Shown here one piece after another: positions 1-64,000 of a stretch of 64,000 nucleotides of DNA (its first letter is position 1; the number at the start of each line of letters is the position of its first letter). The stretch covers positions 586,919 through 650,918 of the forward strand of contig CAVYKS010000009.1 in NCBI GenBank assembly GCA_963769145.1, given 5' to 3'. The translations under genes were made by a program, and so were the position numbers. A model generated the notes under the pieces. That model had not been told where the DNA came from. It saw only the letters and a program-made list of their open reading frames with translations, and did no database searches. This DNA comes from an uncultured Actinomycetota bacterium (GTDB lineage: Bacteria; Actinomycetota; Actinomycetes; Streptosporangiales; Streptosporangiaceae).

Positions 1-83
1 CGGCCGGGCCTGAACTAGGGTCTCCTTGACCTTGACGCAACCGGATGGTTGCCATACGGTAGCAACCGTTCAGTTGCAAAATA

Positions 84-527
84 GTGGAGGCTCTCATGGG
101 ATTTCCTGACCGCATCGAGCGGACGGTGCAGATCGCTCGCCCGCCCGCCGACGTGTGGGCGGCACTCACCACGGCCGAAGGGCTGTCCGCGTGGTTCGGC
201 AACGAGGCGACGATCGACCTGCGCCCGGGCGGGTCAGCCCGGATGACCTGGACCGGCGGGGACAAGGCCGACATGCGGGTGGAACGGGTGGAGGAGCCGT
301 CGGTGTTCGGCTTCACCTGGCACATCTACGGGCTACCCGAGGAAGACCCGCGCCGTACCTATGTCGAGTTCACGCTTGAGCCGGCTGGCACCGGCACCCG
401 CCTGACCGTGGTCGAGTCCGGGTTCGCGCAGTTGCCGGAGGACGCGCACCGCGCGGCGTTCGACGGCAACACCAAGGGCTGGGCGAGCGAACTCGGTGAA
501 CTGGTCGACTACCTCGATGCCGCCTGA
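84..527 (+). CDS. SRPBCC-superfamily protein (Aha1/AHSA1-like small ligand-binding fold)
   Basis: 147-aa ORF. The N-terminal pattern IERTVQIARPPADVWAALTTAEGLSAWFG and the size are typical of AHSA1/SRPBCC proteins. It overlaps a downstream ArsR-type regulator, a common pairing. GTG at 84; ATG at 96 is an alternative start. Confidence 0.7.
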   Translation: MEALMGFPDRIERTVQIARPPADVWAALTTAEGLSAWFGNEATIDLRPGGSARMTWTGGDKADMRVERVEEPSVFGFTWHIYGLPEEDPRRTYVEFTLEPAGTGTRLTVVESGFAQLPEDAHRAAFDGNTKGWASELGELVDYLDAA

Positions 528-849
528 CGTCGAGACGATCGCCGAGCAAGTGTTCGTCGCCTTGGCCGATCCGACCCGGCGGGCGATCCTGGCCGCGCTG
601 GCCTCGGGAGGACCGGCCACGGCGACGGACCTTGCCGATCGACTGCCGATCACCCGGCAGGCGATCGCCAAGCACCTCGCGCTGCTGGCCGAGGTCGGCC
701 TCGTGACGGCTGAGCCTGGCGAGAGACGGCGGGTACGGTACCGGTTGCGATCGGCGCCGATGCAGATAGCCCAGCAGTTCCTGGCCGCGCTGGCGCGCGA
801 CTGGGATGGCCAGCTTGAGGCGTTGCGAGTCCACCTCGACGGGTCTTGA
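496..849 (+). CDS. ArsR/SmtB-family winged-helix transcriptional regulator
   Basis: Contains LADPTRRAILAALASGGPATATDLADRLPITRQAIAKHLALLAEVGLV, the classic ArsR HTH signature. The likely true start is ATG 517, overlapping the upstream stop at 525-527. Confidence 0.85.
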   Translation: MNWSTTSMPPDVETIAEQVFVALADPTRRAILAALASGGPATATDLADRLPITRQAIAKHLALLAEVGLVTAEPGERRRVRYRLRSAPMQIAQQFLAALARDWDGQLEALRVHLDGS

Positions 850-888
850 TCTCAACTGGCAGATCTCACTAGCAGGGGAGACAAAGCA

Positions 889-1614
889 ATGATCACGATG
901 AAGACACCTCCGATCGTCACGCCGCAGGCGTGGGAGGCGGCGCGGGAGCAGTTGCTCGTGAAGGAGAAGGAACTGACGTGGGCCAGGGACGCGCTCGCGG
1001 CCGAGCGGCGGCGGATGCCGTGGCTCGCCGTAGACAAGGAGTACGTGTTCGACGGGCCCGCTGGAAAGGCGAGTCTGCTCGACCTGTTCGAAGGGCGCCG
1101 GCAGCTCATCGTCTACCGCGCGTTCTTCGAACCGGGAGTGTACGGCTGGCCCGACCACGCCTGCCCGGGCTGCTCCCTGGTCGCCGACCAGGTCGCCCAC
1201 GCCGCCCACCTGAACGCCCGCGACACCACACTCGTGTTCGCCTCGCGTGCCCCGCAGCCGCAGATCGCGCGCGTGAAGGCGCGGATGGGCTGGGAGATTC
1301 CCTGGTACACCATGATCGACGAGTTCGACGCCGACTTCGGAGTGGACGAATGGCACGGGACAAACGCGTTCATCCGCGACGGCGACCAGGTATACCGCAC
1401 CTACTTCATTAACAACCGCGGCGACGAGACGATGGGCAGCACCTGGAGCTACCTGGATATCACCGCGCTCGGCCGCCAAGAGGAGTGGGAGGACTCACCG
1501 GAGGGCTATCCGCAAACCGCGCCGTACTCATGGTGGCGCTGGCACGACTCCTATGACTCGAGTTCGACTGAGTCGCCCACCACGACCGGGCCTGGCTCCA
1601 CGGTCGAGCCGTAG
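889..1614 (+). CDS. DUF899 thioredoxin-like family protein
   Basis: 241 aa. The N-terminus PPIVTPQAWEAAREQLLVKEKELTWARDALAAERRRMPW and the ACPGCS motif match my memory of the DUF899 family. Confidence 0.75.
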   Translation: MITMKTPPIVTPQAWEAAREQLLVKEKELTWARDALAAERRRMPWLAVDKEYVFDGPAGKASLLDLFEGRRQLIVYRAFFEPGVYGWPDHACPGCSLVADQVAHAAHLNARDTTLVFASRAPQPQIARVKARMGWEIPWYTMIDEFDADFGVDEWHGTNAFIRDGDQVYRTYFINNRGDETMGSTWSYLDITALGRQEEWEDSPEGYPQTAPYSWWRWHDSYDSSSTESPTTTGPGSTVEP

Positions 1615-2309
1615 ACTCCGAGCCCGCCGCCGCGATCCTGGGCTATGGCGCGCAGGATCGCCGGATTCCGGTGCAGCGTCACTGGGTCAATGGTGACCAT
1701 CACGCACCGCATGTCGCGCTTGTCCACCCGCATCCGCAGACCGCCGATTCGCAGGACGCGGCCGACCCAGGTGTCCTCGGGAAACTCACCCCCGCTGGCC
1801 TCCACCAGGAGGTTGGGCCGGAATCGAAGGGCGGTCAGGTTGGTGCTGGCGGGGTTGGTGCTGGGCGGGCCGGTGCTGGTCGGGTCGGTGCCGACCAGCC
1901 GGCCAAGATCGGTCAGGGATTGGGTGGTCAGCAGCGACAACGGCATCGTGTCGAAGATGCCACGGTACTGCTTCATGACGCGTACACCGGGCCCAAGCTC
2001 CGCCGCGAGCGCGGGGTCCGCCACGTCAAGCTCGACGCCAGAGGGCGTACGCACCAGGGTCACCGAGGCGTTGGGCTGATCCGGCTCGGCGAAACGGGGC
2101 CGGTAGCGGGCCATCTCGGGCCGCTGCCGGATCGTCAGCCACGGAAAGCCGTTGCGCACCTGCCCATCGCGGATGAACGCCCACCGGCGATCACCCGCGA
2201 CGCCGTGCCACGAGACATCGGCACTGTCAAGCTCCTCGGCCGCCATAGATTTGACCGGATATCGCCATAGCGCAGCAACGCGACCCACCACGGGCATGAC
2301 CGCCTCCAT
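1551..2309 (-). CDS. MOSC domain-containing protein
   Basis: The N-terminus VGRVAALWRYPVKSMAAEELDSADVSWHGVAGDRRWAF is typical of the MOSC beta-barrel. It has a Thr/Pro/Ser low-complexity insert. ATG at 2297 is an alternative start. The 3' end overlaps the convergent DUF899 gene by 64 nt. Confidence 0.8.
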   Translation of the reverse strand: MEAVMPVVGRVAALWRYPVKSMAAEELDSADVSWHGVAGDRRWAFIRDGQVRNGFPWLTIRQRPEMARYRPRFAEPDQPNASVTLVRTPSGVELDVADPALAAELGPGVRVMKQYRGIFDTMPLSLLTTQSLTDLGRLVGTDPTSTGPPSTNPASTNLTALRFRPNLLVEASGGEFPEDTWVGRVLRIGGLRMRVDKRDMRCVMVTIDPVTLHRNPAILRAIAQDRGGGLGVYGSTVEPGPVVVGDSVELES

Positions 2310-2474
2310 CGACTCGGAGGCGCCCTTTCCGATGAAAGCGGGTGTCGAGCGTGGCGGACCTAGTCCGTCGCAGCGCCCCTCGACCCCACTAGCGTGTCAG
2401 GTCTAACCTGCTTGAGCCACCCGTGGCCAGCGTCCGGCGCGGGGATCTCGGTGGTGGGTGGCGGCGCTGGGGGT

Positions 2475-2502
2475 GCGGAGGTCGGGGTGGCGGAGGTCGG
2501 GG
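2475..2502. repeat. G-rich tandem repeat, two units of gcggaggtcgggg with period 15
   Basis: Direct reading: gcggaggtcgggg at 2475-2487 and again at 2490-2502, inside a run of G-tracts (about 2440-2510) in non-coding DNA. Confidence 0.8.
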
Positions 2503-2801
2503 GTGGCGGCACGGCACGCTGCTGGCCGTGTTGGGTGCGTGCGGTAGCCGGGGCAGGCGGAAAGGTTGCGGGATCATGGGCCCACCCTGCCGCCGTGGGA
2601 GCCCGCTGAAAGGGGGGTCTGGTGGTGGGGGGTCGGCCCCAGCCCCGGTCCTAGCCCCAGCGTTGGGACGACGATGGCGCGATAGGACGCGCTTAGAAAT
2701 AACTCGCTGGCGTGTCGCGGCCGTCCCGGGCATCAACCAGCACCGCGGCCCGGCACCGCCGCCCTGGCCGGCGGCGCGGGCACTGCCCGCCCTCCTGGCC
2801 G

Positions 2802-2940
2802 CAGCGCGGGAACCTTGCTGCTGTCCGGGGAGCTGCCGGCCAGACAGCGCGGCCTCGCCGCTGCCGTCATAGCGACAGCGCGGGATAGTCGCTGTTCCCG
2901 GCCCGGGACAGGCCACCACAGCCCGGGAACCGTGCTGCTG
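2802..2940. repeat. Three copies of a 22-nt palindromic motif (CAGCGYGGGnnCCnnGCTGYTG family)
   Basis: cagcgcgggaaccttgctgctg at 2802-2823, cagcgcgggatagtcgctgttc at 2876-2897 (preceded by catagcga), and cagcccgggaaccgtgctgctg at 2919-2940. Related copies lie at 5588-5640 and 59296-59348, with a short form at 3434-3447. Confidence 0.75.
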
Positions 2941-3578
2941 CCTGCCAGCGGCTGCGATCAGCTCAAGCCAACCGGCATCGTGACAGGGCAGCACCATCGT
3001 GACAAGGCAGCAACGCCGGCCCGGCGAAGCTGCCCGGGACAGGGCAGAGCCAGCGTCTGCCACATAGCAGCTGGCCAGGTTGAGAACCTACGTGCTACTT
3101 CTACACGGGCACATGCACCAGCTTCGGGACGACGATGGGCCTGGCTGAGCCGGCCCGCTGGGAGGTGATGAGGCGGCCAGGTTCGCTGGCGCCTTGGCGG
3201 GTGAGCCGCATCTGGCCGAGAACATTTTGTCTGATGCCGCTAGCCGCTATCGAACGGCTCGCGAAGCTCCCAAGTCTGCGTAGAGCACATGCCTAAGCCG
3301 TTCCGTCTAACTTGACTCGGATTCGCGCAGAGTCCGGTCCGGGCTACGGAGTTCGGCGACGGACTCGACCAGGCCAGAGCGCTCCAGCCGGCCTAGGACG
3401 TCGTCAACTGTCATCGGCGGCCTGTTCGGATAGCAGCGGGGCTGCTGCGGGTGTCGGCTGAGTAATTCAGCTCAGCCGGGTTGAGTAATGGCGCGCTCCC
3501 GCGCAGGCGGTCACGGACCGACGATGAATATGCGGCTGCCGGGTTTGCGGCGGCCAGGTACATGAGGCTGCGGGAGAG

Positions 3579-4547
3579 GTGGATGCGGTGTCTGAGTCCA
3601 TGTCGGGGTTGCGCGGGCAGTTGGATCGGTGGACGGAAGCGGGGATCATCGATGTCGGCCAGGCCGCGAGGATCGAGTCTGCTGAGCAGGCGCGGGCTGG
3701 CGCGGGCGAGGTGACGGCCAGGGCGCGCCGCGGGTTCCCGCTCATCGCCGAGGTGTTCGGCTACCTGGGCGCGGCGGTCGCGATCTCGGCTGGCTACGTC
3801 GCGGTCGAGCAGCTGTGGCCTCGGGTGCCGACGGCCGTGGCGCTGTCGTTCACGGCGGTCGTGGCGGTCGGCCTGATCGTGAGCGGCGGGGTGCTGCGGA
3901 CGCGCGGCGAGCCCGCGTTTGCCCGGCTGAGAAGCGTGCTGTGGCTGCTAGCCACCGTGGCTGGGGCCGGGTTCGCCGAGATCTTGGCGAGCAAGGTGCT
4001 TCACCTGGGTGATCACGGCATCCTGCTGACATCCGCCGCGGTGTGGACTGGTCTGGCGATCGTGCTGTGGTGGCGCGGGGAGTCAGCGGTTCAGCACGTG
4101 GTGATGTTCGGCGGGCTGGTCGCGCTTTTCAGCGCAGTGCTTCACCAGGTGGATCCGGGCCTGGCCGTAACCGGATACGGCACCGGCATCTGGGTGCTGT
4201 CGGGGATCTGGGGCCTGGCCGCTTACCGCGGTTATCTCGCTCCGCCGGCGGCCGGGCTGGCGGCCGCGTCCAGCGGTGTCCTGGCCGGGGCCACGATGAC
4301 GATGGGCAGCGCGGCGGGGCCGGCCCTGGCTGTACTGACCGTGGCCGGGCTGCTCGCCATCGGCGCGGTGATGCACCGGGTGATGTTCACCGGCTTCGGC
4401 GCCGCCGGCACGCTATGGGTGATACCAGTGACCGCGAACCGGTACTTGCCTGGATCGGTCGCCGCGCCATTGGCCGTCGCAGCTGTCGGCCTGGTCTTGC
4501 TCGCGGTCGCGCTGTGGCTGGCCAAGGCCCGAAAGAGGACGGCGTAA
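3579..4547 (+). CDS. Polytopic membrane protein (DUF2157-like)
   Basis: 322-aa ORF. A soluble N-terminal segment MSGLRGQLDRWTEAGIIDVGQAARIE is followed by about 9 hydrophobic helices. The likely start is ATG 3600. The family call is from memory of the N-terminal motif only. Confidence 0.5.
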   Translation: MDAVSESMSGLRGQLDRWTEAGIIDVGQAARIESAEQARAGAGEVTARARRGFPLIAEVFGYLGAAVAISAGYVAVEQLWPRVPTAVALSFTAVVAVGLIVSGGVLRTRGEPAFARLRSVLWLLATVAGAGFAEILASKVLHLGDHGILLTSAAVWTGLAIVLWWRGESAVQHVVMFGGLVALFSAVLHQVDPGLAVTGYGTGIWVLSGIWGLAAYRGYLAPPAAGLAAASSGVLAGATMTMGSAAGPALAVLTVAGLLAIGAVMHRVMFTGFGAAGTLWVIPVTANRYLPGSVAAPLAVAAVGLVLLAVALWLAKARKRTA

Positions 4548-4584
4548 CCCATCGGCCCCCGGGGCCCTGCGAGCCCGGACGGAC

Positions 4585-5223
4585 TCAATTTGCTGGGCGG
4601 CGGAACTCGGCGCGCCAGCGGCGCGGCCATGGCATCTGCGGGTCGGTGAGATCTTCGATTTGGACCGGTTCCAGGCCGCCGTCGGCGAGGGCGTCGATCT
4701 CTGCCCGGGTCAGCGCCCACGGTGGCCCGTGGACCGGTTGCTCCGGCTCGCGGGCCCTGGCGATGACGATCAGCGTCCCGCCCGGCGCCACGAGGCCGCC
4801 AAGCCGGGCGATGGCATCGCGCCTGGGCGGGTCGGGCAGCGCCTGCAAGATCAGGCTCTCCACGACCAGGCCGAACGCCTGCTGAAATGCGGTCGGCGGG
4901 TTCAGCAGATCCGCGGTCTGGTAGTGGACCGCCGAGTCGGGGAACCGGCGTCGCGCGGTGGCGATCGCGGTAGGCGAGATGTCGAAGGCAGTGGTCTGGA
5001 AGCCGAGTTCGGCAATGAACTCCGCGTCGTCGCCGAGTCCGCAGCCGACGACCACGGCGCTATGGCCCGCGCCGCGCGGGGCGCGGGCCGTTAGCCATTG
5101 AGTGAGGTAGCGGCTTGGCGCTCCCCGGTCCCACGGCACCGCCGTCTCGCCCGCAGCCGCAGCCGCATACAACCGCTCGAACCAGCCGGTCGGATCGCCG
5201 GCGGCGATCGACTCTGCCGCCAT
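4585..5223 (-). CDS. Class I SAM-dependent methyltransferase
   Basis: Motif I is VVVGCGLGDDAEFIAELGF, followed by AFDISPTAIATARRRFP. The longest ORF runs to 5406, but that part overlaps the upstream gene. I prefer ATG 5223 (MAAESIAAGDPTGWFERLY). Confidence 0.75.
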   Translation of the reverse strand: MAAESIAAGDPTGWFERLYAAAAAGETAVPWDRGAPSRYLTQWLTARAPRGAGHSAVVVGCGLGDDAEFIAELGFQTTAFDISPTAIATARRRFPDSAVHYQTADLLNPPTAFQQAFGLVVESLILQALPDPPRRDAIARLGGLVAPGGTLIVIARAREPEQPVHGPPWALTRAEIDALADGGLEPVQIEDLTDPQMPWPRRWRAEFRRPAN

Positions 5224-5293
5224 CCGGCCGGCGACCTGTTCAGCGTCCTCTAGCCCAGTCACGTCTTCGATGGTAAACGTCAGCGAGTTTCTG

Positions 5294-5680
5294 TCAGGCC
5301 GGCTCCCACCGCCACCCGTCGTTGTCTTCGCACACGATTTTCTCGCCATCGCCAGCGAGCCCTGAAGCGCCGTGATCAGAGTCGCGGCAGAACTCGCCGG
5401 GCTCATAGCAGGTTCCCTCGTTGCTCAGCGGGTAACACGAGGCGGCTGTCGATGGCTGCGGGACCGGAGTCGGAGCTGGTGTGGCGCTGTGACGGGCGCG
5501 GGGCCGAGGTGTAGTGCTGTGACGGGCGCGCGGCCGTGGTCTGTGTGGGGCTCGGTGCCCGGGGCTCGTCTGTGGGGCTGGCTCCCCGGACAGCGTGGGC
5601 CCCCCGCTGTCGCTATAGCAGCAGCTAGGGGCCCACGCTGCGGGCAGACTGCCGTTGCCCCACCGCCCCCAGGTACGCAC
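5294..5680 (-). CDS. Small Cys-containing protein with Pro/Arg/Thr repeat linker, possibly 5'-truncated
   Basis: The C-terminal 45 aa, CYPLSNEGTCYEPGEFCRDSDHGASGLAGDGEKIVCEDNDGWRWEPA, carry 4 Cys. They are preceded by a 30-nt (10-aa) tandem repeat (about 5484-5543). There is no signal peptide, and the predicted 5' part coincides with a dispersed palindromic element. Confidence 0.35.
   Translation of the reverse strand: MRTWGRWGNGSLPAAWAPSCCYSDSGGPTLSGEPAPQTSPGHRAPHRPRPRARHSTTPRPRARHSATPAPTPVPQPSTAASCYPLSNEGTCYEPGEFCRDSDHGASGLAGDGEKIVCEDNDGWRWEPA
5588..5640. repeat. Composite palindromic element (two 22-nt motifs around tcgctatag)
   Basis: A perfect 13-bp inverted repeat: cagcgtgggcccc (5591-5603) and ggggcccacgctg (5628-5640). 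The reverse complement of 5619-5640 is cagcgtgggcccctagctgctg, 21/22 identical to 59327-59348. Confidence 0.8.
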
Positions 5681-5761
5681 TAAGTCCCGCCAGTTCAGGT
5701 CGTTACTGGGAGCCCGCCGCTGCCGGTGAACTGATCTCAGAACTGTCTACCCGCGTAGTCC

Positions 5762-7999
5762 ATGCGGTCACGCTATGCCGGACGTGGCCCCGAAGCGTCC
5801 CTGCGGCGGATCGTCACGCGGATATCACGCTTTGCTGATACCAATGGCCGCATGACTTCCACACCTGGCCCGGGCCCCTCAGCAACGGATGACCAGGTCA
5901 TGGCAGCAGCGCAACGCTGCCTGCGTGCCCTGGCGGGCCAGCAGGCCAGCCTGCGCCCCGATCAGTGGAGCGCGATCAAGGCACTCGTGGTTGATCGTCG
6001 TCGGGCCCTAGTCGTGCAGCGCACCGGGTGGGGGAAGTCGGCTGTGTACTTTATCGCCACGGCCTTGCTGCGGGAGCGGGGCGAGGGTCCGACCGTCATC
6101 GTGTCGCCGCTGCTGGCGCTGATGCGCAACCAGATCGCTGCCGCCGAGCGAGCCGGGATCCGGGCGGCCACCATCAACTCGTCCAACAACGAGGATTGGG
6201 AGGAGATCTACGCCGAGATCCGGGCCGGCCAGGTCGACGTCCTGCTTGTCAGCCCCGAACGGCTCAACAACCCAAGCTTTCGTGACCTGATCCTGCCCCG
6301 CCTCGCCAACTCGGCTGGGATGATCGTCATCGACGAGGCGCATTGCATATCCGACTGGGGCCACGACTTCCGGCCTGACTACCGACGCCTGCGCGACGTG
6401 GTAGCGGGACTCCCGCACGGCGTGCCGGTGCTCGCCACCACCGCGACCGCCAACGCACGGGTCACCCGTGACGTGGCGGAACAGCTCGGCACCGGCCGGG
6501 GTGACCCATTGCCGACGCTGGTCCTGCGCGGTCCGCTTGACCGCGACAGCCTGCAGTTGTCCGTGCTGCGGCTACCGCAAGCGGCCTTGCGGCTGGGCTG
6601 GCTGGCTGACTACCTCGGCGGCCTGCCTGGCTCTGGCATCGTCTACACGCTGACCGTGGCCGCCGCCCATGAGGTGGCGGAATTCCTGCGGGACAGGGGA
6701 TATGCGGTTGAGGCGTACACCGGCCAGACGGACCCGGCGCAGCGTCTGGACATAGAGGAAAGCCTGCTCACTAACAAACTCAAGGCCGTTGTGGCGACCA
6801 GCGCGCTTGGCATGGGATACGACAAGCCAGACCTCGGCTTCATCGTTCATCTGGGGGCGCCGCAGTCGCCGGTTGCCTACTACCAGCAGATCGGGCGGGC
6901 GGGCAGGGGCGTGGAACACGCCGAGGTGATCCTGCTGCCCGCCACTGAGGATCGTGACATCTGGGCATACTTCGCCAGCCTGGCTTTCCCGCCAGAACGT
7001 GTGGTCCGCGCCACCCTTGACGCACTAGCGGGGGCCAGCGGACCGCTCTCGCTGGCGGCGCTGGAGGCACAGGTCGACCTGGGGCGCAGTCGCCTAGAAG
7101 CCATGCTGAAGGTGCTCGACGTCGACGGCGCTGTCCGCCGGGTGGGACGCGGCTGGGAGGCGACCGGCGAGGACTGGGCCTACGACGCCGAACGTTACGC
7201 ACGCGTGGCCGCCGAACGAGCGCGCGAACAGCAGGCCATGCTCGGCTACGTGGCGACCACCGGCTGTCGCATGGACTACCTGCGCCGCGAACTCGACGAT
7301 CCGGCCGCTGCCCCCTGCGGCCGCTGCGACAACTGCACCGGCGACGCCCGCACGGCAACGGTCAGCCAGGCCAGCGAGGACACCGCCCGTACCCGGCTCC
7401 AGCGTCCAGGCGTAACGCTCCAGCCCCGGCGAATGTGGCCGTCAGGGATGTCGAAGCTCGGGGTAGCCGCCACTGGCCGCATATCCGCTGGGGAGGCAGC
7501 AGAGCCTGGTCGCAGCGTTGGGCGCCTGACAGACATCGGCTGGGGTGTAACGCTGCGCCGGTTGCTGGCCGATGGCGCACCCGACCAGGCCGTCCCCGAC
7601 AATCTCTTCAACGCCGTGGTGCAGGTGCTCGCCGCCTGGGACTGGGACAGCCGCCCGATCGCGGTCGCAACCGTGCCGTCGCGCACCAGGCCCACCATGA
7701 TCGCCGCCCTGGGTGAGCGGATCGCGGCCACCGGCAAGCTGACCCACCTCGGCAGCCTCGACTACCTGGGCGGCGAACCGCCAGGACGCCAGCACAACAG
7801 CGCCCAGCGGCTAGCCGCGCTAACGCGGACCCTCACGGTGCCCGACCCGCTTGCGGCCGCTTTGGCCAAGACCGACGGGCCGGTGCTGCTGGTGGATGAC
7901 CGGGTCGACACCGGCTGGACCATGACGTTCGCCACCAAGCTCCTCCGCGACTGCGGTGCCCCGGCCGTGCTCCCGTTCGCGCTCGCGGTCACCAACTGA
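5762..7999 (+). CDS. recQ: RecQ-family ATP-dependent DNA helicase with C-terminal phosphoribosyltransferase-like (ComF-like) domain
   Basis: Motif I is QRTGWGKSAVY and motif II is VIDEAHCISDWGHDFRPDY (the RecQ signature). A zinc cluster CRMDY...CGRCDNC follows. The C-terminus VLLVDDRVDTGWTMTFATKLLRDCGA resembles the PRPP-binding loop of type I PRTases. The likely start is ATG 5852. Confidence 0.85.
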   Translation: MRSRYAGRGPEASLRRIVTRISRFADTNGRMTSTPGPGPSATDDQVMAAAQRCLRALAGQQASLRPDQWSAIKALVVDRRRALVVQRTGWGKSAVYFIATALLRERGEGPTVIVSPLLALMRNQIAAAERAGIRAATINSSNNEDWEEIYAEIRAGQVDVLLVSPERLNNPSFRDLILPRLANSAGMIVIDEAHCISDWGHDFRPDYRRLRDVVAGLPHGVPVLATTATANARVTRDVAEQLGTGRGDPLPTLVLRGPLDRDSLQLSVLRLPQAALRLGWLADYLGGLPGSGIVYTLTVAAAHEVAEFLRDRGYAVEAYTGQTDPAQRLDIEESLLTNKLKAVVATSALGMGYDKPDLGFIVHLGAPQSPVAYYQQIGRAGRGVEHAEVILLPATEDRDIWAYFASLAFPPERVVRATLDALAGASGPLSLAALEAQVDLGRSRLEAMLKVLDVDGAVRRVGRGWEATGEDWAYDAERYARVAAERAREQQAMLGYVATTGCRMDYLRRELDDPAAAPCGRCDNCTGDARTATVSQASEDTARTRLQRPGVTLQPRRMWPSGMSKLGVAATGRISAGEAAEPGRSVGRLTDIGWGVTLRRLLADGAPDQAVPDNLFNAVVQVLAAWDWDSRPIAVATVPSRTRPTMIAALGERIAATGKLTHLGSLDYLGGEPPGRQHNSAQRLAALTRTLTVPDPLAAALAKTDGPVLLVDDRVDTGWTMTFATKLLRDCGAPAVLPFALAVTN

Positions 8000-8014
8000 C
8001 CACGGCGCCGACCG

Positions 8015-8854
8015 TTACGGCTTACGGGCGACTCCGACGAGGCCGCCGAAGCTAGCGGACGCCGGTAGCGGGGCGGAATCCGGGCGCCAGCGTGCCGGGG
8101 CGACGATCCCGGGCTCGATGAGGTCAAGGTCATCGAAGAAGCCCGCGAACGCGGCGGGGCTGCGCAGGTGATACGGGACCGCGCCGCTGTTCTTATACAA
8201 CTCCATCGACCGTACGGCGTCTTCGTCGTCGTCGGTCCCGTCCGACAGGGCCAGGTAGCTGCCCGGCGACAAGGCGTCTACGAGTCGCCGCACGCACGCA
8301 TGCGCCTCGTCGTCATCCTCGACGTGTCCCATGCTCCCGTTAAACATCAAGGCGACGGGCTTGGTGAAATCCAGCGTCCTGGCGGCCTCGGACACAATGC
8401 GGGCGGTGTCGTGCAGGTCCGCGTCGACAAAGTCGCAGGCACCCTCGGCGCTACTGGTCAGCAACTCCCGGGCGTGGATGATAACCAGGGGGTCCTTGTC
8501 CACGTAGACGATCCGGGACTCCGGCGCGATCCGCTGCGCCACCTGGTGCGTGTTGTCCGCGGCCGGCAGGCCGGCGCCAACGTCGAGGAACTGGCGGATT
8601 CCTGCCTCGCCCGCCAGGTAGCCGATGGCGCGGATCTGGTAGGCGCGGGAGATCCTGGCAGTATCGCGTATGTGCGGATCTAGCTGCGCGACCTGGTCCC
8701 CGACGACACGGTCGATCTCGTAGTTGTCCGTGCCGCCCAGCCAGTAGTTCCAAATCCTGGCCGAATGCGGAACCGTGACATCAATCTTGTCTAATGCCTC
8801 TTGGCTCACGCCGGAACGGTCATCAGCCGTCAGGAACACCTCGCTGTCGGCCAA
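8015..8854 (-). CDS. SAM-dependent methyltransferase, DUF574 family
   Basis: The hallmark PHSARIWNYWLGGTDNYEIDR is near the N-terminus, followed by FLDVGAGLP (motif I). Confidence 0.8.
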   Translation of the reverse strand: MADSEVFLTADDRSGVSQEALDKIDVTVPHSARIWNYWLGGTDNYEIDRVVGDQVAQLDPHIRDTARISRAYQIRAIGYLAGEAGIRQFLDVGAGLPAADNTHQVAQRIAPESRIVYVDKDPLVIIHARELLTSSAEGACDFVDADLHDTARIVSEAARTLDFTKPVALMFNGSMGHVEDDDEAHACVRRLVDALSPGSYLALSDGTDDDEDAVRSMELYKNSGAVPYHLRSPAAFAGFFDDLDLIEPGIVAPARWRPDSAPLPASASFGGLVGVARKP

Positions 8855-8911
8855 ATTTCGCGGATCTGAATACGATCCGCCTCCTTAGCCGCTAAACATA
8901 GCCCCGCCCGG

Positions 8912-9850
8912 TCAGGGTCGGGTCAGGGCCGCGCCTTTGAACACCTGTCGGCGGTGCCAGGCGACGTGCTCTATGGCCGGAACGCTGGTGCCAGGCCGAG
9001 GCGACAGCGGCCGTCCGTCCAGCTCGTACAGAGCCCGCCCGGCCGTAGTCCGCGCGGTGAACGCCGCCGAAACCTGGACCCGCCAGCCTGGGTCCAGGCC
9101 CAGTGCACCCAAGTCGAACAGCTTGTGATGCAGCACGCACAAGGCCAGGCCGTTTTCGAGCGTATCGGGGCCGCCGAACGCGAACCAGCGCACATGCGCG
9201 GCGTCCAACCCGGCCGTAGCACCAGCGAGTTGGCCGTCATACCCGCAGAACGCGCACTGCCGATCCCACGCCTGCAAAACCGCGGAACGCCAGCCCGCAT
9301 CGCGGCGCCGCCCGGCCAGCGCCGGGTCATCCGCATCGGCGCCGGCTAGCACTAGACCAGGATCCAGGCCAGCAGCCGCGATTACGTCCGGCGCGACGGT
9401 CTCGGGAAAGTTCGACAACACCAACGAGCGGGCCACCGACAACAGCAGGGCCGGATCGGCGCGCAGAGCATTCTCCGCCGATCGCTCGAACCGCCCCGTC
9501 ACGTGCCGCTCAGCTAGCGGGCGGACCAAGTCCATCGGCACGTCCTGATCGAGCACCCACACCCCGTCAGAGCGCAGCCTGGTGAATGGATATGCCGCGC
9601 TCTGTGTCCGGCCAGTCCGCGATGGAGGCCCGAACTCGCCTATCAGATCGGCCAGCGCTGGCTCGGCTACCGACCAGGGCAAACTGCTCGACCCGGTCTG
9701 CGCCAAGCGGGCCAATGCCAATAGCACCAGCAGCGGTTTGTGCGGAGAACGCTGCCCGCTCCGCTGGTGCTGGCGCAGCGCGGCGAACCGTTCCGGCACG
9801 CCAGCCGCCGCTGCTGTTGCTTCCGAGCCCACGTTCACAGCCTGACACAA
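8912..9850 (-). CDS. HNH endonuclease with N-terminal sulfur-binding-like domain (putative phosphorothioated-DNA-dependent type IV restriction endonuclease)
   Basis: The HNH core is CAFCGYDGQ...AAHVRWF...NGLALCVLHHKLFD. The N-terminal half (QRSPHKPLLVLLALARL ... QSAAYPFTRLRSDGVWVL) matches my memory of SBD-HNH proteins of the ScoMcrA type. The HNH call is firm; the SBD call is from memory. Confidence 0.6.
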   Translation of the reverse strand: MCQAVNVGSEATAAAAGVPERFAALRQHQRSGQRSPHKPLLVLLALARLAQTGSSSLPWSVAEPALADLIGEFGPPSRTGRTQSAAYPFTRLRSDGVWVLDQDVPMDLVRPLAERHVTGRFERSAENALRADPALLLSVARSLVLSNFPETVAPDVIAAAGLDPGLVLAGADADDPALAGRRRDAGWRSAVLQAWDRQCAFCGYDGQLAGATAGLDAAHVRWFAFGGPDTLENGLALCVLHHKLFDLGALGLDPGWRVQVSAAFTARTTAGRALYELDGRPLSPRPGTSVPAIEHVAWHRRQVFKGAALTRP

Positions 9851-9894
9851 ACGCCGTTAAGCAGGCCCCTGCTCCGCCGGTGACCCGCTCACTC

Positions 9895-11292
9895 CTAGCT
9901 GTCCAGGGCCGCGAGCAGTTGCGCGCGGCTGGGCTGGGGAATCGGTGGTCTGCGACCTTCGGCTAGGACCGCTCTGGTGGCGGCGACCACGCGCGGGTCA
10001 CCGTAGACCTGGTCGGGTCGGCTGATCATGCCGAGGAGCCGCCAGAACGCGCGGAACGCGACCGGGTCGACGGCGGCGGCCGTGCGCACCTGCGCGAACG
10101 TGACCCGGTCGCGGTTCTCGGGCGTCGGAACACGGTGTGCCTGAGCAAGGCCAGTCGCTCCGCGTCTATGGCGGCCTGGTCTTCGTAGTACGGCGCCACA
10201 TGATCGGCGATCAGTTCATCGAGTGCCAGCGCTTGAGCTACCGGGTCGCATGGGTGCTCGGCCAGCGTGTCGGCGAGAGCGGCGGCCCCCTGAATGGCGA
10301 GAGTCAGGCCGCGTCCGAGTGTCGGGTTTGTGGTGCAGACCGAGTCGCCGATCGCGTGCAGACCGGTCACCACCGGCCCGTCCTCCACGACCAGGCGGCG
10401 CAGCGTGTTGTGCAGGCCAGCCATCGGGTAGACCGGGCTGATCGGGTCAAGGACGTCCAGCCAGGCGGCAAAAGCCGGAATGGTCCGCAGCAGGGCGGTG
10501 AACGCCTTTGGCTGCCTGACCGCCAGGAAGCGGCGATGGCGGCCAAGGGCGCTATCGCGAGCTGCATCACCGAGTTGTCGGCAGCGAACAGCACGGCGGT
10601 GAACTCGTCCAGACCAAGCACCAGCCGGGTCGCGATCGCACCAGGCAGATCCGCCGTCTGGCGCAGTCGATAGTGGGCGGCCGAAATATGCCAGGCCACA
10701 CTCGGCTTGCCACCTAGCCGGCGGCCGTGCGCCGACCTCGACCAGCCACCGCCCGAGCGGGGACCGGCGGCCAGTCGCTTCAATCACGAAATCGGCATCA
10801 ATGTCTCCGTGGCTGGTATGCAGGCCGGTCACCCGAGGCGGGTTGCCCGGCGCGGTGATCAGAACGACGACCCGCACCGGCGTTCGCAGCTCGACACCAG
10901 GCTCGCCGAGCACCGCGCGCAACAGCACCCAGTCCAGCGTCGACCGGCGAACTAGCAGCGGCGCCAGCCGGTCACCACCTGGCCAGGACGACCGGTCCGC
11001 CAGCGTCGGGAGCATGAAGGCCGACAGGGGGGCCTCGACCGCGCCGACGGCAAGGAGCCGGTCGTAGACGTCGGGCAACCGCTCCCGCATCAGTGCGGCA
11101 CCGGGCCATGACGGCGTGCGGCTGGACGATGTGCGGCGCGGAGGCGCGGAACGCCGAGGCGGCCGCTGACTCGATGTCCAGCGAGGCATCAAAGCGCTCT
11201 TGGTCCACCACGAGTACGTCATGGCCGGCTCGCGCCAGCAACAGCGAGGCGAGCAAGCCGGCCGCGCTAGCCCCCGCGATAACGATCTTCAT
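9895..11292 (-). pseudogene. FAD-dependent oxidoreductase/monooxygenase, disrupted by at least 3 frameshifts
   Basis: The N-terminal Rossmann motif MKIVIAGASAAGLLASLLLARAGHDVLVVD is in ORF 10972-11316. The body continues in another frame (10026-11222: RERLPDVYDRLLAVGAVEA ... HAIGDSVCTTNPTLGRGLT). A middle piece is in a third frame (10367-10783). The C-terminal tail is in ORF 9895-10089. Confidence 0.7.
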
Positions 11293-11358
11293 CGCATACA
11301 CCTCCAATCGGCGCAATCCCGCCGCTAGTCGACCGATCGCGCGGAAGCAACTTCTACT

Positions 11359-11375
11359 TTAGAGTTTAACTCTAA
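11359..11375. promoter_or_regulatory. Perfect 8-1-8 palindrome, candidate TetR operator
   Basis: ttagagtt-t-aactctaa ends 3 nt upstream of the tetR-family ATG (11378), in the divergent intergenic region shared with the decayed FAD oxidoreductase gene. Confidence 0.5.
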
Positions 11376-11377
11376 CA

Positions 11378-12061
11378 ATGGAGTGTTACTCTATTGACGT
11401 GGATCAGCCGGTCGAGGCGCCGCCGGGACGGCGGCAGCGCAAGGCCCAGGCGACTCGACGCCGGGTGCTTGATGCGGCCGAAGCCCTTTTTCGGCGCGAT
11501 GGTTATGCCGTCACCACGATCACCGCCATTGCCGAGGAAGCCGACGTGGCCACCCAGACGGTGTATGCCGTCTTCGGTGCGAAGCGGGCCATTCTGGCCG
11601 CGCTAGTGGCGGCCCGCGTCGTGGGCGACGACGACCCAGCCCCGCTCCGGGAGCGCGACGAGTGGCAGGCGATCGAGGCGCAGGCCGATCCGCGGCGGCA
11701 GGTCGAGCAGCTAGCCGCGACCGCTGCCCGGATTGGGGCTCGGATAGCCGATCTGTACGCGGTCATGGCGGCCGCCGCCGCCTCAGACCCCGACATCGCC
11801 GACACCTACCAGCGACAGCAGCAGGCCCGCTACGCCGACCAGCAGCGCGTAGCCCAGTCCCTGGCTGGCCGCGACGCCCTGCTACCGGGGCTCACCGACA
11901 TCCAGGCGACTGACATCATCTGGACGCTCGCCAACCCGCATACATACCGGACGCTGGTCATCGAGCGCGGCTGGAGCGCCGACGACTACCAGCGGTGGCT
12001 CACCCGCGTGCTGGCAAGCTCGCTGCTCGCCCAGCCAGCCCCTCCGCTAGCTGCCGAATGA
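11378..12061 (+). CDS. TetR/AcrR-family transcriptional regulator
   Basis: The N-terminal HTH is RRRVLDAAEALFRRDGYAVTTITAIAEEADVATQTVYAVFGAKRAIL. Confidence 0.9.
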   Translation: MECYSIDVDQPVEAPPGRRQRKAQATRRRVLDAAEALFRRDGYAVTTITAIAEEADVATQTVYAVFGAKRAILAALVAARVVGDDDPAPLRERDEWQAIEAQADPRRQVEQLAATAARIGARIADLYAVMAAAAASDPDIADTYQRQQQARYADQQRVAQSLAGRDALLPGLTDIQATDIIWTLANPHTYRTLVIERGWSADDYQRWLTRVLASSLLAQPAPPLAAE

Positions 12062-12699
12062 CAGCATCTGTGCGAAGACGTGCTCGAAGTCAGGTGCGGG
12101 GCGAGAGACTGGGTGGTGTGGTACCGGAGGGATTTGCTCGGGCGCTTGATGGTTTCGAGGCCGTCGTAGCCGGCGTGCCGCCCGGCCGCTGGGATCTGCC
12201 GACGCCGTGCGAGGGATGGTGCGCCGCCGACATCGCGGGACATGTGATCATCGCCTTGCGGACGATTCAGTCGAACGCGATTGGAAGCACCGTCGCGGTG
12301 GGCGCGGCCGACCTGCGATCGGCTGCTGGCCCCGATCCCCTGGAGACCTGGCGTGGGGCGCGCGCTGACATGATGGCCGCACTTGATGACGCGGCTCTGG
12401 TTCGCATGGTGGAGTTGCCGTGGGGCAGCGCGATGCCTTTGCGCGAGTTCGTGGAGCGGTATCCGCTTGAGATCCTCGTCCACACGTGGGATCTGGCTCA
12501 GGCCACTGGCCAGGCTGTACAGGCAGATCCGGACGTGGTACGCGACGCATTGGACACCGCGCGGCAGTTTGCTCCTGCGGGTCGCGCCGCCGGGATGATC
12601 GGCCCGGAGCGAGCCGTGAGTGAGCATGCCGACGACCTGACCAGGCTGCTGGCCCTGTTCGGCCGAAGCGTTACCGGTGAGCAGCTTCAAAGTCATTGA
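12058..12699 (+). CDS. TIGR03086/DinB-like (mycothiol maleylpyruvate isomerase N-terminal domain) metal-binding protein
   Basis: Contains RWDLPTPCEGWCAADIAGHVI and LVHTWDLAQATGQ. ATG 12058 overlaps the tetR stop as ATGA (12058-12061), suggesting co-translation. The longest ORF starts at 11995. Confidence 0.8.
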   Translation: MTASVRRRARSQVRGERLGGVVPEGFARALDGFEAVVAGVPPGRWDLPTPCEGWCAADIAGHVIIALRTIQSNAIGSTVAVGAADLRSAAGPDPLETWRGARADMMAALDDAALVRMVELPWGSAMPLREFVERYPLEILVHTWDLAQATGQAVQADPDVVRDALDTARQFAPAGRAAGMIGPERAVSEHADDLTRLLALFGRSVTGEQLQSH

Positions 12700-12927
12700 A
12701 ATTCAACGGCCGCGCGGCAAGCGGTAGGCCGGGCAGTAGAAGTCGATAGCTGTGCTCTGGAACGCCCCGGACATGTAGTAGCTCGGCGGTGAGGCACGAG
12801 CAGCCAACCGCCACGGTTGTTTCATATCGTCCGGCCTGATGAAGTGCCACCCGGATTAGCGACGCACAGGGCACCTGCCCTGGTGACACCCTCGTAGCCC
12901 GCTATCCGACGGATGTGGCAGTCTTCG

Positions 12928-15750
12928 CTAAGACACGACGACGCTTATTCCGGCCTCCCTTGTCATGCTGCCCATTGTGGCTGTGGCATGCAGGACTGCG
13001 CTGATGTTGGGTGTGTAGCTGGGCGGCGTTACTTGGAAAGTCGCGGTCGGGGCGGTGCCGGGCGCGACCGAGGTGAAGTCCGTCGGGCCAGCGGGCACCG
13101 CACTCCAGCCCGGCGGGAGTTGCAGCGCTAGCTGGACGTTCGCCAAGGTTTCGTCTCCGGACGCCGTTAGCTGTACCTGCACCGTCGCGGCCTGGCCCGG
13201 CCGCATCGTCGATGGCGCGGTGATGACGACCTGCCGGGCGGCGGGGGTGTCGGCCATGGTAAAGGTGCCCTGCAGCGGCAGGTTGGCCAGCGCGGATGAG
13301 TCCCCGAGGTAGACGGTGTACGTGCCTTCGGTCTGGGTCCAGCCGTTCGCTGTGTCGTTCCACCACGACATCTGCTGGGGTGTGATGGTGAAAGACACCT
13401 GGGTGGAGGCGCCCGGTGTGAGGTTCACCCGCTGGAATCCGGCAAGCTGGCGGGGCGGTTCGCCGGAAGCGGACGGGTCGCCCAGGTAAAGCTGCGTCAC
13501 GTCGCTGCCGGTCACCTGGCCCGTGTTGGTAATTGTGGCGGTCACCTGCACGTTCTGCGTTCCGTCCACGGTGCTAGGGCTGACCTGCAGGTTACTGAAC
13601 GCGAACTGGGTGTACGAGAGCCCGAACCCGAACGGGAACAGCGGCGTCAGGTTGTTCGCGTCGTACCAGCGGTAGCCGACGCCGGTGCCCTCTGAGTACT
13701 GCACGTCGGTGCCGTTCCCGGGGAACTGGGCAGTGGTGCTGGCTGGCACCTGGCTCAAGCCGACCGGGAACGTGACCGGGAGGTGCCCGCCGGGGTTGGT
13801 CTGCCCGAACAGGACGGCCGCAAGCGATGTCCCGCTGGTCTGGCCCGGGTACCAGGCATCGAGTACCGCGGCGACCTGGGACAGCCAGGGCATTGCGACC
13901 GGGGCGCCCGCGTCGATGACCACGATCGTGTGCGGGTTCGCCGCCGCCACCGCCTGGATGAGCTCGTCTTGGGCGGACGGCAGGCTCAGCGACGGCCGGT
14001 CGGCGGCCTCGGATTCGGTGTCGTCGGAAACGACGACCACGGCTGTGGACGCGGACTGGGCCGCGCTGACGGCCGCGTTGATGGTCGGCGCGAGCGCTGA
14101 TGGAGTGCCCCAGAGCAGCTGCGAGGACTGGCCGCTGATCGACAGCGTGTAATGCTGGCCCGCGGTCAGGCTGACGGCGACCGAGTATGTGTGCACCGGC
14201 GGGGTGCCCGGGTTGTCCAGTATCTGCTGCCCGTTCAGCGACAGGTTCGTTGAGGTGTAACAGCTGCAGGGGTTGGTCAGCGCCAGTACGTAGGTTCCGG
14301 TCTGCGGGGCGGTCAGCGTGCCGGTGTAGCTGCCGCCGGACCCGGTGGATGAGTAGGCGGGGGATAGGCTGCCCGACGGGATAGACGGCAGCGAGGTGTC
14401 CGTCGGCAGGCCCTGCTGGTAGACGATGTTCGTGCCGGTGCCGGCCGCGGCCTGGATGCCCGCCATCGGGGTCACTGTGCCCGATGGGATCACATAGGCG
14501 CTGCCGCCGCCCGCGTAGGTCGGTGCGGCGGACGCTGACGGCCCGATGACGGCGATGGTACCGGCGTTCGCCCCCGGGAGCGGGAGGACGGAACCGGCGT
14601 TCTTCAGCAGCGTCGTGCCCTCTTCGGCGACCGTGGTGGCCACTCCTTGGTCGGCGGGCGTGGTCACGGTGGCCGAGGTCGAGCCTGACCGCGGCTGGTT
14701 GAACAGGTTGTACTGGAACATCTGGGTCAGGACCCGCTGCACCATGGTGTTCAGTGCGTTGCGCGGGACGCTTCCCCTCTGAATGGCGGTCTTGAGCGCC
14801 GATCCGTAGTAGGTGCTCTCCGGTTGCTCCATGTCGGTGCCCTCGACCGCGCCCTGCGTCGAGTGCAGCGCCGCGTAATCAGAGGTCACGAAGCCGCCGA
14901 AGCCCCACTGGTCGCGCAGCACGCCGGTCTCAAGGAACGAGTTGTTGCAGCTGAAGTTTCCGTTGGCGGACGAGTAGGCGCACATGACCGACGCGGCGTT
15001 ACCCTGTGTCACCGCCGCGTCGAAGGATGGCATGTAGATCTCTTGCAGCGTGCGGTTGTCGGCGATGACGTTGTCGGCCGCGGTATTGCGGAACGTCTCC
15101 TGGTTGTAGGCCTCGAAGTGCTTGACCTGCGACATCACGCCCTGGCTCTGCACGCCCTGGATTTCGGGGACATCCAGTGTTGAGTTCAGGAACGGGTCTT
15201 CGGACAGCGCCTCGAACGATCGGCCCCAGCGCGGGTCCCGGTCGATGTTCACCGTCGGCCCGAGGTTCGCGCTGGCCCCCTTGCCGAATTCCTCTGTCCC
15301 GATCACCTGGCCGTACTGCTGAGCCACGGACGGGTCCCACGTCGCGGCCAGCGCCACGCCCGCCGGCAGCTGAGTCACGCCGGTCAGCCCGTCGGCCACC
15401 CCCGCCGGGCCGTCCTCAAGCCCGAACGCGGGGATGCACAAGGTGGAGATCGCCGGTGTGTAGAAGACGTACGGGTTCGAGGTTCCGTGGCCCTCCACCA
15501 TGCTGATCTCCTGGCTCATCGACATCTGGGCCATGAGCTGCGCGACCCGTTGGGGGATCGGAGCGGTGGAGGTCACCCACGGGCACGAGGTGCTCGCCGC
15601 CTGGCCGACCGCGCTGGTCCTCGTCGCCTGGGCGGTCGCGGTCAGTCCGGCGATCAGCCCAACCAGGGCTGCGGCGACGGCAGCCGCAACTATTCGGCGC
15701 TGGCGGTATCTCCCCCAGTTCGCCACCCGCCGAACTTCCGCACCAAACAT
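12928..15750 (-). CDS. Secreted glycoside hydrolase family 3 beta-glucosidase with PA14-like insert and C-terminal NEW3-like domain
   Basis: GH3 motifs are present, including GFGGFVTSDY (nucleophile Asp region). An internal beta-rich insert (TGTYVLALTNPCSCY...AGQHYTLSISG) resembles PA14. An Fn3-like domain and a C-terminal Ig-like domain follow. The N-terminal RQRRIVAAAVAAAL is signal-like (Tat-like). ATG 15750 is preceded by a ggagg SD. Confidence 0.9.
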   Translation of the reverse strand: MFGAEVRRVANWGRYRQRRIVAAAVAAALVGLIAGLTATAQATRTSAVGQAASTSCPWVTSTAPIPQRVAQLMAQMSMSQEISMVEGHGTSNPYVFYTPAISTLCIPAFGLEDGPAGVADGLTGVTQLPAGVALAATWDPSVAQQYGQVIGTEEFGKGASANLGPTVNIDRDPRWGRSFEALSEDPFLNSTLDVPEIQGVQSQGVMSQVKHFEAYNQETFRNTAADNVIADNRTLQEIYMPSFDAAVTQGNAASVMCAYSSANGNFSCNNSFLETGVLRDQWGFGGFVTSDYAALHSTQGAVEGTDMEQPESTYYGSALKTAIQRGSVPRNALNTMVQRVLTQMFQYNLFNQPRSGSTSATVTTPADQGVATTVAEEGTTLLKNAGSVLPLPGANAGTIAVIGPSASAAPTYAGGGSAYVIPSGTVTPMAGIQAAAGTGTNIVYQQGLPTDTSLPSIPSGSLSPAYSSTGSGGSYTGTLTAPQTGTYVLALTNPCSCYTSTNLSLNGQQILDNPGTPPVHTYSVAVSLTAGQHYTLSISGQSSQLLWGTPSALAPTINAAVSAAQSASTAVVVVSDDTESEAADRPSLSLPSAQDELIQAVAAANPHTIVVIDAGAPVAMPWLSQVAAVLDAWYPGQTSGTSLAAVLFGQTNPGGHLPVTFPVGLSQVPASTTAQFPGNGTDVQYSEGTGVGYRWYDANNLTPLFPFGFGLSYTQFAFSNLQVSPSTVDGTQNVQVTATITNTGQVTGSDVTQLYLGDPSASGEPPRQLAGFQRVNLTPGASTQVSFTITPQQMSWWNDTANGWTQTEGTYTVYLGDSSALANLPLQGTFTMADTPAARQVVITAPSTMRPGQAATVQVQLTASGDETLANVQLALQLPPGWSAVPAGPTDFTSVAPGTAPTATFQVTPPSYTPNISAVLHATATMGSMTREAGISVVVS

Positions 15751-15911
15751 CCCGCTCGCCTCCACCACGCATACGCGCCAAGTGCACGTAATTCTTCACT
15801 TCTTCTTCGCACGAGCGCGTCGGCGTGCCAAGAGGGTGGCCTTTGATAATTTCCGGGATCCCGGTCCGGCGCAGCGGCCACCGTCCGAACGGCATCCGCC
15901 CTGCGGCCAGG

Positions 15912-16027
15912 CGACGGCCAGACTCCGCGATCATGAAACCGCCATTACCGCGGAAGCGCAGCCGCGATATCCGACAGCCACACTCCACGATCATGACCCC
16001 AACCTTGATCACGGAAACAAAACCGCG
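15912..16027. repeat. Dispersed ~100-nt intergenic repeat, copy 1 (gatcatg-containing element)
   Basis: 15925-16027 aligns by eye at roughly 85-90 percent identity with 61980-62082 in the same orientation. It has an internal ~60-nt periodic duplication (cgacggccagactccgcgatcatgaaacc versus cgacagccacactccacgatcatgacccc). Confidence 0.8.
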
Positions 16028-16321
16028 GCGGGTTCACCCGCCGCCACCGCGGTTCGCCACCTCGGGGTCAAACCCGCCAGTCGGCCACCACGCCAGCGGA
16101 CGCACCGCGGCATCAGCCACCCTCCCCCCGGAACCACCCCACCGCCCCGCCGCGGAAACCCTCGCACCATTTACACCACCACACCAGCATCGGCCCGCTG
16201 ACACCAGTGGTTGCTATCGTCGGCCAGCCCGCCCGAACAACGGCGCGTTGACGTTACGGAGACGCGGAGTTACTCTGACGCAAAGTAATAGATAAGTTTC
16301 TTTAGAGTTTCGTGGCCCCCT

Positions 16322-16891
16322 TTGTTCCGCCGACTGACCATGGCGAGCGCTGCGGCGCTCGCGGCCAGCACGCTCATGATCGCGCCGTCGGCTGCGGCAG
16401 CCACGCAGGTCCAGGTCTACGGAGCGTGGCTGTGCGGGACTGACGAATGCACCTGGGCGAGCGCGCCCAACATGACGACGTTCGACACCGACAACCACTG
16501 GCTGATCGACCGAGGCGACGGCATACCGTCGGTCAACCTGGTGGTGCTCGCGTTCGTCAACCCGCTCAAGCTCCTCGACCAGACCACCGACTCCGGCGAT
16601 GTCAAAGGGGTCCCGGCGGGCATGACCAGCACGGTCGTGGACTACTACACGAGCCGTGGGGTCCGGGTCATGCTTTCGGTCGGCGGCGTGACCTATACCG
16701 GCGACTGGGATACGGCGTTGTCTGCGAACCCGGCGCAGCTCGGCCTCAACGCGGCCGCGGTCGCCAGTGCCGGTGCCCATGACCGCGCTGCGGCAGAGCT
16801 GAGATTCCGGCCGCGGCTGCCGACCGGTTCTCCGGTCTCATGTGCTCATGTCCAGGCGGGAGGTGAGCTCACTCACGATCTCCGCCGCTGA
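16322..16891 (+). pseudogene. GH18/chitinase-like secreted protein, 3'-truncated
   Basis: A signal peptide MASAAALAASTLMIAPSAAAA is followed by GH18-like N-terminal strands (NLVVLAFVNP ... GVRVMLSVGGVTYTG). Family-like sequence stops near 16780, before any DxxDxDxE catalytic motif. The ORF tail runs into the convergent NMO gene. Confidence 0.5.
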
Positions 16892-17800
16892 CTGCGGCTG
16901 CCTGGCGAGCGCGACGCCCTGTCCGGCCCACATCGAGAGCGCTTCGATCTCCCCGGTCGTCCCGGTCATCGGTGGCGCAGGCTCGTAGCGAACGATTGAT
17001 TCGCCAGAGGCGAAGTGCGCGATCACGTCGCCCTCTCCAGGCCGCTGCCCCGGTGCGGGGCGGCCCGCTGCCTCCCACGCCTTGGCCGTCGAGTTGCGGA
17101 GGGCGCGATGGGGAGAATCGGGCCACCCGACTTCGTAGAGGTTGGGGTACCACTGGGGATCGGTCTCTGTGGCGGCCATCAGCCGACGCCGGTAATCCTC
17201 GTGGATCGGCATCTCCTCGGCTAGCAGGAACCGCGTGCCCAGCCACGCGGCCTGCGCACCCAGGGCGAGCACGGCCGCGACTCCGCGAGCGTCAGCGATC
17301 CCGCCAGCCGCGATCACCGGCACCGGCGTCACCGCGTCCACCACGGCGGGCACCAGCGGCAATGTCGCGACGCTGCTCCACACGTGACCGCCGGCCTCCC
17401 AGCCTTGCGCGACGACTACGTCCACGCCGGACGCGACTGCCCGCCGTGCCTCCTGCGCGCTGCCGACCGTGTGCATAACGATGCCCCCGGCGTCGTGCAC
17501 AGGCTGGACGTAGCCGCTGGGATCCCCCCACATAAACGAGACGATCCGCAAGCCGGCATCAAGGGCCTGGTCAAGGCGACGGTGATGATCTTCGGTGAGA
17601 ACGAAGTTGCCGCCGAACGGCCGCGCGGTCAGCGCCGCCGTCTGACGAACAACCGCTCCAGCGTCATCGGACCAGGTCAGCGTCACCATGCCGAGCGCGC
17701 CGGCGTTCGACACCGCCGCGGCCAGCTGCGGAACCGCGGCCATAGGTGCCTGGACGATCGGCTGCTCAATCCCCAGCAACTCACACACTGGCGTACTCAT
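16838..17800 (-). CDS. Nitronate monooxygenase (NMO/2-nitropropane dioxygenase family)
   Basis: The N-terminus LLGIEQPIVQAPMAAVPQLAAAVSNAGALGMV is the typical NMO signature, and the size is ~320 aa. Confidence 0.85.
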   Translation of the reverse strand: MSTPVCELLGIEQPIVQAPMAAVPQLAAAVSNAGALGMVTLTWSDDAGAVVRQTAALTARPFGGNFVLTEDHHRRLDQALDAGLRIVSFMWGDPSGYVQPVHDAGGIVMHTVGSAQEARRAVASGVDVVVAQGWEAGGHVWSSVATLPLVPAVVDAVTPVPVIAAGGIADARGVAAVLALGAQAAWLGTRFLLAEEMPIHEDYRRRLMAATETDPQWYPNLYEVGWPDSPHRALRNSTAKAWEAAGRPAPGQRPGEGDVIAHFASGESIVRYEPAPPMTGTTGEIEALSMWAGQGVALARQPQSAAEIVSELTSRLDMST

Positions 17801-17809
17801 GACAAAGCC

Positions 17810-18412
17810 CTATTGCTCATAGGACGTGGGCGTCGACTGGGGGCTACGCCGGTCCCATCCATGGAACTTCGAGTAGTCGCCGGCGTCCCAGGCCGCGCGC
17901 AGTCCCGGGCTGCTCAGGTCCCAGTCCGGCCGGATCTCGGCGGTGGCCGTACGCAGGTCGCGCCACAGGTCGTAGAACGACGGGCGGCCCCAGAACCAGT
18001 AGCCGTTATACACGCTGTGGATGACCAGTCCCGGCTTGAGCACGAGGGTGTGCGGGATCATCGGGTCATGCTCGGGGTCGGTGTATTCGGCGATGTTCAG
18101 ATCTTTTTGGACAATCCGTCCTGGATCGGACAGAAACGGCCACTGGGCGCCGACCGAGCCGCGGAATTCCTGCAGCGCGTGATGGTCGTCGGTGGCGATC
18201 GTCGCCATCTGTGTGTATGCCACCGCGATCTCCGGATAGTGCTTGGCCAGCTCCAGGTGCTGGCGGTGCTCTTTCGGGCAGTAATTGCCGCGGGCGAGTG
18301 TCAGGATCAGCGGGTCCCGGCCCTGGAGTTCGCTCAGCGTGCGGACGGTGGCGGTGTGGTCGGGCAGCGCATAATCGGGGAAGGTGGCGCCGGGAACGAT
18401 GTCGGAACGCAC
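17810..18412 (-). CDS. Redoxin/AhpC-TSA-like thioredoxin-fold protein
   Basis: FPDYALPDHTATVRTLSELQGRDPLILTLARGNYCPKEHRQ gives a peroxiredoxin-like layout with a single conserved Cys. Its stop lies 9 nt upstream of the NMO start, so they are probably one operon. Confidence 0.65.
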   Translation of the reverse strand: MRSDIVPGATFPDYALPDHTATVRTLSELQGRDPLILTLARGNYCPKEHRQHLELAKHYPEIAVAYTQMATIATDDHHALQEFRGSVGAQWPFLSDPGRIVQKDLNIAEYTDPEHDPMIPHTLVLKPGLVIHSVYNGYWFWGRPSFYDLWRDLRTATAEIRPDWDLSSPGLRAAWDAGDYSKFHGWDRRSPQSTPTSYEQ

Positions 18413-18524
18413 GAGATGACAGCCTCTCCTGTGGCGACCTGTGAGCGTGCCGGTAGGCGTGCCCGTCGGCGCTCATTCCCACACTTCTCTGGCCTGGCTC
18501 GGTACGCACCTGGCCGACCCGTTC

Positions 18525-20294
18525 TCACAGGTCGAGCGCGACGTCGCCGCGCGGCTGCGAGCAGCAGATGAGCACGTCACCATCGGCCGGATCGTCGACC
18601 GGGTCAGGCGCGTAGCCGACCTTCCCTGACACCAGGCCGGACTCGCAGGTATGGCACACGCCGGTACGGCAGGACCAGCGCACCGGCACGTCGCAGGCTT
18701 CCGCGAACTCGAGCAGGCTCGCGTAGCGCAGGTCCCAGCGGGCGGTCAGGCCGCTGCGCGCGAACGCGACTTCCGGACCGGTGCCCGGCGACCCGGAGGG
18801 CTGGTGCGGCCGCACCGCGGCCGCCGCTGCTATGCCGGGGGTAAGTGCCGGCCGCGCGCCGAAGATTTCGGTCATGATCTGGCCGCTGCCGAGACCGAGC
18901 TTGGCCAGCGCGGCCGCCACGTCGGTCATGAATCCGGCCGGCCCGCAGACATACGCCTCGGCGTCGCGCGACAGGTTCAGCTCTGCCAGCACTGCCGCCG
19001 ACAGTCGGCCTGCCGACTGGTAGTCGCGGCCGAGCACGTCGTCAGCGCCAGGTCGGCTGTAGCAGACCTGCAGGTGCGCCCGCGGCAGCTTGGCCAGCAG
19101 TGACCTCGCCTCGGCCGCGAACGGTTCCTCGGCCCGGCTGCGCGCGCCGTGCAGCCACCACACCTCGCGGCCGGATCCCGCGTCGGCCAGCGCGTGCAGC
19201 ATCGCCAGGACCGGCGTGGCGCCGACGCCCGCGCTGATCAGCAGCACCGGTGCCGCGCCCGTTCGCAAGATGAAGGTGCCGCGCGGCGCGGCGACCGCGA
19301 GTTGATCACCGGGCCGCACATGGTCGTGCACGAACTGGCTGGCCGCGCCGTGCTGCTCGCGCTTCACGCTAATCCGGTAAGACCCGGCATCCGGCGGTCC
19401 GGACAGCGAGTAGCTGCGTAGCAGCGGCGGCTGGTCCGGCTGCGGCTGCAGCCGGACGGTCAGGAACTGACCGGGGCTCGCGGTCGGCAGTGCCGCCCCG
19501 GCCGGGTCGGCCAGCCACAGTGAGATGACCGACCGGCTCTCCGGCTCGATCGTCGTCACCGCCAGCGGGCGGAACCCCCGCCAGGCGGGCGGCGGGCTCG
19601 CGGCGGCCAGTCCGGCGTTGCCCACGCCCTGGCCATCGTCCGGCTGGCTGGCCAGCTCGCGGAATGACGCCTTCCAGCCCTCCGACAGCGCCGGGATCCT
19701 CAGCGCCCTGCGCACCTGCTGCGCCGGGTGACCGGGCAGGTACAGCAGCGCGTCTATCTCGGCCACCGTCATGGTCTGCGGGCCGCGGGCCACCCGGACG
19801 ATCTCATCTCCCGCCCGGACCGCGCCCTCGCGCAGCACCCGGAAGTAAAAGCCGGGCCGGTGATGCGAGACCAGCAATGCCGGGATCCGGGCGTCATTCA
19901 TCCGGATGCCGACTCGGAAGCAGGTCACCCTCGGCTGCGTCACCTCGAAGAGCGCCTCGCCGATCTGGTACCGATCGCCGATGCAGACCTCGTCGTCGGC
20001 CAGCCCGCGTACGGTGAAGTTCTCGCCGAACTGGCCGAACTCGAAGTCGTCCCGCCCAAGCTGATGCTGCCAGTACTGGTACGCCTCGATCTGGTATACG
20101 AACACGGCGCGCTGCTCGCCGCCGTGGCCGGCCAGGTCACCCTGGCCGTCGCCATCGACGTTCAGCCGCCGGGCGAGCCGCGGGCCGTCGGTTGGCCGCT
20201 TCCACACCGCAGTGCGCACGGTTCGGCCCTGCCAGCTCACCTCGCGCGGCAGGCCCACATTCACCGAAAGCAGGCTGCCAGCCCGCCGGTCCAT
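18525..20294 (-). CDS. MOSC domain / FAD-NAD(P) ferredoxin-reductase-like / 2Fe-2S ferredoxin fusion oxidoreductase
   Basis: The N-terminal MOSC region is SVNVGLPREVSWQGRTVRTAVWKRP. The reductase core is RSYSLS...GPAGF. The C-terminal plant-type ferredoxin Cys cluster is CRTGVCHTCESGLVSG. ATG 20294 is chosen; the 70-aa upstream extension to 20504 looks non-coding. Confidence 0.85.
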   Translation of the reverse strand: MDRRAGSLLSVNVGLPREVSWQGRTVRTAVWKRPTDGPRLARRLNVDGDGQGDLAGHGGEQRAVFVYQIEAYQYWQHQLGRDDFEFGQFGENFTVRGLADDEVCIGDRYQIGEALFEVTQPRVTCFRVGIRMNDARIPALLVSHHRPGFYFRVLREGAVRAGDEIVRVARGPQTMTVAEIDALLYLPGHPAQQVRRALRIPALSEGWKASFRELASQPDDGQGVGNAGLAAASPPPAWRGFRPLAVTTIEPESRSVISLWLADPAGAALPTASPGQFLTVRLQPQPDQPPLLRSYSLSGPPDAGSYRISVKREQHGAASQFVHDHVRPGDQLAVAAPRGTFILRTGAAPVLLISAGVGATPVLAMLHALADAGSGREVWWLHGARSRAEEPFAAEARSLLAKLPRAHLQVCYSRPGADDVLGRDYQSAGRLSAAVLAELNLSRDAEAYVCGPAGFMTDVAAALAKLGLGSGQIMTEIFGARPALTPGIAAAAAVRPHQPSGSPGTGPEVAFARSGLTARWDLRYASLLEFAEACDVPVRWSCRTGVCHTCESGLVSGKVGYAPDPVDDPADGDVLICCSQPRGDVALDL

Positions 20295-20454
20295 GGTCAC
20301 CCCCGATAGCGCCCGCCAGGCGATCATTCTCTCAGGCGGCCCGGAGGTAGGTGTCAGGAAGCCACCGTGCCGGCAGCTTGAGGAACCAGGCCATGCGATC
20401 ATGCTGGGACGCAGGCCACTGTCATCTGCAGAGAGAGGAACCGGCGTCGTGGAC

Positions 20455-21072
20455 ATGAAACTTGAGGTTGTGGTGCTGCCCGTCGCTGACGTCGAGCGGG
20501 CCAAGGACTTCTATACACGGCTCGGCTGGCGGCTCGACGCCGACTTCCCCTTCGATAACGGCTTCCGGGTCGTACAGTTCACACCTCCGGGCTCGGGCGG
20601 ATCGATGCAATTCGGCACGAACATGACCTCAGCCGCACCCGGCTCGGCTCGGGGCCTGTACCTGATCGTCTCCGATATCGAGGGAGCGCGCCACGAGCTC
20701 GCTGCCCGCGGCGCCGAAGTCAGCGAGGTGTTCCACGCCGGGACGCCCGGCGCTCAGTTCCAGCCCGACGGGACGAGCGGCCGGGTCAGCGGACTTGCGC
20801 CGAATCACGAAAGCTACAGTTCCTTCGCTACGTTCAGCGACCCAGACGGCAACGGCTGGCTACTGCAAGAGGTCACGACGCGGCTTCCCGGCCGGGTCGA
20901 CACCGCTCAGACGGCATTCGCGTCCGGGGCGGAGCTGGCGAGCGCGCTCCGGCGCGCGGAGGCCGCGCACGGCGAGCACGAGAAGCGCATCGGCGCGGCA
21001 GACCCGGACTGGCCCGACTGGTACGCGGCGTACATGAGGGCTGAGCAAGCCGGGACGGAACTGCCGACATGA
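20455..21072 (+). CDS. VOC/glyoxalase-family protein
   Basis: Begins MKLEVVVLPVADVERAKDFYTRLGWRLDADF, with a C-terminal FSDPDGNGWLLQE. I start at ATG 20455; the longest ORF from 20212 overlaps the divergent gene. Confidence 0.8.
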   Translation: MKLEVVVLPVADVERAKDFYTRLGWRLDADFPFDNGFRVVQFTPPGSGGSMQFGTNMTSAAPGSARGLYLIVSDIEGARHELAARGAEVSEVFHAGTPGAQFQPDGTSGRVSGLAPNHESYSSFATFSDPDGNGWLLQEVTTRLPGRVDTAQTAFASGAELASALRRAEAAHGEHEKRIGAADPDWPDWYAAYMRAEQAGTELPT

Positions 21073-22448
21073 GCAGCTATGACGTGATCGTTCTGGGCGG
21101 TGGTGCACCGGGCGAGCACTGCGCGGCGGCGCTGGCCGCGCGAGGGCTTCATGTCGCCATCGTTGAGCACGAGCTCGTCGGCGGCGAGTGCTCCTACTGG
21201 GCCTGTATTCCGTCGAAGTCGCTGCTGCGCCCGGGCGAGGCGGTGCACGGCGCGCGCGAGGCCGGCGCGAGCGCACAAGTTGATGTCCAGGCCGTGCTGG
21301 CCTGGCGCGACTTCATGGTGTCGAACTATTCCGACGCCGGCCAGCAGCGCTGGCTCGCCGACCGCGGCATTGACCTGCTGCGGGGCACGGGCCGGCTGGC
21401 CGGCCCAGGCGTGATCGACGTCGACGGCGTCCGCCACACCGCGGACCACGTTGTCATCGCGACCGGCTCCGCGCCGGCGGTGCCGCCGATTCCCGGACTC
21501 CGCGATCTTGACGGAGTTTGGGGCACCCGCGAGGCGACGAGCATGAAAGCCGTCCCGCGCCGCCTGCTCGTGCTCGGCGGCGGGCCCGCAGGCGTCGAAC
21601 TGGCCCAGGTGGTGCGCCGTCTCGGCGGCGAGGCGGTGATCATCGAGGGCTCCGGTCGCGTTCTTTCCCGTGAGCCGGCGCCGCTGGGCGATGCGCTCGG
21701 CGAGGCCCTGCGCCGGGACGGGATTGAACTGGTGCTCGGCAAGCATGCCACCGCCGCCCGGCGGGACGGCGACGACTACGTCCTGCACCTTGATGACGGC
21801 AGGGACGTGCGGGGTGACCGGCTGCTGCTGGCGACCGGCCGGCGCCCGAGGGTCGATGGCATCGGCCTTGACACGGTAGGCGTCGAGGCAGGCCCGCACG
21901 GTATCCGGGTTGACGAGTACCTGCGCGCGGGCGAGCACCTGTGGGCCATCGGCGACGTCAACGGCATCTGGCCGCTAACGCACGTCGGCGAATACGAGGG
22001 CGACGTCGTCGCGGCGAACATCGCAGGCGATAAGCGCCCGGCGAACTACGAAGCCGTTCCCAGGGTCACCTACACCGATCCGCAAGCCGCGGCGGTGGGA
22101 GCGGTCGACGCGGAATACAGCGCCACCGCGCCGGTTTCAGAGGTGCCGAAGACCGCCACCTACACGCACGCCTACGCGGAATCCAACGGTTTCCTGACAC
22201 TGCTCAGCGACGGCCGACGGCTGACTGGCGCGTACGCGCTCGGGCCCGAAGCCGGTGAGTGGATGCAGCAGGCCACGCTTGCCATCCGCGCACACGTCCC
22301 GCTCGAGGTCCTGAGCGACACGATCCAGCCCTTCCCGAGCTTCTCTGGCATCTACGACGCGGCGGTGACGGCGCTCCGCATGCGGATCGCGGACATGCCG
22401 CCGCCGACCCGTCCCATGGCCGCGCAGACAGCGAGGCTATCCCGCTGA
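21069..22448 (+). CDS. Class I pyridine nucleotide-disulfide oxidoreductase (dihydrolipoamide dehydrogenase/mercuric reductase-like)
   Basis: YDVIVLGGGAPGEHCAAALAARG (FAD Rossmann) and the redox-active GGECSYWACIPSK. There is an ATGA start/stop overlap with the upstream VOC gene at 21069-21072. Confidence 0.85.
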   Translation: MSSYDVIVLGGGAPGEHCAAALAARGLHVAIVEHELVGGECSYWACIPSKSLLRPGEAVHGAREAGASAQVDVQAVLAWRDFMVSNYSDAGQQRWLADRGIDLLRGTGRLAGPGVIDVDGVRHTADHVVIATGSAPAVPPIPGLRDLDGVWGTREATSMKAVPRRLLVLGGGPAGVELAQVVRRLGGEAVIIEGSGRVLSREPAPLGDALGEALRRDGIELVLGKHATAARRDGDDYVLHLDDGRDVRGDRLLLATGRRPRVDGIGLDTVGVEAGPHGIRVDEYLRAGEHLWAIGDVNGIWPLTHVGEYEGDVVAANIAGDKRPANYEAVPRVTYTDPQAAAVGAVDAEYSATAPVSEVPKTATYTHAYAESNGFLTLLSDGRRLTGAYALGPEAGEWMQQATLAIRAHVPLEVLSDTIQPFPSFSGIYDAAVTALRMRIADMPPPTRPMAAQTARLSR

Positions 22449-23882
22449 CTGGCCGAGCAGCCAGCGTCCCGGCGCGACGAGCTTGCTTGCGGTCGCCGGG
22501 CCCCAGGAACCGGCCGCGTAGGAGGCGATCTTCGGTGGGTTGTCGAGGAGCGGGCCGGCCACCTTCCACACCGCTGCCAGACCGTCGGGCCGGGTGAAGA
22601 GCGACCGGTCGCCCATCAGCACGTCGTGAATGAGGCGGACATACGGCGGCAGCGGGTCAGCGCCCTTGAGTCCCGACAGCGGGATGGCCGCCTTCGCCGG
22701 ATCGAGGTCCAGCCCCGCGCCCGGCTTCTTCGCGACCAGCGAGAGGTCGATCTCGCCGGCGCCGGCCAGCGAGAACGACAGTACGTTTGAGTCGTCAGGT
22801 AGCCGCGCAGCCAGCGGGCCGTCGGGTTTGCGCAGGATGAGGCTGACGCGCTGCTGTGAGACCGCCAGCCGCTTGCCGGTGCGGAGGTAGAACGGCACGC
22901 CCCGCCAGCGCGGGTTGTCGATCCAAAGTCGGGCGGCGACGAAGGTGTTCTGCTGCGACCGCGCCGCCACGCCCGGCACATCCTTATAGCCGGAGAACTG
23001 TCCGAGCACGACCTCAGCCCGGTCCAGCGGGCGGAACGACCCTATGACCTTCTCGCGGGTCGCTTGCAGATCAGCTGCCTCCAGGCTGGCCGGCGGCTCC
23101 ATCGCGACCTCGGCGGCCACCTGGAACAAGTGCGTGACGAGCATGTCGAGCACGGCGCCGGTGGCGTCGTAGAACACCGACCGGTCGGTGATGCCAAGCC
23201 GCTCCGGCACGTCGATCTGTACCGACTCGACATGCTGGCGGTCCCACATGCCGGCGAACAGGCCGTTGGCGAACCGCAGCACGTGCAGGTCCTGGGTCGC
23301 CTCCTTGCCGAGGAAATGGTCGATCCGGTATACCTGCTCCTCGGCCAGCACGGAGTGCACGGCCCGGTCCAACTCCCGGAACGCCTCCGGCGAGGTGCCG
23401 AACGGCTTCTCGTACACGACGCGTGCGCCCTTGGCCAGACCGTGCTGGCCGAGGGCCTTGGTGAGCTCGGCAAAGGCGACCGGCGGCACGGCGAGGTAGT
23501 GCACCAGCCGCGGGCTGGCGCCCAGCTCGCGTCCGGCCTTCCCGATGACGTCCAGCAGGCTGCCGGGGCTGTCGGTGGTGAAGCCGCCACCGGCGAACAG
23601 CACTCGCTGGGCGAACGCGTCCCAGGCCGGCTGCTCGGGCTTGGGCCCGAACTCGGTCAGCACCCCGTGGACGTGCCTGCGGAAGTCTTCGTGCGCGAGG
23701 TGGCCGCGGCCGTTCCCGATCAGCAGCCACTGCCGGGGCAGCAGGCCCTCAAGCGCGAGACGGTAGAACGCCGGGATGACCAGGCGCTTGGCCAGGTCCC
23801 CGGTCGCCCCGAAGAGAACGAAGATTGTCGGGGCGGGGGCCTCCGCGGCCGCGTGGTGCTTCATCGTCGCCATGACAGCCAA
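22437..23882 (-). CDS. zwf: Glucose-6-phosphate 1-dehydrogenase
   Basis: FVLFGATGDLAKRLVIPAFYRL (NADP site) and the RIDHFLGKE active-site motif. Confidence 0.9.
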   Translation of the reverse strand: MAVMATMKHHAAAEAPAPTIFVLFGATGDLAKRLVIPAFYRLALEGLLPRQWLLIGNGRGHLAHEDFRRHVHGVLTEFGPKPEQPAWDAFAQRVLFAGGGFTTDSPGSLLDVIGKAGRELGASPRLVHYLAVPPVAFAELTKALGQHGLAKGARVVYEKPFGTSPEAFRELDRAVHSVLAEEQVYRIDHFLGKEATQDLHVLRFANGLFAGMWDRQHVESVQIDVPERLGITDRSVFYDATGAVLDMLVTHLFQVAAEVAMEPPASLEAADLQATREKVIGSFRPLDRAEVVLGQFSGYKDVPGVAARSQQNTFVAARLWIDNPRWRGVPFYLRTGKRLAVSQQRVSLILRKPDGPLAARLPDDSNVLSFSLAGAGEIDLSLVAKKPGAGLDLDPAKAAIPLSGLKGADPLPPYVRLIHDVLMGDRSLFTRPDGLAAVWKVAGPLLDNPPKIASYAAGSWGPATASKLVAPGRWLLGQSAG

Positions 23883-23909
23883 GCTACGTGGCCGGCGGAC
23901 GATAGCGGT

Positions 23910-24924
23910 CTATGGGTTAGCTGGTAACCAGGTCTCTTCGCGACCGACCGGCTCGCCGAGCTTGGCCCGCATCCAGGGGTACGGGTCACGCAGTGGTACG
24001 CGCCGCGAGCGGCGGCGTTCCTGGATCTCACGGATTGGCTCGCCAGCGATGTAGTAGCGACCACGGCCGTTGCCTTGCGGGGTGAGGATGCCTTCTGACG
24101 CCAATGCGGCGAGGTCCCGCGTTGCGGTCTGCTCTGTGATGTCGGAGCGCTTTAGGTACAGGGCTCGGCGAACGCGGTAGCCGAGTACGGCGTCGAACAT
24201 CACGTCCATCGTGCGCTCGGGCAGACCATGCTCGGTGACGACCTGGTCGAGCTCAGCCCAGGTCAGTCCGGCTTCATCAACCCGGCGGGCCACTGTCTGA
24301 GCTTGCATGTGGTGCGCGCGCAGGTTGAACGCTAGCCATAGATGGGCGTCATCGCGCGGCTGCCAGCTACCGTGCCCGGTGTGGGCCAGGACGCTGTAAT
24401 AGTCCTCGATATTGGCCCCGAGCCATTCCTCGACGCTTGAGAATTCGGGCTCGCCGATATCCGAACGCGTAAGCACTGATGTCGCCAGCGCGCGGGCCAT
24501 CCGGCCGTTGCCGTCACGGAACGGATGGATCATGACCAGGTTGAGGTGCGCCATCGCCGAACGTACGACGGGATCGAGGCTGATCTCGCTGTGAAGGCTC
24601 TCTACGAGGGCGCCCACCAGGACGGGGATCGTTGTGGCGTCCGGACCTTCGTAGACGACCTGGTCGCGGCGCTCGTCGCGGACGTAGATTGGTCCCTTGC
24701 GATAGCGGCCTGGCCTCGGCGACCTGGTATCCCTCGATACTGTTGGAGCCCTTGATCGCGCGGGCTAGTGCTGAGCGCCGCAGGCCTCCGTGCCATCGTG
24801 TCGGCGTTCGCAGGACATGCCGCAGGGCCTTACGCATTTGGTGTATTTCGCCCAGTACGGCGTCATCCTCATGCGTCAAGAGAGGCGCGGAGTAGACGAT
24901 CGCCTGACGCGATGTTGTATTCAT
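23910..24924 (-). pseudogene. Fic/DOC-family protein, frameshifted
   Basis: The N-terminal part (24514-24924 frame) is readable to ...AIKGSNSIEGYQV. The rest continues in another frame (...PIYVRDERRDQVVYEGPDATTIPVLVGALVESL...HPFRDGNGRMARAL, the Fic motif), followed by a C-terminal winged-helix-like segment. The junction is near 24700-24720. Confidence 0.7.
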
Positions 24925-24989
24925 CTAGACAAAATAACGTCGCTGTGACTACTTAAACTAGTCATCGCAGCCGGGTCAGGTGACAAGTC

Positions 24990-25469
24990 TCAGCCAGGCA
25001 GGTCCTCGGGGCGCTTCGCGGCAAGCTTGCCGTGCAGGAGGCCGGTGGCCTGGCCGACTTCGATGAGGTATCCGTCCGGGTCCCGCATATAGCAGCGGAT
25101 CTCGGCTCCGCGGTCGATGGGGGGCGTGACGAACTCGGCCCCCTTCTCCTTCCACGCCTCGTAACAGGCCTGGACATCGGCGACTCGCAAGTTCAGGAAA
25201 ATCGAGGTGGTGTCACCAGGCTGGTAATCGACCACCGATATGCCTGGCTTGTCGGGAGTGGGCGGCCCGCCCGGGTTCATGAGAATCCACGAGTTGGACA
25301 GCCTGACGATGCACGGATTCTCGTCCAGGACGACCGTGCCGCCCAGCACACGCGAGTAGAAGTCCCGGGATCGCGCAACACTCCGGACGGCGATGAACAG
25401 CGTCGCCAGGACGCCGTCTTCGGGCGCGGGAAGGTTGGCGTAGTCAATGCGGGGCGCGGGTTCTGTCAT
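24990..25469 (-). CDS. VOC/glyoxalase-family protein
   Basis: 159 aa. Contains RSRDFYSRVLGGTVV and the C-terminal YMRDPDGYLIEVGQ. Confidence 0.75.
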   Translation of the reverse strand: MTEPAPRIDYANLPAPEDGVLATLFIAVRSVARSRDFYSRVLGGTVVLDENPCIVRLSNSWILMNPGGPPTPDKPGISVVDYQPGDTTSIFLNLRVADVQACYEAWKEKGAEFVTPPIDRGAEIRCYMRDPDGYLIEVGQATGLLHGKLAAKRPEDLPG

Positions 25470-25573
25470 GGTTGCTCCACTCCGGCGGTATGAGGGGTGG
25501 CGGCTCTTCGAGCGACGGTCCTGCTAGTCAACCCTTCCCAAGATGTGGCCTCTCAGACGTCTGAGCGGGCCGA

Positions 25574-28114
25574 CTAGGACGGCAGCGCGCGCGACCGCAG
25601 CGCCTTCTCTGCCACGTCGCGGCCCTCGATCACCACCCGGGCGAGCGCCGGGTCGATGCCAGGCTCGGCCAGGAACTCCGCGATGCGGTCGAGCAGCTCG
25701 GGCGATGCCGCCGAGTACGGGAACAGCTCAGCGCCGATCAACCTGCGCAGCCAGCCGGTCCTGGTCGCCCAGATGACTGGCAGCTCGGCGAAGTATTTCT
25801 CCGCGTACGGCGCGATCAGCTGCGCGTGCTCGGCCATGTTGAAGCACCGGGCGACCTCGCGCGAGCCCTCCAGGCCAAGGTCGGCCGACTCGGCGGCCAG
25901 CCGCCACGCCGCCGCTTTGTGCTCGGCGTCAGGGATCCGCGCCCGGCAGCCCAGCGCGAAGCGGCGGCAGGCGTCGGTGGCGTCGCGGGCCAGCTCGGCG
26001 TCGATCTCCGCGTCCGCGGCCCGGCCGGTGGCGGCCAGCCGGTGCAGCAGCCGCCACCGCAGTTCGGTGCCGACCGCGAGGCCGGGCATGCTGGTGCTGC
26101 CGTCGAGCAGCCCGGCGACGAAGTCGAGCTGGCTGGGCGTCGTGGCGGTCCAGCCGAGCAGCCGCGCCCAGGCGAGCTGGAGGTCGCTGCCGGGCCCGGC
26201 GGCCGCCAGCAGCGCGATCCCCTCGGCCGCCAGCAGCGCGGTGCCCTCGGGCACAAAGGCAGGGTCCGCGGTCCGCTGGAGGAGCCAGGAGGTGGTTCTG
26301 TGCACGTTCGTCAGTACCGAGACCGACTGCTCGCGGCCCATCCCGGCCGCGACCATCCGGACGAAGGCGGGCACCGGCAGCTCGGCCTGGCTGGCCATGT
26401 CGGTCACGGCGTTCCAGCAGATCGTGCGCGCGAGGTCGTCATCAAACCGCCCGATCGACGCGGTCAGCGTCGCCAGCGAGCGCTTGTCGAACCTGACGAT
26501 GGCGTAGTCCAGGTCATCGTCGTTGAGCAGAACCACGTCAGGCTGCGGCAGGCCAGCCAGGCCGGGTACATCGGTGCGCGGTCCACTCAGGTTGGCCTCG
26601 ACCCGGCAGGTACGTACTAGCGCCCCGCCCCCGTCCCGGTTGTACAGGCCGATCGCGATGTGATGCGGGCGCAGCGTCGGGTGCGCCTCGGGTGCCTCCT
26701 GCAGGACCGCGAAGCTGGTGAACGTTCCGTCCGGGCCAACGCTGAACCCGGGGCGCAGCGTGTTCGGCCCGGCGGTCTCCAGCCACGCCTTGGACCAGCC
26801 CGCCAGGTTCCGGCCCGAGCTGGCGGCGAGGGCGGCGAGCAGGTCGGCCAGCGCCGCGTTCTGCCAGCCGTGCTCGGCGAAGTAGGCGCGGATGCCGGCG
26901 AAGAAGCTGTCCCGGCCGGTGTAGGCGACTAGCTGCTTGAGCACCGCCGCGCCCTTGTCGTAGCTGATCGCGTCGAAGTTGGACTCGGCCGCGCTGAGCG
27001 TCGAGACGTCAGCCGCGACCGGATGCGCGGACGGCTGCTGGTCCAGCAGGCAGGCGCCGGCCTTGCGGGTGCAGAACGTCGTCCAGGAACTGGTGAACCT
27101 GGTGGCCTCTGCGGCTGCCTGGAACCCGAGCAGCGTGGCGAACGACTCGTTCAGCCACAGGTCCTCCCACCACCGCATAGTGACCAGGTCGCCGAACCAC
27201 TGATGCGCCATCTCGTGCAGGATCACATACGCCCGGAGTTCCCGCATCGCGTCGGTCACCTTGGACCGGAACAGCAGCGACTCGCTGATGATGACGCAGC
27301 CCGCGTTCTCCATCGCACCGGCGTTGTCCGGCACGAAGACCTGGCCGAACTTGGCGAACGGATAGGCGGCTCCGAACAGCCCGGTGAAGTAGTCAAGTCC
27401 CTGCCTGGTGATCGCGAGGAGTTCTTCGGACTCCAGGTACCCGGCCATCGACTGCCGGCACGCCAGCGCCAGCGGGATCACCTGGCCGCTGGGGGTGGTG
27501 TGCGACTGGTGCACCAGGTGGTACTCGCCGGCCGCGATCGCGGTGAGATAGGTCGAGATCCGCGGCGTCGGCTCGAAATGCCAGACCGCGGCCTCATCCC
27601 CGGCCGGCTCCGGCTCGGGCGCGGCCTGGTTCGACACCACGATCCAGTGCCGGGGCACTGTCACGTGGAACGCGAATGTCGCCTTGAGATCCGGCTGCTC
27701 GAAGTTCGCGAAGACCTGCCTGGCGTGCGCGGCCGCGAACTGGGTGAACGTGTAGATCCGACCGTCAGCCGAGTCCGCCGACCGCTGCAAACCGGCCCCG
27801 CCGGTGCCGTAGCCGCAGTCGGCGACCACGCGCAGCTCATTGCGGGCGGCCAGCCCGGCCAGCTCGATCCGGCCGGCCTGCCAGGCGCTCACCGGGTCGA
27901 CCGCCGCGCCGTTGAGGGTGATCTCGTGCACGGTCTCGGCGATCAGGTCCGCATAGCTCACCGCGCCCGGTTCGGCGCAGCCGAAGCTGATCACCGAGGT
28001 AGACCGGAACGCTTCCGCGCCGCCGGTCAGGTCCAGCTCGATATCGTAACTGCGGACCCGAAGCAGCCTGGCCCGCACGGCGGTCTCGTCCCTGGTGATC
28101 TCGGCAACCCGCAT
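25574..28114 (-). CDS. pepN: Aminopeptidase N (M1 metallopeptidase)
   Basis: GAMEN motif (DNAGAMENAG), zinc motif HEMAHQWFGDLVTMRWWEDLWLNESFA, and ERAP1-like C-terminal repeats. ATG 28114 is preferred; the longest ORF extends to 28303. Confidence 0.9.
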   Translation of the reverse strand: MRVAEITRDETAVRARLLRVRSYDIELDLTGGAEAFRSTSVISFGCAEPGAVSYADLIAETVHEITLNGAAVDPVSAWQAGRIELAGLAARNELRVVADCGYGTGGAGLQRSADSADGRIYTFTQFAAAHARQVFANFEQPDLKATFAFHVTVPRHWIVVSNQAAPEPEPAGDEAAVWHFEPTPRISTYLTAIAAGEYHLVHQSHTTPSGQVIPLALACRQSMAGYLESEELLAITRQGLDYFTGLFGAAYPFAKFGQVFVPDNAGAMENAGCVIISESLLFRSKVTDAMRELRAYVILHEMAHQWFGDLVTMRWWEDLWLNESFATLLGFQAAAEATRFTSSWTTFCTRKAGACLLDQQPSAHPVAADVSTLSAAESNFDAISYDKGAAVLKQLVAYTGRDSFFAGIRAYFAEHGWQNAALADLLAALAASSGRNLAGWSKAWLETAGPNTLRPGFSVGPDGTFTSFAVLQEAPEAHPTLRPHHIAIGLYNRDGGGALVRTCRVEANLSGPRTDVPGLAGLPQPDVVLLNDDDLDYAIVRFDKRSLATLTASIGRFDDDLARTICWNAVTDMASQAELPVPAFVRMVAAGMGREQSVSVLTNVHRTTSWLLQRTADPAFVPEGTALLAAEGIALLAAAGPGSDLQLAWARLLGWTATTPSQLDFVAGLLDGSTSMPGLAVGTELRWRLLHRLAATGRAADAEIDAELARDATDACRRFALGCRARIPDAEHKAAAWRLAAESADLGLEGSREVARCFNMAEHAQLIAPYAEKYFAELPVIWATRTGWLRRLIGAELFPYSAASPELLDRIAEFLAEPGIDPALARVVIEGRDVAEKALRSRALPS

Positions 28115-28420
28115 AGTCGCAGCCCCGTTCGCTTGGTGCACCCACCCGGCGCGAATCGAGTAATAACGTAATACGTGATCTTGCCGGGGCGCAACGGGCC
28201 GTCGGCCGGTCGGGTCAGCTGAGCAGTTCCGCGACGGCGGCCATGGCGGGTTTGATGGTTCGCTCGCGGACGTTTCCGAAGCCCATCTGAAACGGAAAGG
28301 CAAGGAGCGCTGCTCCTTGCCACTTCCAAGCTATAGCACACCAGGGGGCTTGCGGCAAGACCCGGGTCATGCCGCATAATCGCAGGCCGGACCCGGAATC
28401 TACAGAAGAGGTAACGCGAA

Positions 28421-29638
28421 ATGCGTGTGCTGTTGTCGACCTATGACTCGCGCGGGGGCGTTGAACCGCTGCTGGGACTCGCGGCCGGGTTGCAGGCACT
28501 GGGCGCGGAGGCGCTCGTGTGCGCGCCGCCTGACTGCGCGGGGCGGCTGGCCGAGGTCGGCGTGCCGCTGGTGCCAGTCGGCGAGCCGGTGCGCCAGTTG
28601 GTGCACGGGGTGAGGCCGCCCTCGGCGGCCGACGTGCCCCGGATCGTATCCGACTTGATGGCCGCCTGGTTCGATAAGGTCGCCGCGGCAGCCGACGGAT
28701 GCGATGCGCTGGTGGCAAGCGGCCTGATACCGGCCGCCGCGGCCGCGCGGTCGGTGGCCGAGAAACTGGGCATTCATTCCGTGCACGTGAGCTACTTCCC
28801 GCTCGCCCTGCCGTCGCCGCAGCACCGGCCGCTCCCGCTGCCGGGCCGGCCATTCCCGCCGGATGTGACCGACAACCGGGCGCTGTGGGAACTTGATGCC
28901 CAGAGCTATAAGGCGCTGTACGGCCCGGCGCTCAACACCCATCGCGTGGCGAACGGCCTGCCGCCGGTGGACAACGTCCGCGGCTACATCCTGGGCGACC
29001 ACCCGTGGCTGGCGGCGGACCCAGTCCTGGCGCCCTGGCAGGAGCCGGCCGACCTCGACGTGGTGCAGACCGGCGCGTGGATTCTGCCCGACCAACGGCC
29101 GCTCCTGGCCGAACTGGAGGGGTTCCTGGACGCCGGTCCGCCACCGGTGTACGTGAGCTTTGGCAGCATGCGCGCCCCGGCGGACATCGCCCGGGTGGCG
29201 ATCGAGGCGATCCGCTCGCAGGGCCGCCGCGCGCTCATCGCCCGCGGCTGGGCCGGCTTGGCCCCGATTGACGACCAGAGCGACTGCCTCGCGGTCGGCG
29301 AGGTCAACCAGCAGGCACTGTTCAAACGGGTGGCCGCCGTCGTGCACCACGGTGGTGCGGGCACCACGACCACCGCCACCCGAGCCGGCGTCCCCCAGGT
29401 GGTGGTGCCGCAGTGGGGGGACCAGCCGTACTGGGCCAGCCGGGTGACTGACCTGGGAATCGGCGTGGCTCATGACGTGCAGGCTCCGACCACCGAGTCA
29501 CTGACCGCCGCACTCAGGACGGTCCTGACCCCCCAGACCCGCGCACGAGCGACCGCCATAGCCGGCACGATCAGCGTCGACGGGGCGACGGAGGCCGCGA
29601 AACTGCTACTCGACGCTTGTCAGGCCGGTTCAGCCTGA
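28421..29638 (+). CDS. GT1-family glycosyltransferase (MGT/Gtf-like, UDP-sugar dependent)
   Basis: MRVLLSTYDSRGGVEPLLGLAAGLQALGAE is a GT-B N-domain start. The C-terminal donor-binding motif is VVHHGGAGTTTTATRAGVPQVVVPQWGDQPYWA. Confidence 0.85.
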   Translation: MRVLLSTYDSRGGVEPLLGLAAGLQALGAEALVCAPPDCAGRLAEVGVPLVPVGEPVRQLVHGVRPPSAADVPRIVSDLMAAWFDKVAAAADGCDALVASGLIPAAAAARSVAEKLGIHSVHVSYFPLALPSPQHRPLPLPGRPFPPDVTDNRALWELDAQSYKALYGPALNTHRVANGLPPVDNVRGYILGDHPWLAADPVLAPWQEPADLDVVQTGAWILPDQRPLLAELEGFLDAGPPPVYVSFGSMRAPADIARVAIEAIRSQGRRALIARGWAGLAPIDDQSDCLAVGEVNQQALFKRVAAVVHHGGAGTTTTATRAGVPQVVVPQWGDQPYWASRVTDLGIGVAHDVQAPTTESLTAALRTVLTPQTRARATAIAGTISVDGATEAAKLLLDACQAGSA

Positions 29639-31087
29639 TGGTCGCCGCGTCCGCGCCCGCCGAGAGGTCTGCCAGCTAGGTCATCGATGCCCATGGATTC
29701 GGACTCAGCCATTATGACCAAAGATTTTTCCGCGGCGCCGACGACCCCGAGGTCGGCCCTGATGTGCAACTCAGCGGCCGTGATCAGGAGCGCGTCGACC
29801 GCGGCCGGCCCGTCGTCCCGGGCCTGGGCCAGGGCGTGCAGTTGCCTGAGCAGATGCGCTCGCTGCCGGCTGAGGACCCCAGCCAGCGTGTCCTGGTCGC
29901 CGGAGGGGCCGGCCTGGGCCTGGCGGGCGCGTCTGAATTCACCGGGCAGCATCCGGCTGGGCTCTATCTGATCGCAGTGGCCGCCGTAGCGGCAGGGGTC
30001 GTCGTGACGGCGTGCGCCGCGCTACTGCCAGCTCAGGCACTGCGACGTCTGCCGGCCGCGCATTTGCTGGCCGAGGAGTAGGCCCGGGGACAGCGCCAAG
30101 CGTCGCGGTGGGCTGGCTGAGCATGGCGTTCGCGGCTGGCTGGCAGGCGACGGACGGCGGCCGCCATCGCGACGGCGGTTGCGGTGGCTGCCGCGGCTGC
30201 GGCGATCACCGTCGTAGAAATCGGCGACAGCCAGGCCAGGCACGTTGCTACCGGACCCCGGCCGGTGGCGCACCACCCGCGACCGGTCAAGCTCACCACG
30301 GTGATGGTGCGCCGCGTCGCCCGGGCGTCCGACCTCGCCCTAGCGTCGGCCGGCCATGTGCTGGTTGCCTACGCCGATGTGGTCGGCTCGATCCCAGATG
30401 GATCGGGGACTTTGGATATTAGTTTTCCGGCCAGAATTTCAATAGCCTTTCGTGCTTGGGAGACTTTTCGTAAATGGGAGGCTGCCGCATAACTAGTGAT
30501 CTTGTTTGTCAAGAGCGGTGGCCGGGGGGCGTCCGCCGGCCGCGGGGGCGCTGAGCGCGGGGAGCTGGCGCGGGGGCTCGCCGTGGCGGCTCGCGCCGGA
30601 GGCTGCGGTGGAATGCCGAATTCATACCTCTTTTCCCAGCTGGATGTGGCAATCCATCGCGCCGGGTCGCGGGGGACCGGCAGCGGCCTTCCGCGATCAT
30701 GGCCCGGCGCGTGAACGAGTTACGCGACAGCCGCATAGAGCGGACAGCTCTCCCAGACCATGGAAACCGGGTCCCATGCGCGAGCCGTGACGATCTCGCT
30801 AAGCTCGCGTCACGGCATGATTCGCTGCTTCGTCGTCGCCGTAGTCGCGGGCAGCTTCGCTACGTTCTTTAGTTCAGGCGAGGCGAGTTGAGGCCGCCGA
30901 TGTTGAGCGAACCGGCCGCGCCCGGCCGCTGGGCGGCCTCGGCTTGGATGATGTAGGTTCGCGGATCCTTGTCGACCGCCGGCACGCCGGCGTAGTTCCG
31001 CGCCTCGAAGGCCGCGGTTCGTCAGCTGCATGCATGGCCCTCAGGACACTCCCGCTAAGTGCAGTCGGGCCCCGATAGGGTGGCGTT

Positions 31088-31666
31088 GTGGTGGGTCACT
31101 TTGAGAGCTTCTTCATCACAAGCGCGGGAGCGTCCGCTGCCATCTTGGGGTTGCTAGTAGTCGCCGTATCGGTCGTCAATGCCGATGACGCGAACCCCAC
31201 AACCCGAGAGCTGCGAACTGTGTTGGCCGGGAGCGCGTTTGTGTCCCTGGTAGACATCTTCATCGTCTCGATCGTGGCCTTGACCGGTGGCTCAGTCGTC
31301 TTCGGGCTATCGAGCCTCGCAATGGCAGCCGTCGGCCTGCTGGCGACCAGAGGGCTGATACCGAGGGCACAGCGGGCTGGGAATTTCTCCCGTAGCTCTC
31401 GAACCAGAACGCTGAATATCGCCTTCGCGTCGATTTCGGCTGGGAGCTACACACTCCAGCTCGGCCTCGCCGTAGCGCTCCTGGCGAACACCCAGAGTGC
31501 CGGGCTGCAGCATGCTTTGGTCCTCGTCCTGGTGGCTCTGTATTGCAGCGCCCTTGGTCGGGCATGGGTGGTCACCGGGATAACCCGTCGTGCGCCGGGC
31601 GACCCGGCCAAGGCTGAGCCCGTCGCCGACGCCGAGCCAGCGGCGCCGCTGGCGGCTCCGTCTTGA
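31088..31666 (+). CDS. Hypothetical 4-TM membrane protein
   Basis: 192-aa ORF (GTG start) with four clear hydrophobic helices and a Pro/Ala-rich tail. No family recognised. Confidence 0.45.
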   Translation: MVGHFESFFITSAGASAAILGLLVVAVSVVNADDANPTTRELRTVLAGSAFVSLVDIFIVSIVALTGGSVVFGLSSLAMAAVGLLATRGLIPRAQRAGNFSRSSRTRTLNIAFASISAGSYTLQLGLAVALLANTQSAGLQHALVLVLVALYCSALGRAWVVTGITRRAPGDPAKAEPVADAEPAAPLAAPS

Positions 31667-31807
31667 CCTCGCCGTTTGTCCGTAGGCCGTCAGGTCGCCG
31701 TTTCTGGTCGCGAATAGCATGTGCCCGCCTGGTTGGCTCGGGTACGATTTTTAGTGATATCCGGTATGTGTAGTGGCAGGGACGGCACCGTGAAAAGGGC
31801 AGACGAG

Positions 31808-32134
31808 ATGGGCGGAGGCCCGGCGGGCGGCGGAGGAGGGCAGATCGTGATAGCGCCCGCACGCCAGGACATCCGCCCGGGTCATGACGGCGACGTGATC
31901 TTCGAGGTCCGTGAGATTTCGGACGGCGGCCGGGCCTTGCCGGTCTTCACGACCGTCGGGCACCTGGTGGAGACGCTCGGCCCTGACCAGCCATGGGTCG
32001 CGGTGCCGCTGCGGAACATCCAGACGATCATGGGCGGCGCGGGCGTGGACAGAGTCGTGATTGACCCCGTGGCCCAGCCCGGCACGTGGCGGTGGCAGCC
32101 GAGCGACCTGCAGGCCCTGATCGGGAGGCAATAG
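31808..32134 (+). CDS. SseB/SAV_915-like small protein
   Basis: LPVFTTVGHLVETLGPDQPWVAVPLRNIQTIMGGAGVDRVVIDP resembles the SAV_915/SseB-type family as I remember it. ATG 31808 is chosen (108 aa); the longest ORF starts at 31721. Confidence 0.5.
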   Translation: MGGGPAGGGGGQIVIAPARQDIRPGHDGDVIFEVREISDGGRALPVFTTVGHLVETLGPDQPWVAVPLRNIQTIMGGAGVDRVVIDPVAQPGTWRWQPSDLQALIGRQ

Positions 32135-32136
32135 TT

Positions 32137-32466
32137 GTGTTGCTAGCAGACGGTGGCGGTGGAGGCGGATTCCAGGTCGTGATGTCGGACCTGCTCGACG
32201 CGTCGGCCACGTTCCGGACCGAGGCCGCGACGTACAAGGCGATCATGCCCGACGACGGCCCGGCGTGCCCGGATGGCGGAGACGGCGCGTTCAACCAGAG
32301 CCTTCAGGCCGTGGTCCAGATGATCGGCGCCCTGCACCTTCAGGCCTCCGGCGTGATGGACGTCGATTCCGCGAAGCTGAAGAAGGCGCACGACAACTAC
32401 GCGCACACCGAGGAGAGCCTGACCCAGCTCTGCAACCAGATCAGCTCCCCGCTCAAGATCAACTAA
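32137..32466 (+). CDS. Small helical protein, candidate type VII secretion substrate/partner
   Basis: GTG 32137 lies 8 nt after a gggagg SD (32123-32128). About 110 aa, predicted helical. The C-terminal region carries DNYAHTEE, a YxxxE motif shared with the Esx pair of this locus. Confidence 0.5.
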   Translation: MLLADGGGGGGFQVVMSDLLDASATFRTEAATYKAIMPDDGPACPDGGDGAFNQSLQAVVQMIGALHLQASGVMDVDSAKLKKAHDNYAHTEESLTQLCNQISSPLKIN

Positions 32467-32485
32467 CGTCAGCGAAGGACGAACC

Positions 32486-33868
32486 GTGTCTGGTACCGCT
32501 ACCTTGCCGACGAGATCCCTCCTGCCGCTGGCGTCGTTCAGCTACAACTGGGTGGGCGGCGACATCCACGGGCTTGCTGCGTTCGCAGGCACGCTCTATG
32601 GCTACGTGCCCGAAATGGAATCCGTGGTCACCGCCCTGAACAAGAAGGTTGACCAGATCGTCACCGACGCGGGCTGGCGGGGTTCGGCGGCTCAGGCGTT
32701 CACCGGCAACTGGGAGAAGGTCTCGGCGGAGGTTAACGCCGTCGGGCTGGTAGTCATCCAGACCGGCAGCGTCGTCGACCAGCTCGCCTCGAACCTTTCC
32801 AAGATCGAGAATGCGCTAGAGAGCGCCGCTGGCAAGGCCGCGGCGCATGGCGTCCAGGTCGGCGCCGACGGGCAGCCACCCCAGGTCTGCTACAGCAACA
32901 AGACCCAGGAGGACTGGCGGGTCGGCTACGACTCGTTCTACCAGCAGTGCAAAGCCGACGCCGAGAATGCCCGGGTCGAGGCGGCGGGCGCACTGGTGAA
33001 GCTCGGCCAGGCGATCACGCCGGGCAAGCCCGGCGGCGACTCCGGCGGCACTCCGGCGAAAGTCGGCGAGGGAAACACGATCTCCGCCCTGCTGCTCGAC
33101 CTGGTGGCATCGAAGACCGCCTACGCCAACAAGGTTGCCGACATGTTGGACGAGGTCACCGCCAAACTCGGAAAGGCGCAGGGGGCCTGGGAGGCGGCGC
33201 AGAAGGCTGCCCGGCAGGCAAGTGGCCGGTTCGGCGTGATGCCCGACGATGTCAAGGCCGAGCTGGCGGACGTCAAGGGCGAAGTCGCCTCGGTGGAAAA
33301 GACCCTGACCAACGCGCAGGCCGATGAGAACGCGATCTCCAAGCTGTTCGGCACCCGCCTGGATGACCTGCCGGGTCTCGGCAAGGTCGTCGACGGGCTC
33401 CCCGCCGGGCTCAGCGACGCCAAGCTGCTCTCCAAGGCGCTCGACCTCCCCGTGGTTGACGTCGTCGCCGGCGGCATCAGCACGGTACTCAACGCTCAGC
33501 AGGACATCAGCAAAGGTGTACCGGCTTGGGCGGCCTACCCGCTCGAAACTGGAGTCACGGTAGGCAGCATCGCCCTGGCCACGGCCGCCGGCGGGGCGGT
33601 CGCCGGGCTCGCCATCTTCGCCGGCGCGCCTGTGCTCGGCGTGGCGGCGGGCGTCGCCGCGGCCGGCGTGGTCGCCTACGGCGTGGGTGACTTTGCCCAC
33701 AACTACATCGCCGACTTCGGCGAGCAGTGGAAGGAACACGGGGCGCTTGGCATCGTCACCGACTTCGGCGCCGCCGGGGTCGATACCTGGCACGACACCG
33801 AGCACCTGGCCTCCGACGTCGGTAGCCTGGCCAAGAGCGCGTGGCATGGCATCACGTCCCTGTTCTGA
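32486..33868 (+). CDS. WXG100/LXG-like N-terminal domain protein with C-terminal glycine-zipper transmembrane region (candidate T7SS effector)
   Basis: The N-terminal ~130 aa form a helical hairpin with DAGWRGSAAQAF (W-x-G). A long Ala/Lys/Glu-rich helical middle follows. The C-terminal hydrophobic stretch is GSIALATAAGGAVAGLAIFAGAPVLGVAAGVAAAGVVAYGVG. Confidence 0.6.
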   Translation: MSGTATLPTRSLLPLASFSYNWVGGDIHGLAAFAGTLYGYVPEMESVVTALNKKVDQIVTDAGWRGSAAQAFTGNWEKVSAEVNAVGLVVIQTGSVVDQLASNLSKIENALESAAGKAAAHGVQVGADGQPPQVCYSNKTQEDWRVGYDSFYQQCKADAENARVEAAGALVKLGQAITPGKPGGDSGGTPAKVGEGNTISALLLDLVASKTAYANKVADMLDEVTAKLGKAQGAWEAAQKAARQASGRFGVMPDDVKAELADVKGEVASVEKTLTNAQADENAISKLFGTRLDDLPGLGKVVDGLPAGLSDAKLLSKALDLPVVDVVAGGISTVLNAQQDISKGVPAWAAYPLETGVTVGSIALATAAGGAVAGLAIFAGAPVLGVAAGVAAAGVVAYGVGDFAHNYIADFGEQWKEHGALGIVTDFGAAGVDTWHDTEHLASDVGSLAKSAWHGITSLF

Positions 33869-33886
33869 ACCTGGAGGCGCCACGGG

Positions 33887-34642
33887 ATGGGTTTGTTCGA
33901 TCGCTCCCCAAGCAAGCTGTCGGGCAAGACCACGCTGCTGCTGACCGGCGACCCGGGCGGCGCGCTCGTTGACGCGGCGCGCCTGTACGACCCCGGTGCT
34001 CGTGCCTGGCGCGGCAGGCTGGTGTTCCGCAACGGGGTGCTGCTGTTCGGGCCGGTGACGCTGACCCCCGAGCTGGAGCAGCAGGCTGAGCTGCCGACCG
34101 GGATGGCAGTCGCCTACTACGCGGAGGCGGCCCTGCAAAGGCACAGGGACCGACGCAGCCTTGAGGCGAAGCAGCGCGACTGCGACCGCCTCGTTCGTGG
34201 CCTGGCGGACCGGTTCGGCGGGACCGTCAAGTACGCCGGCGCGCCGCCGGACCTAGCTCTAATCACGTCCGTGTACAGCGAGCAGGCCGTGGCCCCTGAC
34301 CAGGTGATCGAGGTGCTGCGTCCTTACGGCGGTGACTTCAAGATCGAGGACCAGGATCAGGACACGTACAGCCTTAGCGGCAAGGGGACCTATTTCTATG
34401 TCGCCTACTGGTCCCCGCGGCTGTACCTCGAGTTTGACGCTCCGCCCGCCGTCCGCGCGACGGGCTCCCGGCCGCTGCATCACTGGGATCTGCACCCTGG
34501 CTCGGGCAGGAAGCACATCGCGCCCGAACTGGCCCGCAGGGTCGGTGAGGGGGCGCTCGCGCTCGCCGGGCGCTCTGGCGGCGTCGCGCTTGACGAGCTC
34601 AGGTTCCCCTTCACAAGCGCCGACGACCTCCTTCGACGTTAG
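33887..34642 (+). CDS. Hypothetical cytoplasmic protein (no family recognised)
   Basis: 251-aa ORF with a ggagg SD about 11-15 nt upstream. No TM segments or signal peptide. It sits between the candidate effector and mycP. Confidence 0.55.
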   Translation: MGLFDRSPSKLSGKTTLLLTGDPGGALVDAARLYDPGARAWRGRLVFRNGVLLFGPVTLTPELEQQAELPTGMAVAYYAEAALQRHRDRRSLEAKQRDCDRLVRGLADRFGGTVKYAGAPPDLALITSVYSEQAVAPDQVIEVLRPYGGDFKIEDQDQDTYSLSGKGTYFYVAYWSPRLYLEFDAPPAVRATGSRPLHHWDLHPGSGRKHIAPELARRVGEGALALAGRSGGVALDELRFPFTSADDLLRR

Positions 34643-34650
34643 CTACACGA

Positions 34651-35925
34651 ATGAGCCGGATCGGTGTAGTGGTGCTTGGCGCGGTGCTTGCCACCATGGC
34701 GGTGGCACCCGTGACATCGGCTTGGGCGACGCCTAAGCCGACGCCCAAGCCGTCGCCCAAGCCAACGGTCGTCCGGCGGAAACCGGCCCGGCCGTCCCTG
34801 CCTGTGCCGGTGGCCACTATGCCCAGGCCTACGCAGAACTGCCCGGGCCTGCCTGCGGCCTCGCGGGTCACCAGGGAGCCGTGGGCTCAGCAGGCGCTGG
34901 AGTTCAGTGACGTGTGGCCGCTGACTCGGGGCCAGGGTGTCACGGTCGCGGTGGTGGATAGCGGAGTGGACTTCAGCAGGCAGCTCACCGGCCGGGTCAC
35001 CGCCGTCGATCTCACCAAGACCGGGCTGGCCGACTGCGTAGGTCACGGCACGTCGGTGGCAGCGATCATCGCGGCCAGCGACATTCAGGCCCAGGGCATG
35101 CCATTCGAGGGCGTGGCGCCCGCCGCGCGGATCCTGTCGGTCAAGGTGTACAGCCAGAACAGCAATGCGCGCATCCTGGCCGACGGGATCCGCGACGCGG
35201 TTCTCCTTGGTGCCCAGGTCATCAACGTCTCGATCATCACGGCCAATACCCCCGGGCTCCGGTCGGCGGTGGACTTCGCGCTGCGCAAGAACGTCGTGAT
35301 AGTGGCCGCGGGAGGAAACGACGGAACCACCACAGGCACCGGCCCGTTCTATCCCGCGAGCTATCCAGGCGTGCTGTCGGTCGGCGCGGTGGACTCCAGC
35401 GGTGCGCTGGCGACGTTCTCCGATCGGAAGTCGCACGCGGCGGTGACAGCGCCCGGCGTGAACGTCACCAGCGCGTTCCCCGGCGGTTACCAGCAGGACA
35501 GCCTGACCGGGACAAGCTTCGCCACGCCATTCGTGTCAGGGGTCGTCGCGCTGGTGCGATCGCGCTACCCGTGGCTTACCGCGCGGCAGGTCGTGGCCAG
35601 GATCGTGGCCACCGCGGACGGCGGGGCAGGTCAGGGAACCGGCAACGGGCTGGTCAACCCCGTCGAGGCGGTCACCGCGATCCTCGGCAGCGGGCCCGCG
35701 CGGAACTCGTCACCGTTGGCCACGGCGCCGGTCTCGGTGTCCAGGACACCGCCGCCGGACCGGACGGCCCGCTCAGCCATCGAGGCGACTGGTGGCTCGC
35801 TCGGCGCCGCGGCCCTAGTCGCCCTCGGCGCCATGGTCTGGCGAGCGGGCCGACGGCGCCGATGGCGCGCCGGGCTGGCGCGGGACGCTGCCGATGACAG
35901 CCTCGCCGACAGCACGTGGCCTTGA
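34651..35925 (+). CDS. mycP: Type VII secretion-associated serine protease mycosin
   Basis: Signal peptide, then the subtilisin triad contexts VAVVDSGVD, GHGTSVAAIIAA and GTSFATPFVSGVVALV. The C-terminal TM anchor is AALVALGAMVWRAGRRRRW. It is embedded in the ESX locus. Confidence 0.9.
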   Translation: MSRIGVVVLGAVLATMAVAPVTSAWATPKPTPKPSPKPTVVRRKPARPSLPVPVATMPRPTQNCPGLPAASRVTREPWAQQALEFSDVWPLTRGQGVTVAVVDSGVDFSRQLTGRVTAVDLTKTGLADCVGHGTSVAAIIAASDIQAQGMPFEGVAPAARILSVKVYSQNSNARILADGIRDAVLLGAQVINVSIITANTPGLRSAVDFALRKNVVIVAAGGNDGTTTGTGPFYPASYPGVLSVGAVDSSGALATFSDRKSHAAVTAPGVNVTSAFPGGYQQDSLTGTSFATPFVSGVVALVRSRYPWLTARQVVARIVATADGGAGQGTGNGLVNPVEAVTAILGSGPARNSSPLATAPVSVSRTPPPDRTARSAIEATGGSLGAAALVALGAMVWRAGRRRRWRAGLARDAADDSLADSTWP

Positions 35926-38900
35926 CATCTCGATCGTGTGCGGTGTGCTGGACGCTGGCGGGCGTCGTCCGTCGTCGAGCAGCGCCACCTGGACCAGTCG
36001 GCTGCCCGTGCGGCGTTCGACGAAGAAGCCGCGGCCGGGCGGTTGAGCCTGTGCCTTGACGCCGCCGATCAGCGCACCCTCGTCCTTGGCCCCCGACATG
36101 ATCACCCCAGGGGAGCCCATCTCGCGGGCACGCTGGATGATCGGGTCGAACATCGCGCGCCCGGCGCCACCCGCCGACCGGGCCAGAATCAGGTGCAGTC
36201 CGATGTCTCGGGCCTGCGGGACGAGGTCGGCGATCGGGAGCAGCGGGTTGGTGGCCCCGGCCACGAGGTCGTAGTCGTCGACGATCAGGAACAGATCAGA
36301 ACCGTCCCACCAGGAGCGGCTGCGGAGCTGCTGGGGCGTCAGGTCGGGCGGCGGCAGCCGCTGGGTGAGCGCCTCGCGCACCTCGCCGATAATCGGCGCC
36401 GCGGCGGCCGAGGACGCGGCGTAGCCAAGCGTGAGCTCCGATTCCGTGCTGTCCAGCAGCGCCCGGCGGTAGTCGATGAAGATCAGCCGGGCCTGGTCGG
36501 GCGCGTACCGCTCGGTCACGCTCTCGGCGAGCAGGCGCAGCAGGTTCGACTTCCCGCACTCGGCATCGCCGAAGACCAGCAGGTGCGCGTCGGCGCCGAA
36601 GTCGAGCAGCACAGGCGACAGCGTGCTCTCGTCCACGCCGAACGCGATCTTCGTGCCGGTCTGCGCGGAGCCGGGCAGCGCGGTCACCGGGAAGGAGTCG
36701 GGCAGCAGCCGTACCCGCGGCGCGCGATCGGCGGGCCAGGCCATCGCTACCGTCTCGGCCAGCTTCTGCACTCCCTCGGCCAGGGTGTCGGGCGAGGGCT
36801 GGGAGTCGATGCGCGGCAACGCGGTCAGGAAGTGCAGGCCGTCGCGGGTGATGCCGCGGCCCGGCGAGGTCTCGGGCACGTTCGCCGCCAGCTTCCGGTC
36901 GATCTCGGATTCGTACGGGTCGCCCAGCCGCAGCTCAAGCCGGGTGCCGAACAGGTCACGGATCGCGGGGCGGAACTCCGTCCACTTGCCGGCCGACGCC
37001 ACGACGTGCACGCCGTAGCCCAGGCCTCTGGCCGCGATGGCCGTGACCTCCTGCTCGAGGTCCTCGAAATCCTGGCGCAGCGTCAGCCAGTCGTCCACAA
37101 CCAGGAACACGTCCCCGAACCCGTCGCCGGTGATCTTGCCGCTGGCGCGCATCGTCCGGTACGCGGAGATCGACTCGATGCCCTGCCCGGCAAACTCTTT
37201 CTCCCGGCGGGTGAGGACACCGCGCACCTCAGCGACCGTGCGCCGGACCTTGGTCGTGTCGAGCCGGGCGGCGACGCCGCCGACGTGCGGCAGCGCGCCC
37301 AGGCTGCCAAGCGATCCGCCGCCGAAGTCGAGGCAGTAGAACTGCGTCTCGGCCGGCGTGTGCAGCAGCGCCAGCGAGCAGATCAAGGTCCGCAGCATGG
37401 TGGACTTGCCACTGCGCGGCGCGCCGACGACCGCGGCGTGACCGGCAGCGGCGGAAAGGTCGACCCACAGCGGGTCACGGCGCTGCTCGAATGGCCGGTC
37501 GACGATCCCGGTGACCGCGCGCAACCCGCCCCGCAATTGCGAGTTGGGCACCGTGCACCCGTGCTGCTGGGTGATCATCAGCGAGGGAAGTAGCTCGCCC
37601 AGCGTGGGCGGCTGGCCAAGCGGCGGCAGCCAGATCTGGTGCGCGTCCGGCCCGTGCCCGGCGAGCTGCCCGACCACGATGTCGAGCAGGGTTTCCGCCC
37701 GGCCAGCCAGGCCCGCCTGGTCGGCCTGAACGGGCTCCTGGCCGTCCGGTGCCATCTCCGGCCGGATGTAGCCGGGACCGAACGGCACGATGGCCGGGCG
37801 CATCCGGGTCCGTTGGGTCCTGGCTGGCTCCGCAACGGCCGACCCCGAGACGTAGGCGGCCTTGAACCTGGTCATATCGTCGGTGCCGAACTTCAGGTAC
37901 CCGCTGCCCGGCTGCGGCGGCAGCTCGTAGGCGTCGGGCACGCCGAGGACTACGCGCGACTCCATGGCAGAAAACGTGCGCAGGCCGATCCGGTAGGACA
38001 GGTGCGTGTCGAGGCCGCGTAGCTTGCCTTCCTCAAGACGCTGCGAGGCGAGCAGCAGGTGCACGCCGAGTGACCGGCCAAGCCGCCCGATCATCACGAA
38101 CAGGTCGATGAAGTCCGGCCGGACGGACAGCAGCTCGGAGAACTCGTCGATGACCACGAACAAGGTGGGCACGGATGGCAGGTCGGCCCCTTGCTCGCGG
38201 GCCCTGGCGTAGTCACGAAGCGAGGCGTTGCCCGCCGCCCGCAGCAGCTCCTGTCTGCGAACCAGTTCGCCGTTCAGCGCGTCGCGCATCCGGTCGACCA
38301 ACGGAAGCTCGTCCGCCAGGTTCGTGATCACGGCGGATACGTGGGTCAGCCGTTCAAGCCCGAGGAATGTGGCGCCGCCCTTGAAATCCACGAGAACGAA
38401 GTTGAGCGCATCGGAGGGGTGCGTCAGGGCCAGGCTCAGAACCAGCGTCCGCAGCAGCTCGGACTTGCCGGACCCGGTCGCGCCGATGACAAGGCCGTGC
38501 GGGCCCATGCCGCCCTGCGCAGCCTCCTTGATATCCAGCTCGACCGGCTGACCTTCGGCGTTGGTGCCGATCGGCACTCGCAGTCGGCCGCGCGGCGGCC
38601 GCGGCTGCCACAGGACCCCCAGATTGAGCGCGAACGGGCTGGCGATCCCGAGCAGCGACGTCAGCGTGGTGTCGGCCGCTAGCGGGTCGTCGGCCGCGCC
38701 GCTGCCGGGCCGCAGCGGCGCGAGCTGCCTGGCGAACGCCTCGGCTTCGGCAAGCGACATCGAGTCAGGTACGCCGATGGGCGAGCGCACCTCGGCACCG
38801 GTCCGGTCCCTGGTGATCATCTCGGTAACGCCCGAGGTGACGCTCAGGCGGAGAGCGGGGGCGGTCAGGGTCGACGGCACGGCGAGTGAGCCCTGGGTCA

Positions 38901-39933
38901 GATCGATGACAACGGCACCCTCGATACCGTCGGTGCCCAGGCGGGACTCCGCCACCTGGTAGCCGCCGTCGACGAGGACCACATGAAGGGGGAGAGCGCC
39001 CGACCGGCCGGGCGTAAATGGCGGCCGGGCGGCCAGCTCGGCGCCGATCAGTGCCTCAAGCTGTAGCAGGCCGAGCGCCATCAGGCGAACCGGTCCCGCC
39101 GCGTCGGCCTCGACCGGGTGCATGTTGTGCGGCAGCCACTTGATCCATTGCCACCACCCCATCCGATCCGGCGAGACGCACACGCTGATGTGCACGTCGT
39201 CCGGGGAATGGAAGATCGCAAGCTGCGCGATCATCGCCCGGACCATGCCGTAGACCGCCTCGGGCTCGCCGCTTACCGCGATCCGGGCGAACGCGCGCAG
39301 CGAGATCCCGATCGGCAGGTCGGAAACGCTGTTGTGGGCTCTGATGAACCGCCGCAGAGCTCCCGCGCAGAGCGGATCAAGATCCTCGACCGGCTTGGTT
39401 TCCGGCGACACGAGCTTGACCGCCAGCTGGTGCGTGCCGGTGCCGATCCGGACTTTGGCGAAGTCCTCGCCAGACGAGCGCCGCTCCCAGACCCGCCGTA
39501 GCTCGGGATCGATCAGCAGCGCGACAAGCGCACCCGGGTCGGGGCTGACCCACTCAAGCGCCTCCCGCTGGGCCGCGGCGGCCGCGCGTACCTTGCGCCG
39601 CACTTGGCCCAGGTAACGCAGGTAGTCCCGGCGCAGGCCGTTGAGCTTCAGGTTCCGCTCGCCGCGGCCGCGCCCCATCTGGGTGAGCATCATGCCGCCC
39701 ATGCCCAGGGCCATCGCGCCGCCGCCCACATAGAGGATCTTGTTCGAGCTGTTCCCGGCGAACATCGAGCCCATCCCGACCATCATCGCGATCATCGGAA
39801 GGTACATCAGCGTCTGCCGGAAGCTGTCGGGCGCGGCCTCGGGGATCTCCGGCGGGGACTCGAGCAGGATCTCACCGCTGGGAAGCTCCGGCGGATCGTG
39901 CCGCTCGGTCCGGCGGACGACGACGGTGCTCAC
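35815..39933 (-). CDS. eccC: Type VII secretion protein EccC (FtsK/SpoIIIE-family, three P-loop domains, fused EccCa/EccCb)
   Basis: 1372 aa. Two N-terminal TM helices, then three Walker A sites: GATGSGKSELLRTL, GAPRSGKSTMLRTL and GDAECGKSNLLRLL. Confidence 0.95.
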   Translation of the reverse strand: MSTVVVRRTERHDPPELPSGEILLESPPEIPEAAPDSFRQTLMYLPMIAMMVGMGSMFAGNSSNKILYVGGGAMALGMGGMMLTQMGRGRGERNLKLNGLRRDYLRYLGQVRRKVRAAAAAQREALEWVSPDPGALVALLIDPELRRVWERRSSGEDFAKVRIGTGTHQLAVKLVSPETKPVEDLDPLCAGALRRFIRAHNSVSDLPIGISLRAFARIAVSGEPEAVYGMVRAMIAQLAIFHSPDDVHISVCVSPDRMGWWQWIKWLPHNMHPVEADAAGPVRLMALGLLQLEALIGAELAARPPFTPGRSGALPLHVVLVDGGYQVAESRLGTDGIEGAVVIDLTQGSLAVPSTLTAPALRLSVTSGVTEMITRDRTGAEVRSPIGVPDSMSLAEAEAFARQLAPLRPGSGAADDPLAADTTLTSLLGIASPFALNLGVLWQPRPPRGRLRVPIGTNAEGQPVELDIKEAAQGGMGPHGLVIGATGSGKSELLRTLVLSLALTHPSDALNFVLVDFKGGATFLGLERLTHVSAVITNLADELPLVDRMRDALNGELVRRQELLRAAGNASLRDYARAREQGADLPSVPTLFVVIDEFSELLSVRPDFIDLFVMIGRLGRSLGVHLLLASQRLEEGKLRGLDTHLSYRIGLRTFSAMESRVVLGVPDAYELPPQPGSGYLKFGTDDMTRFKAAYVSGSAVAEPARTQRTRMRPAIVPFGPGYIRPEMAPDGQEPVQADQAGLAGRAETLLDIVVGQLAGHGPDAHQIWLPPLGQPPTLGELLPSLMITQQHGCTVPNSQLRGGLRAVTGIVDRPFEQRRDPLWVDLSAAAGHAAVVGAPRSGKSTMLRTLICSLALLHTPAETQFYCLDFGGGSLGSLGALPHVGGVAARLDTTKVRRTVAEVRGVLTRREKEFAGQGIESISAYRTMRASGKITGDGFGDVFLVVDDWLTLRQDFEDLEQEVTAIAARGLGYGVHVVASAGKWTEFRPAIRDLFGTRLELRLGDPYESEIDRKLAANVPETSPGRGITRDGLHFLTALPRIDSQPSPDTLAEGVQKLAETVAMAWPADRAPRVRLLPDSFPVTALPGSAQTGTKIAFGVDESTLSPVLLDFGADAHLLVFGDAECGKSNLLRLLAESVTERYAPDQARLIFIDYRRALLDSTESELTLGYAASSAAAAPIIGEVREALTQRLPPPDLTPQQLRSRSWWDGSDLFLIVDDYDLVAGATNPLLPIADLVPQARDIGLHLILARSAGGAGRAMFDPIIQRAREMGSPGVIMSGAKDEGALIGGVKAQAQPPGRGFFVERRTGSRLVQVALLDDGRRPPASSTPHTIEMSRPRAVGEAVIGSVPRQPGAPSAPSARSPDHGAEGD

Positions 39934-40081
39934 GGCCCGGCCTTCCTTTCCGCCGCTCTGGGCACGCGCAGCGCGATTCGGCCGGCTGGCCCTACGCTGA
40001 GTGTTAATATTTTACGGCTGTATTTCCGGACTGGCGGGCACAACGGATGTGTACAGGCGCCCGATCCGTGGAAGGGGTCAA

Positions 40082-41473
40082 ATGGCGTCGGCAGCCGGAT
40101 CGGACCTGTGCCGGGTGACCGTCGTCGGTCCATCCCGGCGGATTGACATCGCTTTCCCAGGCTATGTGACGTTCGCTGATCTGTTTCCCACGGTGGCTAA
40201 GCATGCGGGCCTCAGCGGACCCGACGTGGTGGGGGAGCAGGGCGGCTGGGTGTTGCAGCGCCTCGGCGAGGAGCCGTTCGCTCCGGCGATGACCCCGCAG
40301 CAGGCTGGCCTCCGCGACGGCGAGACGATCTATCTGCGGCCGCGCCGCGCCCAGATACCGCGGATGGCCTTCGACGACGTGGCCGACGTGATCGCGAGCG
40401 GACTGAGCGATCTGCCTGGCCGGTGGGCAGTTCGCCAGGCCCGCTGGGTGGCGCTGGGCGCGGCCCTGGCGGCGCTTGCCGCTGGAGCGGTGTTCATACT
40501 CCGCTCGGGACCGCCAGGGCCGGTTCCGGGGGTGGCGGCCGCGGCGGTCGCGGTCACGCTGCTACTCGCGGTCCTGTCGGTATCGAGAGCCGCGGGTGAC
40601 TCGCGGGCCGGGGCGACGCTAGGTTACGCGGCGCTTCCCTACGCGTTCCTGGCCGGGCTGCTCGGGCCAGCGCGAGCGGTACCGCTCGCGCATCTCGGCG
40701 CCGTGCACATGCTGTCGGCGTTCGCGGCCGTGGCGCTGACCGCGGTGGTGGCCGCCGTGGCGTCGGCCGAGCTGTGGCTGTACTTCGGCGTCGTGGTCGC
40801 GTCGCTGCTCGCCGTCCTCGGCGCCTGGGTCGGGTATATGTTCGGCGTCGGCTTCGCCGCGGCGGCGGCCGTGGTCGCGGTTCTCGCCCTGGCCCTCACC
40901 CCGCTGATTCCCGCGGTGTCGTTCTGGCTGGCGCGGATGGCGCTTCCCCAGGTGCCGCGGCACGCCGACGACCTGAGGCAGGACACGCTTACCATCGATG
41001 GGTCCGAGGTGTTCGGCCGGACGGCCTCGGCCGACCAGTTCGTGACCGCCGCCGTGTCTGGCATCGGCCTGGTGGGGGCGGCAGCGGCGGTAGCGCTGGC
41101 CTTCACCCGGAGCTGGCTTGGCCTGGGTACCTGCGCCGTGCTTGCCTGCACGCTGCTGCTACGCGCCCGGCTTTTCCGCGGCCTGAGTCAGCGGCTATGG
41201 CTGCTGGTCCCCGGCTTCGGCGGCCTGGCGCTGCTCGCGATCGGCGAGGTCCACGGGTCCTCCCAGGCACAGCATCTGGCGCTCGCTCTTGGGCCGCTGG
41301 TCGCCGGCGTGGCCGTGGTCGTCGGCGTCGGCATGTGGCTGCCGAGTCACCGGCCCTCGCCGTTCTGGGGCCGGGTAGCCGACATCGCCGACACCGCGCT
41401 CAACATCGGCCTGATCCCGCTCGCCCTCGGCGTCGCCGGGGTCTTCGGCCAGGTCCGCGGCCTGGGCGGTTGA
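40082..41473 (+). CDS. eccD: Type VII secretion integral membrane protein EccD
   Basis: The N-terminal ubiquitin-like segment LCRVTVVGPSRRIDIAFPGYVTFADLFPTV is followed by about 11 TM helices. ATG 40082 is chosen; it is divergent from eccC. Confidence 0.85.
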   Translation: MASAAGSDLCRVTVVGPSRRIDIAFPGYVTFADLFPTVAKHAGLSGPDVVGEQGGWVLQRLGEEPFAPAMTPQQAGLRDGETIYLRPRRAQIPRMAFDDVADVIASGLSDLPGRWAVRQARWVALGAALAALAAGAVFILRSGPPGPVPGVAAAAVAVTLLLAVLSVSRAAGDSRAGATLGYAALPYAFLAGLLGPARAVPLAHLGAVHMLSAFAAVALTAVVAAVASAELWLYFGVVVASLLAVLGAWVGYMFGVGFAAAAAVVAVLALALTPLIPAVSFWLARMALPQVPRHADDLRQDTLTIDGSEVFGRTASADQFVTAAVSGIGLVGAAAAVALAFTRSWLGLGTCAVLACTLLLRARLFRGLSQRLWLLVPGFGGLALLAIGEVHGSSQAQHLALALGPLVAGVAVVVGVGMWLPSHRPSPFWGRVADIADTALNIGLIPLALGVAGVFGQVRGLGG

Positions 41474-41477
41474 CACC

Positions 41478-42860
41478 ATGACTATGCAGAGCCGCAGGGA
41501 TCTGTTCCGGGCCCACCGGCTGATGACTCAGCGGGCGTCGCTAGCGCTGCTGCGCGGCGAGCCCGATATCCCTGACCAGCCGTTGCGCCGCCTGAATGTA
41601 GCGGTGTTCTCCGGTGTGCTTGTCGGTGCGATCGTCATCGGGCTGTTCTTCATCTGGGGCCTGATCGGACACGGCGGTTCGCCGCTGCAGAACCAGCCGG
41701 GCACGCTGGTCATCGACAAGCAGACCGGTACGTCGTTTGTCTTCTGCCGGGGTGACGAGCTCTGCCCGGCGGTGAACTACGCGTCGGCCCGGCTAGCGCT
41801 GAACAGCACGTCGCTGAACCAGCAGACAGTGAGCCAGTCGGCGCTCGCGAAGTTCGCCCGCGGGCCGCTTATCGGCATTCCTGGGCTGCCCGAGCCGTTG
41901 CCCGACAGCAAGCTGCTGATCCGCCAGCCCTGGTCTGTGTGCACCGCTCAGACGACAACTCCCGTAGCAGGCAAGCAGACCGTTACCGTTTTGGCTGTCG
42001 GCATCCCCGTCACCGGTCAACCGCTGGGGAGTGGCGCGCTGGTGGCCAGGGCGCTTGGCCAGGACTGGGTGATCTGGAATGGCCAGCGCCTGGCGATACA
42101 AGCGGGCTTGCTCCCGGCGCTGCTGCGCGTCGGCCAGTCGGTCGTGGCGGTGCCGTCGGTCTGGCTCAATGCGCTGCCCCAGGGACCGGCGTTCGCGCCG
42201 CCGAAGATAGCGCACCGGGGCGCGAAGGTGGCCGGCCCGACCGGCGCGCTCGTGGCTGTCGGGCAGGTCTTCAGCGTGACCGCGGTGGCCGGCACGCAGT
42301 ACTACGTGATGCTCAAGGGCGGCCTGGCTCAGATCACGCAGACCCAGGCGCAACTCTTGGGCTTCGAGCCGGGCGCGCCGGCCCGGGCCACGCTGAGCCC
42401 GCCTGAGGTCGACGGCCATCTCTCGGCGGTCAGGGTACCGGGCGGCGGGTTGCCGAGCAGCGTCCCCGCCGTCACGGCGCCCGCTCCAACCGTCCCGCTC
42501 TGCGTGGTGTACTCCGGCGCGGGCCGAAACCTGACCAGGCAGGTCGAGGCCGGAGGGCAGATGCCGCCCGGCGGAGTGCCGACCGGTGCACCGGGCGGCG
42601 TGGGCCGGGTGACGCTCCCGCCAGGTTCCGGTGCGCTGGTCGGGGCCGATCCCGGGACCGGCCCTGACCCCGGCGTGATCAGCTACTTCCTGGTGGCGGA
42701 CGGCCGCAGGTTCGCCCTCGCGTCGACCAGGGTGGCCGGTATGCTCGGCTACGGCCTCTCGCAGGCCGTGCTCTTGCCCGCGGGCGTCGTTGACCTGATC
42801 CCATCTGGCCCCGCGCTCGACCCGGCAAGGGCAGCCAGACCGGTACCGTCCGGCCGGTAA
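41478..42860 (+). CDS. eccB: Type VII secretion protein EccB
   Basis: N-terminus QSRRDLFRAHRLMTQRASLALLRGEPD, one TM helix, then a large extracytoplasmic domain. It starts 4 nt after the eccD stop. Confidence 0.85.
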   Translation: MTMQSRRDLFRAHRLMTQRASLALLRGEPDIPDQPLRRLNVAVFSGVLVGAIVIGLFFIWGLIGHGGSPLQNQPGTLVIDKQTGTSFVFCRGDELCPAVNYASARLALNSTSLNQQTVSQSALAKFARGPLIGIPGLPEPLPDSKLLIRQPWSVCTAQTTTPVAGKQTVTVLAVGIPVTGQPLGSGALVARALGQDWVIWNGQRLAIQAGLLPALLRVGQSVVAVPSVWLNALPQGPAFAPPKIAHRGAKVAGPTGALVAVGQVFSVTAVAGTQYYVMLKGGLAQITQTQAQLLGFEPGAPARATLSPPEVDGHLSAVRVPGGGLPSSVPAVTAPAPTVPLCVVYSGAGRNLTRQVEAGGQMPPGGVPTGAPGGVGRVTLPPGSGALVGADPGTGPDPGVISYFLVADGRRFALASTRVAGMLGYGLSQAVLLPAGVVDLIPSGPALDPARAARPVPSGR

Positions 42861-42991
42861 TGGGCGTCGGTATTTGCGGCGCACCTAACCGGTCATAACA
42901 CCCAACAGCGGCCGAAGATCAAGAGGCGACCATAAATAGCCCGAACGTTTCGCGTATCGAATTGATAACAGCGCGTAGTTCCCCGTCCGGG

Positions 42992-43020
42992 TTGACGCAA
43001 ATCCTAGTTTTAGCCAAAAT
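42992..43020 (+). promoter_or_regulatory. Candidate sigma70-type promoter upstream of the esx pair (TTGACG-17 nt-CAAAAT)
   Basis: Read directly in the AT-richer 220-nt eccB-esxB intergenic region. This is a pattern match only, and the -10 element is weak. Confidence 0.25.
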
Positions 43021-43081
43021 TGGTCATGTTCCGTGGCGGGAGAGTTTCCTGGTCCTGCCCAGAGTTCACGGGAGGTGTGGG

Positions 43082-43396
43082 ATGGCTGGACAGGTAACCG
43101 TAAACAGAGCGGCGATGGTGACCGCTGCCCAGCAGGTCGAGAGCGCGCTCGGAGAGATCCGCGCTCAGCAGACCCGGCTGGTCGGCACCCACGACACGCT
43201 GCAGGGTGGCTGGCAGGGCGAAGCGTCCACGGCGTTCACCAATGCCTTCAACGAGTTCAACAGCGACTTCGCCATCGTGATCAGCGCGCTCGACGGGATC
43301 CACTCCCGGCTCGTCAGCGGCCACGCCAACTACAACACCGTTGAGTCGGCCAACACGACGACGGCGGGCAAGATCGCAAGCGCACTGAACCGGTAG
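43082..43396 (+). CDS. esxB: WXG100-family protein, EsxB/CFP-10-like
   Basis: 104 aa. W-x-G at GGWQGEA (about residues 44-46). The C-terminal YNTVE (residues 84-88) fits the YxxxD/E export motif. A gggagg SD is upstream. Confidence 0.85.
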   Translation: MAGQVTVNRAAMVTAAQQVESALGEIRAQQTRLVGTHDTLQGGWQGEASTAFTNAFNEFNSDFAIVISALDGIHSRLVSGHANYNTVESANTTTAGKIASALNR

Positions 43397-43416
43397 CAAG
43401 GCAAGGAGACGCGAAG

Positions 43417-43707
43417 ATGAGCGAATACACCGCCGTACATTTCGGCGCGATGCAGACCGCGGAGGCTGACTTCGGCTCGACCTACCAGGCGCTGCAGAAC
43501 ACTCTGACCACGCTGGAGTCCCAGCTCCAGTCCAGCCTGAACCAGTGGACCGGTGAGGCTCAGACAGCGTATTACGCGGCTAAGAAGAAGTGGGACGCCG
43601 CTGCGGCCGACATGGCTCACGTGGTGTCCGCGCTCGGCCAGGTTGTCGGCGTCGCCAACGAGAATTACGCGAACGCCGAGCGGACCAACATGGCGATGTG
43701 GGAGTAA
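43417..43707 (+). CDS. esxA: WXG100-family protein, EsxA/ESAT-6-like
   Basis: 96 aa. W-x-G at NQWTGEA (44-46), YANAE at 84-88, and an aaggag SD. Confidence 0.9.
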   Translation: MSEYTAVHFGAMQTAEADFGSTYQALQNTLTTLESQLQSSLNQWTGEAQTAYYAAKKKWDAAAADMAHVVSALGQVVGVANENYANAERTNMAMWE

Positions 43708-43719
43708 CGCGGGTTCACG

Positions 43720-44229
43720 ATGGGCGCGATTGGCGATCACATGGCGCTTTCGGATCAGGAAAAACTCGATCAGCAGACACCAGCGGGCAGCGGGCAGGGC
43801 GGGTACAACTCGGACGGGTCGGGAAAGGTCAACGACTTCAAGCCGTCGGGGTTGCCCACGTCGAACTGGCCCCCTGGTCTGAAAGCTGACGGACAGTTCA
43901 GCGTGCACAGGGACGCACTGACTCGGGTGGCCGGTCAGATGAATGCCGACCTGACCGAGTTGCAGAACACGCTGAGCACGCTGAACGGCGGCGGGGCCGG
44001 TGGCGCGACGCTCGGTGGCTGGGAAACCGCGGACGGGATGGGAAATAATGCCGGCCAGGCCTACTACGGGATCTCTACGTTCTACCAGTCACTCAACGAC
44101 GTCTACGACCAGGTGATCGGTTACCTGCACCAGACGGTTACCAACTACGCCGACGCCGAGACCACCACGGCGACCGCGGCGAACAACGTGGGCACCGACG
44201 TCGCGCCGGGCCGCCCGAACGGCGGCTGA
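43720..44229 (+). CDS. Hypothetical WXG-like protein, candidate T7SS substrate
   Basis: 169 aa. A helical core carries LGGWETADG (W-x-x) and TNYADAE (YxxxE). It lies immediately downstream of the esx pair. Confidence 0.55.
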   Translation: MGAIGDHMALSDQEKLDQQTPAGSGQGGYNSDGSGKVNDFKPSGLPTSNWPPGLKADGQFSVHRDALTRVAGQMNADLTELQNTLSTLNGGGAGGATLGGWETADGMGNNAGQAYYGISTFYQSLNDVYDQVIGYLHQTVTNYADAETTTATAANNVGTDVAPGRPNGG

Positions 44230-44250
44230 GGCTGCGGGAAGAGGAACCAG

Positions 44251-45627
44251 ATGCTCATCGGAGGTGGCGGTGGGTGGGGTGCGGTCACCGGCAACACCTA
44301 CCAGATCAAGACCATGGCGGTCCCGTCCGCTTCCGCTAGCGGTATGACGGCGTCGGAGATCGAGAAGCTGTTCTCATACCTCGACCCTTCTGCCGTGGCA
44401 GAGGCGGGAAAGGCGCATACGGCGGCGGCCAAGACGCTTCAGTCGATCGCGGATTCTCTGGTCACGCACGCGCAGGCGCTTGCCGACGGCTGGAACGGGA
44501 CGACGGCGCAGGCATCGATCACCGCTTTGCAGCAACTCCACCAGACGGCTGTGCAGCTCTCGCATGCGTCTGCGCAGACCGGTCAGGTGCTGACCTGGCT
44601 GGGCGAGACGATCCTGCCCTACTACAAAAACTGGACGGCGCCCGGCAACGGGGTCATGGGCACCATCGAGAGCTTTTTCGGTAGCAATCCGCAGGATCAT
44701 GCCGCGCAGCAGGTCATGCAGCGGCTCAACGACCGGCTCAGCCAGGCCAACGCTGCCCTGCCAGGCAGCGTCAGCATCAACCTGCCGAAGATCGGCAAGG
44801 CCGGCCACGCCCCCGCGACCACTGGCGGTTCAGGGTCCGGCCGGGGTGCCGGCGCGGCGGCCGGCGGCGTGGGCCTCACGAGCGCAGCCCGCGGCGCGGT
44901 CAGCCCGGCGACAGGCGGCAGCGGCGGTGTCGTCGGCGTCAAGCCTGGTGGTGCCGGTGTGAGCGGCGCTGGCTTTGGCGGCGGTCGCGGCGTGGTGCCG
45001 ACCGGATCCGGCGGGCACGTTTCGCCACCTATCCATCTCGTAAACGTTAATCCGCCCGGCGGTACGCCGCCGAGCGTTGGCGGCGTCCCTGGCGGTCCGG
45101 GAGGCGTACCTGGCGGCGGCTTGTCCGGCGGGACCTCGCCCGGCGGCGGCGTAGCTGGCGGGCCGGGCCCCATCGGTCTCGGGCCGGGCCCGGGCACCGG
45201 TCAGGGAGCGGGCGGTGCACCAGGACTCGGCGGCGAGCCCCCCGGCGGAGTCGGTGTCTTGCCTGGGGAGCCCGGCGGAACCGGCGAGCCGGGCGGTGGC
45301 GTCGGCGGAGGTGCCTCGGGAAGCGCGGGCGCAGTCGGCGAGGACGTAGGGTCCTTGCCTGGCGAGAGCGCGATCGTGGGCTCCGACGGGATGATCGGCA
45401 CCGGGCCGGGGATGGCCGAGGGCGAGGTCGGGTCTGGTAATACCGGGGCGACCGGCTTCCTCGGGGCCGATGACGCGGCGACCCAATCGGGTGGCGGGTT
45501 CCCGATGAGCGGCGGCTCAGGCGGCGGGGGGCGCGAGAGCGAGCGCTACCGGCAGGCCTGGATGGCCGAGGACCTCGATACCTGGGAAGGCCCGGCCGCA
45601 CCGGCCCCATCGCTGATCGGCGAGTGA
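44251..45627 (+). CDS. WXG/PPE-like N-terminal domain protein with long Gly/Pro-rich C-terminal region
   Basis: The N-terminal ~150 aa form a helical hairpin with LADGWNGTTAQA. About 250 aa of G/P/S/V low complexity follow. The conserved-looking tail is ERYRQAWMAEDLDTWEGP. Confidence 0.6.
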   Translation: MLIGGGGGWGAVTGNTYQIKTMAVPSASASGMTASEIEKLFSYLDPSAVAEAGKAHTAAAKTLQSIADSLVTHAQALADGWNGTTAQASITALQQLHQTAVQLSHASAQTGQVLTWLGETILPYYKNWTAPGNGVMGTIESFFGSNPQDHAAQQVMQRLNDRLSQANAALPGSVSINLPKIGKAGHAPATTGGSGSGRGAGAAAGGVGLTSAARGAVSPATGGSGGVVGVKPGGAGVSGAGFGGGRGVVPTGSGGHVSPPIHLVNVNPPGGTPPSVGGVPGGPGGVPGGGLSGGTSPGGGVAGGPGPIGLGPGPGTGQGAGGAPGLGGEPPGGVGVLPGEPGGTGEPGGGVGGGASGSAGAVGEDVGSLPGESAIVGSDGMIGTGPGMAEGEVGSGNTGATGFLGADDAATQSGGGFPMSGGSGGGGRESERYRQAWMAEDLDTWEGPAAPAPSLIGE

Positions 45628-45647
45628 CGATCAGCGGGTAACAGCCA

Positions 45648-45680
45648 GAGGCGGCCCCGGACGCTGTCCGGGGCCGCCTC
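45648..45680. terminator. Rho-independent-type hairpin between convergent genes
   Basis: A perfect 14-bp stem, gaggcggccccgga / tccggggccgcctc, with loop cgctg, followed by ctgtttgctg. It lies 20 nt after the stop at 45627. Confidence 0.6.
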
Positions 45681-45708
45681 CTGTTTGCTGAATCGGTCGG
45701 TGAGGGAG

Positions 45709-46950
45709 CTAACGCCCAAGTCCCTCCGTGCCCGGCAGGCATCCACCGCCGGACTCGAACAACGACTTGTTGCTGAACTCTAGCTGGGTAAGGTAGTGAT
45801 GGCCGTTGATCACCTGGTTGAACAGCGCACCAGGCGTGCCAAACGTCGTGCCGAAACGGTAGGCGCACTCGTCGCCGTTTTCGTTGCCCTGAATGTCGAA
45901 ATACCCGGAGTTGGTGTCCGGGTCGGTTCTTGCCTCATTGATCTCGTGGCTTGTGGGACTGATCTCAGTGTCGGCGTCAGGGTTGTTGTTCGGAGACTCG
46001 ATGACTCCAGGGAAATTGATGTTGGTCCCGCAGGTGACCCCCGTGGCTGACAGGTAGACCGGGAACGGCATGTTCGCGTAGATCTCCTCGAACGGCGTGT
46101 TGCTGAACGAGAACCCTGGCATCACGAAGCTGTGGTACGCGCAGAAGGCCGCGGTCGGCTGGTTGTTGATGGTGCAGGCCTGACCGCCGGCGGTGCTGGT
46201 TGTCGAGCCTGGGTTGAAGCAGGACTCGACGTGCTTGGGCAGGAACACCACATAGATGTGAGAGAGATTCTCCGGCAGGCCGTTCGCGGTCGCTACGGAA
46301 TGGGCCTCACCGTTGACCTGGGAATCGTCGAGGCAAGCGCTATATCCTGAGCCGTCCGCGTAGATCCCGGAGCCGTCCGTTGCGGCCACCGTGCAGCCGC
46401 TCGTAGGCAGTGGGTTGGTGTCGTTGACCGGGCTGCCCAGCTTGATGTCGTAACGAACCCGGCCGTCGGTCCCGAAATACTCGCTCGCGACCGAGAACAC
46501 GTTGCCACCGGTGCCACTCGCATGGGCCACGTCCGATAGGTACTGGGTGATGAGTGCCTTGTAAGACGGATCCATCGAGAAGCCGGCCGGGTTCCAGAAG
46601 ATGGGCGTGATGACCAGAGGCCCGGTTAGCTTCGTCCCCATCATCGCGCCGCCGTGCCAGATCAGCGGAGGCTGGCCGTTGGCGTCGACGCCGGCGTTCT
46701 TGCCCATGGCGTTCGACACCACACGGCCAGGATTCCTGGCCTTACAGCTACTGCTGACAGGCACCGCCGGCACGATGCCGGCCTTGTGGCCTACCCGAGT
46801 CCCAATCCTGGCCAGCGTGACGCAGGCGCTCCCTGAATGCGACGCGGGTTGCGCGAATGCTCCAGTGCTCGCCAACGCCAGCGGGGCGGCTCCCGCTGCT
46901 ACAACCGCGAGGGTCACCCATAGACCCCGCTTGCCGAGTGATCTTGTCAT
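45709..46950 (-). CDS. Secreted hypothetical protein (possible PHI-1/EXORDIUM-like fold)
   Basis: Clear signal peptide MTRSLGKRGLWVTLAVVAAGAAPLALASTGAFA. The mature part has PPLIWHGGAMMG...VITPIFWNP and ESPNNNPDADTEISPTSHE, which loosely recall the plant PHI-1/EXORDIUM family. The family call is tentative. Confidence 0.6.
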   Translation of the reverse strand: MTRSLGKRGLWVTLAVVAAGAAPLALASTGAFAQPASHSGSACVTLARIGTRVGHKAGIVPAVPVSSSCKARNPGRVVSNAMGKNAGVDANGQPPLIWHGGAMMGTKLTGPLVITPIFWNPAGFSMDPSYKALITQYLSDVAHASGTGGNVFSVASEYFGTDGRVRYDIKLGSPVNDTNPLPTSGCTVAATDGSGIYADGSGYSACLDDSQVNGEAHSVATANGLPENLSHIYVVFLPKHVESCFNPGSTTSTAGGQACTINNQPTAAFCAYHSFVMPGFSFSNTPFEEIYANMPFPVYLSATGVTCGTNINFPGVIESPNNNPDADTEISPTSHEINEARTDPDTNSGYFDIQGNENGDECAYRFGTTFGTPGALFNQVINGHHYLTQLEFSNKSLFESGGGCLPGTEGLGR

Positions 46951-47015
46951 AAGAGTCCTCCGCCGTTCGGTCGGTGCGCCCGGGCATACTGATGCAGCCC
47001 TTAGCTAAGCGCTCG

Positions 47016-47054
47016 ACTTGACATACCGTTCCGCACGCGGACTTCTGATGTCAA
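47016..47054. promoter_or_regulatory. Nested palindrome (cttgacat-N23-atgtcaag with inner tccgc-ac-gcgga)
   Basis: Read directly in the 122-nt gap between the Trypco-like gene and the downstream secreted-protein gene (both minus strand). It could be an operator, a weak terminator or a promoter (it contains TTGACA on the minus strand). Confidence 0.3.
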
Positions 47055-47072
47055 GATGAAATTTGGCGTGTA

Positions 47073-47444
47073 TCAGCCGATTTCACTTACGTTCGTAAGC
47101 GGGTCCTGGCTGGCTTCGTCGTCTGGCGTTGCGCCGGGTTCCCGCCAGCGGAGCGTGACCTCGAGATGGGCGCCGGCCTCGGCCGATGCGATCACGCCGC
47201 CGAGCTTGCCGTCGAGCGTGACGCCGAAGCTGATCTCGACCTCGGTGGGACGCTTTGCCGTCTCGCGGAAGCCGTCCATCACTTGCGCTGCGGCGGCGGT
47301 GACCGGTGCCAGCGCTTGACGCAGAGTCTTCTGCGCGACTTCGAGGCGATCGCTCAAACCCACAGCACCGCTGCCCGCCCTGGCGGCTGGTGCGACGGCG
47401 ACGGTCGTACCGTCATCCAGGGTGAATTCGATGGCATCGAACAT
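47073..47444 (-). CDS. Trypco-like (trypsin co-occurring domain, CU044_2847-like) small protein
   Basis: 123 aa from ATG 47444. The layout is MFDAIEFTLDDGTTVAVA ... PTEVEISFGVTLDGKLGGVIASAEAGAHLEVTLRW, matching my memory of the small Trypco proteins. It is the last gene of an operon that opens with a trypsin-like protease. Confidence 0.55.
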   Translation of the reverse strand: MFDAIEFTLDDGTTVAVAPAARAGSGAVGLSDRLEVAQKTLRQALAPVTAAAAQVMDGFRETAKRPTEVEISFGVTLDGKLGGVIASAEAGAHLEVTLRWREPGATPDDEASQDPLTNVSEIG

Positions 47445-47467
47445 GGAGTTCCCTCGTACTTCTCGCA

Positions 47468-48712
47468 TCACGGTTGGGCGCACGCGCTTTTCGCCAGAGC
47501 CGGTGGGGAGGAGCCAACCCCTTGCTGTGTCTGCTGCATGCCGTTCAGAAGCGTCGGCAGGGAGGCAGGAGTGTCAACGTAGTCGAGAACGGCCTGCTCG
47601 AATGCCGTGGTCATGTCGGGCAGCATCATGTCTTCGGCGCTGAAGCACAGCATGGAGTTGTCGGCTGGCTGAAGCAGTTTGGCTATCTGCTGTTGCACTC
47701 CCGCGGGATAGACACCGGGTTTCACTGCCTGATCGGCCGAGAACGCATACCCGCCAGGCTGCTGTACCCACAGCGTCTGCGCCCGGCGAGAGGCGAGGTA
47801 GGTGAGCAGTTTCTCGGCATTCGGATTGTCGGTGAACCGGCCCATGAAATCGCCGGAGACCAGGATCGGGGCCGCGGTACCGGCGATCGCGGGGAACCGC
47901 ACGTAGTCGTACCCGGCGGTCGACTTCAGGCCCGTGGCCGAGAGCGCGCCGTGCTGGAGCTCACACCGCCCGGATTCAATCTCGGTGAACCCGGTTGTCA
48001 GCGCCGCCGGCGCTCCGCCATTGATCCCGGCACCGTTGCGCATGAGCTCGCCCCACGTGTTCCAGGCGTACGTGAGGTCGCGGGATGTCCAGAGCAGCTG
48101 GCCGTCGAGCCAGTTCTCGTACGTAGTGGCGTGGTACCTGGACAGCAGGATGTCTGCCACCCAGTCGGCACCCGGCCACCCGGACGTCGGGCCGGAAGCC
48201 AGCCCGAGGCACCATGGTGTGCCGTGACGGGAGAAGTTCTCCAGCGCCGCCCAGCTCGCTGGAGGCGACCGGAGAACGCGCCTTCGGTACCAGATCAGGC
48301 TCTTGACGTCGGCCTTGACGGGAACCGCGTACACCTTGCCAGTCCCAAGCTTGGCCAGGCCTTGCCAGGGCTGGCTGTAGGAACTCAGATCTATGGCGAG
48401 CGGCTTGAGGTCTCCCTCGTAGTTGTCTACCGCGGCCGGGCTCGTCAGGTCGACCAGATCCGGCGGGTCATCGGCCGCCAAGTCGGCGTCGAGCTGCTGA
48501 GTGAGCGCCCGGCTGGTCAAAATCTGGATATCGAACTCGCGCTCGAACGGCTCGACGACCTTTTGGAACGCTCTGTACTCAAGGGACTCCTGAGCCCAGG
48601 GAACCAGGATAGTCACCGTTTCACCTGGCGGCGTACCGCCGCATCCCGTTCCCGCTGCGCCCAGGCCGAGTGCCAGCAGGCACCATGCTGCCCGCGCCCT
48701 GACGCTGCTCAT
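47468..48712 (-). CDS. Extracellular solute-binding lipoprotein (family-1/sugar-type SBP), orphan
   Basis: Lipoprotein signal MSSVRARAAWCLLALGLGAAGTGCGG. The body carries SBP family-1-like segments (VTILVPW..., GWPGADWVADILL). ATG 48712 overlaps the upstream stop as ATGA. No permease or ATPase gene is adjacent. Confidence 0.8.
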   Translation of the reverse strand: MSSVRARAAWCLLALGLGAAGTGCGGTPPGETVTILVPWAQESLEYRAFQKVVEPFEREFDIQILTSRALTQQLDADLAADDPPDLVDLTSPAAVDNYEGDLKPLAIDLSSYSQPWQGLAKLGTGKVYAVPVKADVKSLIWYRRRVLRSPPASWAALENFSRHGTPWCLGLASGPTSGWPGADWVADILLSRYHATTYENWLDGQLLWTSRDLTYAWNTWGELMRNGAGINGGAPAALTTGFTEIESGRCELQHGALSATGLKSTAGYDYVRFPAIAGTAAPILVSGDFMGRFTDNPNAEKLLTYLASRRAQTLWVQQPGGYAFSADQAVKPGVYPAGVQQQIAKLLQPADNSMLCFSAEDMMLPDMTTAFEQAVLDYVDTPASLPTLLNGMQQTQQGVGSSPPALAKSACAQP

Positions 48713-49605
48713 GAGGACTCGAATCGGTATTCGGCCAGCCGGGGACGGTAGGCGAGCTGCGCTAGCACGGCAGCCAGCAGGAACAGGAGCAGTGCACACG
48801 TCAGCGTGGCGGGATGCCCGGCCCACGGATCGCCGGACAGATGCCGCTCGTCGCTCCAGTTGAAGACTCCCACGGCTACCGCGGTCGCCGCGGTCACCAG
48901 CAGAGAACCCCACAGCCACCGGCTGACGTGACGCCGGAAGTAGCGCGTCAGCACGTGAGCCGTCGCCATGGAGAGCAGGACCATGGCGACCACCGGCCCG
49001 AGCAGCGCCCACCAGAACGCTCCGGGATCGAGCGGCCACGCGCGATCCTGTACGCCAAGCGCGTTCTGCTCGGTCCCCTTCAGCGCGCGGAGCGCTGTGA
49101 CGAGATCCCCGTTGCTGCTCGACGCGTAGCCCTCGGCGGCCTCGCCGAGCTGCGGTCCTCCCGCGGCTTGGCCGTAGTCTCTAACCGCGTTCTCGCTGAG
49201 CAACAGGTAGGTCTGGAGCTGGGCTTGGACGTACTGGATACTGCTCGTCCCCTCCTTGCCAGCGCCGTTGTCCTCGGCAGCGAGGGTGAGGTCCTTGCTC
49301 ACCTCGTCGATGTAGTCGACGTAGTCTGATCCGGTGCCGGTCAGCGTGACGTCCTCTGTGGTGAACACGGTCACAAGCGCCGTGTCGGCGTTCATCGCGG
49401 CTATTACCGCGCTCCCGATATCCGTAACAGCCGACTGGGTCCGGCCCGCGGCGCCGATGTCATTGCCCGCCTGAGTCGCGACCCATAGGTACAGCAACGC
49501 GGCGGCGAGCACGCACAGCAGCACGCCGTTCCTGAGCCACCTCAGCACGCTGGCTGGATGAGCGGCACGGAGCCGGCGGTACCGGTCGGCCGCATTGACG
49601 GTCAT
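48709..49605 (-). CDS. 4-TM membrane protein with ~170-aa extracytoplasmic helical loop (GlnX-like topology)
   Basis: TM1 is GVLLCVLAAALLYLWVA, followed by a long polar helical segment and then three more TM helices. ATG 49605 overlaps the vWA gene stop as ATGA. The topology analogy to GlnX is inference. Confidence 0.6.
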   Translation of the reverse strand: MTVNAADRYRRLRAAHPASVLRWLRNGVLLCVLAAALLYLWVATQAGNDIGAAGRTQSAVTDIGSAVIAAMNADTALVTVFTTEDVTLTGTGSDYVDYIDEVSKDLTLAAEDNGAGKEGTSSIQYVQAQLQTYLLLSENAVRDYGQAAGGPQLGEAAEGYASSSNGDLVTALRALKGTEQNALGVQDRAWPLDPGAFWWALLGPVVAMVLLSMATAHVLTRYFRRHVSRWLWGSLLVTAATAVAVGVFNWSDERHLSGDPWAGHPATLTCALLLFLLAAVLAQLAYRPRLAEYRFESS

Positions 49606-51059
49606 GACGCTCCCCTCTCGTCGAACGGCTCGCCGCATGCCTCGCAGTGCTTGGGATGCCATGTGTATGTCGTTTCACCACAAGCGCGACAGACACTCGC
49701 TTCGGCCGGCCGCCGGTCCACCTCGTCCTCACGGTTCGCTCCGGTGATCGAGGTGCCGGTCTTGGTCGAGTCGAGACCGAGCCGCTGCATCTCGCCGCGG
49801 GTGACGTCTGGGCGCACCCGGGTCCGGCCGTCCGTACCAATGACCGCGAGGCTCTCCACCAGCCGCAGCCGGACTGGGTCCGCGGCTACGCGGGCCAGAC
49901 GGATGGCGTGGTCCAGTTCGTCGTCCGCCTCAGCGGTCCGCCCGTGCAGCCACGCGTCGGCGCAAGCCCGCATGGTCACGGCGAGCTCACGCTCTTTCTC
50001 GATCTGGGTGAGACTGTCGGGAATCCTGGTCTGGTAGCCGGGTGTGGCGTGTCGGCGGACGATCAGCGCCGCGTCGGCGCGCCGCTCGCGTTCGCCGTCG
50101 GCGATCTCCGTGAGCAGTTCGACGCGGGTGGCGCGCAGATCCTCTCCCGTGGGCAGCGTGTCGGGGGTAAAGCGCAACGTCAGCTGGTAGCACCTGGTCT
50201 CGGCCTCCCACGAACCAAGAGGGATGTCGATGACCGCGCCGTCGGCCGGCTGCCGGCGTTGCGTCAGGTCGACCCGGGCGGGGTGCGTCTGCGCAATGGA
50301 GTCGATCAGGAAGCGGTCGCTGGGGCACAGGCGCAGGTACGTCCTGGGCACCACCAGACGCCGCGCTCGGCGGATGAGCTGGGTGAAGTCGTCGGCGAGA
50401 TCGGCGATCTGGAGCACGGCGGTGGCGTCGCCGTGCAGCGCTTCGGCGATGCGCAGTAACTCGTTGTAGTCCCAGTCGCCCCCGAGACCACGTACGTCAC
50501 AGAGGAACTGGCCAGTGCAAGCGTTCAGCGCCGCGTCGAGCGCAGTCGGCGTCTCGTGCTCGTTCTTGCCATCGGTGTACAGCACGGCGTGACGCATGGT
50601 GCCCGCGGCCGACTGCGTCGCGAAGAGCTGGCTGGCGGCGGACAGCCACCGGCCGATCTCTGTACCGCCCGCAGGCCGCAGGCGCATCACCTGACGCTTG
50701 GCCGCTGCCCTGGTCTTGGCATCGATCGAGGCGAGCCCACCTGTAGACGGGAACACGGACTCGGCCTGACGGTTTCCCGCGATGATCCCGAGGAACGCGC
50801 CGTCGGGCAGCGCGTCTATAGCGGTGCAGGCCGCGCGCCGTGCTTCAGGCATCTTGTTCTCGTTCATCATGGATAGCGACCGGTCCATGATGAGAACTTC
50901 TGCGAGCCTCGCCGCGGGCGGGGCCAGCCCGGTGGGGCGTGCGGAAACCGTGACAAGCGCGTCGACGCGCGAAGTGCCGATTGCGAGGTCACGGGCCGCG
51001 TCAATCTCGATGTTGAAGTTCAGCTCACCTGCGGTCCCGCCGCTCACCGGCTCCGTCAT
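49602..51059 (-). CDS. Cytoplasmic von Willebrand factor A (vWA) domain protein with C-terminal zinc ribbon
   Basis: MIDAS-type VLIMDRSLSM followed by LYTDGKNE. The C-terminal CRACGETTYTWHPKHCEACG is a CxxC...CxxC ribbon. No signal peptide. A ggaggag SD is directly upstream. Confidence 0.8.
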   Translation of the reverse strand: MTEPVSGGTAGELNFNIEIDAARDLAIGTSRVDALVTVSARPTGLAPPAARLAEVLIMDRSLSMMNENKMPEARRAACTAIDALPDGAFLGIIAGNRQAESVFPSTGGLASIDAKTRAAAKRQVMRLRPAGGTEIGRWLSAASQLFATQSAAGTMRHAVLYTDGKNEHETPTALDAALNACTGQFLCDVRGLGGDWDYNELLRIAEALHGDATAVLQIADLADDFTQLIRRARRLVVPRTYLRLCPSDRFLIDSIAQTHPARVDLTQRRQPADGAVIDIPLGSWEAETRCYQLTLRFTPDTLPTGEDLRATRVELLTEIADGERERRADAALIVRRHATPGYQTRIPDSLTQIEKERELAVTMRACADAWLHGRTAEADDELDHAIRLARVAADPVRLRLVESLAVIGTDGRTRVRPDVTRGEMQRLGLDSTKTGTSITGANREDEVDRRPAEASVCRACGETTYTWHPKHCEACGEPFDERGAS

Positions 51060-51103
51060 CTCCTCCGGGACGGAAAATAACCACTCACTAACATGAAGTC
51101 AGC

Positions 51104-53206
51104 TTACGGGCTGACCGCAGGGCGATCACGCAGATGTAGAGCGCGTTGCCACCACCATTCGATCGGGGGCCGCAAACTGTTCGCCAGGTCGACTATGGCG
51201 ATGAAGTCCGACCTGCTGACGGCGAGTTTCGCGAGCTCCGGGATCATCTCCGACAGGGCCAGCCAGTCGCCCGTGATGCTGGAACTTCCGTACTGAATCT
51301 CGGCGCGCAGCCCGAGCTTCAGATCGGCGCTCACCGAGAGCTCGTCGGTGAGTTCTCGGGCCCTCATCAGGTCCGCCTCGACTGGCGCGCACAAGTCCGT
51401 GACCGCGGCAAGCAGCCTCACGATTGCGATCCGGGCCTCACGCTCGAAGCGCACTTCCTGCACCTGGAGTTCCCCTGCCAGCCGTTCGGCCGCGGCCACT
51501 GCTTCGGCGCGCCGTCCGGCGAGCAGGTGCGTCCGAGCCAGCCCGAAGGCCGCTGCGCCGAGCGCCGGGGCGGTGTCGGCTACCGTCTCGTAGTGCAGGC
51601 GTGCCTGGCCCAGTTCGCCGCTGATCTCGGCGCACAGCGCCAGGGCAAGGAGGGGGATCAACTCGCCGGGCAGCGCGTCGCGGACAGTCCTGAAGTAGTC
51701 GTCGGCGGCGAAAGCGTCGCCACCGGCCAATGCGATCAGGCCGGAGTACCAGGCGCGGATCCAGAACCACCTAGGCAGGCGTGTCTGGCCGAGGATACGC
51801 TGCGCCTCCTCGGGGTCGCCGCGCCGCAGCGCTGTGCGACACGTGACGAGCGAGGCTCGGCAGGCTTGCGTCCTGGCCTGGTCATCGGGATCAGCCAACG
51901 GCGCCGGCAGTGCCGCCGCCACGTCGGCGGGTGCCGGCGTGGTGAACGGCGCGGCCATCGTGAACCCGCGGTCTTGCGGCAGGCGAGCCGTGATCCAGTG
52001 CTCGAGCGGGCGTGGCTCGCCAAGTCCGCCGTGCAGCGGCGCGGTCATCGAACCGAACAGCGCGGAGGGCCTGGTGATCCGTCTGCTGGCGGTGGGCGCC
52101 GCCACGACCTGCCGGATCACGCCGCTCAGCTGTTCCGCGAACTGGCGGGCCGATACGAACCTGCGCTCAGGCGTGCTGGTGTCGGTGGCACGTTTTAGCA
52201 GCCGGTCCAGCCCGACGACACCGGGCCCGGCCGGATCGCTGAGGTGGCGACGGCAGAGCACCTGCAAGGTCGAGCCAAGACAGAACAGGTCGAAGCCGAC
52301 CGTGGGGAACATGTGTTCCCGGTCTGTCTTCGGAGGCGCGTACGCCTCCGTGTAGCTGGTGACTGGGCCTGGTTTCCCGAGCTTCCATACCGCTCCGAAG
52401 TCGATAAGTCGTACCCGGTCGCGCGGTCCGTCGGCGCCTTGCTCACCGAACCTGATGATGTTCTCCGGCTTTACGTCGATGTGAAGCAATCCTCTGGCGT
52501 GCAGGTAGTCGAGCGCCTGGAGGATCTGGAGTCCGTGCACGAGGATGACCTCGAGCCGGTCGTCGGCCCGAACAGACAGCGGCGTGCCACGCACGTACTC
52601 CAGGACGAGATAGGGCCCCTCGGGCTGGTAGCCGTAGATGCGCACGATGCTGTCGTGCCTGAGCCCGACGAGCGCGTCGCGCTCCAGTTGGGCGGTCTCG
52701 GCAACCGACTTGGTCAGATCCTTGAGGACCACGTCCGTCTCGAGGTTACGGTCGTAGGCCAGGAGCGCCGCCCCGAAGCTCCCGGCACCGAGCTTGCGCT
52801 TGATCTCGTAACGGCCGGCAACCAGTTCGCCGACGCGCGCGCGGGTGAAGTCGAACCGGCGGCCGCAGTCCGGGCAGAACCCCGTGACCCGGCCGGGAGT
52901 TCCGTCATGTCCGCGCCCGACCGGGAGCCGGCAGCCCGCGCAGAACCGGCGTTCCTCGGCGAGGGTCGTGTCGATGTCCGCGGGCTCGTCCACCGTCTCG
53001 GGTATGGCGTCGGCAGTCACGAGGCCCAGACCCCACCAAGGTTCCGAGCGAACCAGCGCGGCGCCTGCGACAACCGGGCCGGTCTCCGGTGCGGCAGCCC
53101 GCAGTGGCCTGCGGTCACACGCCGAGCAGAACCCCTGGTCGTCAATGTCGCCTCGGCCACAATCGGGGCGGTCGCACCTAGCCATGGTCCTTCTTGTCCT
53201 CGTCAA
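51104..53206 (-). CDS. PknG-like Ser/Thr protein kinase (zinc ribbon + rubredoxin-like CxxC pairs, kinase domain, TPR domain)
   Basis: FCAGCRLPVGRG...FCPDCGRRFDF, then GELVAGRYEIKRKLGAGSFGAALLAYDRN, VVLKDL, HIDVKPENI and IDFGAV. A C-terminal TPR-like region follows (RWFWIRAWYSGLIALAGGDAFAADDYFRTVRDALPGELIPLLALALCAE). Colinear with M. tuberculosis PknG as recalled from memory. An extra N-terminal CDRPDCG...FCSAC ribbon is present. The alternative start ATG 53185 overlaps the upstream stop. Confidence 0.85.
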   Translation of the reverse strand: MTRTRRTMARCDRPDCGRGDIDDQGFCSACDRRPLRAAAPETGPVVAGAALVRSEPWWGLGLVTADAIPETVDEPADIDTTLAEERRFCAGCRLPVGRGHDGTPGRVTGFCPDCGRRFDFTRARVGELVAGRYEIKRKLGAGSFGAALLAYDRNLETDVVLKDLTKSVAETAQLERDALVGLRHDSIVRIYGYQPEGPYLVLEYVRGTPLSVRADDRLEVILVHGLQILQALDYLHARGLLHIDVKPENIIRFGEQGADGPRDRVRLIDFGAVWKLGKPGPVTSYTEAYAPPKTDREHMFPTVGFDLFCLGSTLQVLCRRHLSDPAGPGVVGLDRLLKRATDTSTPERRFVSARQFAEQLSGVIRQVVAAPTASRRITRPSALFGSMTAPLHGGLGEPRPLEHWITARLPQDRGFTMAAPFTTPAPADVAAALPAPLADPDDQARTQACRASLVTCRTALRRGDPEEAQRILGQTRLPRWFWIRAWYSGLIALAGGDAFAADDYFRTVRDALPGELIPLLALALCAEISGELGQARLHYETVADTAPALGAAAFGLARTHLLAGRRAEAVAAAERLAGELQVQEVRFEREARIAIVRLLAAVTDLCAPVEADLMRARELTDELSVSADLKLGLRAEIQYGSSSITGDWLALSEMIPELAKLAVSRSDFIAIVDLANSLRPPIEWWWQRALHLRDRPAVSP

Positions 53207-54869
53207 TCTCGCCGATGCGGCGCTCGACCTCGGCGATATACCGTTCCACCGACATGCGCGCGGCGGTGACGTCGATCGGAGCTAGCCACACCGCGTCGTT
53301 GGCCTGGTCGTACAGGTCAGCAAGCGGTTGGTCCTCGGCGCCGAAGTAACGCGTCGCACGCTCCCGGTTCACCTCAAGCGCCTGCCGCAGATTCTCTAGG
53401 CACTCGTCCAGTTGCCTCGACTCCTGCGTGAACGATGAGATCTGGCCAAGCGCCGTGACAGCTAGCTCGCGGATGGCCGCGAGCTCGGTGTTGGGTTCCG
53501 TGACGCGGGCTACGGCAAGCCTTATGCGCAACGTAGGCGCGTGGGCGTGCGGCAGCGTAGGCGGCTCGCGGAACCGGCGTTCGTTCTGGCTGCTGAGCCG
53601 GGCAGCGTCATCCTCGGCGGCGGCGAGCTCGGCGACGGGCGCCTGCGCATCGGCACCGGTCACGCTGTGCTGGGAACGAGCGACGAGCGGTTCAGGGTCG
53701 AGCGCCACCTCGTACGCCAGCTTCCTGCGAGGGAGCGGCCCGTCGAATCCGAGCACGAGACGGACGCCGCGCGACCGGGCCGCAACAGTCAGCGGACGCA
53801 GCACCTCGCGCATGAGCGTATCGGGGGACTGTGCCCGGTCGACGCCGACGATGACCAGGCAGGCTGGCGGTACGCGCCGCAACAGCCGATAAACCAGATC
53901 AGGCTCGTCGGGGGGTAGCCCGAATCGTTCGGAAAGGTAATGCGTGATTTCGGAGAGCGACCGACCGCGGGCGTCATACGCGGCATCTATGGCCCCGAGC
54001 CCCAGGACAGTGTCCCGGGGCGCCTCCGCGAACTGTGCCTCTGAAGTCCCGGCGCGGGCCGCCGGATCGGCGGTGCGGACGAGCCGTACCAGCCACCCCG
54101 TACCCGTTCCGGCGCTGCCGCCAGGGAGCACCACCGTCCCCGCCCAGCCGCCGCTGAGCAGTCGCGTCAGCTCTCGCGTCAGGGCGACCCGCAAAGTATC
54201 GTCTCGCTCCAGCTCTGGTAGCCCGTCATCGGATAGTCCGCGAAGCGTGGGCTCGCCAGCAACGAATGGGGCGACGTCTGGCAGGTACTCGCGGATCGTC
54301 TCGGTTGGTATCATCCACGCGGCTCTGGCGTCGGCGTTATGGAAGTCCGCGACGACGATGCCGATCACCCGACCCGCGTGGTCGCCTTCGAGCATCATCA
54401 CTCCGGCGCCGGAGTAACCGGGCTCGATCCACTGCCCGTCGGCTCGCACCCGGTTCAGCAAGCCGAGTTCGCCCCCGCGACCCCCATCGCCGGCGAGTTC
54501 CGCGTCGACCGAGATGCCGTACGGCTCCGCCCTCGGGAAGCCGTGCGCACGCACCCGGCCGCCGGAGATAGGGGCGCACCACAACTTGGTTTGTGCGTCG
54601 CACGGCGTCGCCTCGTCAAGCACGAGCAGTGCGACATCGCCGCGTCGAGTGTCGCCGCCTTGGTATGCCCGGGAGCCAGGAACCACGCGCGCGGTAATGC
54701 TCCACTCCGGTCGGCAGACAGCGCTTCGGACCGATACCGGCTCGTCCTCGTTCCCGGCCACATGAGCGCAAGTGAGCACGTGCCGTTCGTCGAGCAGCAC
54801 CCCGGCACCACGGCTGCGCCCATCCACTCTGACCCGCCAGGCGTGCTCCGCATGGAGGTGCTTCTCCAT
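53178..54869 (-). CDS. Cytoplasmic trypsin-like serine protease fused to a ~370-aa C-terminal region (possible degenerate P-loop domain plus coiled coil)
   Basis: The catalytic contexts are HVLTCAHV (His), GDVALLVL (Asp) and EPGYSGAGV (Ser). No signal peptide. The middle has GGSAGTGTGW (Walker-A-like, no Lys) and, ~80 aa later, ACLVIVGVD (Walker-B-like). The C-terminus is helical. Confidence 0.75.
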   Translation of the reverse strand: MEKHLHAEHAWRVRVDGRSRGAGVLLDERHVLTCAHVAGNEDEPVSVRSAVCRPEWSITARVVPGSRAYQGGDTRRGDVALLVLDEATPCDAQTKLWCAPISGGRVRAHGFPRAEPYGISVDAELAGDGGRGGELGLLNRVRADGQWIEPGYSGAGVMMLEGDHAGRVIGIVVADFHNADARAAWMIPTETIREYLPDVAPFVAGEPTLRGLSDDGLPELERDDTLRVALTRELTRLLSGGWAGTVVLPGGSAGTGTGWLVRLVRTADPAARAGTSEAQFAEAPRDTVLGLGAIDAAYDARGRSLSEITHYLSERFGLPPDEPDLVYRLLRRVPPACLVIVGVDRAQSPDTLMREVLRPLTVAARSRGVRLVLGFDGPLPRRKLAYEVALDPEPLVARSQHSVTGADAQAPVAELAAAEDDAARLSSQNERRFREPPTLPHAHAPTLRIRLAVARVTEPNTELAAIRELAVTALGQISSFTQESRQLDECLENLRQALEVNRERATRYFGAEDQPLADLYDQANDAVWLAPIDVTAARMSVERYIAEVERRIGEIDEDKKDHG

Positions 54870-55006
54870 GCCTCAACGGTACGGTGACGACGCAAGCGCC
54901 GCCATGGTGATTGACAGGCCTTACGCCGGATCGTTACGGGGGCTGGTTCCTCGATCCGGACGGGCAAAGGCATTAAAAACCGCGAAGAAGAGGAAATTAT
55001 TCGGTA

Positions 55007-56056
55007 GCGAATGTATTTCAGGTTTGGCCGGTCCTGTAACCGGTTGCTGTTTCCCTTCGCCATGGGTCGCTGAATTAGTCGGCGTAGACCTGTTCAAGGT
55101 CGGCAAGATGAATTTCGTGGCTTGGGTCGGCTTGCAGTTCACGGTTGAAGCCTGCGCCTGAGTAGCAGCTGAGTACCGTGTCCCGGGTGTCGAATCCCTT
55201 AACGGCGAGTAGATCCCGCGCCCGGCGCAGGCGTTCGATGTGGCGGAGGTCCATGACCCGGTCCCATTTCGCCTCGCCCAGGGACAGGATCTTGCGCGGG
55301 TGCCCTGGCTCGGCCGGCGCGAGCACCACGACGTCAACCTCGATCTGCGGCCGGCTGCTGGCGATCGAGCGCAAGGCCGGCCGCGATCGCGTAGTCGCGG
55401 CAGATCGCTTCGAAATGCGGTCCTGTTACCTGCGACAGGAAGCGTGCACGGGCTCCGGGCCAGACCGCTGGCCCGCCGCCGAGTTCGAGGCGTGCCCATT
55501 GGCGGCTCATGATGGCCTGGTAGAAGGTGTTAAGCGGCTCAGCGATGCGGTACCTGGCCCGCCCCGACCTGAACAGGTCGGGCTCTTTGATCAGCAGCCG
55601 GCAGTCCTCGAGTACGCGGAGCGGATGCGCTATCTCGTTGGACTTCCTGCCGATGTAGCCGGCGATTCCGCTGGAGGTGTTGTTTCGGGCTTCCCGGAAG
55701 AGCGGGCTCTGCGGATTCAGCACGGTCCGGATTACCCAGGCGTCAAAGTCGGCGAGGTTTGCGGGGGTGTCCTCCCGCAGGAGTTCCCGGCGGTACGCGG
55801 GAGTTCCGCCTACTACTGAGTGCACGAGCACGGCCAGCCTGGGATCGGAGATCTCCCAGAATCGGGCGGCGTGCCCGGTAGCCGAAGGGGTGGACGATCA
55901 GCTCAAGACCTGCCCGCCCGCGAAGCGGTGCCCGCCCGGACAGCAGGCCGCCCATCACTGACATCGCCGAGCCGCAGAGCAGGAGCCGTGCCCGGCTCGC
56001 GGCTCCGCTCCCTCCCGGGCCGAGTTCCCGGGCGATGATTGATGGCAGGGCGGGCG
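55007..56056. repeat. Direct segmental duplication, copy A (degraded)
   Basis: Aligns by eye with 57591-58755. It is near-identical except for one replaced block (about 55338-55370 versus 57922-57993), one ~76-nt deletion relative to 58310-58385, and single-base indels. Confidence 0.85.
55075..56056 (-). pseudogene. AAA/DUF234 ATPase gene, 3' partial duplicate with frameshifts
   Basis: ORF pieces 55075-55374, 55334-55831 and 55743-55964 together reproduce the C-terminal ~340 aa of the intact protein at 57659-59269. They sit in different frames, and the P-loop half is missing. Confidence 0.75.
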
Positions 56057-56202
56057 CTGCGCGCTACCAGGGTTAGCCGGTAGCCGCCCACGGCGAAGCG
56101 ACGTGCCACGGCCATTCCAAGGCCAGGCCCAGCGCCGACCAGCAGAAGGTGGCGGCTATCGACTGAGCCGGGACCTGCGCCTTCGGCGAGGTCAGCGATC
56201 AT
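56050..56202 (-). pseudogene. Short-chain dehydrogenase N-terminal fragment fused at the duplication junction
   Basis: MIADLAEGAGPGSVDSRHLLLVGAGPGLGMAVARRFAVGGYRLTLVARSA is an SDR Rossmann start. It then runs directly into duplicated ATPase sequence. Confidence 0.45.
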
Positions 56203-56479
56203 GCTTCCTCGGTTGCCAGGGTCGCCTGCTCGCTCGCTTGGCATGCGTACCGTTCCTTTCGCGTCGCCGCCCCGGAGAGCGGCTCGGGCTAGTGGCTCTG
56301 TCGCGCCCCTGACCTCGCGGAATCATTCAGATTGGCGCTGAGATGGCACTGTCCGAGGTGGCGTCACGCGGTCAGTGGTTGCAGGCCCGGGTTCGGCTGC
56401 TCAGGCGGGGAGAAAGAACACTGCCTCCCCGACGCGACTCGGCGAATCCGTCCGGGGTACCGGTGATGACCCAAACGCC

Positions 56480-56593
56480 ATGAAGGAGATAACGGTGTCC
56501 AGGCTCCGGGTACATAATTTCGTCATCACGTTGGACGGCTACGCCACCGGTGAGGACCAGTCGACCGAGGCCGCATTCGGTACCGCCCAGTGA
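56480..56593 (+). pseudogene. Dihydrofolate reductase-family (RibD C-terminal domain) N-terminal fragment
   Basis: MKEITVSRLRVHNFVITLDGYATGEDQSTEAAFG, then a stop. The downstream frames are not coherent. Confidence 0.4.
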
Positions 56594-56771
56594 TCGATGA
56601 GTTCCCTGATCGCGGTCTGCGTGCCGGGTACACGCGCCTGGAGCAGTTGGCGCGGGGTCGGCGAATCCGAGATCGAGAAACTGCACGGCATGGGCCGACC
56701 GCGATCACGGCCTGCGGGACGCCCTCGATGAGCGCGGACCCGCGTTCCGCAACTAGCGCAGGAGGTTTCAG

Positions 56772-57326
56772 ATGGCCAGGCTGATCTATTCGGCGATCGC
56801 GTCGCTCGACGGCTACGTCGAGGACGAGCAGGGCAAATTTGACTGGGCGGCGCCGGATGAGGAGGTCTTCGCGTTCGTGAACGACCTTGAGCGGCCAATC
56901 GGCACCCATCTGTACGGGCGGCGCATGTACGAGACGATGGTCTACTGGGAGACCGTGTCGAGCGGCAACGATCAGGCGGCGGTGATTCGGGACTTCGCGG
57001 AGATCTGGTGGGCGGCCGAGAAGGTTGTCTACTCCCGGACGATGCCGACGGTGTCCAGCGAGAGGACCCGAATCGAGCGCGAGTTCGACGCCTCAGCGAT
57101 CAGGCGGCTGAAGGAGAGCTCGCGATCCGACATCACGATCGGCGGGGCGGAGCTTGCCGGCCGGGCGATCGCTGAGGGGCTGGTCGACGAGTGCCATCTC
57201 TTCCTCGGGCCGGTACTAGTGGGCGGTGGCAAGCGCGCCCTGCCCGCCGGCGTCCATGCCGAGCTCGAGCTGCTGGACGAGCGCCGCTTTCGCAGCGGCG
57301 TCGTATACCTGCACTACCGTCTATGA
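56772..57326 (+). CDS. Dihydrofolate reductase-family protein (RibD C-terminal domain)
   Basis: MARLIYSAIASLDGYVEDEQGKFDWAAPDEEVFAFVNDL ... ITIGGAELAGRAIAEGLVDECHLFLGPVLVGGG. 184 aa, typical of the family. Confidence 0.85.
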   Translation: MARLIYSAIASLDGYVEDEQGKFDWAAPDEEVFAFVNDLERPIGTHLYGRRMYETMVYWETVSSGNDQAAVIRDFAEIWWAAEKVVYSRTMPTVSSERTRIEREFDASAIRRLKESSRSDITIGGAELAGRAIAEGLVDECHLFLGPVLVGGGKRALPAGVHAELELLDERRFRSGVVYLHYRL

Positions 57327-57341
57327 GCAGACAGGAGCACG

Positions 57342-57482
57342 ATGTCGACATCGCCGCAGGACTTCAGCGCCCAGATCATCGAGGAGTTCCCCGCCAACGG
57401 GGGACGGTTCGTGGCGGCGGGGAAGCGGCTCTGCATCGATCCGGGGTCATCGTCGGCGGCGTTATCCGGCACTACTTGCTAG
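57342..57482 (+). pseudogene. Deazaflavin-dependent nitroreductase (DDN-like) N-terminal fragment
   Basis: A 46-aa ORF with an aggag SD. MSTSPQDFSAQIIEEFPANGGRFVAAG matches the start of the F420-dependent DDN family, after which the ORF ends prematurely. Confidence 0.4.
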
Positions 57483-57590
57483 CCGTCTTGGTCATCGCGG
57501 CGGCGCTCGGCGGCATTCGTGTCAAGCTGAATCACTGGTGATCACGGCACTTGGAGCGACTCCGGATTAGCCGGTTTGGTCATAGGCTAC

Positions 57591-58755
57591 GCGAATGATT
57601 TTCAGGTCCGGTCAGTCCTGTAACCGGTTGCTGTTTCCCTTCGCCATGGGTCGCTGAATTAGTCGGCGTAGACCTGTTCAAGGTCGGCAAGATGAATTTC
57701 GTGGCTTGGGTCGGCTTGCAGTTCACGGTTGAAGCCTGCGCCTGAGTAGCAGCTGAGTACCGTGTCCCGGGTGTCGAATCCCTTAACGGCGAGTAGATCC
57801 CGCGCCCGGCGCAGGCGTTCGATGTGGCGGAGGTCCATGACCCGGTCCCATTTCGCCTCGCCCAGGGACAGGATCTTGCGCGGGCGCCCTGGTTCGGCCG
57901 GCGCGAGCACCACGACGTCAACCTCGATCTGGGTTCGGTTCACGGGGTCCGGGACGACCCCGGATCCCACTTCGCCTGGCGGGCCGCCGAAGACGCCGGG
58001 ATCAGCCGCGATCGCGTAGTCCCGGCAGATCGCTTCGAAATGCGGTCCTGTTACCTGCGACAGGAAGCGTGCACGGGCTCCGGGCCAGACCGCTGGCCCG
58101 CCGCCGAGTTCGAGGCGTGCCCATTGGCGGCTCATGATGGCCTGGTAGAAGGTGATGAGCGGCTCAGCGATGCGGTACCTGGCCCGCCCCGACCTGAACA
58201 GGTCGGGCTCTTTGATCAGCAGCCGGCAGTCCTCGAGTACGCGGAGCGGATGCGCTATCTCGTTGGACTTCCTGCCGATGTAGCCGGCGATTCCGCCGGA
58301 GGTGTTGTTTCCCTCGGCGACGGCGGCGAGCACCGAGTGATACAGCGACGGGTCGCGTATTTCGGTCTCCTCGGCGAGGAGGTAGCGGGCTTCCCGGAAG
58401 AGCGGGCTCTGCGGATTCAGCACGGTCCGGATTACCCAGGCGTCAAAGTCGGCGAGGTTTGCGGGGGTGTCCTCCCGCAGGAGTTCCCGGCGGTACGCGG
58501 GAGTTCCGCCTACTACTGAGTGCACGAGCACGGCCAGCCTGGGATCGGAGATCTCCCAGAATCGGGCGGCGTCCCGGTAGCCGAAGGGGTGGACGATCAG
58601 CTCAAGACCTGCCCGCCCGCGAAGCGGTGCCCGCCCGGACAGCAGGCCGCCCATCACTGACATCGCCGAGCCGCAGAGCAGGAGCCGTGCCCGGCTCGCG
58701 GCTCCGCTCCCTCCCGGGCCGAGTTCCCGGGCGATGATGGATGGCAGGGCGGGCG
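57591..58755. repeat. Direct segmental duplication, copy B (intact)
   Basis: Partner of 55007-56056. It covers the 3' two-thirds of the ATPase gene plus ~70 nt downstream of its stop. Confidence 0.85.
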
Positions 58756-59269
58756 ATGCCTTCACCAGGAAGGGGAACTCGTCGATCACCACCGGGACGG
58801 CACGGTCCTCGGCCACCCTGAACAGGTAGGGGATGGCCTCGAGCCAGTCCCGGAACGGCGGGACCGGCGATCGGCTGAAGCGGATGAGCTCGTCGGCGAA
58901 CACACGCAGCGATACCGCTTCGGTCAGTTCCAGGGCCGGGAAGTAGATTCCGCCCAGGGCAGCCGTTAGCGCCTGGAGGAGATAGCTCTTGCCCTGCCGG
59001 CGGCGCCCGCTCACCACGCCGAGCGTCGCGCCAGGACGGGCGTCGGCGCCGAAGGAGACCAGGCCTTTCCACTCGGCGTCGCGGTCGAACAGGTGAGCGG
59101 GCTTGGTCGTATCCCAATCCGAAGCGTGCACGACCGAAGTATAGTTGACCGAAGCATACTTCGAGTCATCTAAATCCCGACGCCGCCTGAGGTCGGCGAG
59201 CGTACCGGCTGGAACCCGATCCCGAAACGGCACCGGTCGTCCGGTGGCCGGTCGCCCGGAGCATCTCAA
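57659..59269 (-). CDS. AAA-type ATPase with DUF234 domain (Arch_ATPase-like ATP-binding protein)
   Basis: Walker A is GVVSGRRRQGKSYLLQAL and Walker B is VPVVIDEFPFL. The C-terminal DUF234-like region ends ...HEIHLADLEQVYAD. The probable true start is GTG 59131 (VHASDWDTTKPAHLFDRDAEW). Confidence 0.8.
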   Translation of the reverse strand: MRCSGRPATGRPVPFRDRVPAGTLADLRRRRDLDDSKYASVNYTSVVHASDWDTTKPAHLFDRDAEWKGLVSFGADARPGATLGVVSGRRRQGKSYLLQALTAALGGIYFPALELTEAVSLRVFADELIRFSRSPVPPFRDWLEAIPYLFRVAEDRAVPVVIDEFPFLVKASPALPSIIARELGPGGSGAASRARLLLCGSAMSVMGGLLSGRAPLRGRAGLELIVHPFGYRDAARFWEISDPRLAVLVHSVVGGTPAYRRELLREDTPANLADFDAWVIRTVLNPQSPLFREARYLLAEETEIRDPSLYHSVLAAVAEGNNTSGGIAGYIGRKSNEIAHPLRVLEDCRLLIKEPDLFRSGRARYRIAEPLITFYQAIMSRQWARLELGGGPAVWPGARARFLSQVTGPHFEAICRDYAIAADPGVFGGPPGEVGSGVVPDPVNRTQIEVDVVVLAPAEPGRPRKILSLGEAKWDRVMDLRHIERLRRARDLLAVKGFDTRDTVLSCYSGAGFNRELQADPSHEIHLADLEQVYAD

Positions 59270-59295
59270 GCCAGGCCGCCACCTCGGCGGCGGCG

Positions 59296-59348
59296 CAGCG
59301 TGGGACCCTGGCTGTCGTTATAGCGACAGCGTGGGTCCCTAGCTGCTG
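59296..59348. repeat. Composite palindromic element (22-nt motif, ttatagcga, 22-nt motif)
   Basis: cagcgtgggaccctggctgtcg (59296-59317), ttatagcga, then cagcgtgggtccctagctgctg (59327-59348). It can form a ~16-bp imperfect hairpin (59303-59340). It lies upstream of the ATPase gene. Confidence 0.8.
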
Positions 59349-60013
59349 CGGGGCTCTCGACGGCCGCATGGTGAGGCGAACTGGTGTCCTGGCTCTCCTC
59401 AAGCGGAGCCAGGACACCAGTGGTACCGGTTCTCTCCCAGCGGTCGGCTGGTGATCAACCTCGGCTATCAGCCAGTCTTGACCAGTTCGGCCATCGACCC
59501 GAGGGCGAGCGCGTCATTTGCGCTCAACTCGCTGCCGCCGTAGGTCAGTACGACCGACATGGCCTCCATCGTGTACAGATAGGGCTGGTCCAGTAGTTCC
59601 GCAGGTCGATCGCGAATCCCGCTACCACTGCGACATAGGTGTCCGGGGGAATCGTGTTGATGTCGGCCATGATCGCGTCGTAGATCGCGGGATCAGGGGT
59701 GAGGCTGTCCGGTAGGTAGGACTGGTAGTAGAGATGGCTCATCAGCGGTTCGTAGCTGACCGGGTCGAGCAGCGCGACCTGATAGCCGCCGATCGGGACA
59801 ACGTGCCCGTGCCATGCCCTTTCCCTACGGCGAGGCGCGCCTACTGCACGCGCACGGCCTGCTCGACCGCCAGCGGCGAAACAAAGCCGCCGCGCACGCC
59901 AGGTTCTCCGACGCGCTTGCCATCGTCGAGAGTCTGGGCGCAGAACGAGATGCCATCAGGTTCCGCGAAGCGTCGGATACGCGCGCTTGCTGAAATCCGG
60001 GATAAACGACCAC

Positions 60014-60448
60014 TCAGTCGAGATCGAACTCGTTGCCCTCGATGTCCTGCATCACCAGGCACGACTCGTTGTAGCCATCGGCACGCAGTAGCCGCACGCG
60101 AACCGCGCCGAGCGCGACCAGCCGCGCGCATTCGGCCTCAAGCGCGGCCAGGCGCTCTTCACCCACGAGCCCGGTGCCGACACGCACGTCAAGATGCAGC
60201 CGGTTCTTGACGACCTTGCCTTCCGGAACGCGCTGGAAGAACAGTCGCGGGCCCGCACCTGAGGGATCAACGCATGCGAACCATGAACCCTGACGGTCAG
60301 GCGGCAGCGAGCGGTCGAAATCATCCCAGGTAGCAAACCCCTCCGGTGGCGGCGGCACGACGTACCCCAGCACCTCGCACCAGAAACGAGCGACGCGCTC
60401 AGGTTCTGCGCAGTCGAAGGTGACCTGGACCTCCTTGACCGACGTCAT
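60014..60448 (-). CDS. VOC/glyoxalase-like domain protein
   Basis: VTFDCAEPERVARFWCEVLGY ... NRLHLDVRV ... LVMQDIEGNEFDLD is typical of the glyoxalase-like domain family. Confidence 0.75.
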   Translation of the reverse strand: MTSVKEVQVTFDCAEPERVARFWCEVLGYVVPPPPEGFATWDDFDRSLPPDRQGSWFACVDPSGAGPRLFFQRVPEGKVVKNRLHLDVRVGTGLVGEERLAALEAECARLVALGAVRVRLLRADGYNESCLVMQDIEGNEFDLD

Positions 60449-60654
60449 CGGTCCACCATAGAGGCGGGGTCTTTCGTCGTCTCCATAGGCCCGCCCTGCT
60501 GCTGGGCACCTGCAGGTGGCCGGCCGTGCCGTATCGTCCGCGGCGGGTGATGACGCCGCGCTTCCTACGGGCGCATTCTCACGCTCTGATGATTGTCGTC
60601 TCGAAGGTCGTGGCTGCGCGCAGCTGGCCGGTGGTGGGGAAGGAAGTGAGAGCA

Positions 60655-61884
60655 GTGACGGCCGCCGCCGACCTGGCGATCATCGGCGGGCTTGTGTTTG
60701 CCTGGGGTACGTTGTCGGCGCGGCTGGAACGCTTCGATATGACCGGGCCGATCGTGTTCACCGCGGTGGGCCTGCTGCTGACCCATGGCCTGCTGACGCC
60801 GCTGGGAATCATGCCCAGCAAGGAACTGGTCAGGGTAGTGGCCGAGTTGACGCTGGCGCTCGTGCTGTTCTCGGACGCTTCGCGGGTCGGCCTGCATGGA
60901 CTGCGGGCCGACCTTGGGCCGTGCCTGCGGCTGCTCGGCATCGGCCTGCCGCTGACCATCGGCCTCGGTACGCTGCTGGCGTTCGCCCTGCCCGGGGTAA
61001 CGAATATCTGGCTCGCCTTGCTCGCCGGAGCGGCCCTCGCGCCGACCGATGCCGCGCTGGGCGCGGCCGTGATGGCCAACCCCGGCGTTCCGTCTAGAAT
61101 CCGCGAGCTGATCAACGTCGAGAGCGGGCTCAACGACGGCATCGCCACCCCGGTCGTGCTGGTCGCGATCGCGGGCGCGGGGCATGCCGAGCACGTTGTC
61201 AGCACCGGTGCGGTGTCGGCGGTGACCGAACTGGCGCTCGGCCTGCTGATCGGTTCTGTGGTCGGAGGTGGCGGCGGCTGGCTGGCCAAGGTGGGCGCTG
61301 GCCGCGGCTGGATGGATCAGGGTTTCGCCGGCGCTGCGGTGCTGGGCCTTGCGTTGTGCTCGTATGCCAGTTCCGTGGCGCTGCACGGCAACGGGTTCGT
61401 GGCCGCGTTTACCGGCGGCCTGGCTTTCGCGGCTGCCGGCGGCCAGGCGGCCAGGCTGGTTCCCTTCGTCGAAGAGACGGGCACGTTGCTGTCATTGCTG
61501 GTCTGGCTGATGTTCGGGATCGTGGCGGTAGCGCCGGCCATCGAAGACCTGACCTGGCAGACAGGGCTGTATGCGGTGCTCAGCCTGACAGTGATCCGGA
61601 TGCTGCCGGTAGCGGTCGCGCTGGCCGGCGCAGGGCTTGGCAAGCCCGCTGTGCTGTTCATCGGCTGGTTCGGCCCCCGTGGCCTGGCGTCGGTCGTCTT
61701 CGGGCTGCTGGCGCTTGAGGACCTGGCCGGATCCGCCGCGAAGCCGGTGGTCTCGGTGATCTCATTCACCGTGCTGCTCAGCGTGCTGGCCCACGGGCTA
61801 ACCGCCGACCCGCTAGCCAGGCGTTACGGCCCGCGGCTCACCCCTGCGCCACGCCCCGCCGGCCCGCCCGGGTCAGGCAGCTAA
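60655..61884 (+). CDS. Cation:proton antiporter (CPA1, Na+/H+ exchanger family)
   Basis: About 11 TM helices, with ALAPTDAALGAAV and ESGLNDGIATPV motifs typical of Na+/H+ exchangers. GTG 60655 with an upstream ggaagg SD is preferred over the longest ORF (60526). Confidence 0.85.
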   Translation: MTAAADLAIIGGLVFAWGTLSARLERFDMTGPIVFTAVGLLLTHGLLTPLGIMPSKELVRVVAELTLALVLFSDASRVGLHGLRADLGPCLRLLGIGLPLTIGLGTLLAFALPGVTNIWLALLAGAALAPTDAALGAAVMANPGVPSRIRELINVESGLNDGIATPVVLVAIAGAGHAEHVVSTGAVSAVTELALGLLIGSVVGGGGGWLAKVGAGRGWMDQGFAGAAVLGLALCSYASSVALHGNGFVAAFTGGLAFAAAGGQAARLVPFVEETGTLLSLLVWLMFGIVAVAPAIEDLTWQTGLYAVLSLTVIRMLPVAVALAGAGLGKPAVLFIGWFGPRGLASVVFGLLALEDLAGSAAKPVVSVISFTVLLSVLAHGLTADPLARRYGPRLTPAPRPAGPPGSGS

Positions 61885-61979
61885 TGAAGCCGCCCGGCCG
61901 ACGATATCCATTGTTTCCTCCGGGACTGGCCACAGACGACCGCGGTCAGCAGCGAGGCGGGGCGGATGGCGGCGAGCTT

Positions 61980-62082
61980 CCGTGATCATGGAAACGCGGT
62001 TACCGCGGAAGCGCAGCCGCGAAATACGACAGCCAGACTCCACGATCATGACCCAAAGCTTGATCACGGAAACAAAGCCGCG
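61980..62082. repeat. Dispersed ~100-nt intergenic repeat, copy 2
   Basis: Same orientation and high identity to 15925-16027, for example taccgcggaagcgcagccgcga and ctccacgatcatgaccc...cttgatcacggaaacaaa. Confidence 0.8.
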
Positions 62083-62405
62083 CCCTGATGCGTCGTGTGC
62101 GGGGATGTTTCGGCTACTCATCGAAGCCTTGCGTTCTTGCCGTCGCGCGTTGATTCTCGGCAACTCGGCACTGACCATATCTGGACGGTGCCCTGACCTC
62201 ATGCATGCCAACGGAGACCGCTCCGGCGCCGGCCATCCGGCCGACGGTCGTCCGTGTGAAGAGTTCAGGCGGGCGGGCGGCACTCGATGCGCACTCGCTG
62301 CTGGGCGTTCACTCACCGGGCGGAAGATCCCAGAGCGGCCTGCGCTGCCCGATGCCGGGTTAGCGAGTCCAGGCTGTTCGCGATCTTGTTGAGGAGGAGA
62401 CGAGA

Positions 62406-63584
62406 GTGCAGATCGATTTTCTCTCACGGCGCCGGGCTTGGCTCGCCGCCTTCGCCGCTGCGGCCGTGCTGCCGCTGGCGCTGATCGGGGCGGGCACCGC
62501 TGCCAGCGCCTCCGGTGGCGGGCAGCCGGCGTTCAAGCCGCCGGCGATCAAGCACGTGTGGGTCATCGAGCTGGAGAACGAGGGCTCCGCCCAGACCTTT
62601 GGCGACCCGTCGGCCGACCCTTATCTGGCCAGGACCCTGGTCAGGGAGGGCGCGCTGGTCAAGAACTACTTCGCGGTCGGGCACAACAGCCTGGACAACT
62701 ACATCGCCCAGGTCACCGGGCAGTCGCCGGACCAGGCGACCGACAACGACTGCGGGGTCTGGACCAAGTTCACGAAGGGAGCCAAGTTCGAGGCACCGTT
62801 TCACCAGCTGGTCGGCAACGGCTGCGTGTACCCCAAGTCGGTGCTGACGATCGGCAACCAGCTCACCGCCAAGCGCCTGACCTGGAAGGCCTACCTCCAG
62901 GACATGGGCAACGACCCCAAGCGCGACAGCACCGTGCAGACCAGCCAGGGTCCCGCGTGCGGCCACCCCAAGGTCGGCAGCCCTGACCCCACCGAGGGCG
63001 CCGAGCCCGCCGACCAGTTCGCCGACCGGCACGAGGGCTTCATGTACACCGAGGCGGTCATCGGCAACCCGGCCTACTGCCGTGCGCACATCGTGTCGTT
63101 CCAGCCGCTGCTCACCGACCTGTCCAAGGCGAGCACGACGCCGAGCTTCTCCTGGCTGTCGCCGAACCTGTGCGATGACGGCCACGACGCCCCGTGCGCG
63201 AACGGCGACCCGGGCGGCCTGATCAGCATCGACGCCTTCTTGTCGATCTGGGTGCCGGAGATCATGCACTCACCCGCGTACAAGAACGGGCTGATCGTCA
63301 TCACCTTCGACGAGGGCTCCACCTCGACGGCGTGCTGCGGCGAGACGGCGGGCAAGTCGCCCGCGCACCCGAACCTGGCCCTGCCCGGCATGAACGGCCC
63401 CGGCGGCGGCCGCGTCGGCGCGGTGCTGCTGTCCCCGTTCATCAAGCCCGGAACGGTCAGCACGGTCGCCTACAACCACTACTCGATGCTGCGCAGCTTC
63501 GAGGACATCTTCGGCCTGTCGCACCTAGGCGACGCGGCGATGCCTCAGGCGAAGTCGCTCGGCAAGGACGTTTACACCAAGTAA
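62406..63584 (+). CDS. Secreted phosphoesterase-family protein (AcpA/phospholipase C-like acid phosphatase)
   Basis: Signal peptide, then IKHVWVIELENEGSAQTFG and NSLDNYIAQVTGQ, typical of the phosphoesterase family. GTG start with a gaggaggag SD. Confidence 0.8.
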   Translation: MQIDFLSRRRAWLAAFAAAAVLPLALIGAGTAASASGGGQPAFKPPAIKHVWVIELENEGSAQTFGDPSADPYLARTLVREGALVKNYFAVGHNSLDNYIAQVTGQSPDQATDNDCGVWTKFTKGAKFEAPFHQLVGNGCVYPKSVLTIGNQLTAKRLTWKAYLQDMGNDPKRDSTVQTSQGPACGHPKVGSPDPTEGAEPADQFADRHEGFMYTEAVIGNPAYCRAHIVSFQPLLTDLSKASTTPSFSWLSPNLCDDGHDAPCANGDPGGLISIDAFLSIWVPEIMHSPAYKNGLIVITFDEGSTSTACCGETAGKSPAHPNLALPGMNGPGGGRVGAVLLSPFIKPGTVSTVAYNHYSMLRSFEDIFGLSHLGDAAMPQAKSLGKDVYTK

Positions 63585-63608
63585 CAGCCAGGCACAGCGG
63601 TAACGCCA

Positions 63609-63650
63609 GGCGGGCGGTCAGGCGCCTTTTCGATCACCTGACCGCCCGCC
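63609..63650. terminator. Bidirectional hairpin between convergent genes
   Basis: A perfect 14-bp stem, ggcgggcggtcagg / cctgaccgcccgcc, with a 14-nt loop containing tttt. Confidence 0.55.
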
Positions 63651-63774
63651 AGCTCTCCGGCAAAGTCAAAAGCCCATGCCATTTTTCTGCATAAAAATTG
63701 CGGTGCTCTAGACGTAGATTCGGCAGGCCGCTCTGCCCGCACCTGCTCAGGGGTGTTTCAGCGCGATCCGGAGT

Positions 63775-63987
63775 TCACAGAGCGGACTGGCGCCGGAGGT
63801 GGCGGATGCCGATGAGTGCCACGAGCAGCGCGATGAGTGTCAGCGACTCCCAGACCCAACCGGTCACGAAACTGCTGAACGCGAAGCTCGGATTCCGGGT
63901 CAGGAGGTAAACGGAACTACCGCCGAAGGCCCAGGCAAGCCAGATTGCCACGGCGGCCAAAGGCCGGGCATCTACGATGCTCCACAA
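63775..63987 (-). CDS. Small membrane protein, possibly extending beyond the window edge
   Basis: Two or three hydrophobic helices. The reading frame stays open upstream of the TTG at 63987 up to position 64000. Confidence 0.3.
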   Translation of the reverse strand: MWSIVDARPLAAVAIWLAWAFGGSSVYLLTRNPSFAFSSFVTGWVWESLTLIALLVALIGIRHLRRQSAL

Positions 63988-64000
63988 GATCGCGCCGGCT

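Follow-up and report, generated by a model that had tools for sequence, protein, structure and literature searches.

A 460-residue protein encoded in the window, by which we mean the whole 64,000-nucleotide stretch of DNA that was analyzed, is probably an effector that is exported by a T7SSa machine and inserts into membranes. With good confidence, this target protein and a small helical partner, DUF6317, form a T7SS-exported substrate pair. We also lean toward the fuller explanation, namely, an exported two-protein substrate with a membrane-depolarizing tail. The two genes belong to a cassette whose order (SAV_915/SseB-like, DUF6317, target, and a soluble 251-residue alpha/beta protein, U251) is kept in about 38 related loci. 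The cassette genes and the parts of the target are as follows.

31721..32134, forward strand: SAV_915/SseB-N-like small cytosolic protein, 137 amino acids as listed (cassette gene 1)
32137..32466, forward strand: DUF6317 small helical partner, 109 amino acids (Pfam PF19840, E=1e-16)
32398..32412, forward strand: YxxxD/E-type motif Y88-A-H-T-E92 of DUF6317, near the end of helix 2
32486..33868, forward strand: target gene, 460 amino acids, GTG start; putative T7SSa effector with a WXG head and a glycine-zipper tail
32486..33016, forward strand: head domain of the target, residues 1-177, with a W22-V-G-G-D-I motif, a WXG hairpin (helices 27-61 and 67-120), and a third helix (139-177)
32675..32683, forward strand: W64-R-G66 (WxG) motif, with W64 and G66 invariant in 120 homologues
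33017..33445, forward strand: helical stalk, residues 178-320, the most variable region of the target, with predicted helices 196-241 and 254-279
33446..33865, forward strand: putative C-terminal membrane domain, residues 321-460, in which an amphipathic helix and a hairpin precede a tail rich in acidic residues and His
33554..33688, forward strand: predicted hydrophobic helical hairpin, residues 357-401 (TM1 357-380, turn A381-P382, TM2 383-401)
33887..34642, forward strand: U251, soluble alpha/beta protein of 251 amino acids (cassette gene 4)

The open reading frame was recovered exactly at the coordinates of the original prediction, and a GAAGGA Shine-Dalgarno sequence lies 7 nt 5' of its GTG. 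Homologues number 228 in a 90% clustered database and 325 among the cluster representatives of a 1.84-billion-sequence collection, and these numbers, with a GC3 of 0.87, indicate a real conserved gene. The encoded protein starts with a Pfam WXG100 head, continues as a helical stalk, and has a single hairpin, rich in Ala, Gly, and Val, that bears a glycine zipper. Because it is 460 rather than about 100 residues long, it is a WXG-headed multidomain protein and not a canonical WXG100 protein. Searches of the PDB returned no structural homologue at E<=0.001 (Foldseek) and no sequence relative (phmmer, hmmsearch), and LXG (PF04740) gave zero matches at E<=0.1 in Pfam or NCBIfam. A match to Pfam EspA_EspE (PF18879) covers only residues 47-108 and stays under its cutoff (E=0.015, 16.2 bits against 27). 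A second long WXG protein in the window (44251-45627) was considered as a paralogue and rejected, since BLASTP aligns the WXG motif region only (E 0.057).

The predicted WXG-like hairpin at the N terminus is borne out by sequence and model alike. Residues 29-108 match Pfam WXG100 (PF06013) with an E value of 2.5e-8 and a score of 34.5 bits, which exceeds the gathering cutoff of 27.3, and the TIGR03930 subfamily model reaches 31 bits, under its cutoff of 44.85. The head contains DAGWRGSAAQAF; W64, G66, A68, A69, and F72 are invariant across alignments of 48 to 120 homologues, and residues 21-40, where the N-terminal tryptophan motif is kept, make up the most conserved block. AlphaFold2 (AF2) models both hairpin helices, with a pLDDT of 80 to 95 across residues 91-160, and the best, weak Foldseek matches of the head are PPE15 and PPE41 (E 0.36 to 1.3). 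Beyond the head, mean identity to the window copy falls to 0.58 in the stalk, compared with 0.75 in the head and 0.77 in the C-terminal domain. The long helices that had been expected in the middle of the protein are present in the AF2 model (139-177, 196-241, and 254-279), although their description as Ala/Lys/Glu-rich is only roughly right (residues 139-320 are 16.5% A, 11% G, 10% L, 9% K, 9% D, and 5.5% E).

The only stretch of the target with a Kyte-Doolittle mean of at least 1.6 is residues 357-401, which A381-P382 divides into two TM-length segments and which is 31% Ala, 23% Gly, and 19% Val. By a published definition of the glycine zipper, (G/A/S)xxxGxxxG or GxxxGxxx(G/S/T) (PMC12744356), TM2 of the target bears a strict (G/A/S)xxxGxxxG motif at A381-G385-G389. 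The zipper reaches G393 in the family consensus, a position occupied by Ala in the window copy, and hairpins across the family carry 0.93 GxxxGxxxG motifs per sequence. Over the entire target, zipper-type motifs show no significant excess over shuffles (11 versus 6.8 +/- 2.5), so the signal is local and backed by conservation, not by count. The anticipated pair of hydrophobic helices with small-xxx-small repeats thus stands as one hairpin with a local zipper and not as an enrichment of the whole protein. P382, A388, G399, V400, G401, and D402 are invariant in a 48-sequence alignment and kept in 119 to 120 of 120 sequences in a larger set. The invariant positions of hairpin and tail (P382, G399-V400-G401-D402, H405, D437, D444, and W453) hold in relatives down to 29 to 40% identity.

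The flanks of the hairpin are acidic, with averages of 0.5 K+R versus 2.3 D+E on the N side and 0.5 versus 3.4 on the C side, and the His-rich tail has 1.7 K+R versus 7.7 D+E. Such flanks conflict with what the positive-inside rule predicts for a protein inserted by Sec/YidC with cytoplasmic flanks; as read from the sequence, they would fit insertion from outside, after export. We regard it as likely that the hairpin inserts into a membrane. The C-terminal domain has zero Pfam or PDB sequence matches, and AF2 models the C-terminal half with little confidence (pLDDT <50). This low confidence, the unremarkable zipper count of the entire protein, and the tendency of high-GC genomes to yield Ala/Gly-rich sequences would all suit a coincidental architecture, in which a WXG100-family protein simply ends in a low-complexity Ala/Gly-rich region and has no membrane function. 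That reading is very improbable, given position-by-position conservation of hairpin and tail in the most distant of these relatives, a C-terminal region that surpasses the rest of the protein in conservation, and the existence of the C-terminal domain as an independent module in Streptomyces.

The partner genes argue for a secreted substrate. DUF6317, whose likely start is the GTG at 32137 after GGGAGG (earliest possible start, 32086), adjoins the target in every locus examined. The alignment of recovered loci reveals no WXG motif in DUF6317; the Y and the +4 E/D of its YxxxE/D motif are invariant across the alignment of all recovered loci, and the motif is also present in loci L041 and L043 and in the second pair of L003. 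Streptomyces copies have YAHD in its place. WxG on the target and YxxxE/D on DUF6317 together point to a composite T7SSa export signal of the PE/PPE or EsxAB type. The SAV_915/SseB-like protein, as evidenced by matches to NCBIfam NF042914 (SAV_915_dom, E=3.2e-18, 65 bits, cutoff 40) and Pfam SseB (PF07179, E=1.2e-6), is encoded 5' of DUF6317 in Streptomyces as well as in almost all of the 38 loci and is a candidate secretion chaperone or adaptor.

U251 is a candidate cytoplasmic chaperone or neutralizer of the hydrophobic tail. It has 237 homologues, about one for each member of the target family, and most loci have its gene directly 3' of the target, with a convergent orientation in L041. AF2 gives U251 two alpha/beta lobes with high confidence (pLDDT 89, pTM 0.87). 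No PDB fold matches significantly, the best being the ZipA C-domain (E ~4e-3), a PDB profile search found nothing meaningful, and the fold search indicates that the protein is not YbaB-like. Three other assignments were rejected: an EspG-like chaperone (EspG does not figure in the 50 Foldseek matches listed), a DUF5085/ExiAB-like protein or a member of any Pfam family (zero matches, even at E<=10 and with split halves), and an internal duplication (hhalign probability 0.4%, an echo of 9 residues only).

Gaps of 2, 19, and 18 nt separate the four cassette genes, which have Shine-Dalgarno sites and are followed by the genes of an ESX system.

34651..35925, forward strand: MycP mycosin, T7SSa subtilisin-like protease (TIGR03921, 276 bits; Pfam Peptidase_S8, E=1.4e-44)
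35815..39933, reverse strand: EccC, FtsK/SpoIIIE ATPase (Pfam FtsK_SpoIIIE, E=1.3e-90, three matched stretches)
40001..41473, forward strand: EccD (Pfam EccD, E=1.4e-86; YukD, E=1.2e-19)
41478..42860, forward strand: EccB (Pfam T7SS_ESX1_EccB, E=4.6e-78)
43033-43396, within the open reading frame 42962-43396, forward strand: EsxB-like WXG100 protein of about 100 amino acids (Pfam WXG100, E=4.8e-14)
43417-43707, forward strand: EsxA-like WXG100 protein of about 100 amino acids (Pfam WXG100, E=6.8e-12)

The product of 45709-46950, considered as EccE, is not EccE and carries a signal peptide. A 5' open reading frame for a 192-residue TM protein was dismissed as an immunity gene, being conserved in no related locus and atypical in GC3. 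Rfam gave no credible RNA element in the 29.6- to 31.7-kb gap, and promoter and terminator sites between 29.6 and 36.2 kb were no commoner than expected by chance.

In the window, the cassette sits directly 5' of mycP, which starts 8 nt past its end and is co-oriented with the target. This position, and the conserved, nonpolymorphic character of the family in this lineage, would suit a nonsecreted ESX accessory that is anchored by its hairpin and whose cytoplasmic WXG head docks on or regulates EccC, an alternative that the original prediction had itself raised. Such a role is quite improbable. Ecc genes lie within 10 kb of the cassette in no more than about 15 of the 38 loci (~40%) and farther away in the other ~60%; the cassette is thus not a core part of ESX, and its proteins are not invariant core components of all related ESX loci, the finding that had been named in advance as counting against an effector. 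Rather, the cassette moves as a unit and was seen in at least five genomic settings, including between coaE and uvrB, in the infB-rbfA-truB neighborhood, and at either end of ESX loci. Some genomes hold two cassettes (L003, and BP_381 with L015 and L034). Also, the acidic flanks disfavor Sec/YidC insertion, the YxxxE partner and the chaperone-like gene are features of a substrate, and neither tail swapping nor an orphan C-terminal fragment would make sense for a machine part.

If the cassette encodes a probable exported effector, its history appears to differ between branches. Conservation in the window subfamily peaks in the C-terminal domain, as evidenced by mean identities of 0.88 for the head, 0.79 for the stalk, and 0.90 for the C-terminal domain over 386 close pairs; the C-terminal domain falls more than 15 points below the head in only 0.3% of these pairs. 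No orphan C-terminal domain occurs in the 38 loci. Among the representatives, apparently real alternative tails were found only in P0130, P0141, P0168, P0187, and P0210; the alternative C termini of P0153, P0193, and P0264 are frameshift-type artifacts, and that of P0136 comes from a chimera with the 251-residue gene. A homology search for distant pairs of DUF6317 and cargo returned only relatives of at least 58% identity.

Distant relatives display the polymorphic-toxin behavior that had been sought among homologues. In a distant subfamily and in Streptomyces, a gene for a 4-TM polytopic membrane protein, marked by the motif LP..G..WY.RRG..YW.RR, lies directly 3' of the effector. Streptomyces sp. 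NPDC020719 and NPDC048696 are examples of culturable strains that carry the system. One Streptomyces strain has a stand-alone orphan C-terminal domain (g111) and a second copy of the 4-TM protein (g165), and two Streptomyces strains share heads that are 94 to 100% identical and C-terminal domains that are just 58% identical, so that the evidence for orphan modules and tail divergence comes from one Streptomyces locus and one strain pair. The second pair in L003 likewise keeps the head but bears another glycine-zipper tail. The 3' polytopic protein, the 94%/58% split between head and tail, and the orphan tail together indicate toxin-immunity behavior in these relatives. An HMM of the 4-TM immunity-like family finds no member anywhere in the 64 kb of the window, nor in the 10 kb on either side of 21 subfamily loci (L001-L021). 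The expected pattern of a variable C terminus on a conserved N terminus therefore holds in the Streptomyces branch and fails in the window subfamily.

The original reading of a membrane-targeting T7SS effector accordingly keeps its WXG head, its YxxxE/D partner, its linkage to mycP and eccC, eccD, and eccB, and its zipper hairpin and loses its variable tail and nearby immunity gene. By analogy, the family most likely originated as interbacterial membrane-depolarizing toxins, a T7SSa counterpart of TspA, TelE, and EsxX. For this particular copy, we put the case for an antibacterial toxin close to the balance point, if anything slightly below it. What weighs against it is the very conservation of its C-terminal domain, the lack of a membrane immunity-like gene nearby, the poor AF2 confidence of that region, and a U251 for which no link to ExiAB/DUF5085, EspG, or another known chaperone could be detected.

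Several of these observations would equally suit a domesticated or physiological T7SS substrate, which we consider unlikely but the most serious competitor. Such a protein would be exported with DUF6317, and its hairpin would enter the producer's own membrane or envelope and not target competitors; it might be, for example, a surface or membrane-active factor resembling EspA/EspE, a conduit for other substrates, or a protein with a developmental or lysis function. Strong purifying selection on the C-terminal domain, the missing immunity-like gene, a 251-residue gene in a near 1:1 ratio with no orphan arrays seen, and core-chromosome positions are in keeping with this idea, and a setting such as that between coaE and uvrB looks more like housekeeping than like an accessory weapon. 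The EspA/C/D and EspE/F/H modules also share a logic in which a small YxxxD/E partner and a soluble chaperone accompany a long WxG protein (PMC6107294), and there is the weak EspA_EspE match. That match, however, is under threshold and confined to a generic WXG region, U251 does not resemble YbaB, close architectural relatives bear the hallmarks of toxin-immunity systems, and a glycine-zipper hairpin in the producer's own membrane is expected to be harmful without a partner. Somewhat less probable still is a combined history, in which the window subfamily descends from a toxin that lost its membrane immunity partner and stopped diversifying, kept DUF6317, the SAV_915-like protein, and a soluble binder of new fold, and now inserts into its own membrane for a conserved role.

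For the effector that we favor, we infer heterodimer formation, chaperoning, export, insertion, and depolarization. Of the two proteins in this T7SSa (ESX) substrate, the target would be the large subunit. Its WXG head would pair, within the cytoplasm, with the DUF6317 helical hairpin in a PE/PPE- or LXG/Lap-like bundle that displays the composite WxG and YxxxE signal. The SAV_915/SseB-like protein and U251 would act as dedicated cytosolic chaperones or neutralizers, with U251 most likely shielding the hydrophobic hairpin, and the adjoining EccB/C/D-MycP machine would export the complex. Outside, residues 357-401 would enter a lipid bilayer from its outer face and oligomerize via the small-xxx-small/GxxxG face into an ion-conducting assembly, dissipating the membrane potential.

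A cassette of this kind would bring membrane-targeting payloads to the ESX systems of soil actinomycetes beyond Mycobacteriales, namely, Streptosporangiales-like metagenome-assembled genomes and some Streptomyces. It links uncharacterized accessory families, DUF6317 as a putative YxxxE export partner, the SAV_915/SseB-like protein, and the confidently modeled U251 with no structural match, to which the relatives add a fourth, the 4-TM immunity-like protein; DUF6317 and SAV_915 thereby gain a testable function. The diversifying, immunity-linked branch and the conserved, immunity-less branch also offer a natural comparison. Should the window subfamily be domesticated, it would represent a toxin-to-housekeeping transition inside an ESX system, for example, toward a channel that depends on the T7SS or toward a role in development or in the envelope. 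Judged from sequence, the importance is probably moderate: the cassette logic is that of known systems. The family is small, uncharacterized, and found in soil actinomycetes. To our knowledge, membrane-depolarizing glycine-zipper toxins have so far come only from T7SSb systems of Bacillota, and we know of no demonstration of T7SSa antibacterial toxins before 2026, when one was made for a mycobacterial cell wall hydrolase.

Among known systems, three invite comparison. First, T7SSb toxins TspA and EsxX from Staphylococcus aureus and TelE from Streptococcus gallolyticus share the layout of an N-terminal helical targeting domain, a helical middle, and a C-terminal glycine-zipper domain (PMC12744356, PMC7456083, PMC10434224). 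They also have small helical partners with an (F/Y)xxxD/E export motif and 3' soluble alpha/beta neutralizers (ExiAB, TipE) and/or polytopic immunity proteins (TsaI, ExiCD). EsxX, for instance, has an LXG head, a glycine-zipper tail, and Lap partners with FxxxD; its zipper is bound by the soluble cytoplasmic alpha/beta proteins ExiAB, and immunity is conferred by the polytopic proteins ExiCD (PMC12744356). Their tail diversification and orphan modules are matched here in the Streptomyces relatives only. In contrast to these toxins, the target is served by a T7SSa machine (EccB/C/D, MycP) in an actinomycete, and its head matches WXG100 and not Pfam LXG, LXG proteins having been described in a 2023 review as not associated with T7SSa (PMC10765036). 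A single DUF6317 partner and a SAV_915/SseB-like protein replace Lap pairs or DUF4176, U251 shows no resemblance to DUF5085 in sequence or fold, and the toxin domain has no sequence similarity to theirs. The window copy also lacks an adjoining membrane immunity gene and tail polymorphism.

Second, the modules of ESX-1 Esp and PE/PPE proteins follow a T7SSa rule by which EsxB, PE35, EspC, and EspF bear YxxxD/E and EsxA, PPE68, EspA, and EspE bear WxG, each such pair having a dedicated chaperone (PMC6107294). EspA/EspC/EspD, EspE/EspF/EspH, and PE/PPE/EspG resemble the cassette in having a long WxG protein with a C-terminal extension, a YxxxD/E partner of about 100 residues, and a dedicated soluble chaperone encoded alongside. 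Such a module can lie off the esx locus, as does espACD (PMC6107294), and the best fold matches of the target head, albeit weak, are PPE proteins. The sole sequence link to Esp proteins, however, is the subthreshold EspA_EspE match over the generic WXG region; the candidate chaperones are not YbaB-like, and an EspG-like fold is absent among the matches listed. A glycine-zipper hairpin, a polytopic partner, and an orphan C-terminal domain, the latter two seen in relatives of the target, have not been described for Esp proteins.

Third, the original prediction held this architecture to be uncharacterized for actinobacterial ESX loci, a statement overtaken by the description of T7SSa Eat/Tap toxin loci in 2026 (PMC13444075). 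Loci that combine Eat, Tap, and immunity genes are reported to be widespread in Actinomycetota, and 47% of the payloads in Eat-type loci predicted across the phylum have no known function (PMC13444075). The main text of that paper does not contain the terms "glycine zipper," "Streptomyces," or "DUF6317," and no mention of a membrane or glycine-zipper payload was found in it. [quoted passage not shown] Eat/Tap loci have a variable payload and a 3' immunity gene, the product of which has TM helices if the target is extracytoplasmic (PMC13444075), whereas the 3' gene here encodes the soluble U251. EatA carries a GH183 arabinanase directed at the mycobacterial cell wall (Benedict et al., Nat Commun 2026, PMC13444075), unlike the glycine-zipper membrane hairpin of the target. 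The host is also not of the Mycobacteriales, being Streptosporangiales-like and presumably monoderm, and the partner is DUF6317, with extra genes for SAV_915-like and 251-residue proteins. The target cassette thus appears to combine, in changed form, the logic of the LXG glycine-zipper toxins with that of Eat/Tap, and this copy could plausibly act as a toxin.

In the window, the effector candidate is the third gene of a four-gene cassette that is followed by ESX genes:

31721-32134, SAV_915/SseB-like protein (NCBIfam, 65 bits against a cutoff of 40)
32137-32466, DUF6317 protein (Pfam, E=1e-16)
32486..33868, plus strand, effector candidate (Pfam WXG100)
33887-34642, 251-aa protein of no family
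past the 251-aa gene, in order: mycosin, EccC (minus strand), EccD, EccB, two ~100-aa WXG100 genes and a long WXG-headed Gly/Pro-rich protein

The most likely reading of this cassette, to which we give slightly better than an even chance, is that the effector and the DUF6317 protein would be exported by a T7SSa as a two-protein substrate with dedicated cytosolic helpers, after which the C-terminal glycine-zipper hairpin of the effector would insert into a membrane from outside and form a depolarising assembly.

ORF calling placed the effector gene at the predicted position, with a GTG start, a length of 460 aa, a GAAGGA ribosome-binding site 7 nt upstream, and a third-position GC of 0.87, as in genuine genes of this ~68% GC window. 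The architecture described in the original prediction is confirmed. Its WXG-like head matches Pfam WXG100 over residues 29-108 (E=2.5e-8; 34.5 bits, exceeding the gathering score of 27.3 bits) and scores under the cutoff of the stricter model TIGR03930. An AlphaFold2 model, built on a 48-sequence alignment, confidently renders the head as helical, in which helices 27-61 and 67-120 make up the WXG hairpin, a third helix comes at 139-177, and a second hairpin extends across 196-279; the C-terminal half is all-helical at low confidence (mean pLDDT 58). The middle is predicted to be helical, as proposed, and its description as Ala/Lys/Glu-rich is approximate. Searches of the PDB by sequence and profile found no relatives, and Foldseek found no significant match there; the best weak matches were PPE15 and PPE41 (E 0.36-1.3), both T7SSa substrates whose partner is a small PE protein.

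The predicted hydrophobic helix pair corresponds to residues 357-401, the sole strongly hydrophobic stretch (31% Ala, 23% Gly, and 19% Val), which A381-P382 divides into two TM-length segments. The hairpin contains a strict zipper, A381xxxG385xxxG389, that the family consensus carries on to G393. Because zipper-like motifs across the whole protein are not enriched relative to shuffles (11 versus 6.8 +/- 2.5), the case for the zipper rests on position-specific conservation rather than counts. Nearly all full-length representatives of the family align end to end with the hydrophobic segment at the same position, and we regard a merely coincidental architecture as very improbable. Family members have acidic hairpin flanks (K+R 0.5 versus D+E 2.3 on the N side; K+R 0.5 versus D+E 3.4 on the C side), and the 59-residue tail averages K+R 1.7, D+E 7.7, and His 4.7. 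Such flanks are the opposite of what the positive-inside rule would predict for a resident membrane protein flanked on its cytoplasmic side, and they are consistent with a hairpin entering the bilayer from the outer face after export.

The family is small, since a profile search matched only 325 of 1.84 billion cluster representatives at E<=1e-3. A 90% clustered database holds 228 homologues, of which the best 120, nearly all of them full length at 443-472 aa with 55-100% identity, derive from soil Streptosporangiaceae/Trebonia-like MAGs; where a homologue has a name, it is 'YukE' or 'WXG100 family type VII secretion target'. Distant members include cultured Streptomyces (e.g., WP_361433176.1). 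The best conserved block of the entire family lies directly ahead of helix 1, at residues 18-30 (window 32537-32575; F18..W22-V-G-G-D-I-x-G-L30), and is kept in Streptomyces and in an alternative-tail variant from locus L003; it may serve to dock either EccC or the SAV_915-like protein.

Support for export comes from paired motifs. The DUF6317 partner has no WXG motif; it carries Y88-AHT-E92 close to the end of helix 2, with Y and the +4 E/D unchanged across all aligned loci and the YxxxE/D motif present in more distant relatives too. In the effector, W64xG66 is invariant. This distribution agrees with the published T7SSa rule, in which YxxxD/E occurs on EsxB, PE35, EspC, and EspF and WxG on EsxA, PPE68, EspA, and EspE, each pair having a dedicated chaperone, EspG, EspD, or EspH (PMC6107294). 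The effector head and DUF6317 would accordingly be expected to form a heterodimer.

A pattern-based scan that covered one genome per species found 38 loci, all in MAGs, and tblastn with gene clustering showed the four-gene order to be kept in essentially all of them; in the window, the intergenic gaps of the cassette are 2, 19, 18, and 8 nt. Ecc genes lie <=10 kb from the cassette in only ~15 of the 38 loci, where it occupies either end of the ESX locus. It also sits between polA-rpsA-coaE and uvrB in one group and at infB-rbfA-truB in another, all judged by eye to be core housekeeping genes. The cassette is a self-contained module, and therefore the effector is not an invariant core part of all related ESX loci. 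A non-secreted ESX accessory component would suit the ESX-linked loci; given the other settings and the conserved motif pair, we consider this improbable.

Several features of the surrounding ESX locus were also recorded. The mycP (+) and eccC (-) ORFs have a convergent 3' overlap of 111 nt (window 35815-35925). The Gly/Pro-rich protein (44251-45627, +; 458 aa; Pfam WXG100, E=8.6e-7) has a low-complexity tail of ~300 aa, and its ~640-aa homologues lie right behind esxA in several related loci; it was rejected as a paralogue of the effector and is probably another ESX substrate. Between esxA and this gene, a 169-aa ORF (43720-44229, +) with a weak, sub-threshold WXG100 match (E=0.013) may encode its small partner. 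At the edge of the locus, a 413-aa protein (45709-46950, -) with a signal-peptide-like N-terminus and no family match was rejected as EccE; no EccE was detected across the whole window, whereas Streptomyces relatives have one. A protein encoded a few kilobases farther out (49602-51059, -) combines a VWA domain with a double zinc ribbon at its C-terminus.

Several relatives point to a toxin function, present or past, for the family. First, in a distant subfamily (37-44% identity), a gene for a polytopic (4-TM) membrane protein of 166-192 aa is inserted between the effector and 251-aa genes. Such proteins (~165-190 aa in the family as a whole), with a conserved N-terminal LP..G..WY.RRG..YW.RR motif, are encoded directly after effector homologues, have no Pfam entry, and likely constitute a new immunity family. 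Second, Streptomyces sp. NPDC020719 (L039; 4-TM family noted at 2273-3652) has the order SAV_915-like, DUF6317, effector, 4-TM protein, followed by an orphan ORF comprising only a C-terminal hairpin and tail (65% identical to those of the main effector) and a second 4-TM protein (46% identical to the first); EccE and EccB adjoin the whole array. Another Streptomyces strain carries this locus too, minus the orphan. Between the two strains, the effectors share 94% identity across residues 1-300, rising to 100% in the leading 120, against 58% in their C-terminal domains. Third, L003 contains a second, divergently oriented DUF6317-effector pair (7204-8650, -), whose effector keeps the head, has a shorter stalk, ends in another glycine-zipper tail (GGGIGAVVGAGVGFFASG), and matches representative P0168. 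Most apparent alternative C-termini among representatives proved to be artefacts of frameshifts or a chimera; a few are genuine, including that of P0168, which is clearly a Gly-rich hydrophobic tail. The 4-TM gene, orphan, and tail divergence are hallmarks of polymorphic toxin-immunity loci. A distant cassette in L041 (SseB, DUF6317, effector, convergent 251-aa homologue) sits amid NACHT, LRR, and CHAT-TPR genes, a defence-island-like setting (1037-4400 and 11173-14940).

For the window copy itself, the chances of a toxin role are about even. The variable C-terminus over a conserved N-terminus that was proposed as a check appears in the Streptomyces pair and is not seen in the effector's own subfamily, where the C-terminal region is the best conserved: across 386 close pairs, the head, stalk, and C-terminal region have identities of 0.88, 0.79, and 0.90, and the C-terminal region falls >15 points below the head in only 0.3% of pairs. 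No member of the 4-TM family occurs anywhere in the 64-kb window or within +/-10 kb of 21 own-subfamily loci. An immunity gene may lie elsewhere; one genome, BP_381, holds both subfamilies. Alternatively, the 251-aa protein alone may suffice in its place, or this branch may be domesticated. Domestication to a function in the producer's own membrane would fit the conserved C-terminus and the missing 4-TM gene, and the toxin-like relatives sit less easily with it; we consider it unlikely, if a serious alternative. The stretch 29640-31666, which flanks the cassette upstream, is variable: ~1.45 kb without an ORF of gene-like codon bias or an Rfam match, then a 192-aa ORF (31088-31666; 4-5 TM segments, GC3 0.74). 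Conserved in 0 of 38 related loci and atypical in codon usage, this ORF was rejected as an immunity gene.

Under the preferred reading of an exported, membrane-inserting effector, the 251-aa protein may be a helper. Its family (237 matches) is about equal in size to that of the effector. The AlphaFold2 model is confident (pLDDT 89, pTM 0.87) and has two alpha/beta lobes, each a long helix packed on a sheet, with no detectable internal sequence duplication. Neither Pfam nor the PDB provided a sequence link, and a PDB fold search gave nothing significant, the best domain-level match being the ZipA peptide-binding domain (E about 4e-3). EspG was not among the fold matches listed, and no match to GyrI-like proteins or ExiAB was found. 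By analogy with the hydrophobic groove of ExiAB, which sequesters the EsxX glycine zipper ahead of export (PMC12744356), and with DUF4176 chaperones (PMC12478183), we propose that the 251-aa protein could shield the effector hairpin in the cytoplasm.

T7SSa toxin loci are already known as a kind because Benedict et al. (June 2026) demonstrated EatA, an ESX-4-dependent antibacterial toxin with Tap partners and an immunity protein, and predicted a diversity of comparable loci throughout Actinomycetota, the payload being unknown in 47% of them (PMC13444075). Searches of the main text of that paper gave no mention of a glycine-zipper payload, DUF6317, or Streptomyces. A 2023 review states that no LXG proteins are associated with T7SSa (PMC10765036). 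The effector head has no LXG match and its machine is a T7SSa, whereas its nearest counterparts in function are TspA, TelE, and EsxX, glycine-zipper LXG toxins of the T7SSb.

Follow-up and report, generated by a model that had tools for sequence, protein, structure and literature searches.

The system most closely resembling the sensing half of the locus described here is the GlnH-GlnX-PknG pathway, through which Mycobacterium and Corynebacterium sense nutrients (PMC6069109; PMC9769921; PMC8546545). Its signalling model has been demonstrated only in part: the contacts between GlnH and GlnX and between GlnX and PknG are described as assumed (PMC9769921). The TPR domain of PknG is reported to couple signal detection to activity (PMC8546545).

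Its effector half has relatives among the prokaryotic conflict systems. Trypsin-Trypco modules form part of the STAND/Avs and vWA-MoxR ternary conflict systems, and in the iSTAND ternary systems a vWA protein and a MoxR ATPase accompany an inactive STAND protein whose N-terminus carries a peptidase (Kaur et al., 2020; PMC7159879). The Trypco protein, also named Pepco, is a pore toxin that is switched on by protease cleavage: the protease removes a disordered C-terminal tail of about 20 residues, charged and proline-rich, immediately preceded by a conserved isoleucine (I97 in SsPepco), and the pore is an SDS-resistant 9-10-mer beta-barrel that permeabilises membranes (Evans et al., 2025; bioRxiv 10.1101/2025.11.14.688446). 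A further point of comparison is the TerY-P triad, which combines a vWA protein, a PP2C phosphatase and a Ser/Thr kinase with a zinc ribbon (Anantharaman et al., 2012, cited after PMC11090510), and TerY-P-like triads are reported to be stand-alone anti-phage defence modules (PMC11090510).

The locus analysed here, which lies in a 64,000-nucleotide stretch of actinobacterial DNA (the window), joins features of all of these systems in one operon of six genes. The preliminary description of this DNA knew of no account of a kinase-protease-vWA-TM-SBP-Trypco combination, and none was found in the literature that we searched. We consider it somewhat more probable than not, at a rough probability of 0.55, that the six genes form a single co-transcribed signalling-and-effector module that operates as an outside-in switch for death or defence.

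Organization of the six-gene operon

The preliminary description, made from the letters of the DNA, had reported six tightly packed open reading frames on the minus strand, and a re-check of the reading frames of the window recovers all of them at the same positions (Table 1). The ATG of the kinase gene overlaps the TAG of the protease gene at 53178-53185 (ATGGCTAG), and ATGA stop/start overlaps can be read at 49602-49605 and at 48709-48712. Gaps of 44 nt and 23 nt lie upstream of the vWA and Trypco genes, which are provided with the Shine-Dalgarno sequences GGAGGAG and GAGGGAA, respectively, before their ATG codons. These six products, starts included, are among the called proteins of one public contig of 705,685 bp, and this call starts the kinase at the ATG at 53185, yielding 693 residues. 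A simple scan for promoters and terminators gave no signal over background.

Table 1. Genes and subfeatures of the operon, with positions in the window.
Feature	Length (aa)	Coordinates	Strand	Basis
Gene 1: trypsin-like protease with inactive STAND NTPase and coiled coil	563	53178..54869	(-)	Pfam, alignment, models
Protease, inactivated STAND-type P-loop NTPase domain, aa ~225-395		53685..54197	(-)	Alignment with active STAND proteins
Protease, helical / coiled-coil C-terminal region, aa ~400-563		53181..53672	(-)	Models
Gene 2: PknG-family Ser/Thr kinase; zinc ribbon, rubredoxin, kinase, PknG-type TPR	693	51104..53185	(-)	Pfam, PDB
Gene 3: vWA protein; intact MIDAS, middle and helical domain, Ser/Thr patch, variable linker, C-terminal zinc ribbon	485	49602..51059	(-)	Pfam, alignment
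vWA protein, 'RLGLDSTKT' Ser/Thr patch, aa 426-434		49758..49784	(-)	Conservation
Gene 4: four-TM GlnX-like transducer, one periplasmic domain at aa ~48-193	298	48709..49605	(-)	Family profile, hydropathy
Gene 5: exported solute-binding lipoprotein, SBP_bac_1 type	414	47468..48712	(-)	Pfam matches of orthologues
Gene 6: Trypco1 (Pepco family), predicted protease-activated pore effector	123	47073..47444	(-)	Pfam, family profile

The six products and their counterparts

The domains that had been expected in these proteins, namely Trypsin_2, Pkinase with the PknG rubredoxin and TPR models, VWA and Trypco1, were all matched. The kinase shows this most fully, with matches to PknG_rubred (E = 6e-11), Pkinase (1.5e-23) and PknG_TPR (7e-25) that all exceed the Pfam cut-offs. 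Among solved structures it comes closest to M. tuberculosis PknG (2pzi; E = 1.4e-52 over residues 54-568), in an alignment that spans the rubredoxin, kinase and TPR regions. The rubredoxin cysteine pairs are present (C82xxC85 and C104xxC107), and residues K155, E168, D237, K239, N242 and D262 (of the DFG motif) are constant in 27 sequences, including members with only ~35% identity. The protein is a member of the PknG family with a catalytically competent core. In comparison with the PknG pathway, the kinase has an extra zinc ribbon at its N-terminus, and this element is conserved.

The kinase-adjoining genes strengthen the likeness to GlnH-GlnX-PknG, since in both cases they encode a four-TM protein of GlnX type and an exported solute-binding lipoprotein next to a kinase that combines rubredoxin, kinase and PknG-type TPR domains. 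The four-TM protein, earlier proposed to correspond to GlnX, matches the family profile NF058618 with E = 7e-13 and 48.5 bits, a score under NCBI's curated cut-off of 250, so that it counts as a GlnX homologue but falls short of full family membership by that threshold; a 409-residue homologue at locus L032 matches the same family in two stretches (E = 5e-29, 101.7 bits), and homologues carry a precomputed Pfam match to PF28326, Sensor_actino. Hydropathy gives four TM segments that enclose a single periplasmic domain, whereas GlnX contains a tandem pair, with two periplasmic four-helix bundles. The divergent relatives of the window protein, at 372-409 residues, keep a longer form, and the loop between TM3 and TM4 reaches ~100 residues in the L032 protein.

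The lipoprotein had been assigned to a sugar-type family. This holds for its orthologues, which match SBP_bac_1 and SBP_bac_8 and not SBP_bac_3, but only weakly for the copy in the window, whose match is to SBP_bac_11 (0.002). The resemblance to MalE and other carbohydrate-binding proteins is weak, and among solved structures the lipoprotein has no meaningful sequence relative, so that no ligand can be proposed. A signal peptide and a lipobox cysteine are conserved among the orthologues. Permease or ATPase genes adjoin the lipoprotein gene neither in the loci with listed genes nor in the checked parts of the flanks in the window. As the preliminary description had remarked, the gene order differs from that of GlnH-GlnX-PknG, and the binding protein is of the SBP_bac_1 type rather than of the amino-acid-binding SBP_bac_3 type. 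By analogy, the logic is probably that of the known pathway, with a periplasmic ligand, a transmembrane transducer and a kinase in succession. The output of the PknG pathway is the phosphorylation of the FHA protein GarA/OdhI, through which 2-oxoglutarate dehydrogenase is controlled; no FHA gene of the GarA/OdhI type resides in or beside the cluster at any locus checked. Instead, the operon includes genes for a protease, for a vWA protein and for an effector of the death type.

The protease carries a Trypsin_2 domain at residues 21-171 (Pfam, E = 9e-9), and its catalytic residues H36, D78 and S153 show no variation in 30 homologues. The full AlphaFold model (pLDDT 86.8) retrieved only trypsin-fold matches in Foldseek, to proteases of the HtrA/DegS type, and the C-terminal 359 residues were therefore modelled on their own. 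This second model retrieved only AAA+, ORC, Cdc6 and clamp-loader folds, weakly (best E 4e-3, probability 0.97, TM about 0.3), and since such matches alone do not suffice for a P-loop fold, the STAND assignment is carried by sequence profiles. A profile of the C-terminal region retrieves proteins in which Trypsin_2 is combined with AAA_16 and WD40, or a caspase with nSTAND1/NACHT and WD40. Judged by the functional motifs (Walker A GxxGxGK[ST], Walker B hhhhD[DE]), the NTPase is inactivated: the Walker A segment reads GTGTGW, lacking the lysine, and the Walker B segment reads VDRA, as opposed to GSGKS and LDEA in active trypsin/caspase-STAND-WD40 proteins. Recognition of the C-terminus as an inactivated STAND NTPase goes beyond the preliminary description, and the profiles point to descent of the protease from STAND-protease conflict proteins. 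Beyond this domain the models predict long helices at residues 405-432, 461-509 and 534-560 (pLDDT around 90), a coiled coil in place of a TPR or WD40 repeat sensor, and no solved structure matches the whole of this region. With its NTPase dead, the protease would need an outside switch. An identity as a VMAP protein was considered and ruled out, there being no VMAP-C match (Pfam, E<=0.1) and no MoxR gene in the loci with listed genes.

In its architecture, with a trypsin-like peptidase at the N-terminus and an inactive STAND domain fused behind it, the protease resembles the peptidase-bearing protein of the iSTAND systems, in which genes for a vWA protein and for a single NTP-dependent regulator likewise lie alongside. 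That regulator is a MoxR AAA+ ATPase in the iSTAND systems and a PknG-like kinase here, and the membrane sensor present here is absent from descriptions of those systems. The resemblance extends to the Trypsin-Trypco modules, with which the operon shares a STAND-type NTPase fused to the protease, a vWA protein, a Trypco1 protein with an acidic, proline-rich and putatively disordered C-terminal tail, an exchangeable effector (Trypco1, Trypco2 or TIR) and an occurrence in filamentous actinobacteria. It differs from them in that the STAND NTPase is catalytically dead, the TPR/WD40 sensor repeats are gone, and the MoxR ATPase, the VMAP-C domain and the EAD domain are all missing; the NTP-using switch is instead a Ser/Thr kinase tied to an extracytoplasmic sensor.

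The vWA protein had been described as a vWA domain followed by a zinc ribbon, and Pfam agrees, with matches to VWA_3 (5e-11), VWA_2 and VWA and a weak match to a double zinc ribbon. The MIDAS residues (D59-x-S61-x-S63, T133 and D163) and the zinc-ribbon cysteines C457, C460, C472 and C475 are invariant. Residues 13-438 are related by profile (E = 2e-80) to 4fx5, an orphan structural-genomics entry for which the operon supplies a context. Within the Ser/Thr patch, G428, L429, S431 and T434 are constant in 31 sequences, and the patch is a candidate phospho-acceptor. An 'STKT' motif was rejected as a universal feature of the family, given that deep members keep just a Ser/Thr-rich patch in the same place. 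An intact-MIDAS vWA gene next to a Ser/Thr kinase gene, with zinc ribbons in the set, is also what characterizes TerY-P; in this operon, however, PP2C is absent, the zinc ribbons belong to the vWA protein and to the N-terminus of the kinase, and a protease, a solute-binding protein, a TM transducer and an effector are added.

The small protein at the end of the operon had been called Trypco-like, and it proves to be a Trypco1 protein (E = 1e-22, with 81 bits where the cut-off is 24.6) that also matches the CU044_2847 family (E = 3e-19, 69.5 bits against a cut-off of 23). Its conserved core terminates in ...GAHL(D/E)VTLRW (W100), with an invariant tryptophan. Behind it comes a variable tail of 12-25 residues in which Pro, Asp, Glu, Gly and Ser abound, and the position next to the tryptophan is R, H, L, C or S. 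The tail is preceded by Trp where Ile is reported for Pepco, in a comparison made with the description of SsPepco rather than by direct alignment, and because the pre-cleavage Ile is absent and the core ends in Trp, the placement of a cleavage site is a guess. Trypco1 and the protease are encoded in the same operon at a minimum of 14 loci.

Conservation, effector exchange and gene fusions

A search of the genome collection with a single kinase sequence rather than a profile returned only two close loci. The co-location of these genes, which the preliminary description had left for a wider census, recurs with unchanged gene order at about 20 independent loci whose flanks are unrelated; every assessable related locus keeps the order while its neighbours, frequently ordinary metabolic genes, differ. 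Such an arrangement is far beyond chance. The full series of protease, kinase, vWA, TM, SBP and Trypco1 genes is seen in the window and at L005, L006, L008, L012, L014, L019, L022, L032 and L041, the last being the cultured Streptomyces polygonati. At L032 the order is kept although each of the six proteins shares only 31-38% identity with its counterpart in the window.

Against this constancy of the first five genes, the effector is exchangeable, and Trypco1 is a swap-in part rather than a component of the core. At L038 a TIR domain is fused to the protease of the five-gene core, and at L039 Trypco2 lies upstream of it. Most Streptomyces copies, among them L003, have no linked Trypco or TIR, so the core can exist without a recognisable death effector; in these copies the vWA protein bears a conserved ...PVDAS tail. 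Two short contigs seem to be less complete, L029 without the SBP gene and L015 without the TM and SBP genes.

Protease and kinase are fused into one polypeptide in four representative proteins that are <50% identical to one another. These fusions are more convincing than a kinase-vWA fusion (P0111), which is given little weight because it occurs on one metagenome contig and is possibly a sequencing artefact. More distant relatives at L033 and L036 are triads of kinase, zinc ribbon-PP2C and vWA genes that employ the same PknG-type TPR kinase, and on their contigs no SBP or TM gene resides between or upstream of the triad genes. PADLOC models left the vWA, TM, SBP and Trypco proteins unmatched, and they returned only generic kinase-domain matches and one marginal protease match.

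A possible signal path and its alternatives

The scheme that we infer from these comparisons runs from the outside of the cell inward. The exported SBP_bac_1-type lipoprotein would bind an extracytoplasmic ligand, which might be carbohydrate-like going by its family only, and would pass the signal through the GlnX-like four-TM protein to the TPR domain of the PknG-family kinase, as in the GlnH-GlnX-PknG model. The kinase and its vWA partner, the latter an intact-MIDAS protein related to those of the kinase-PP2C-vWA, TerY-P-like triads, may then activate the trypsin-like protease, whose own STAND NTPase switch has been inactivated and whose repeat sensor has been exchanged for a coiled coil. 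The protease, in turn, would trim the acidic, proline-rich C-terminal tail from a Trypco1 oligomer, perhaps after about W100, with a membrane pore and presumably the death of the cell as the result. In the sister systems Trypco2, or the TIR domain fused to the protease, would deliver the output in place of Trypco1. Because Pepco is a protease-activated pore toxin, we regard a chain from the lipoprotein through the GlnX-like protein and the kinase (with the vWA protein) to the protease and a death effector as the likeliest. The preliminary description had suggested a ligand-gated kinase-protease module for signalling or defence, a proposal that the effector swapping, the fusions and the inactivity of the STAND domain strengthen.

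A bolder form of the scheme, which we put forward tentatively, likens the operon to a bacterial "death-receptor". The lipoprotein would read an extracellular ligand, for example a glycan or cell-wall fragment from damaged or infected mycelial neighbours, and the GlnX-like protein would prompt the kinase to license the protease to release a pore toxin or TIR. Such an arrangement could amount to programmed cell death of the extrinsic kind, or to community immunity, in multicellular actinobacteria, with a Ser/Thr kinase replacing the STAND ATPase switch. To our knowledge, the triggers of known prokaryotic protease-effector and STAND systems are sensed intracellularly, and an extracellular trigger for an effector of the abortive-infection type has little precedent.

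It could also be that the trigger arises inside the cell. The kinase and vWA protein would then form a switch of the TerY-P kind that sets off the protease and effector, while the SBP and GlnX-like proteins would do no more than tune or localise the system; the cue might be phage infection or a metal, or else a nucleic acid or protein to which the zinc ribbons bind. In favour of this reading, the ribbons are conserved on kinase and vWA protein alike, the triads at L033 and L036 show no SBP or TM gene between or upstream of their genes, L029 seems to lack the SBP gene and L015 both sensor genes, known Pepco and TIR systems answer phage proteins within the cell, and TerY-P-like triads act as stand-alone anti-phage systems (PMC11090510). 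Yet the SBP and GlnX-like genes are retained and translationally coupled in all complete systems, down to 31-38% identity, the SBP retains its export signal and lipobox, and the kinase has not lost its TPR domain of PknG type, which in PknG is reported to couple detection to activity (PMC8546545). We consider an intracellular trigger unlikely.

We judge it more doubtful still that the operon is a non-lethal, PknG-style sensor of nutrients or of the envelope that acts through regulated proteolysis, the target being a regulator or the vWA protein, with Trypco1 as an accessory substrate or channel instead of a suicide toxin. The homology of the sensing half to the metabolic GlnH-GlnX-PknG pathway, the nutrient-type family of the SBP, the metabolic genes that often flank the loci, and the Streptomyces copies that mostly lack Trypco and TIR and carry the ...PVDAS tail would all fit such a role. 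It sits poorly with the reported occurrence of Trypco1 and Trypco2 almost solely with protease-bearing conflict or defence systems, with TIR as a typical effector of such systems, with the STAND-protease conflict descent indicated for the protease, and with a cluster that has no gene for a GarA/OdhI-type FHA substrate.

Although each half resembles an independently known system, the notion that the genes are chance neighbours, or two unrelated operons, one for PknG-like sensing and one for a protease with its Trypco protein, is effectively refuted by synteny and fusions. The genes overlap, the protease and Trypco genes bracket those for the kinase, vWA, TM and SBP proteins, about 20 loci share the gene order despite differing flanks and identities down to 31-38%, and protease-kinase fusions exist.

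Were the outside-in switch to operate as proposed, it would follow that Pepco pores and TIR effectors can be placed under the control of a receptor-kinase pathway that spans the membrane. The operon would constitute a prokaryotic equivalent of the extrinsic cell death that receptors mediate, as well as a natural example of a kinase that substitutes for a STAND NTPase switch. It would also offer a second, independent model for the poorly understood transduction from GlnX to PknG, with an output, proteolysis or killing, that is easily scored. Streptomyces polygonati provides a cultured host of the complete six-gene form.

Organization, conservation and variants of the six-gene block

The six minus-strand ORFs named in the preliminary description were recovered at the same coordinates in the ORF list of the window, and all six products, with identical starts, are called genes on one 705,685-bp NCBI/ENA contig. 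The tight packing described for them was likewise evident when the sequence was read directly: the stop codon of the protease (TAG) and the start codon of the kinase (ATG) overlap (ATGGCTAG), the two ATGA overlaps are present, and the remaining gaps, of 44 nt (kinase-vWA) and 23 nt (SBP-Trypco1), contain GGAGGAG and GAGGGAA, respectively. The G+C content of the window is about 68%, and its nearest relatives are Streptosporangiaceae-like metagenome-assembled genomes.

Coordinates of the operon, its junctions and associated features in the window and in related loci
Feature	Sequence	Coordinates	Strand
Protease, 563 aa	window	53178-54869	minus
Protease/kinase overlap	window	53178-53185
PknG-like kinase, 693 aa	window	51104-53185	minus
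vWA protein, 485 aa	window	49602-51059	minus
vWA/TM overlap (ATGA)	window	49602-49605
Four-transmembrane (4-TM) protein, 298 aa	window	48709-49605	minus
TM/SBP overlap (ATGA)	window	48709-48712
Solute-binding lipoprotein (SBP), 414 aa	window	47468-48712	minus
Trypco1, 123 aa	window	47073-47444	minus
Overlapping ORFs upstream of protease	window	54921-55831	minus
413-aa ORF	window	45709-46950	minus
Type VII (ESX-like) secretion locus	window	35815-45627
458-aa protein, N-terminal WXG100 domain	window	44251-45627
EccB	window	41478-42860
EccD with YukD domain	window	40001-41473
EccC-like triple FtsK/SpoIIIE ATPase	window	35815-39933	minus
PAS-GAF-SpoIIE (PP2C-type) phosphatase	L003	5724-7790
vWA protein with ...PVDAS tail	L003	12242-13657
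Contig with vWA, Trypco1	L015	3-1430
Contig with vWA, TM, Trypco1	L029	4-2642
AAA_16-TPR-GerE regulator, 1042 aa	L032	14407-17535
Double-zinc-ribbon PP2C	L033	1651-2679
Double-zinc-ribbon PP2C	L036	8973-10004

Co-location of homologues in other genomes was borne out by a neighborhood census, in which the six-gene order recurs with unrelated flanks. Neighborhoods were obtained from exact-protein look-ups and a metagenome scan with the vWA profile, and were screened by tblastn with two query sets of six proteins each, from the window and from the related locus L032; the census is biased toward loci that the scans returned, and the genome-collection scan used a single-sequence query. The full order is present in the window, in loci L005, L006 (= L007, L017), L008, L012, L014, L019, L022 (= L021) and L041 (Streptomyces polygonati, GCA_042650325.1), and in L032, all six proteins of which are 31-38% identical to those of the window and share their Pfam signature. 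Contigs that start inside the cluster (L011, L013, L027 and others) are consistent with this order, and in-group vWA genes with assessable upstream sequence always conclude the series protease, kinase, vWA. The flanks vary by locus (PIN/RHH toxin-antitoxin, IS4 transposase, MarR, MerR, CHAT protease, sugar/amino-acid metabolism genes, LuxR-STAND regulator), and thus the conserved unit is exactly the six-gene block. The system occurs widely in Streptomyces and in Streptosporangiales-like actinobacteria, with hundreds of 90%-identity protein clusters found.

Several variants of the block exist. A five-gene core without Trypco1 is found in Streptomyces sp. NBC_01235 (L003/L004) and in L025/L026. 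At L038, which has no Trypco, a TIR domain is fused N-terminally to the protease, and a second TIR-bearing representative was also found; at L039, Trypco2 is divergently encoded upstream. A protease-kinase fusion occurs in four representatives with mutual identity below 50%, one of them in genomic context at L040. The homologous protein P0111, encoded on the contig of L025, is a 1146-aa predicted kinase-vWA fusion that could be an artifact of its single contig; it lacks the rubredoxin segment, with no PknG_rubred by Pfam and no CxxC pairs. On two short metagenome contigs, Trypco1 lies directly after vWA, with TM and SBP apparently missing (L015), or follows vWA-TM, with SBP apparently missing (L029); both are either assembly artifacts or natural variants without the sensor.

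Component proteins

The Trypsin_2 domain expected in the protease was found by Pfam, and residues H36, D78 and S153 are invariant in an alignment of 30 homologues. In the AlphaFold model, a confident one (pLDDT 86.8, pTM 0.85), the trypsin part matches HtrA/DegS-type proteases. A family search gave no match for the C-terminal 360 aa, in the alignment of which there is a degenerate-P-loop-like pattern. Modeled separately (pLDDT 84.7), this region matches AAA+ folds only (ORC, Cdc6, clamp loader), and does so weakly, which taken alone is weak fold evidence. A profile search with the region against 1.84 billion representative proteins returned 829 relatives, the long ones being Trypsin_2 + AAA_16 + WD40 and caspase + nSTAND1/NACHT + WD40 proteins. 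Because GTGTGW and VDRA in the window protease replace the aligned Walker A (GSGKS) and Walker B (LDEA) motifs of these relatives, we conclude that the protease contains a STAND NTPase that is inactivated; after it comes a coiled coil, in place of the repeat sensor of the relatives.

The kinase is a true member of the PknG family, as had been proposed, and fits its definition by architecture: PknG_rubred, Pkinase and PknG_TPR each score above the Pfam cut-off, and an N-terminal zinc ribbon is also present. Its closest solved relative is M. tuberculosis PknG (E 1.4e-52, with the alignment spanning all three regions), and its catalytic residues do not vary across 27 sequences, some of them at about 35% identity.

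The vWA protein has an intact MIDAS (DxSxS, T and D all invariant). Its RLGLDSTKT patch is conserved, its linker varies and its CxxC...CxxC ribbon is invariant; a search with its profile matched the structural-genomics entry 4fx5 over nearly the full length (E 2e-80). By analogy with GarA, which binds itself after phosphorylation, we speculate that the Ser/Thr patch, once phosphorylated, could bind the protein's own MIDAS. In the Trypco-less five-gene Streptomyces form, the vWA proteins (homologues P0339-P0360) carry an extra low-complexity tail with a conserved terminal motif, ...PVDAS-COOH. This tail occurs in 10 of the 120 listed homologues and is absent from S. polygonati, where Trypco1 is present; it may serve the protease as an alternative substrate or as a docking peptide.

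The 4-TM protein has a single periplasmic domain (about 145 aa) in addition to its four hydrophobic segments. Its match to the NCBI GlnX family (E 7e-13) falls well short of the curated cut-off; for its 409-aa counterpart in L032, the match is at E 5e-29. The window copy of the SBP gives a weak SBP match only, but its orthologues match SBP_bac_1/8; a signal peptide and lipobox cysteine are common to the orthologues. No ABC permease or ATPase genes lie beside the SBP in loci with listed genes or in the checked flanks of the window.

The small protein is indeed Trypco1 (E 1e-22). Its conserved core terminates in ...GAHL(D/E)VTLRW and is followed by a variable Pro/Asp/Glu/Gly/Ser-rich tail. Trypco1 and Trypco2 were defined as small companions of trypsin-like peptidases in NTPase-centered conflict systems of multicellular bacteria (PMC7159879). 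Under the name Pepco, they form a pre-assembled, SDS-resistant beta-barrel, which becomes a lethal pore once the partner protease has cut off about 20 aa at the C-terminus (Evans et al., 2025, bioRxiv 10.1101/2025.11.14.688446). The window protein is a member of this family but does not have the reported Ile preceding the cut site.

Relation to known systems and a proposed signaling chain

In mycobacteria and corynebacteria, GlnH (SBP), GlnX (4-TM) and PknG act in one pathway, with the kinase governed by ligand occupancy in the periplasm (PMC6069109; PMC9769921), although the physical contacts among them are still described as assumed (PMC9769921). The present system is not the canonical pathway, as it has the wrong SBP family, a one-bundle transducer, no linked FHA substrate and added components. 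Nor is it a VMAP/MoxR ternary system, since MoxR and VMAP-C are absent, or a TerY-P triad, since the window system has no PP2C. TerY-P triads, described as phosphorylation switches and defense modules (PMC11090510), are resembled by the loci of two distant vWA relatives (L033, L036), where a PknG-TPR kinase is followed by a zinc-ribbon PP2C and then vWA; no protease gene was detected there by tblastn, which points to a TerY-P-like triad as the ancestor of the kinase-vWA pair. The closest likeness is to the iSTAND-type ternary system, with the receptor-coupled kinase here in MoxR's place. Full-text searches found no paper joining PknG with vWA, trypsin or Trypco, in agreement with the preliminary description, and the Pepco preprint makes no mention of kinases; this coupling of a receptor-kinase module with protease-activated death effectors is well conserved and previously undescribed.

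Since its own NTPase switch is dead, the protease must be controlled from outside. In the best-supported reading, an external ligand would be bound by the SBP, the signal would cross the membrane via the GlnX-like protein, and the PknG-like kinase would become active. The kinase, partnered by the vWA protein or acting on it as a substrate, would then activate the protease, which would trim Trypco1 to give an active pore; in place of Trypco1, the protease of sister systems would engage Trypco2 or the fused TIR. This chain combines what is observed (parts list, linkage, intact and dead catalytic motifs, fusions, effector exchange) with a signaling order, substrates, ligand and lethality that we infer; every functional statement here is computational. 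Conceivably, the trigger is intracellular and the kinase-vWA pair is the real sensor, with SBP and TM merely modulating it, as the parallel with TerY-P triads would allow; this seems unlikely, however, because the exported sensor pair is kept in every complete system. Slightly less likely still is an output of non-lethal regulated proteolysis, which the effector-less Streptomyces form makes plausible, but which is at odds with the linked outputs (Trypco1, Trypco2 and TIR) and with the descent of the protease from STAND conflict proteins. Chance adjacency of the six genes is ruled out by synteny and fusions.

Neighboring genes

Directly upstream of the window protease are two overlapping ORFs in different frames, without Pfam matches. 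Their read-through translation resembles, by eye, the C-terminal part of a frameshifted ATPase/DUF234-type gene, and so the segment may be a pseudogene. At the corresponding position in NBC_01235 is a divergent SpoIIE phosphatase gene, which may be unrelated, since S. polygonati has no such gene there. Downstream of the block, the L032 regulator (MalT/LuxR-type STAND) is on the same strand and starts 10 nt after Trypco1. In the window, Trypco1 is followed after 122 nt by the same-strand 413-aa ORF, which has no Pfam match; since no other locus showed a relative beside the cluster, this ORF is not counted in the system. The type VII secretion locus resides a short way downstream of the operon, and its WXG100 protein, the C-terminal region of which is unassigned, may be a secreted toxin.
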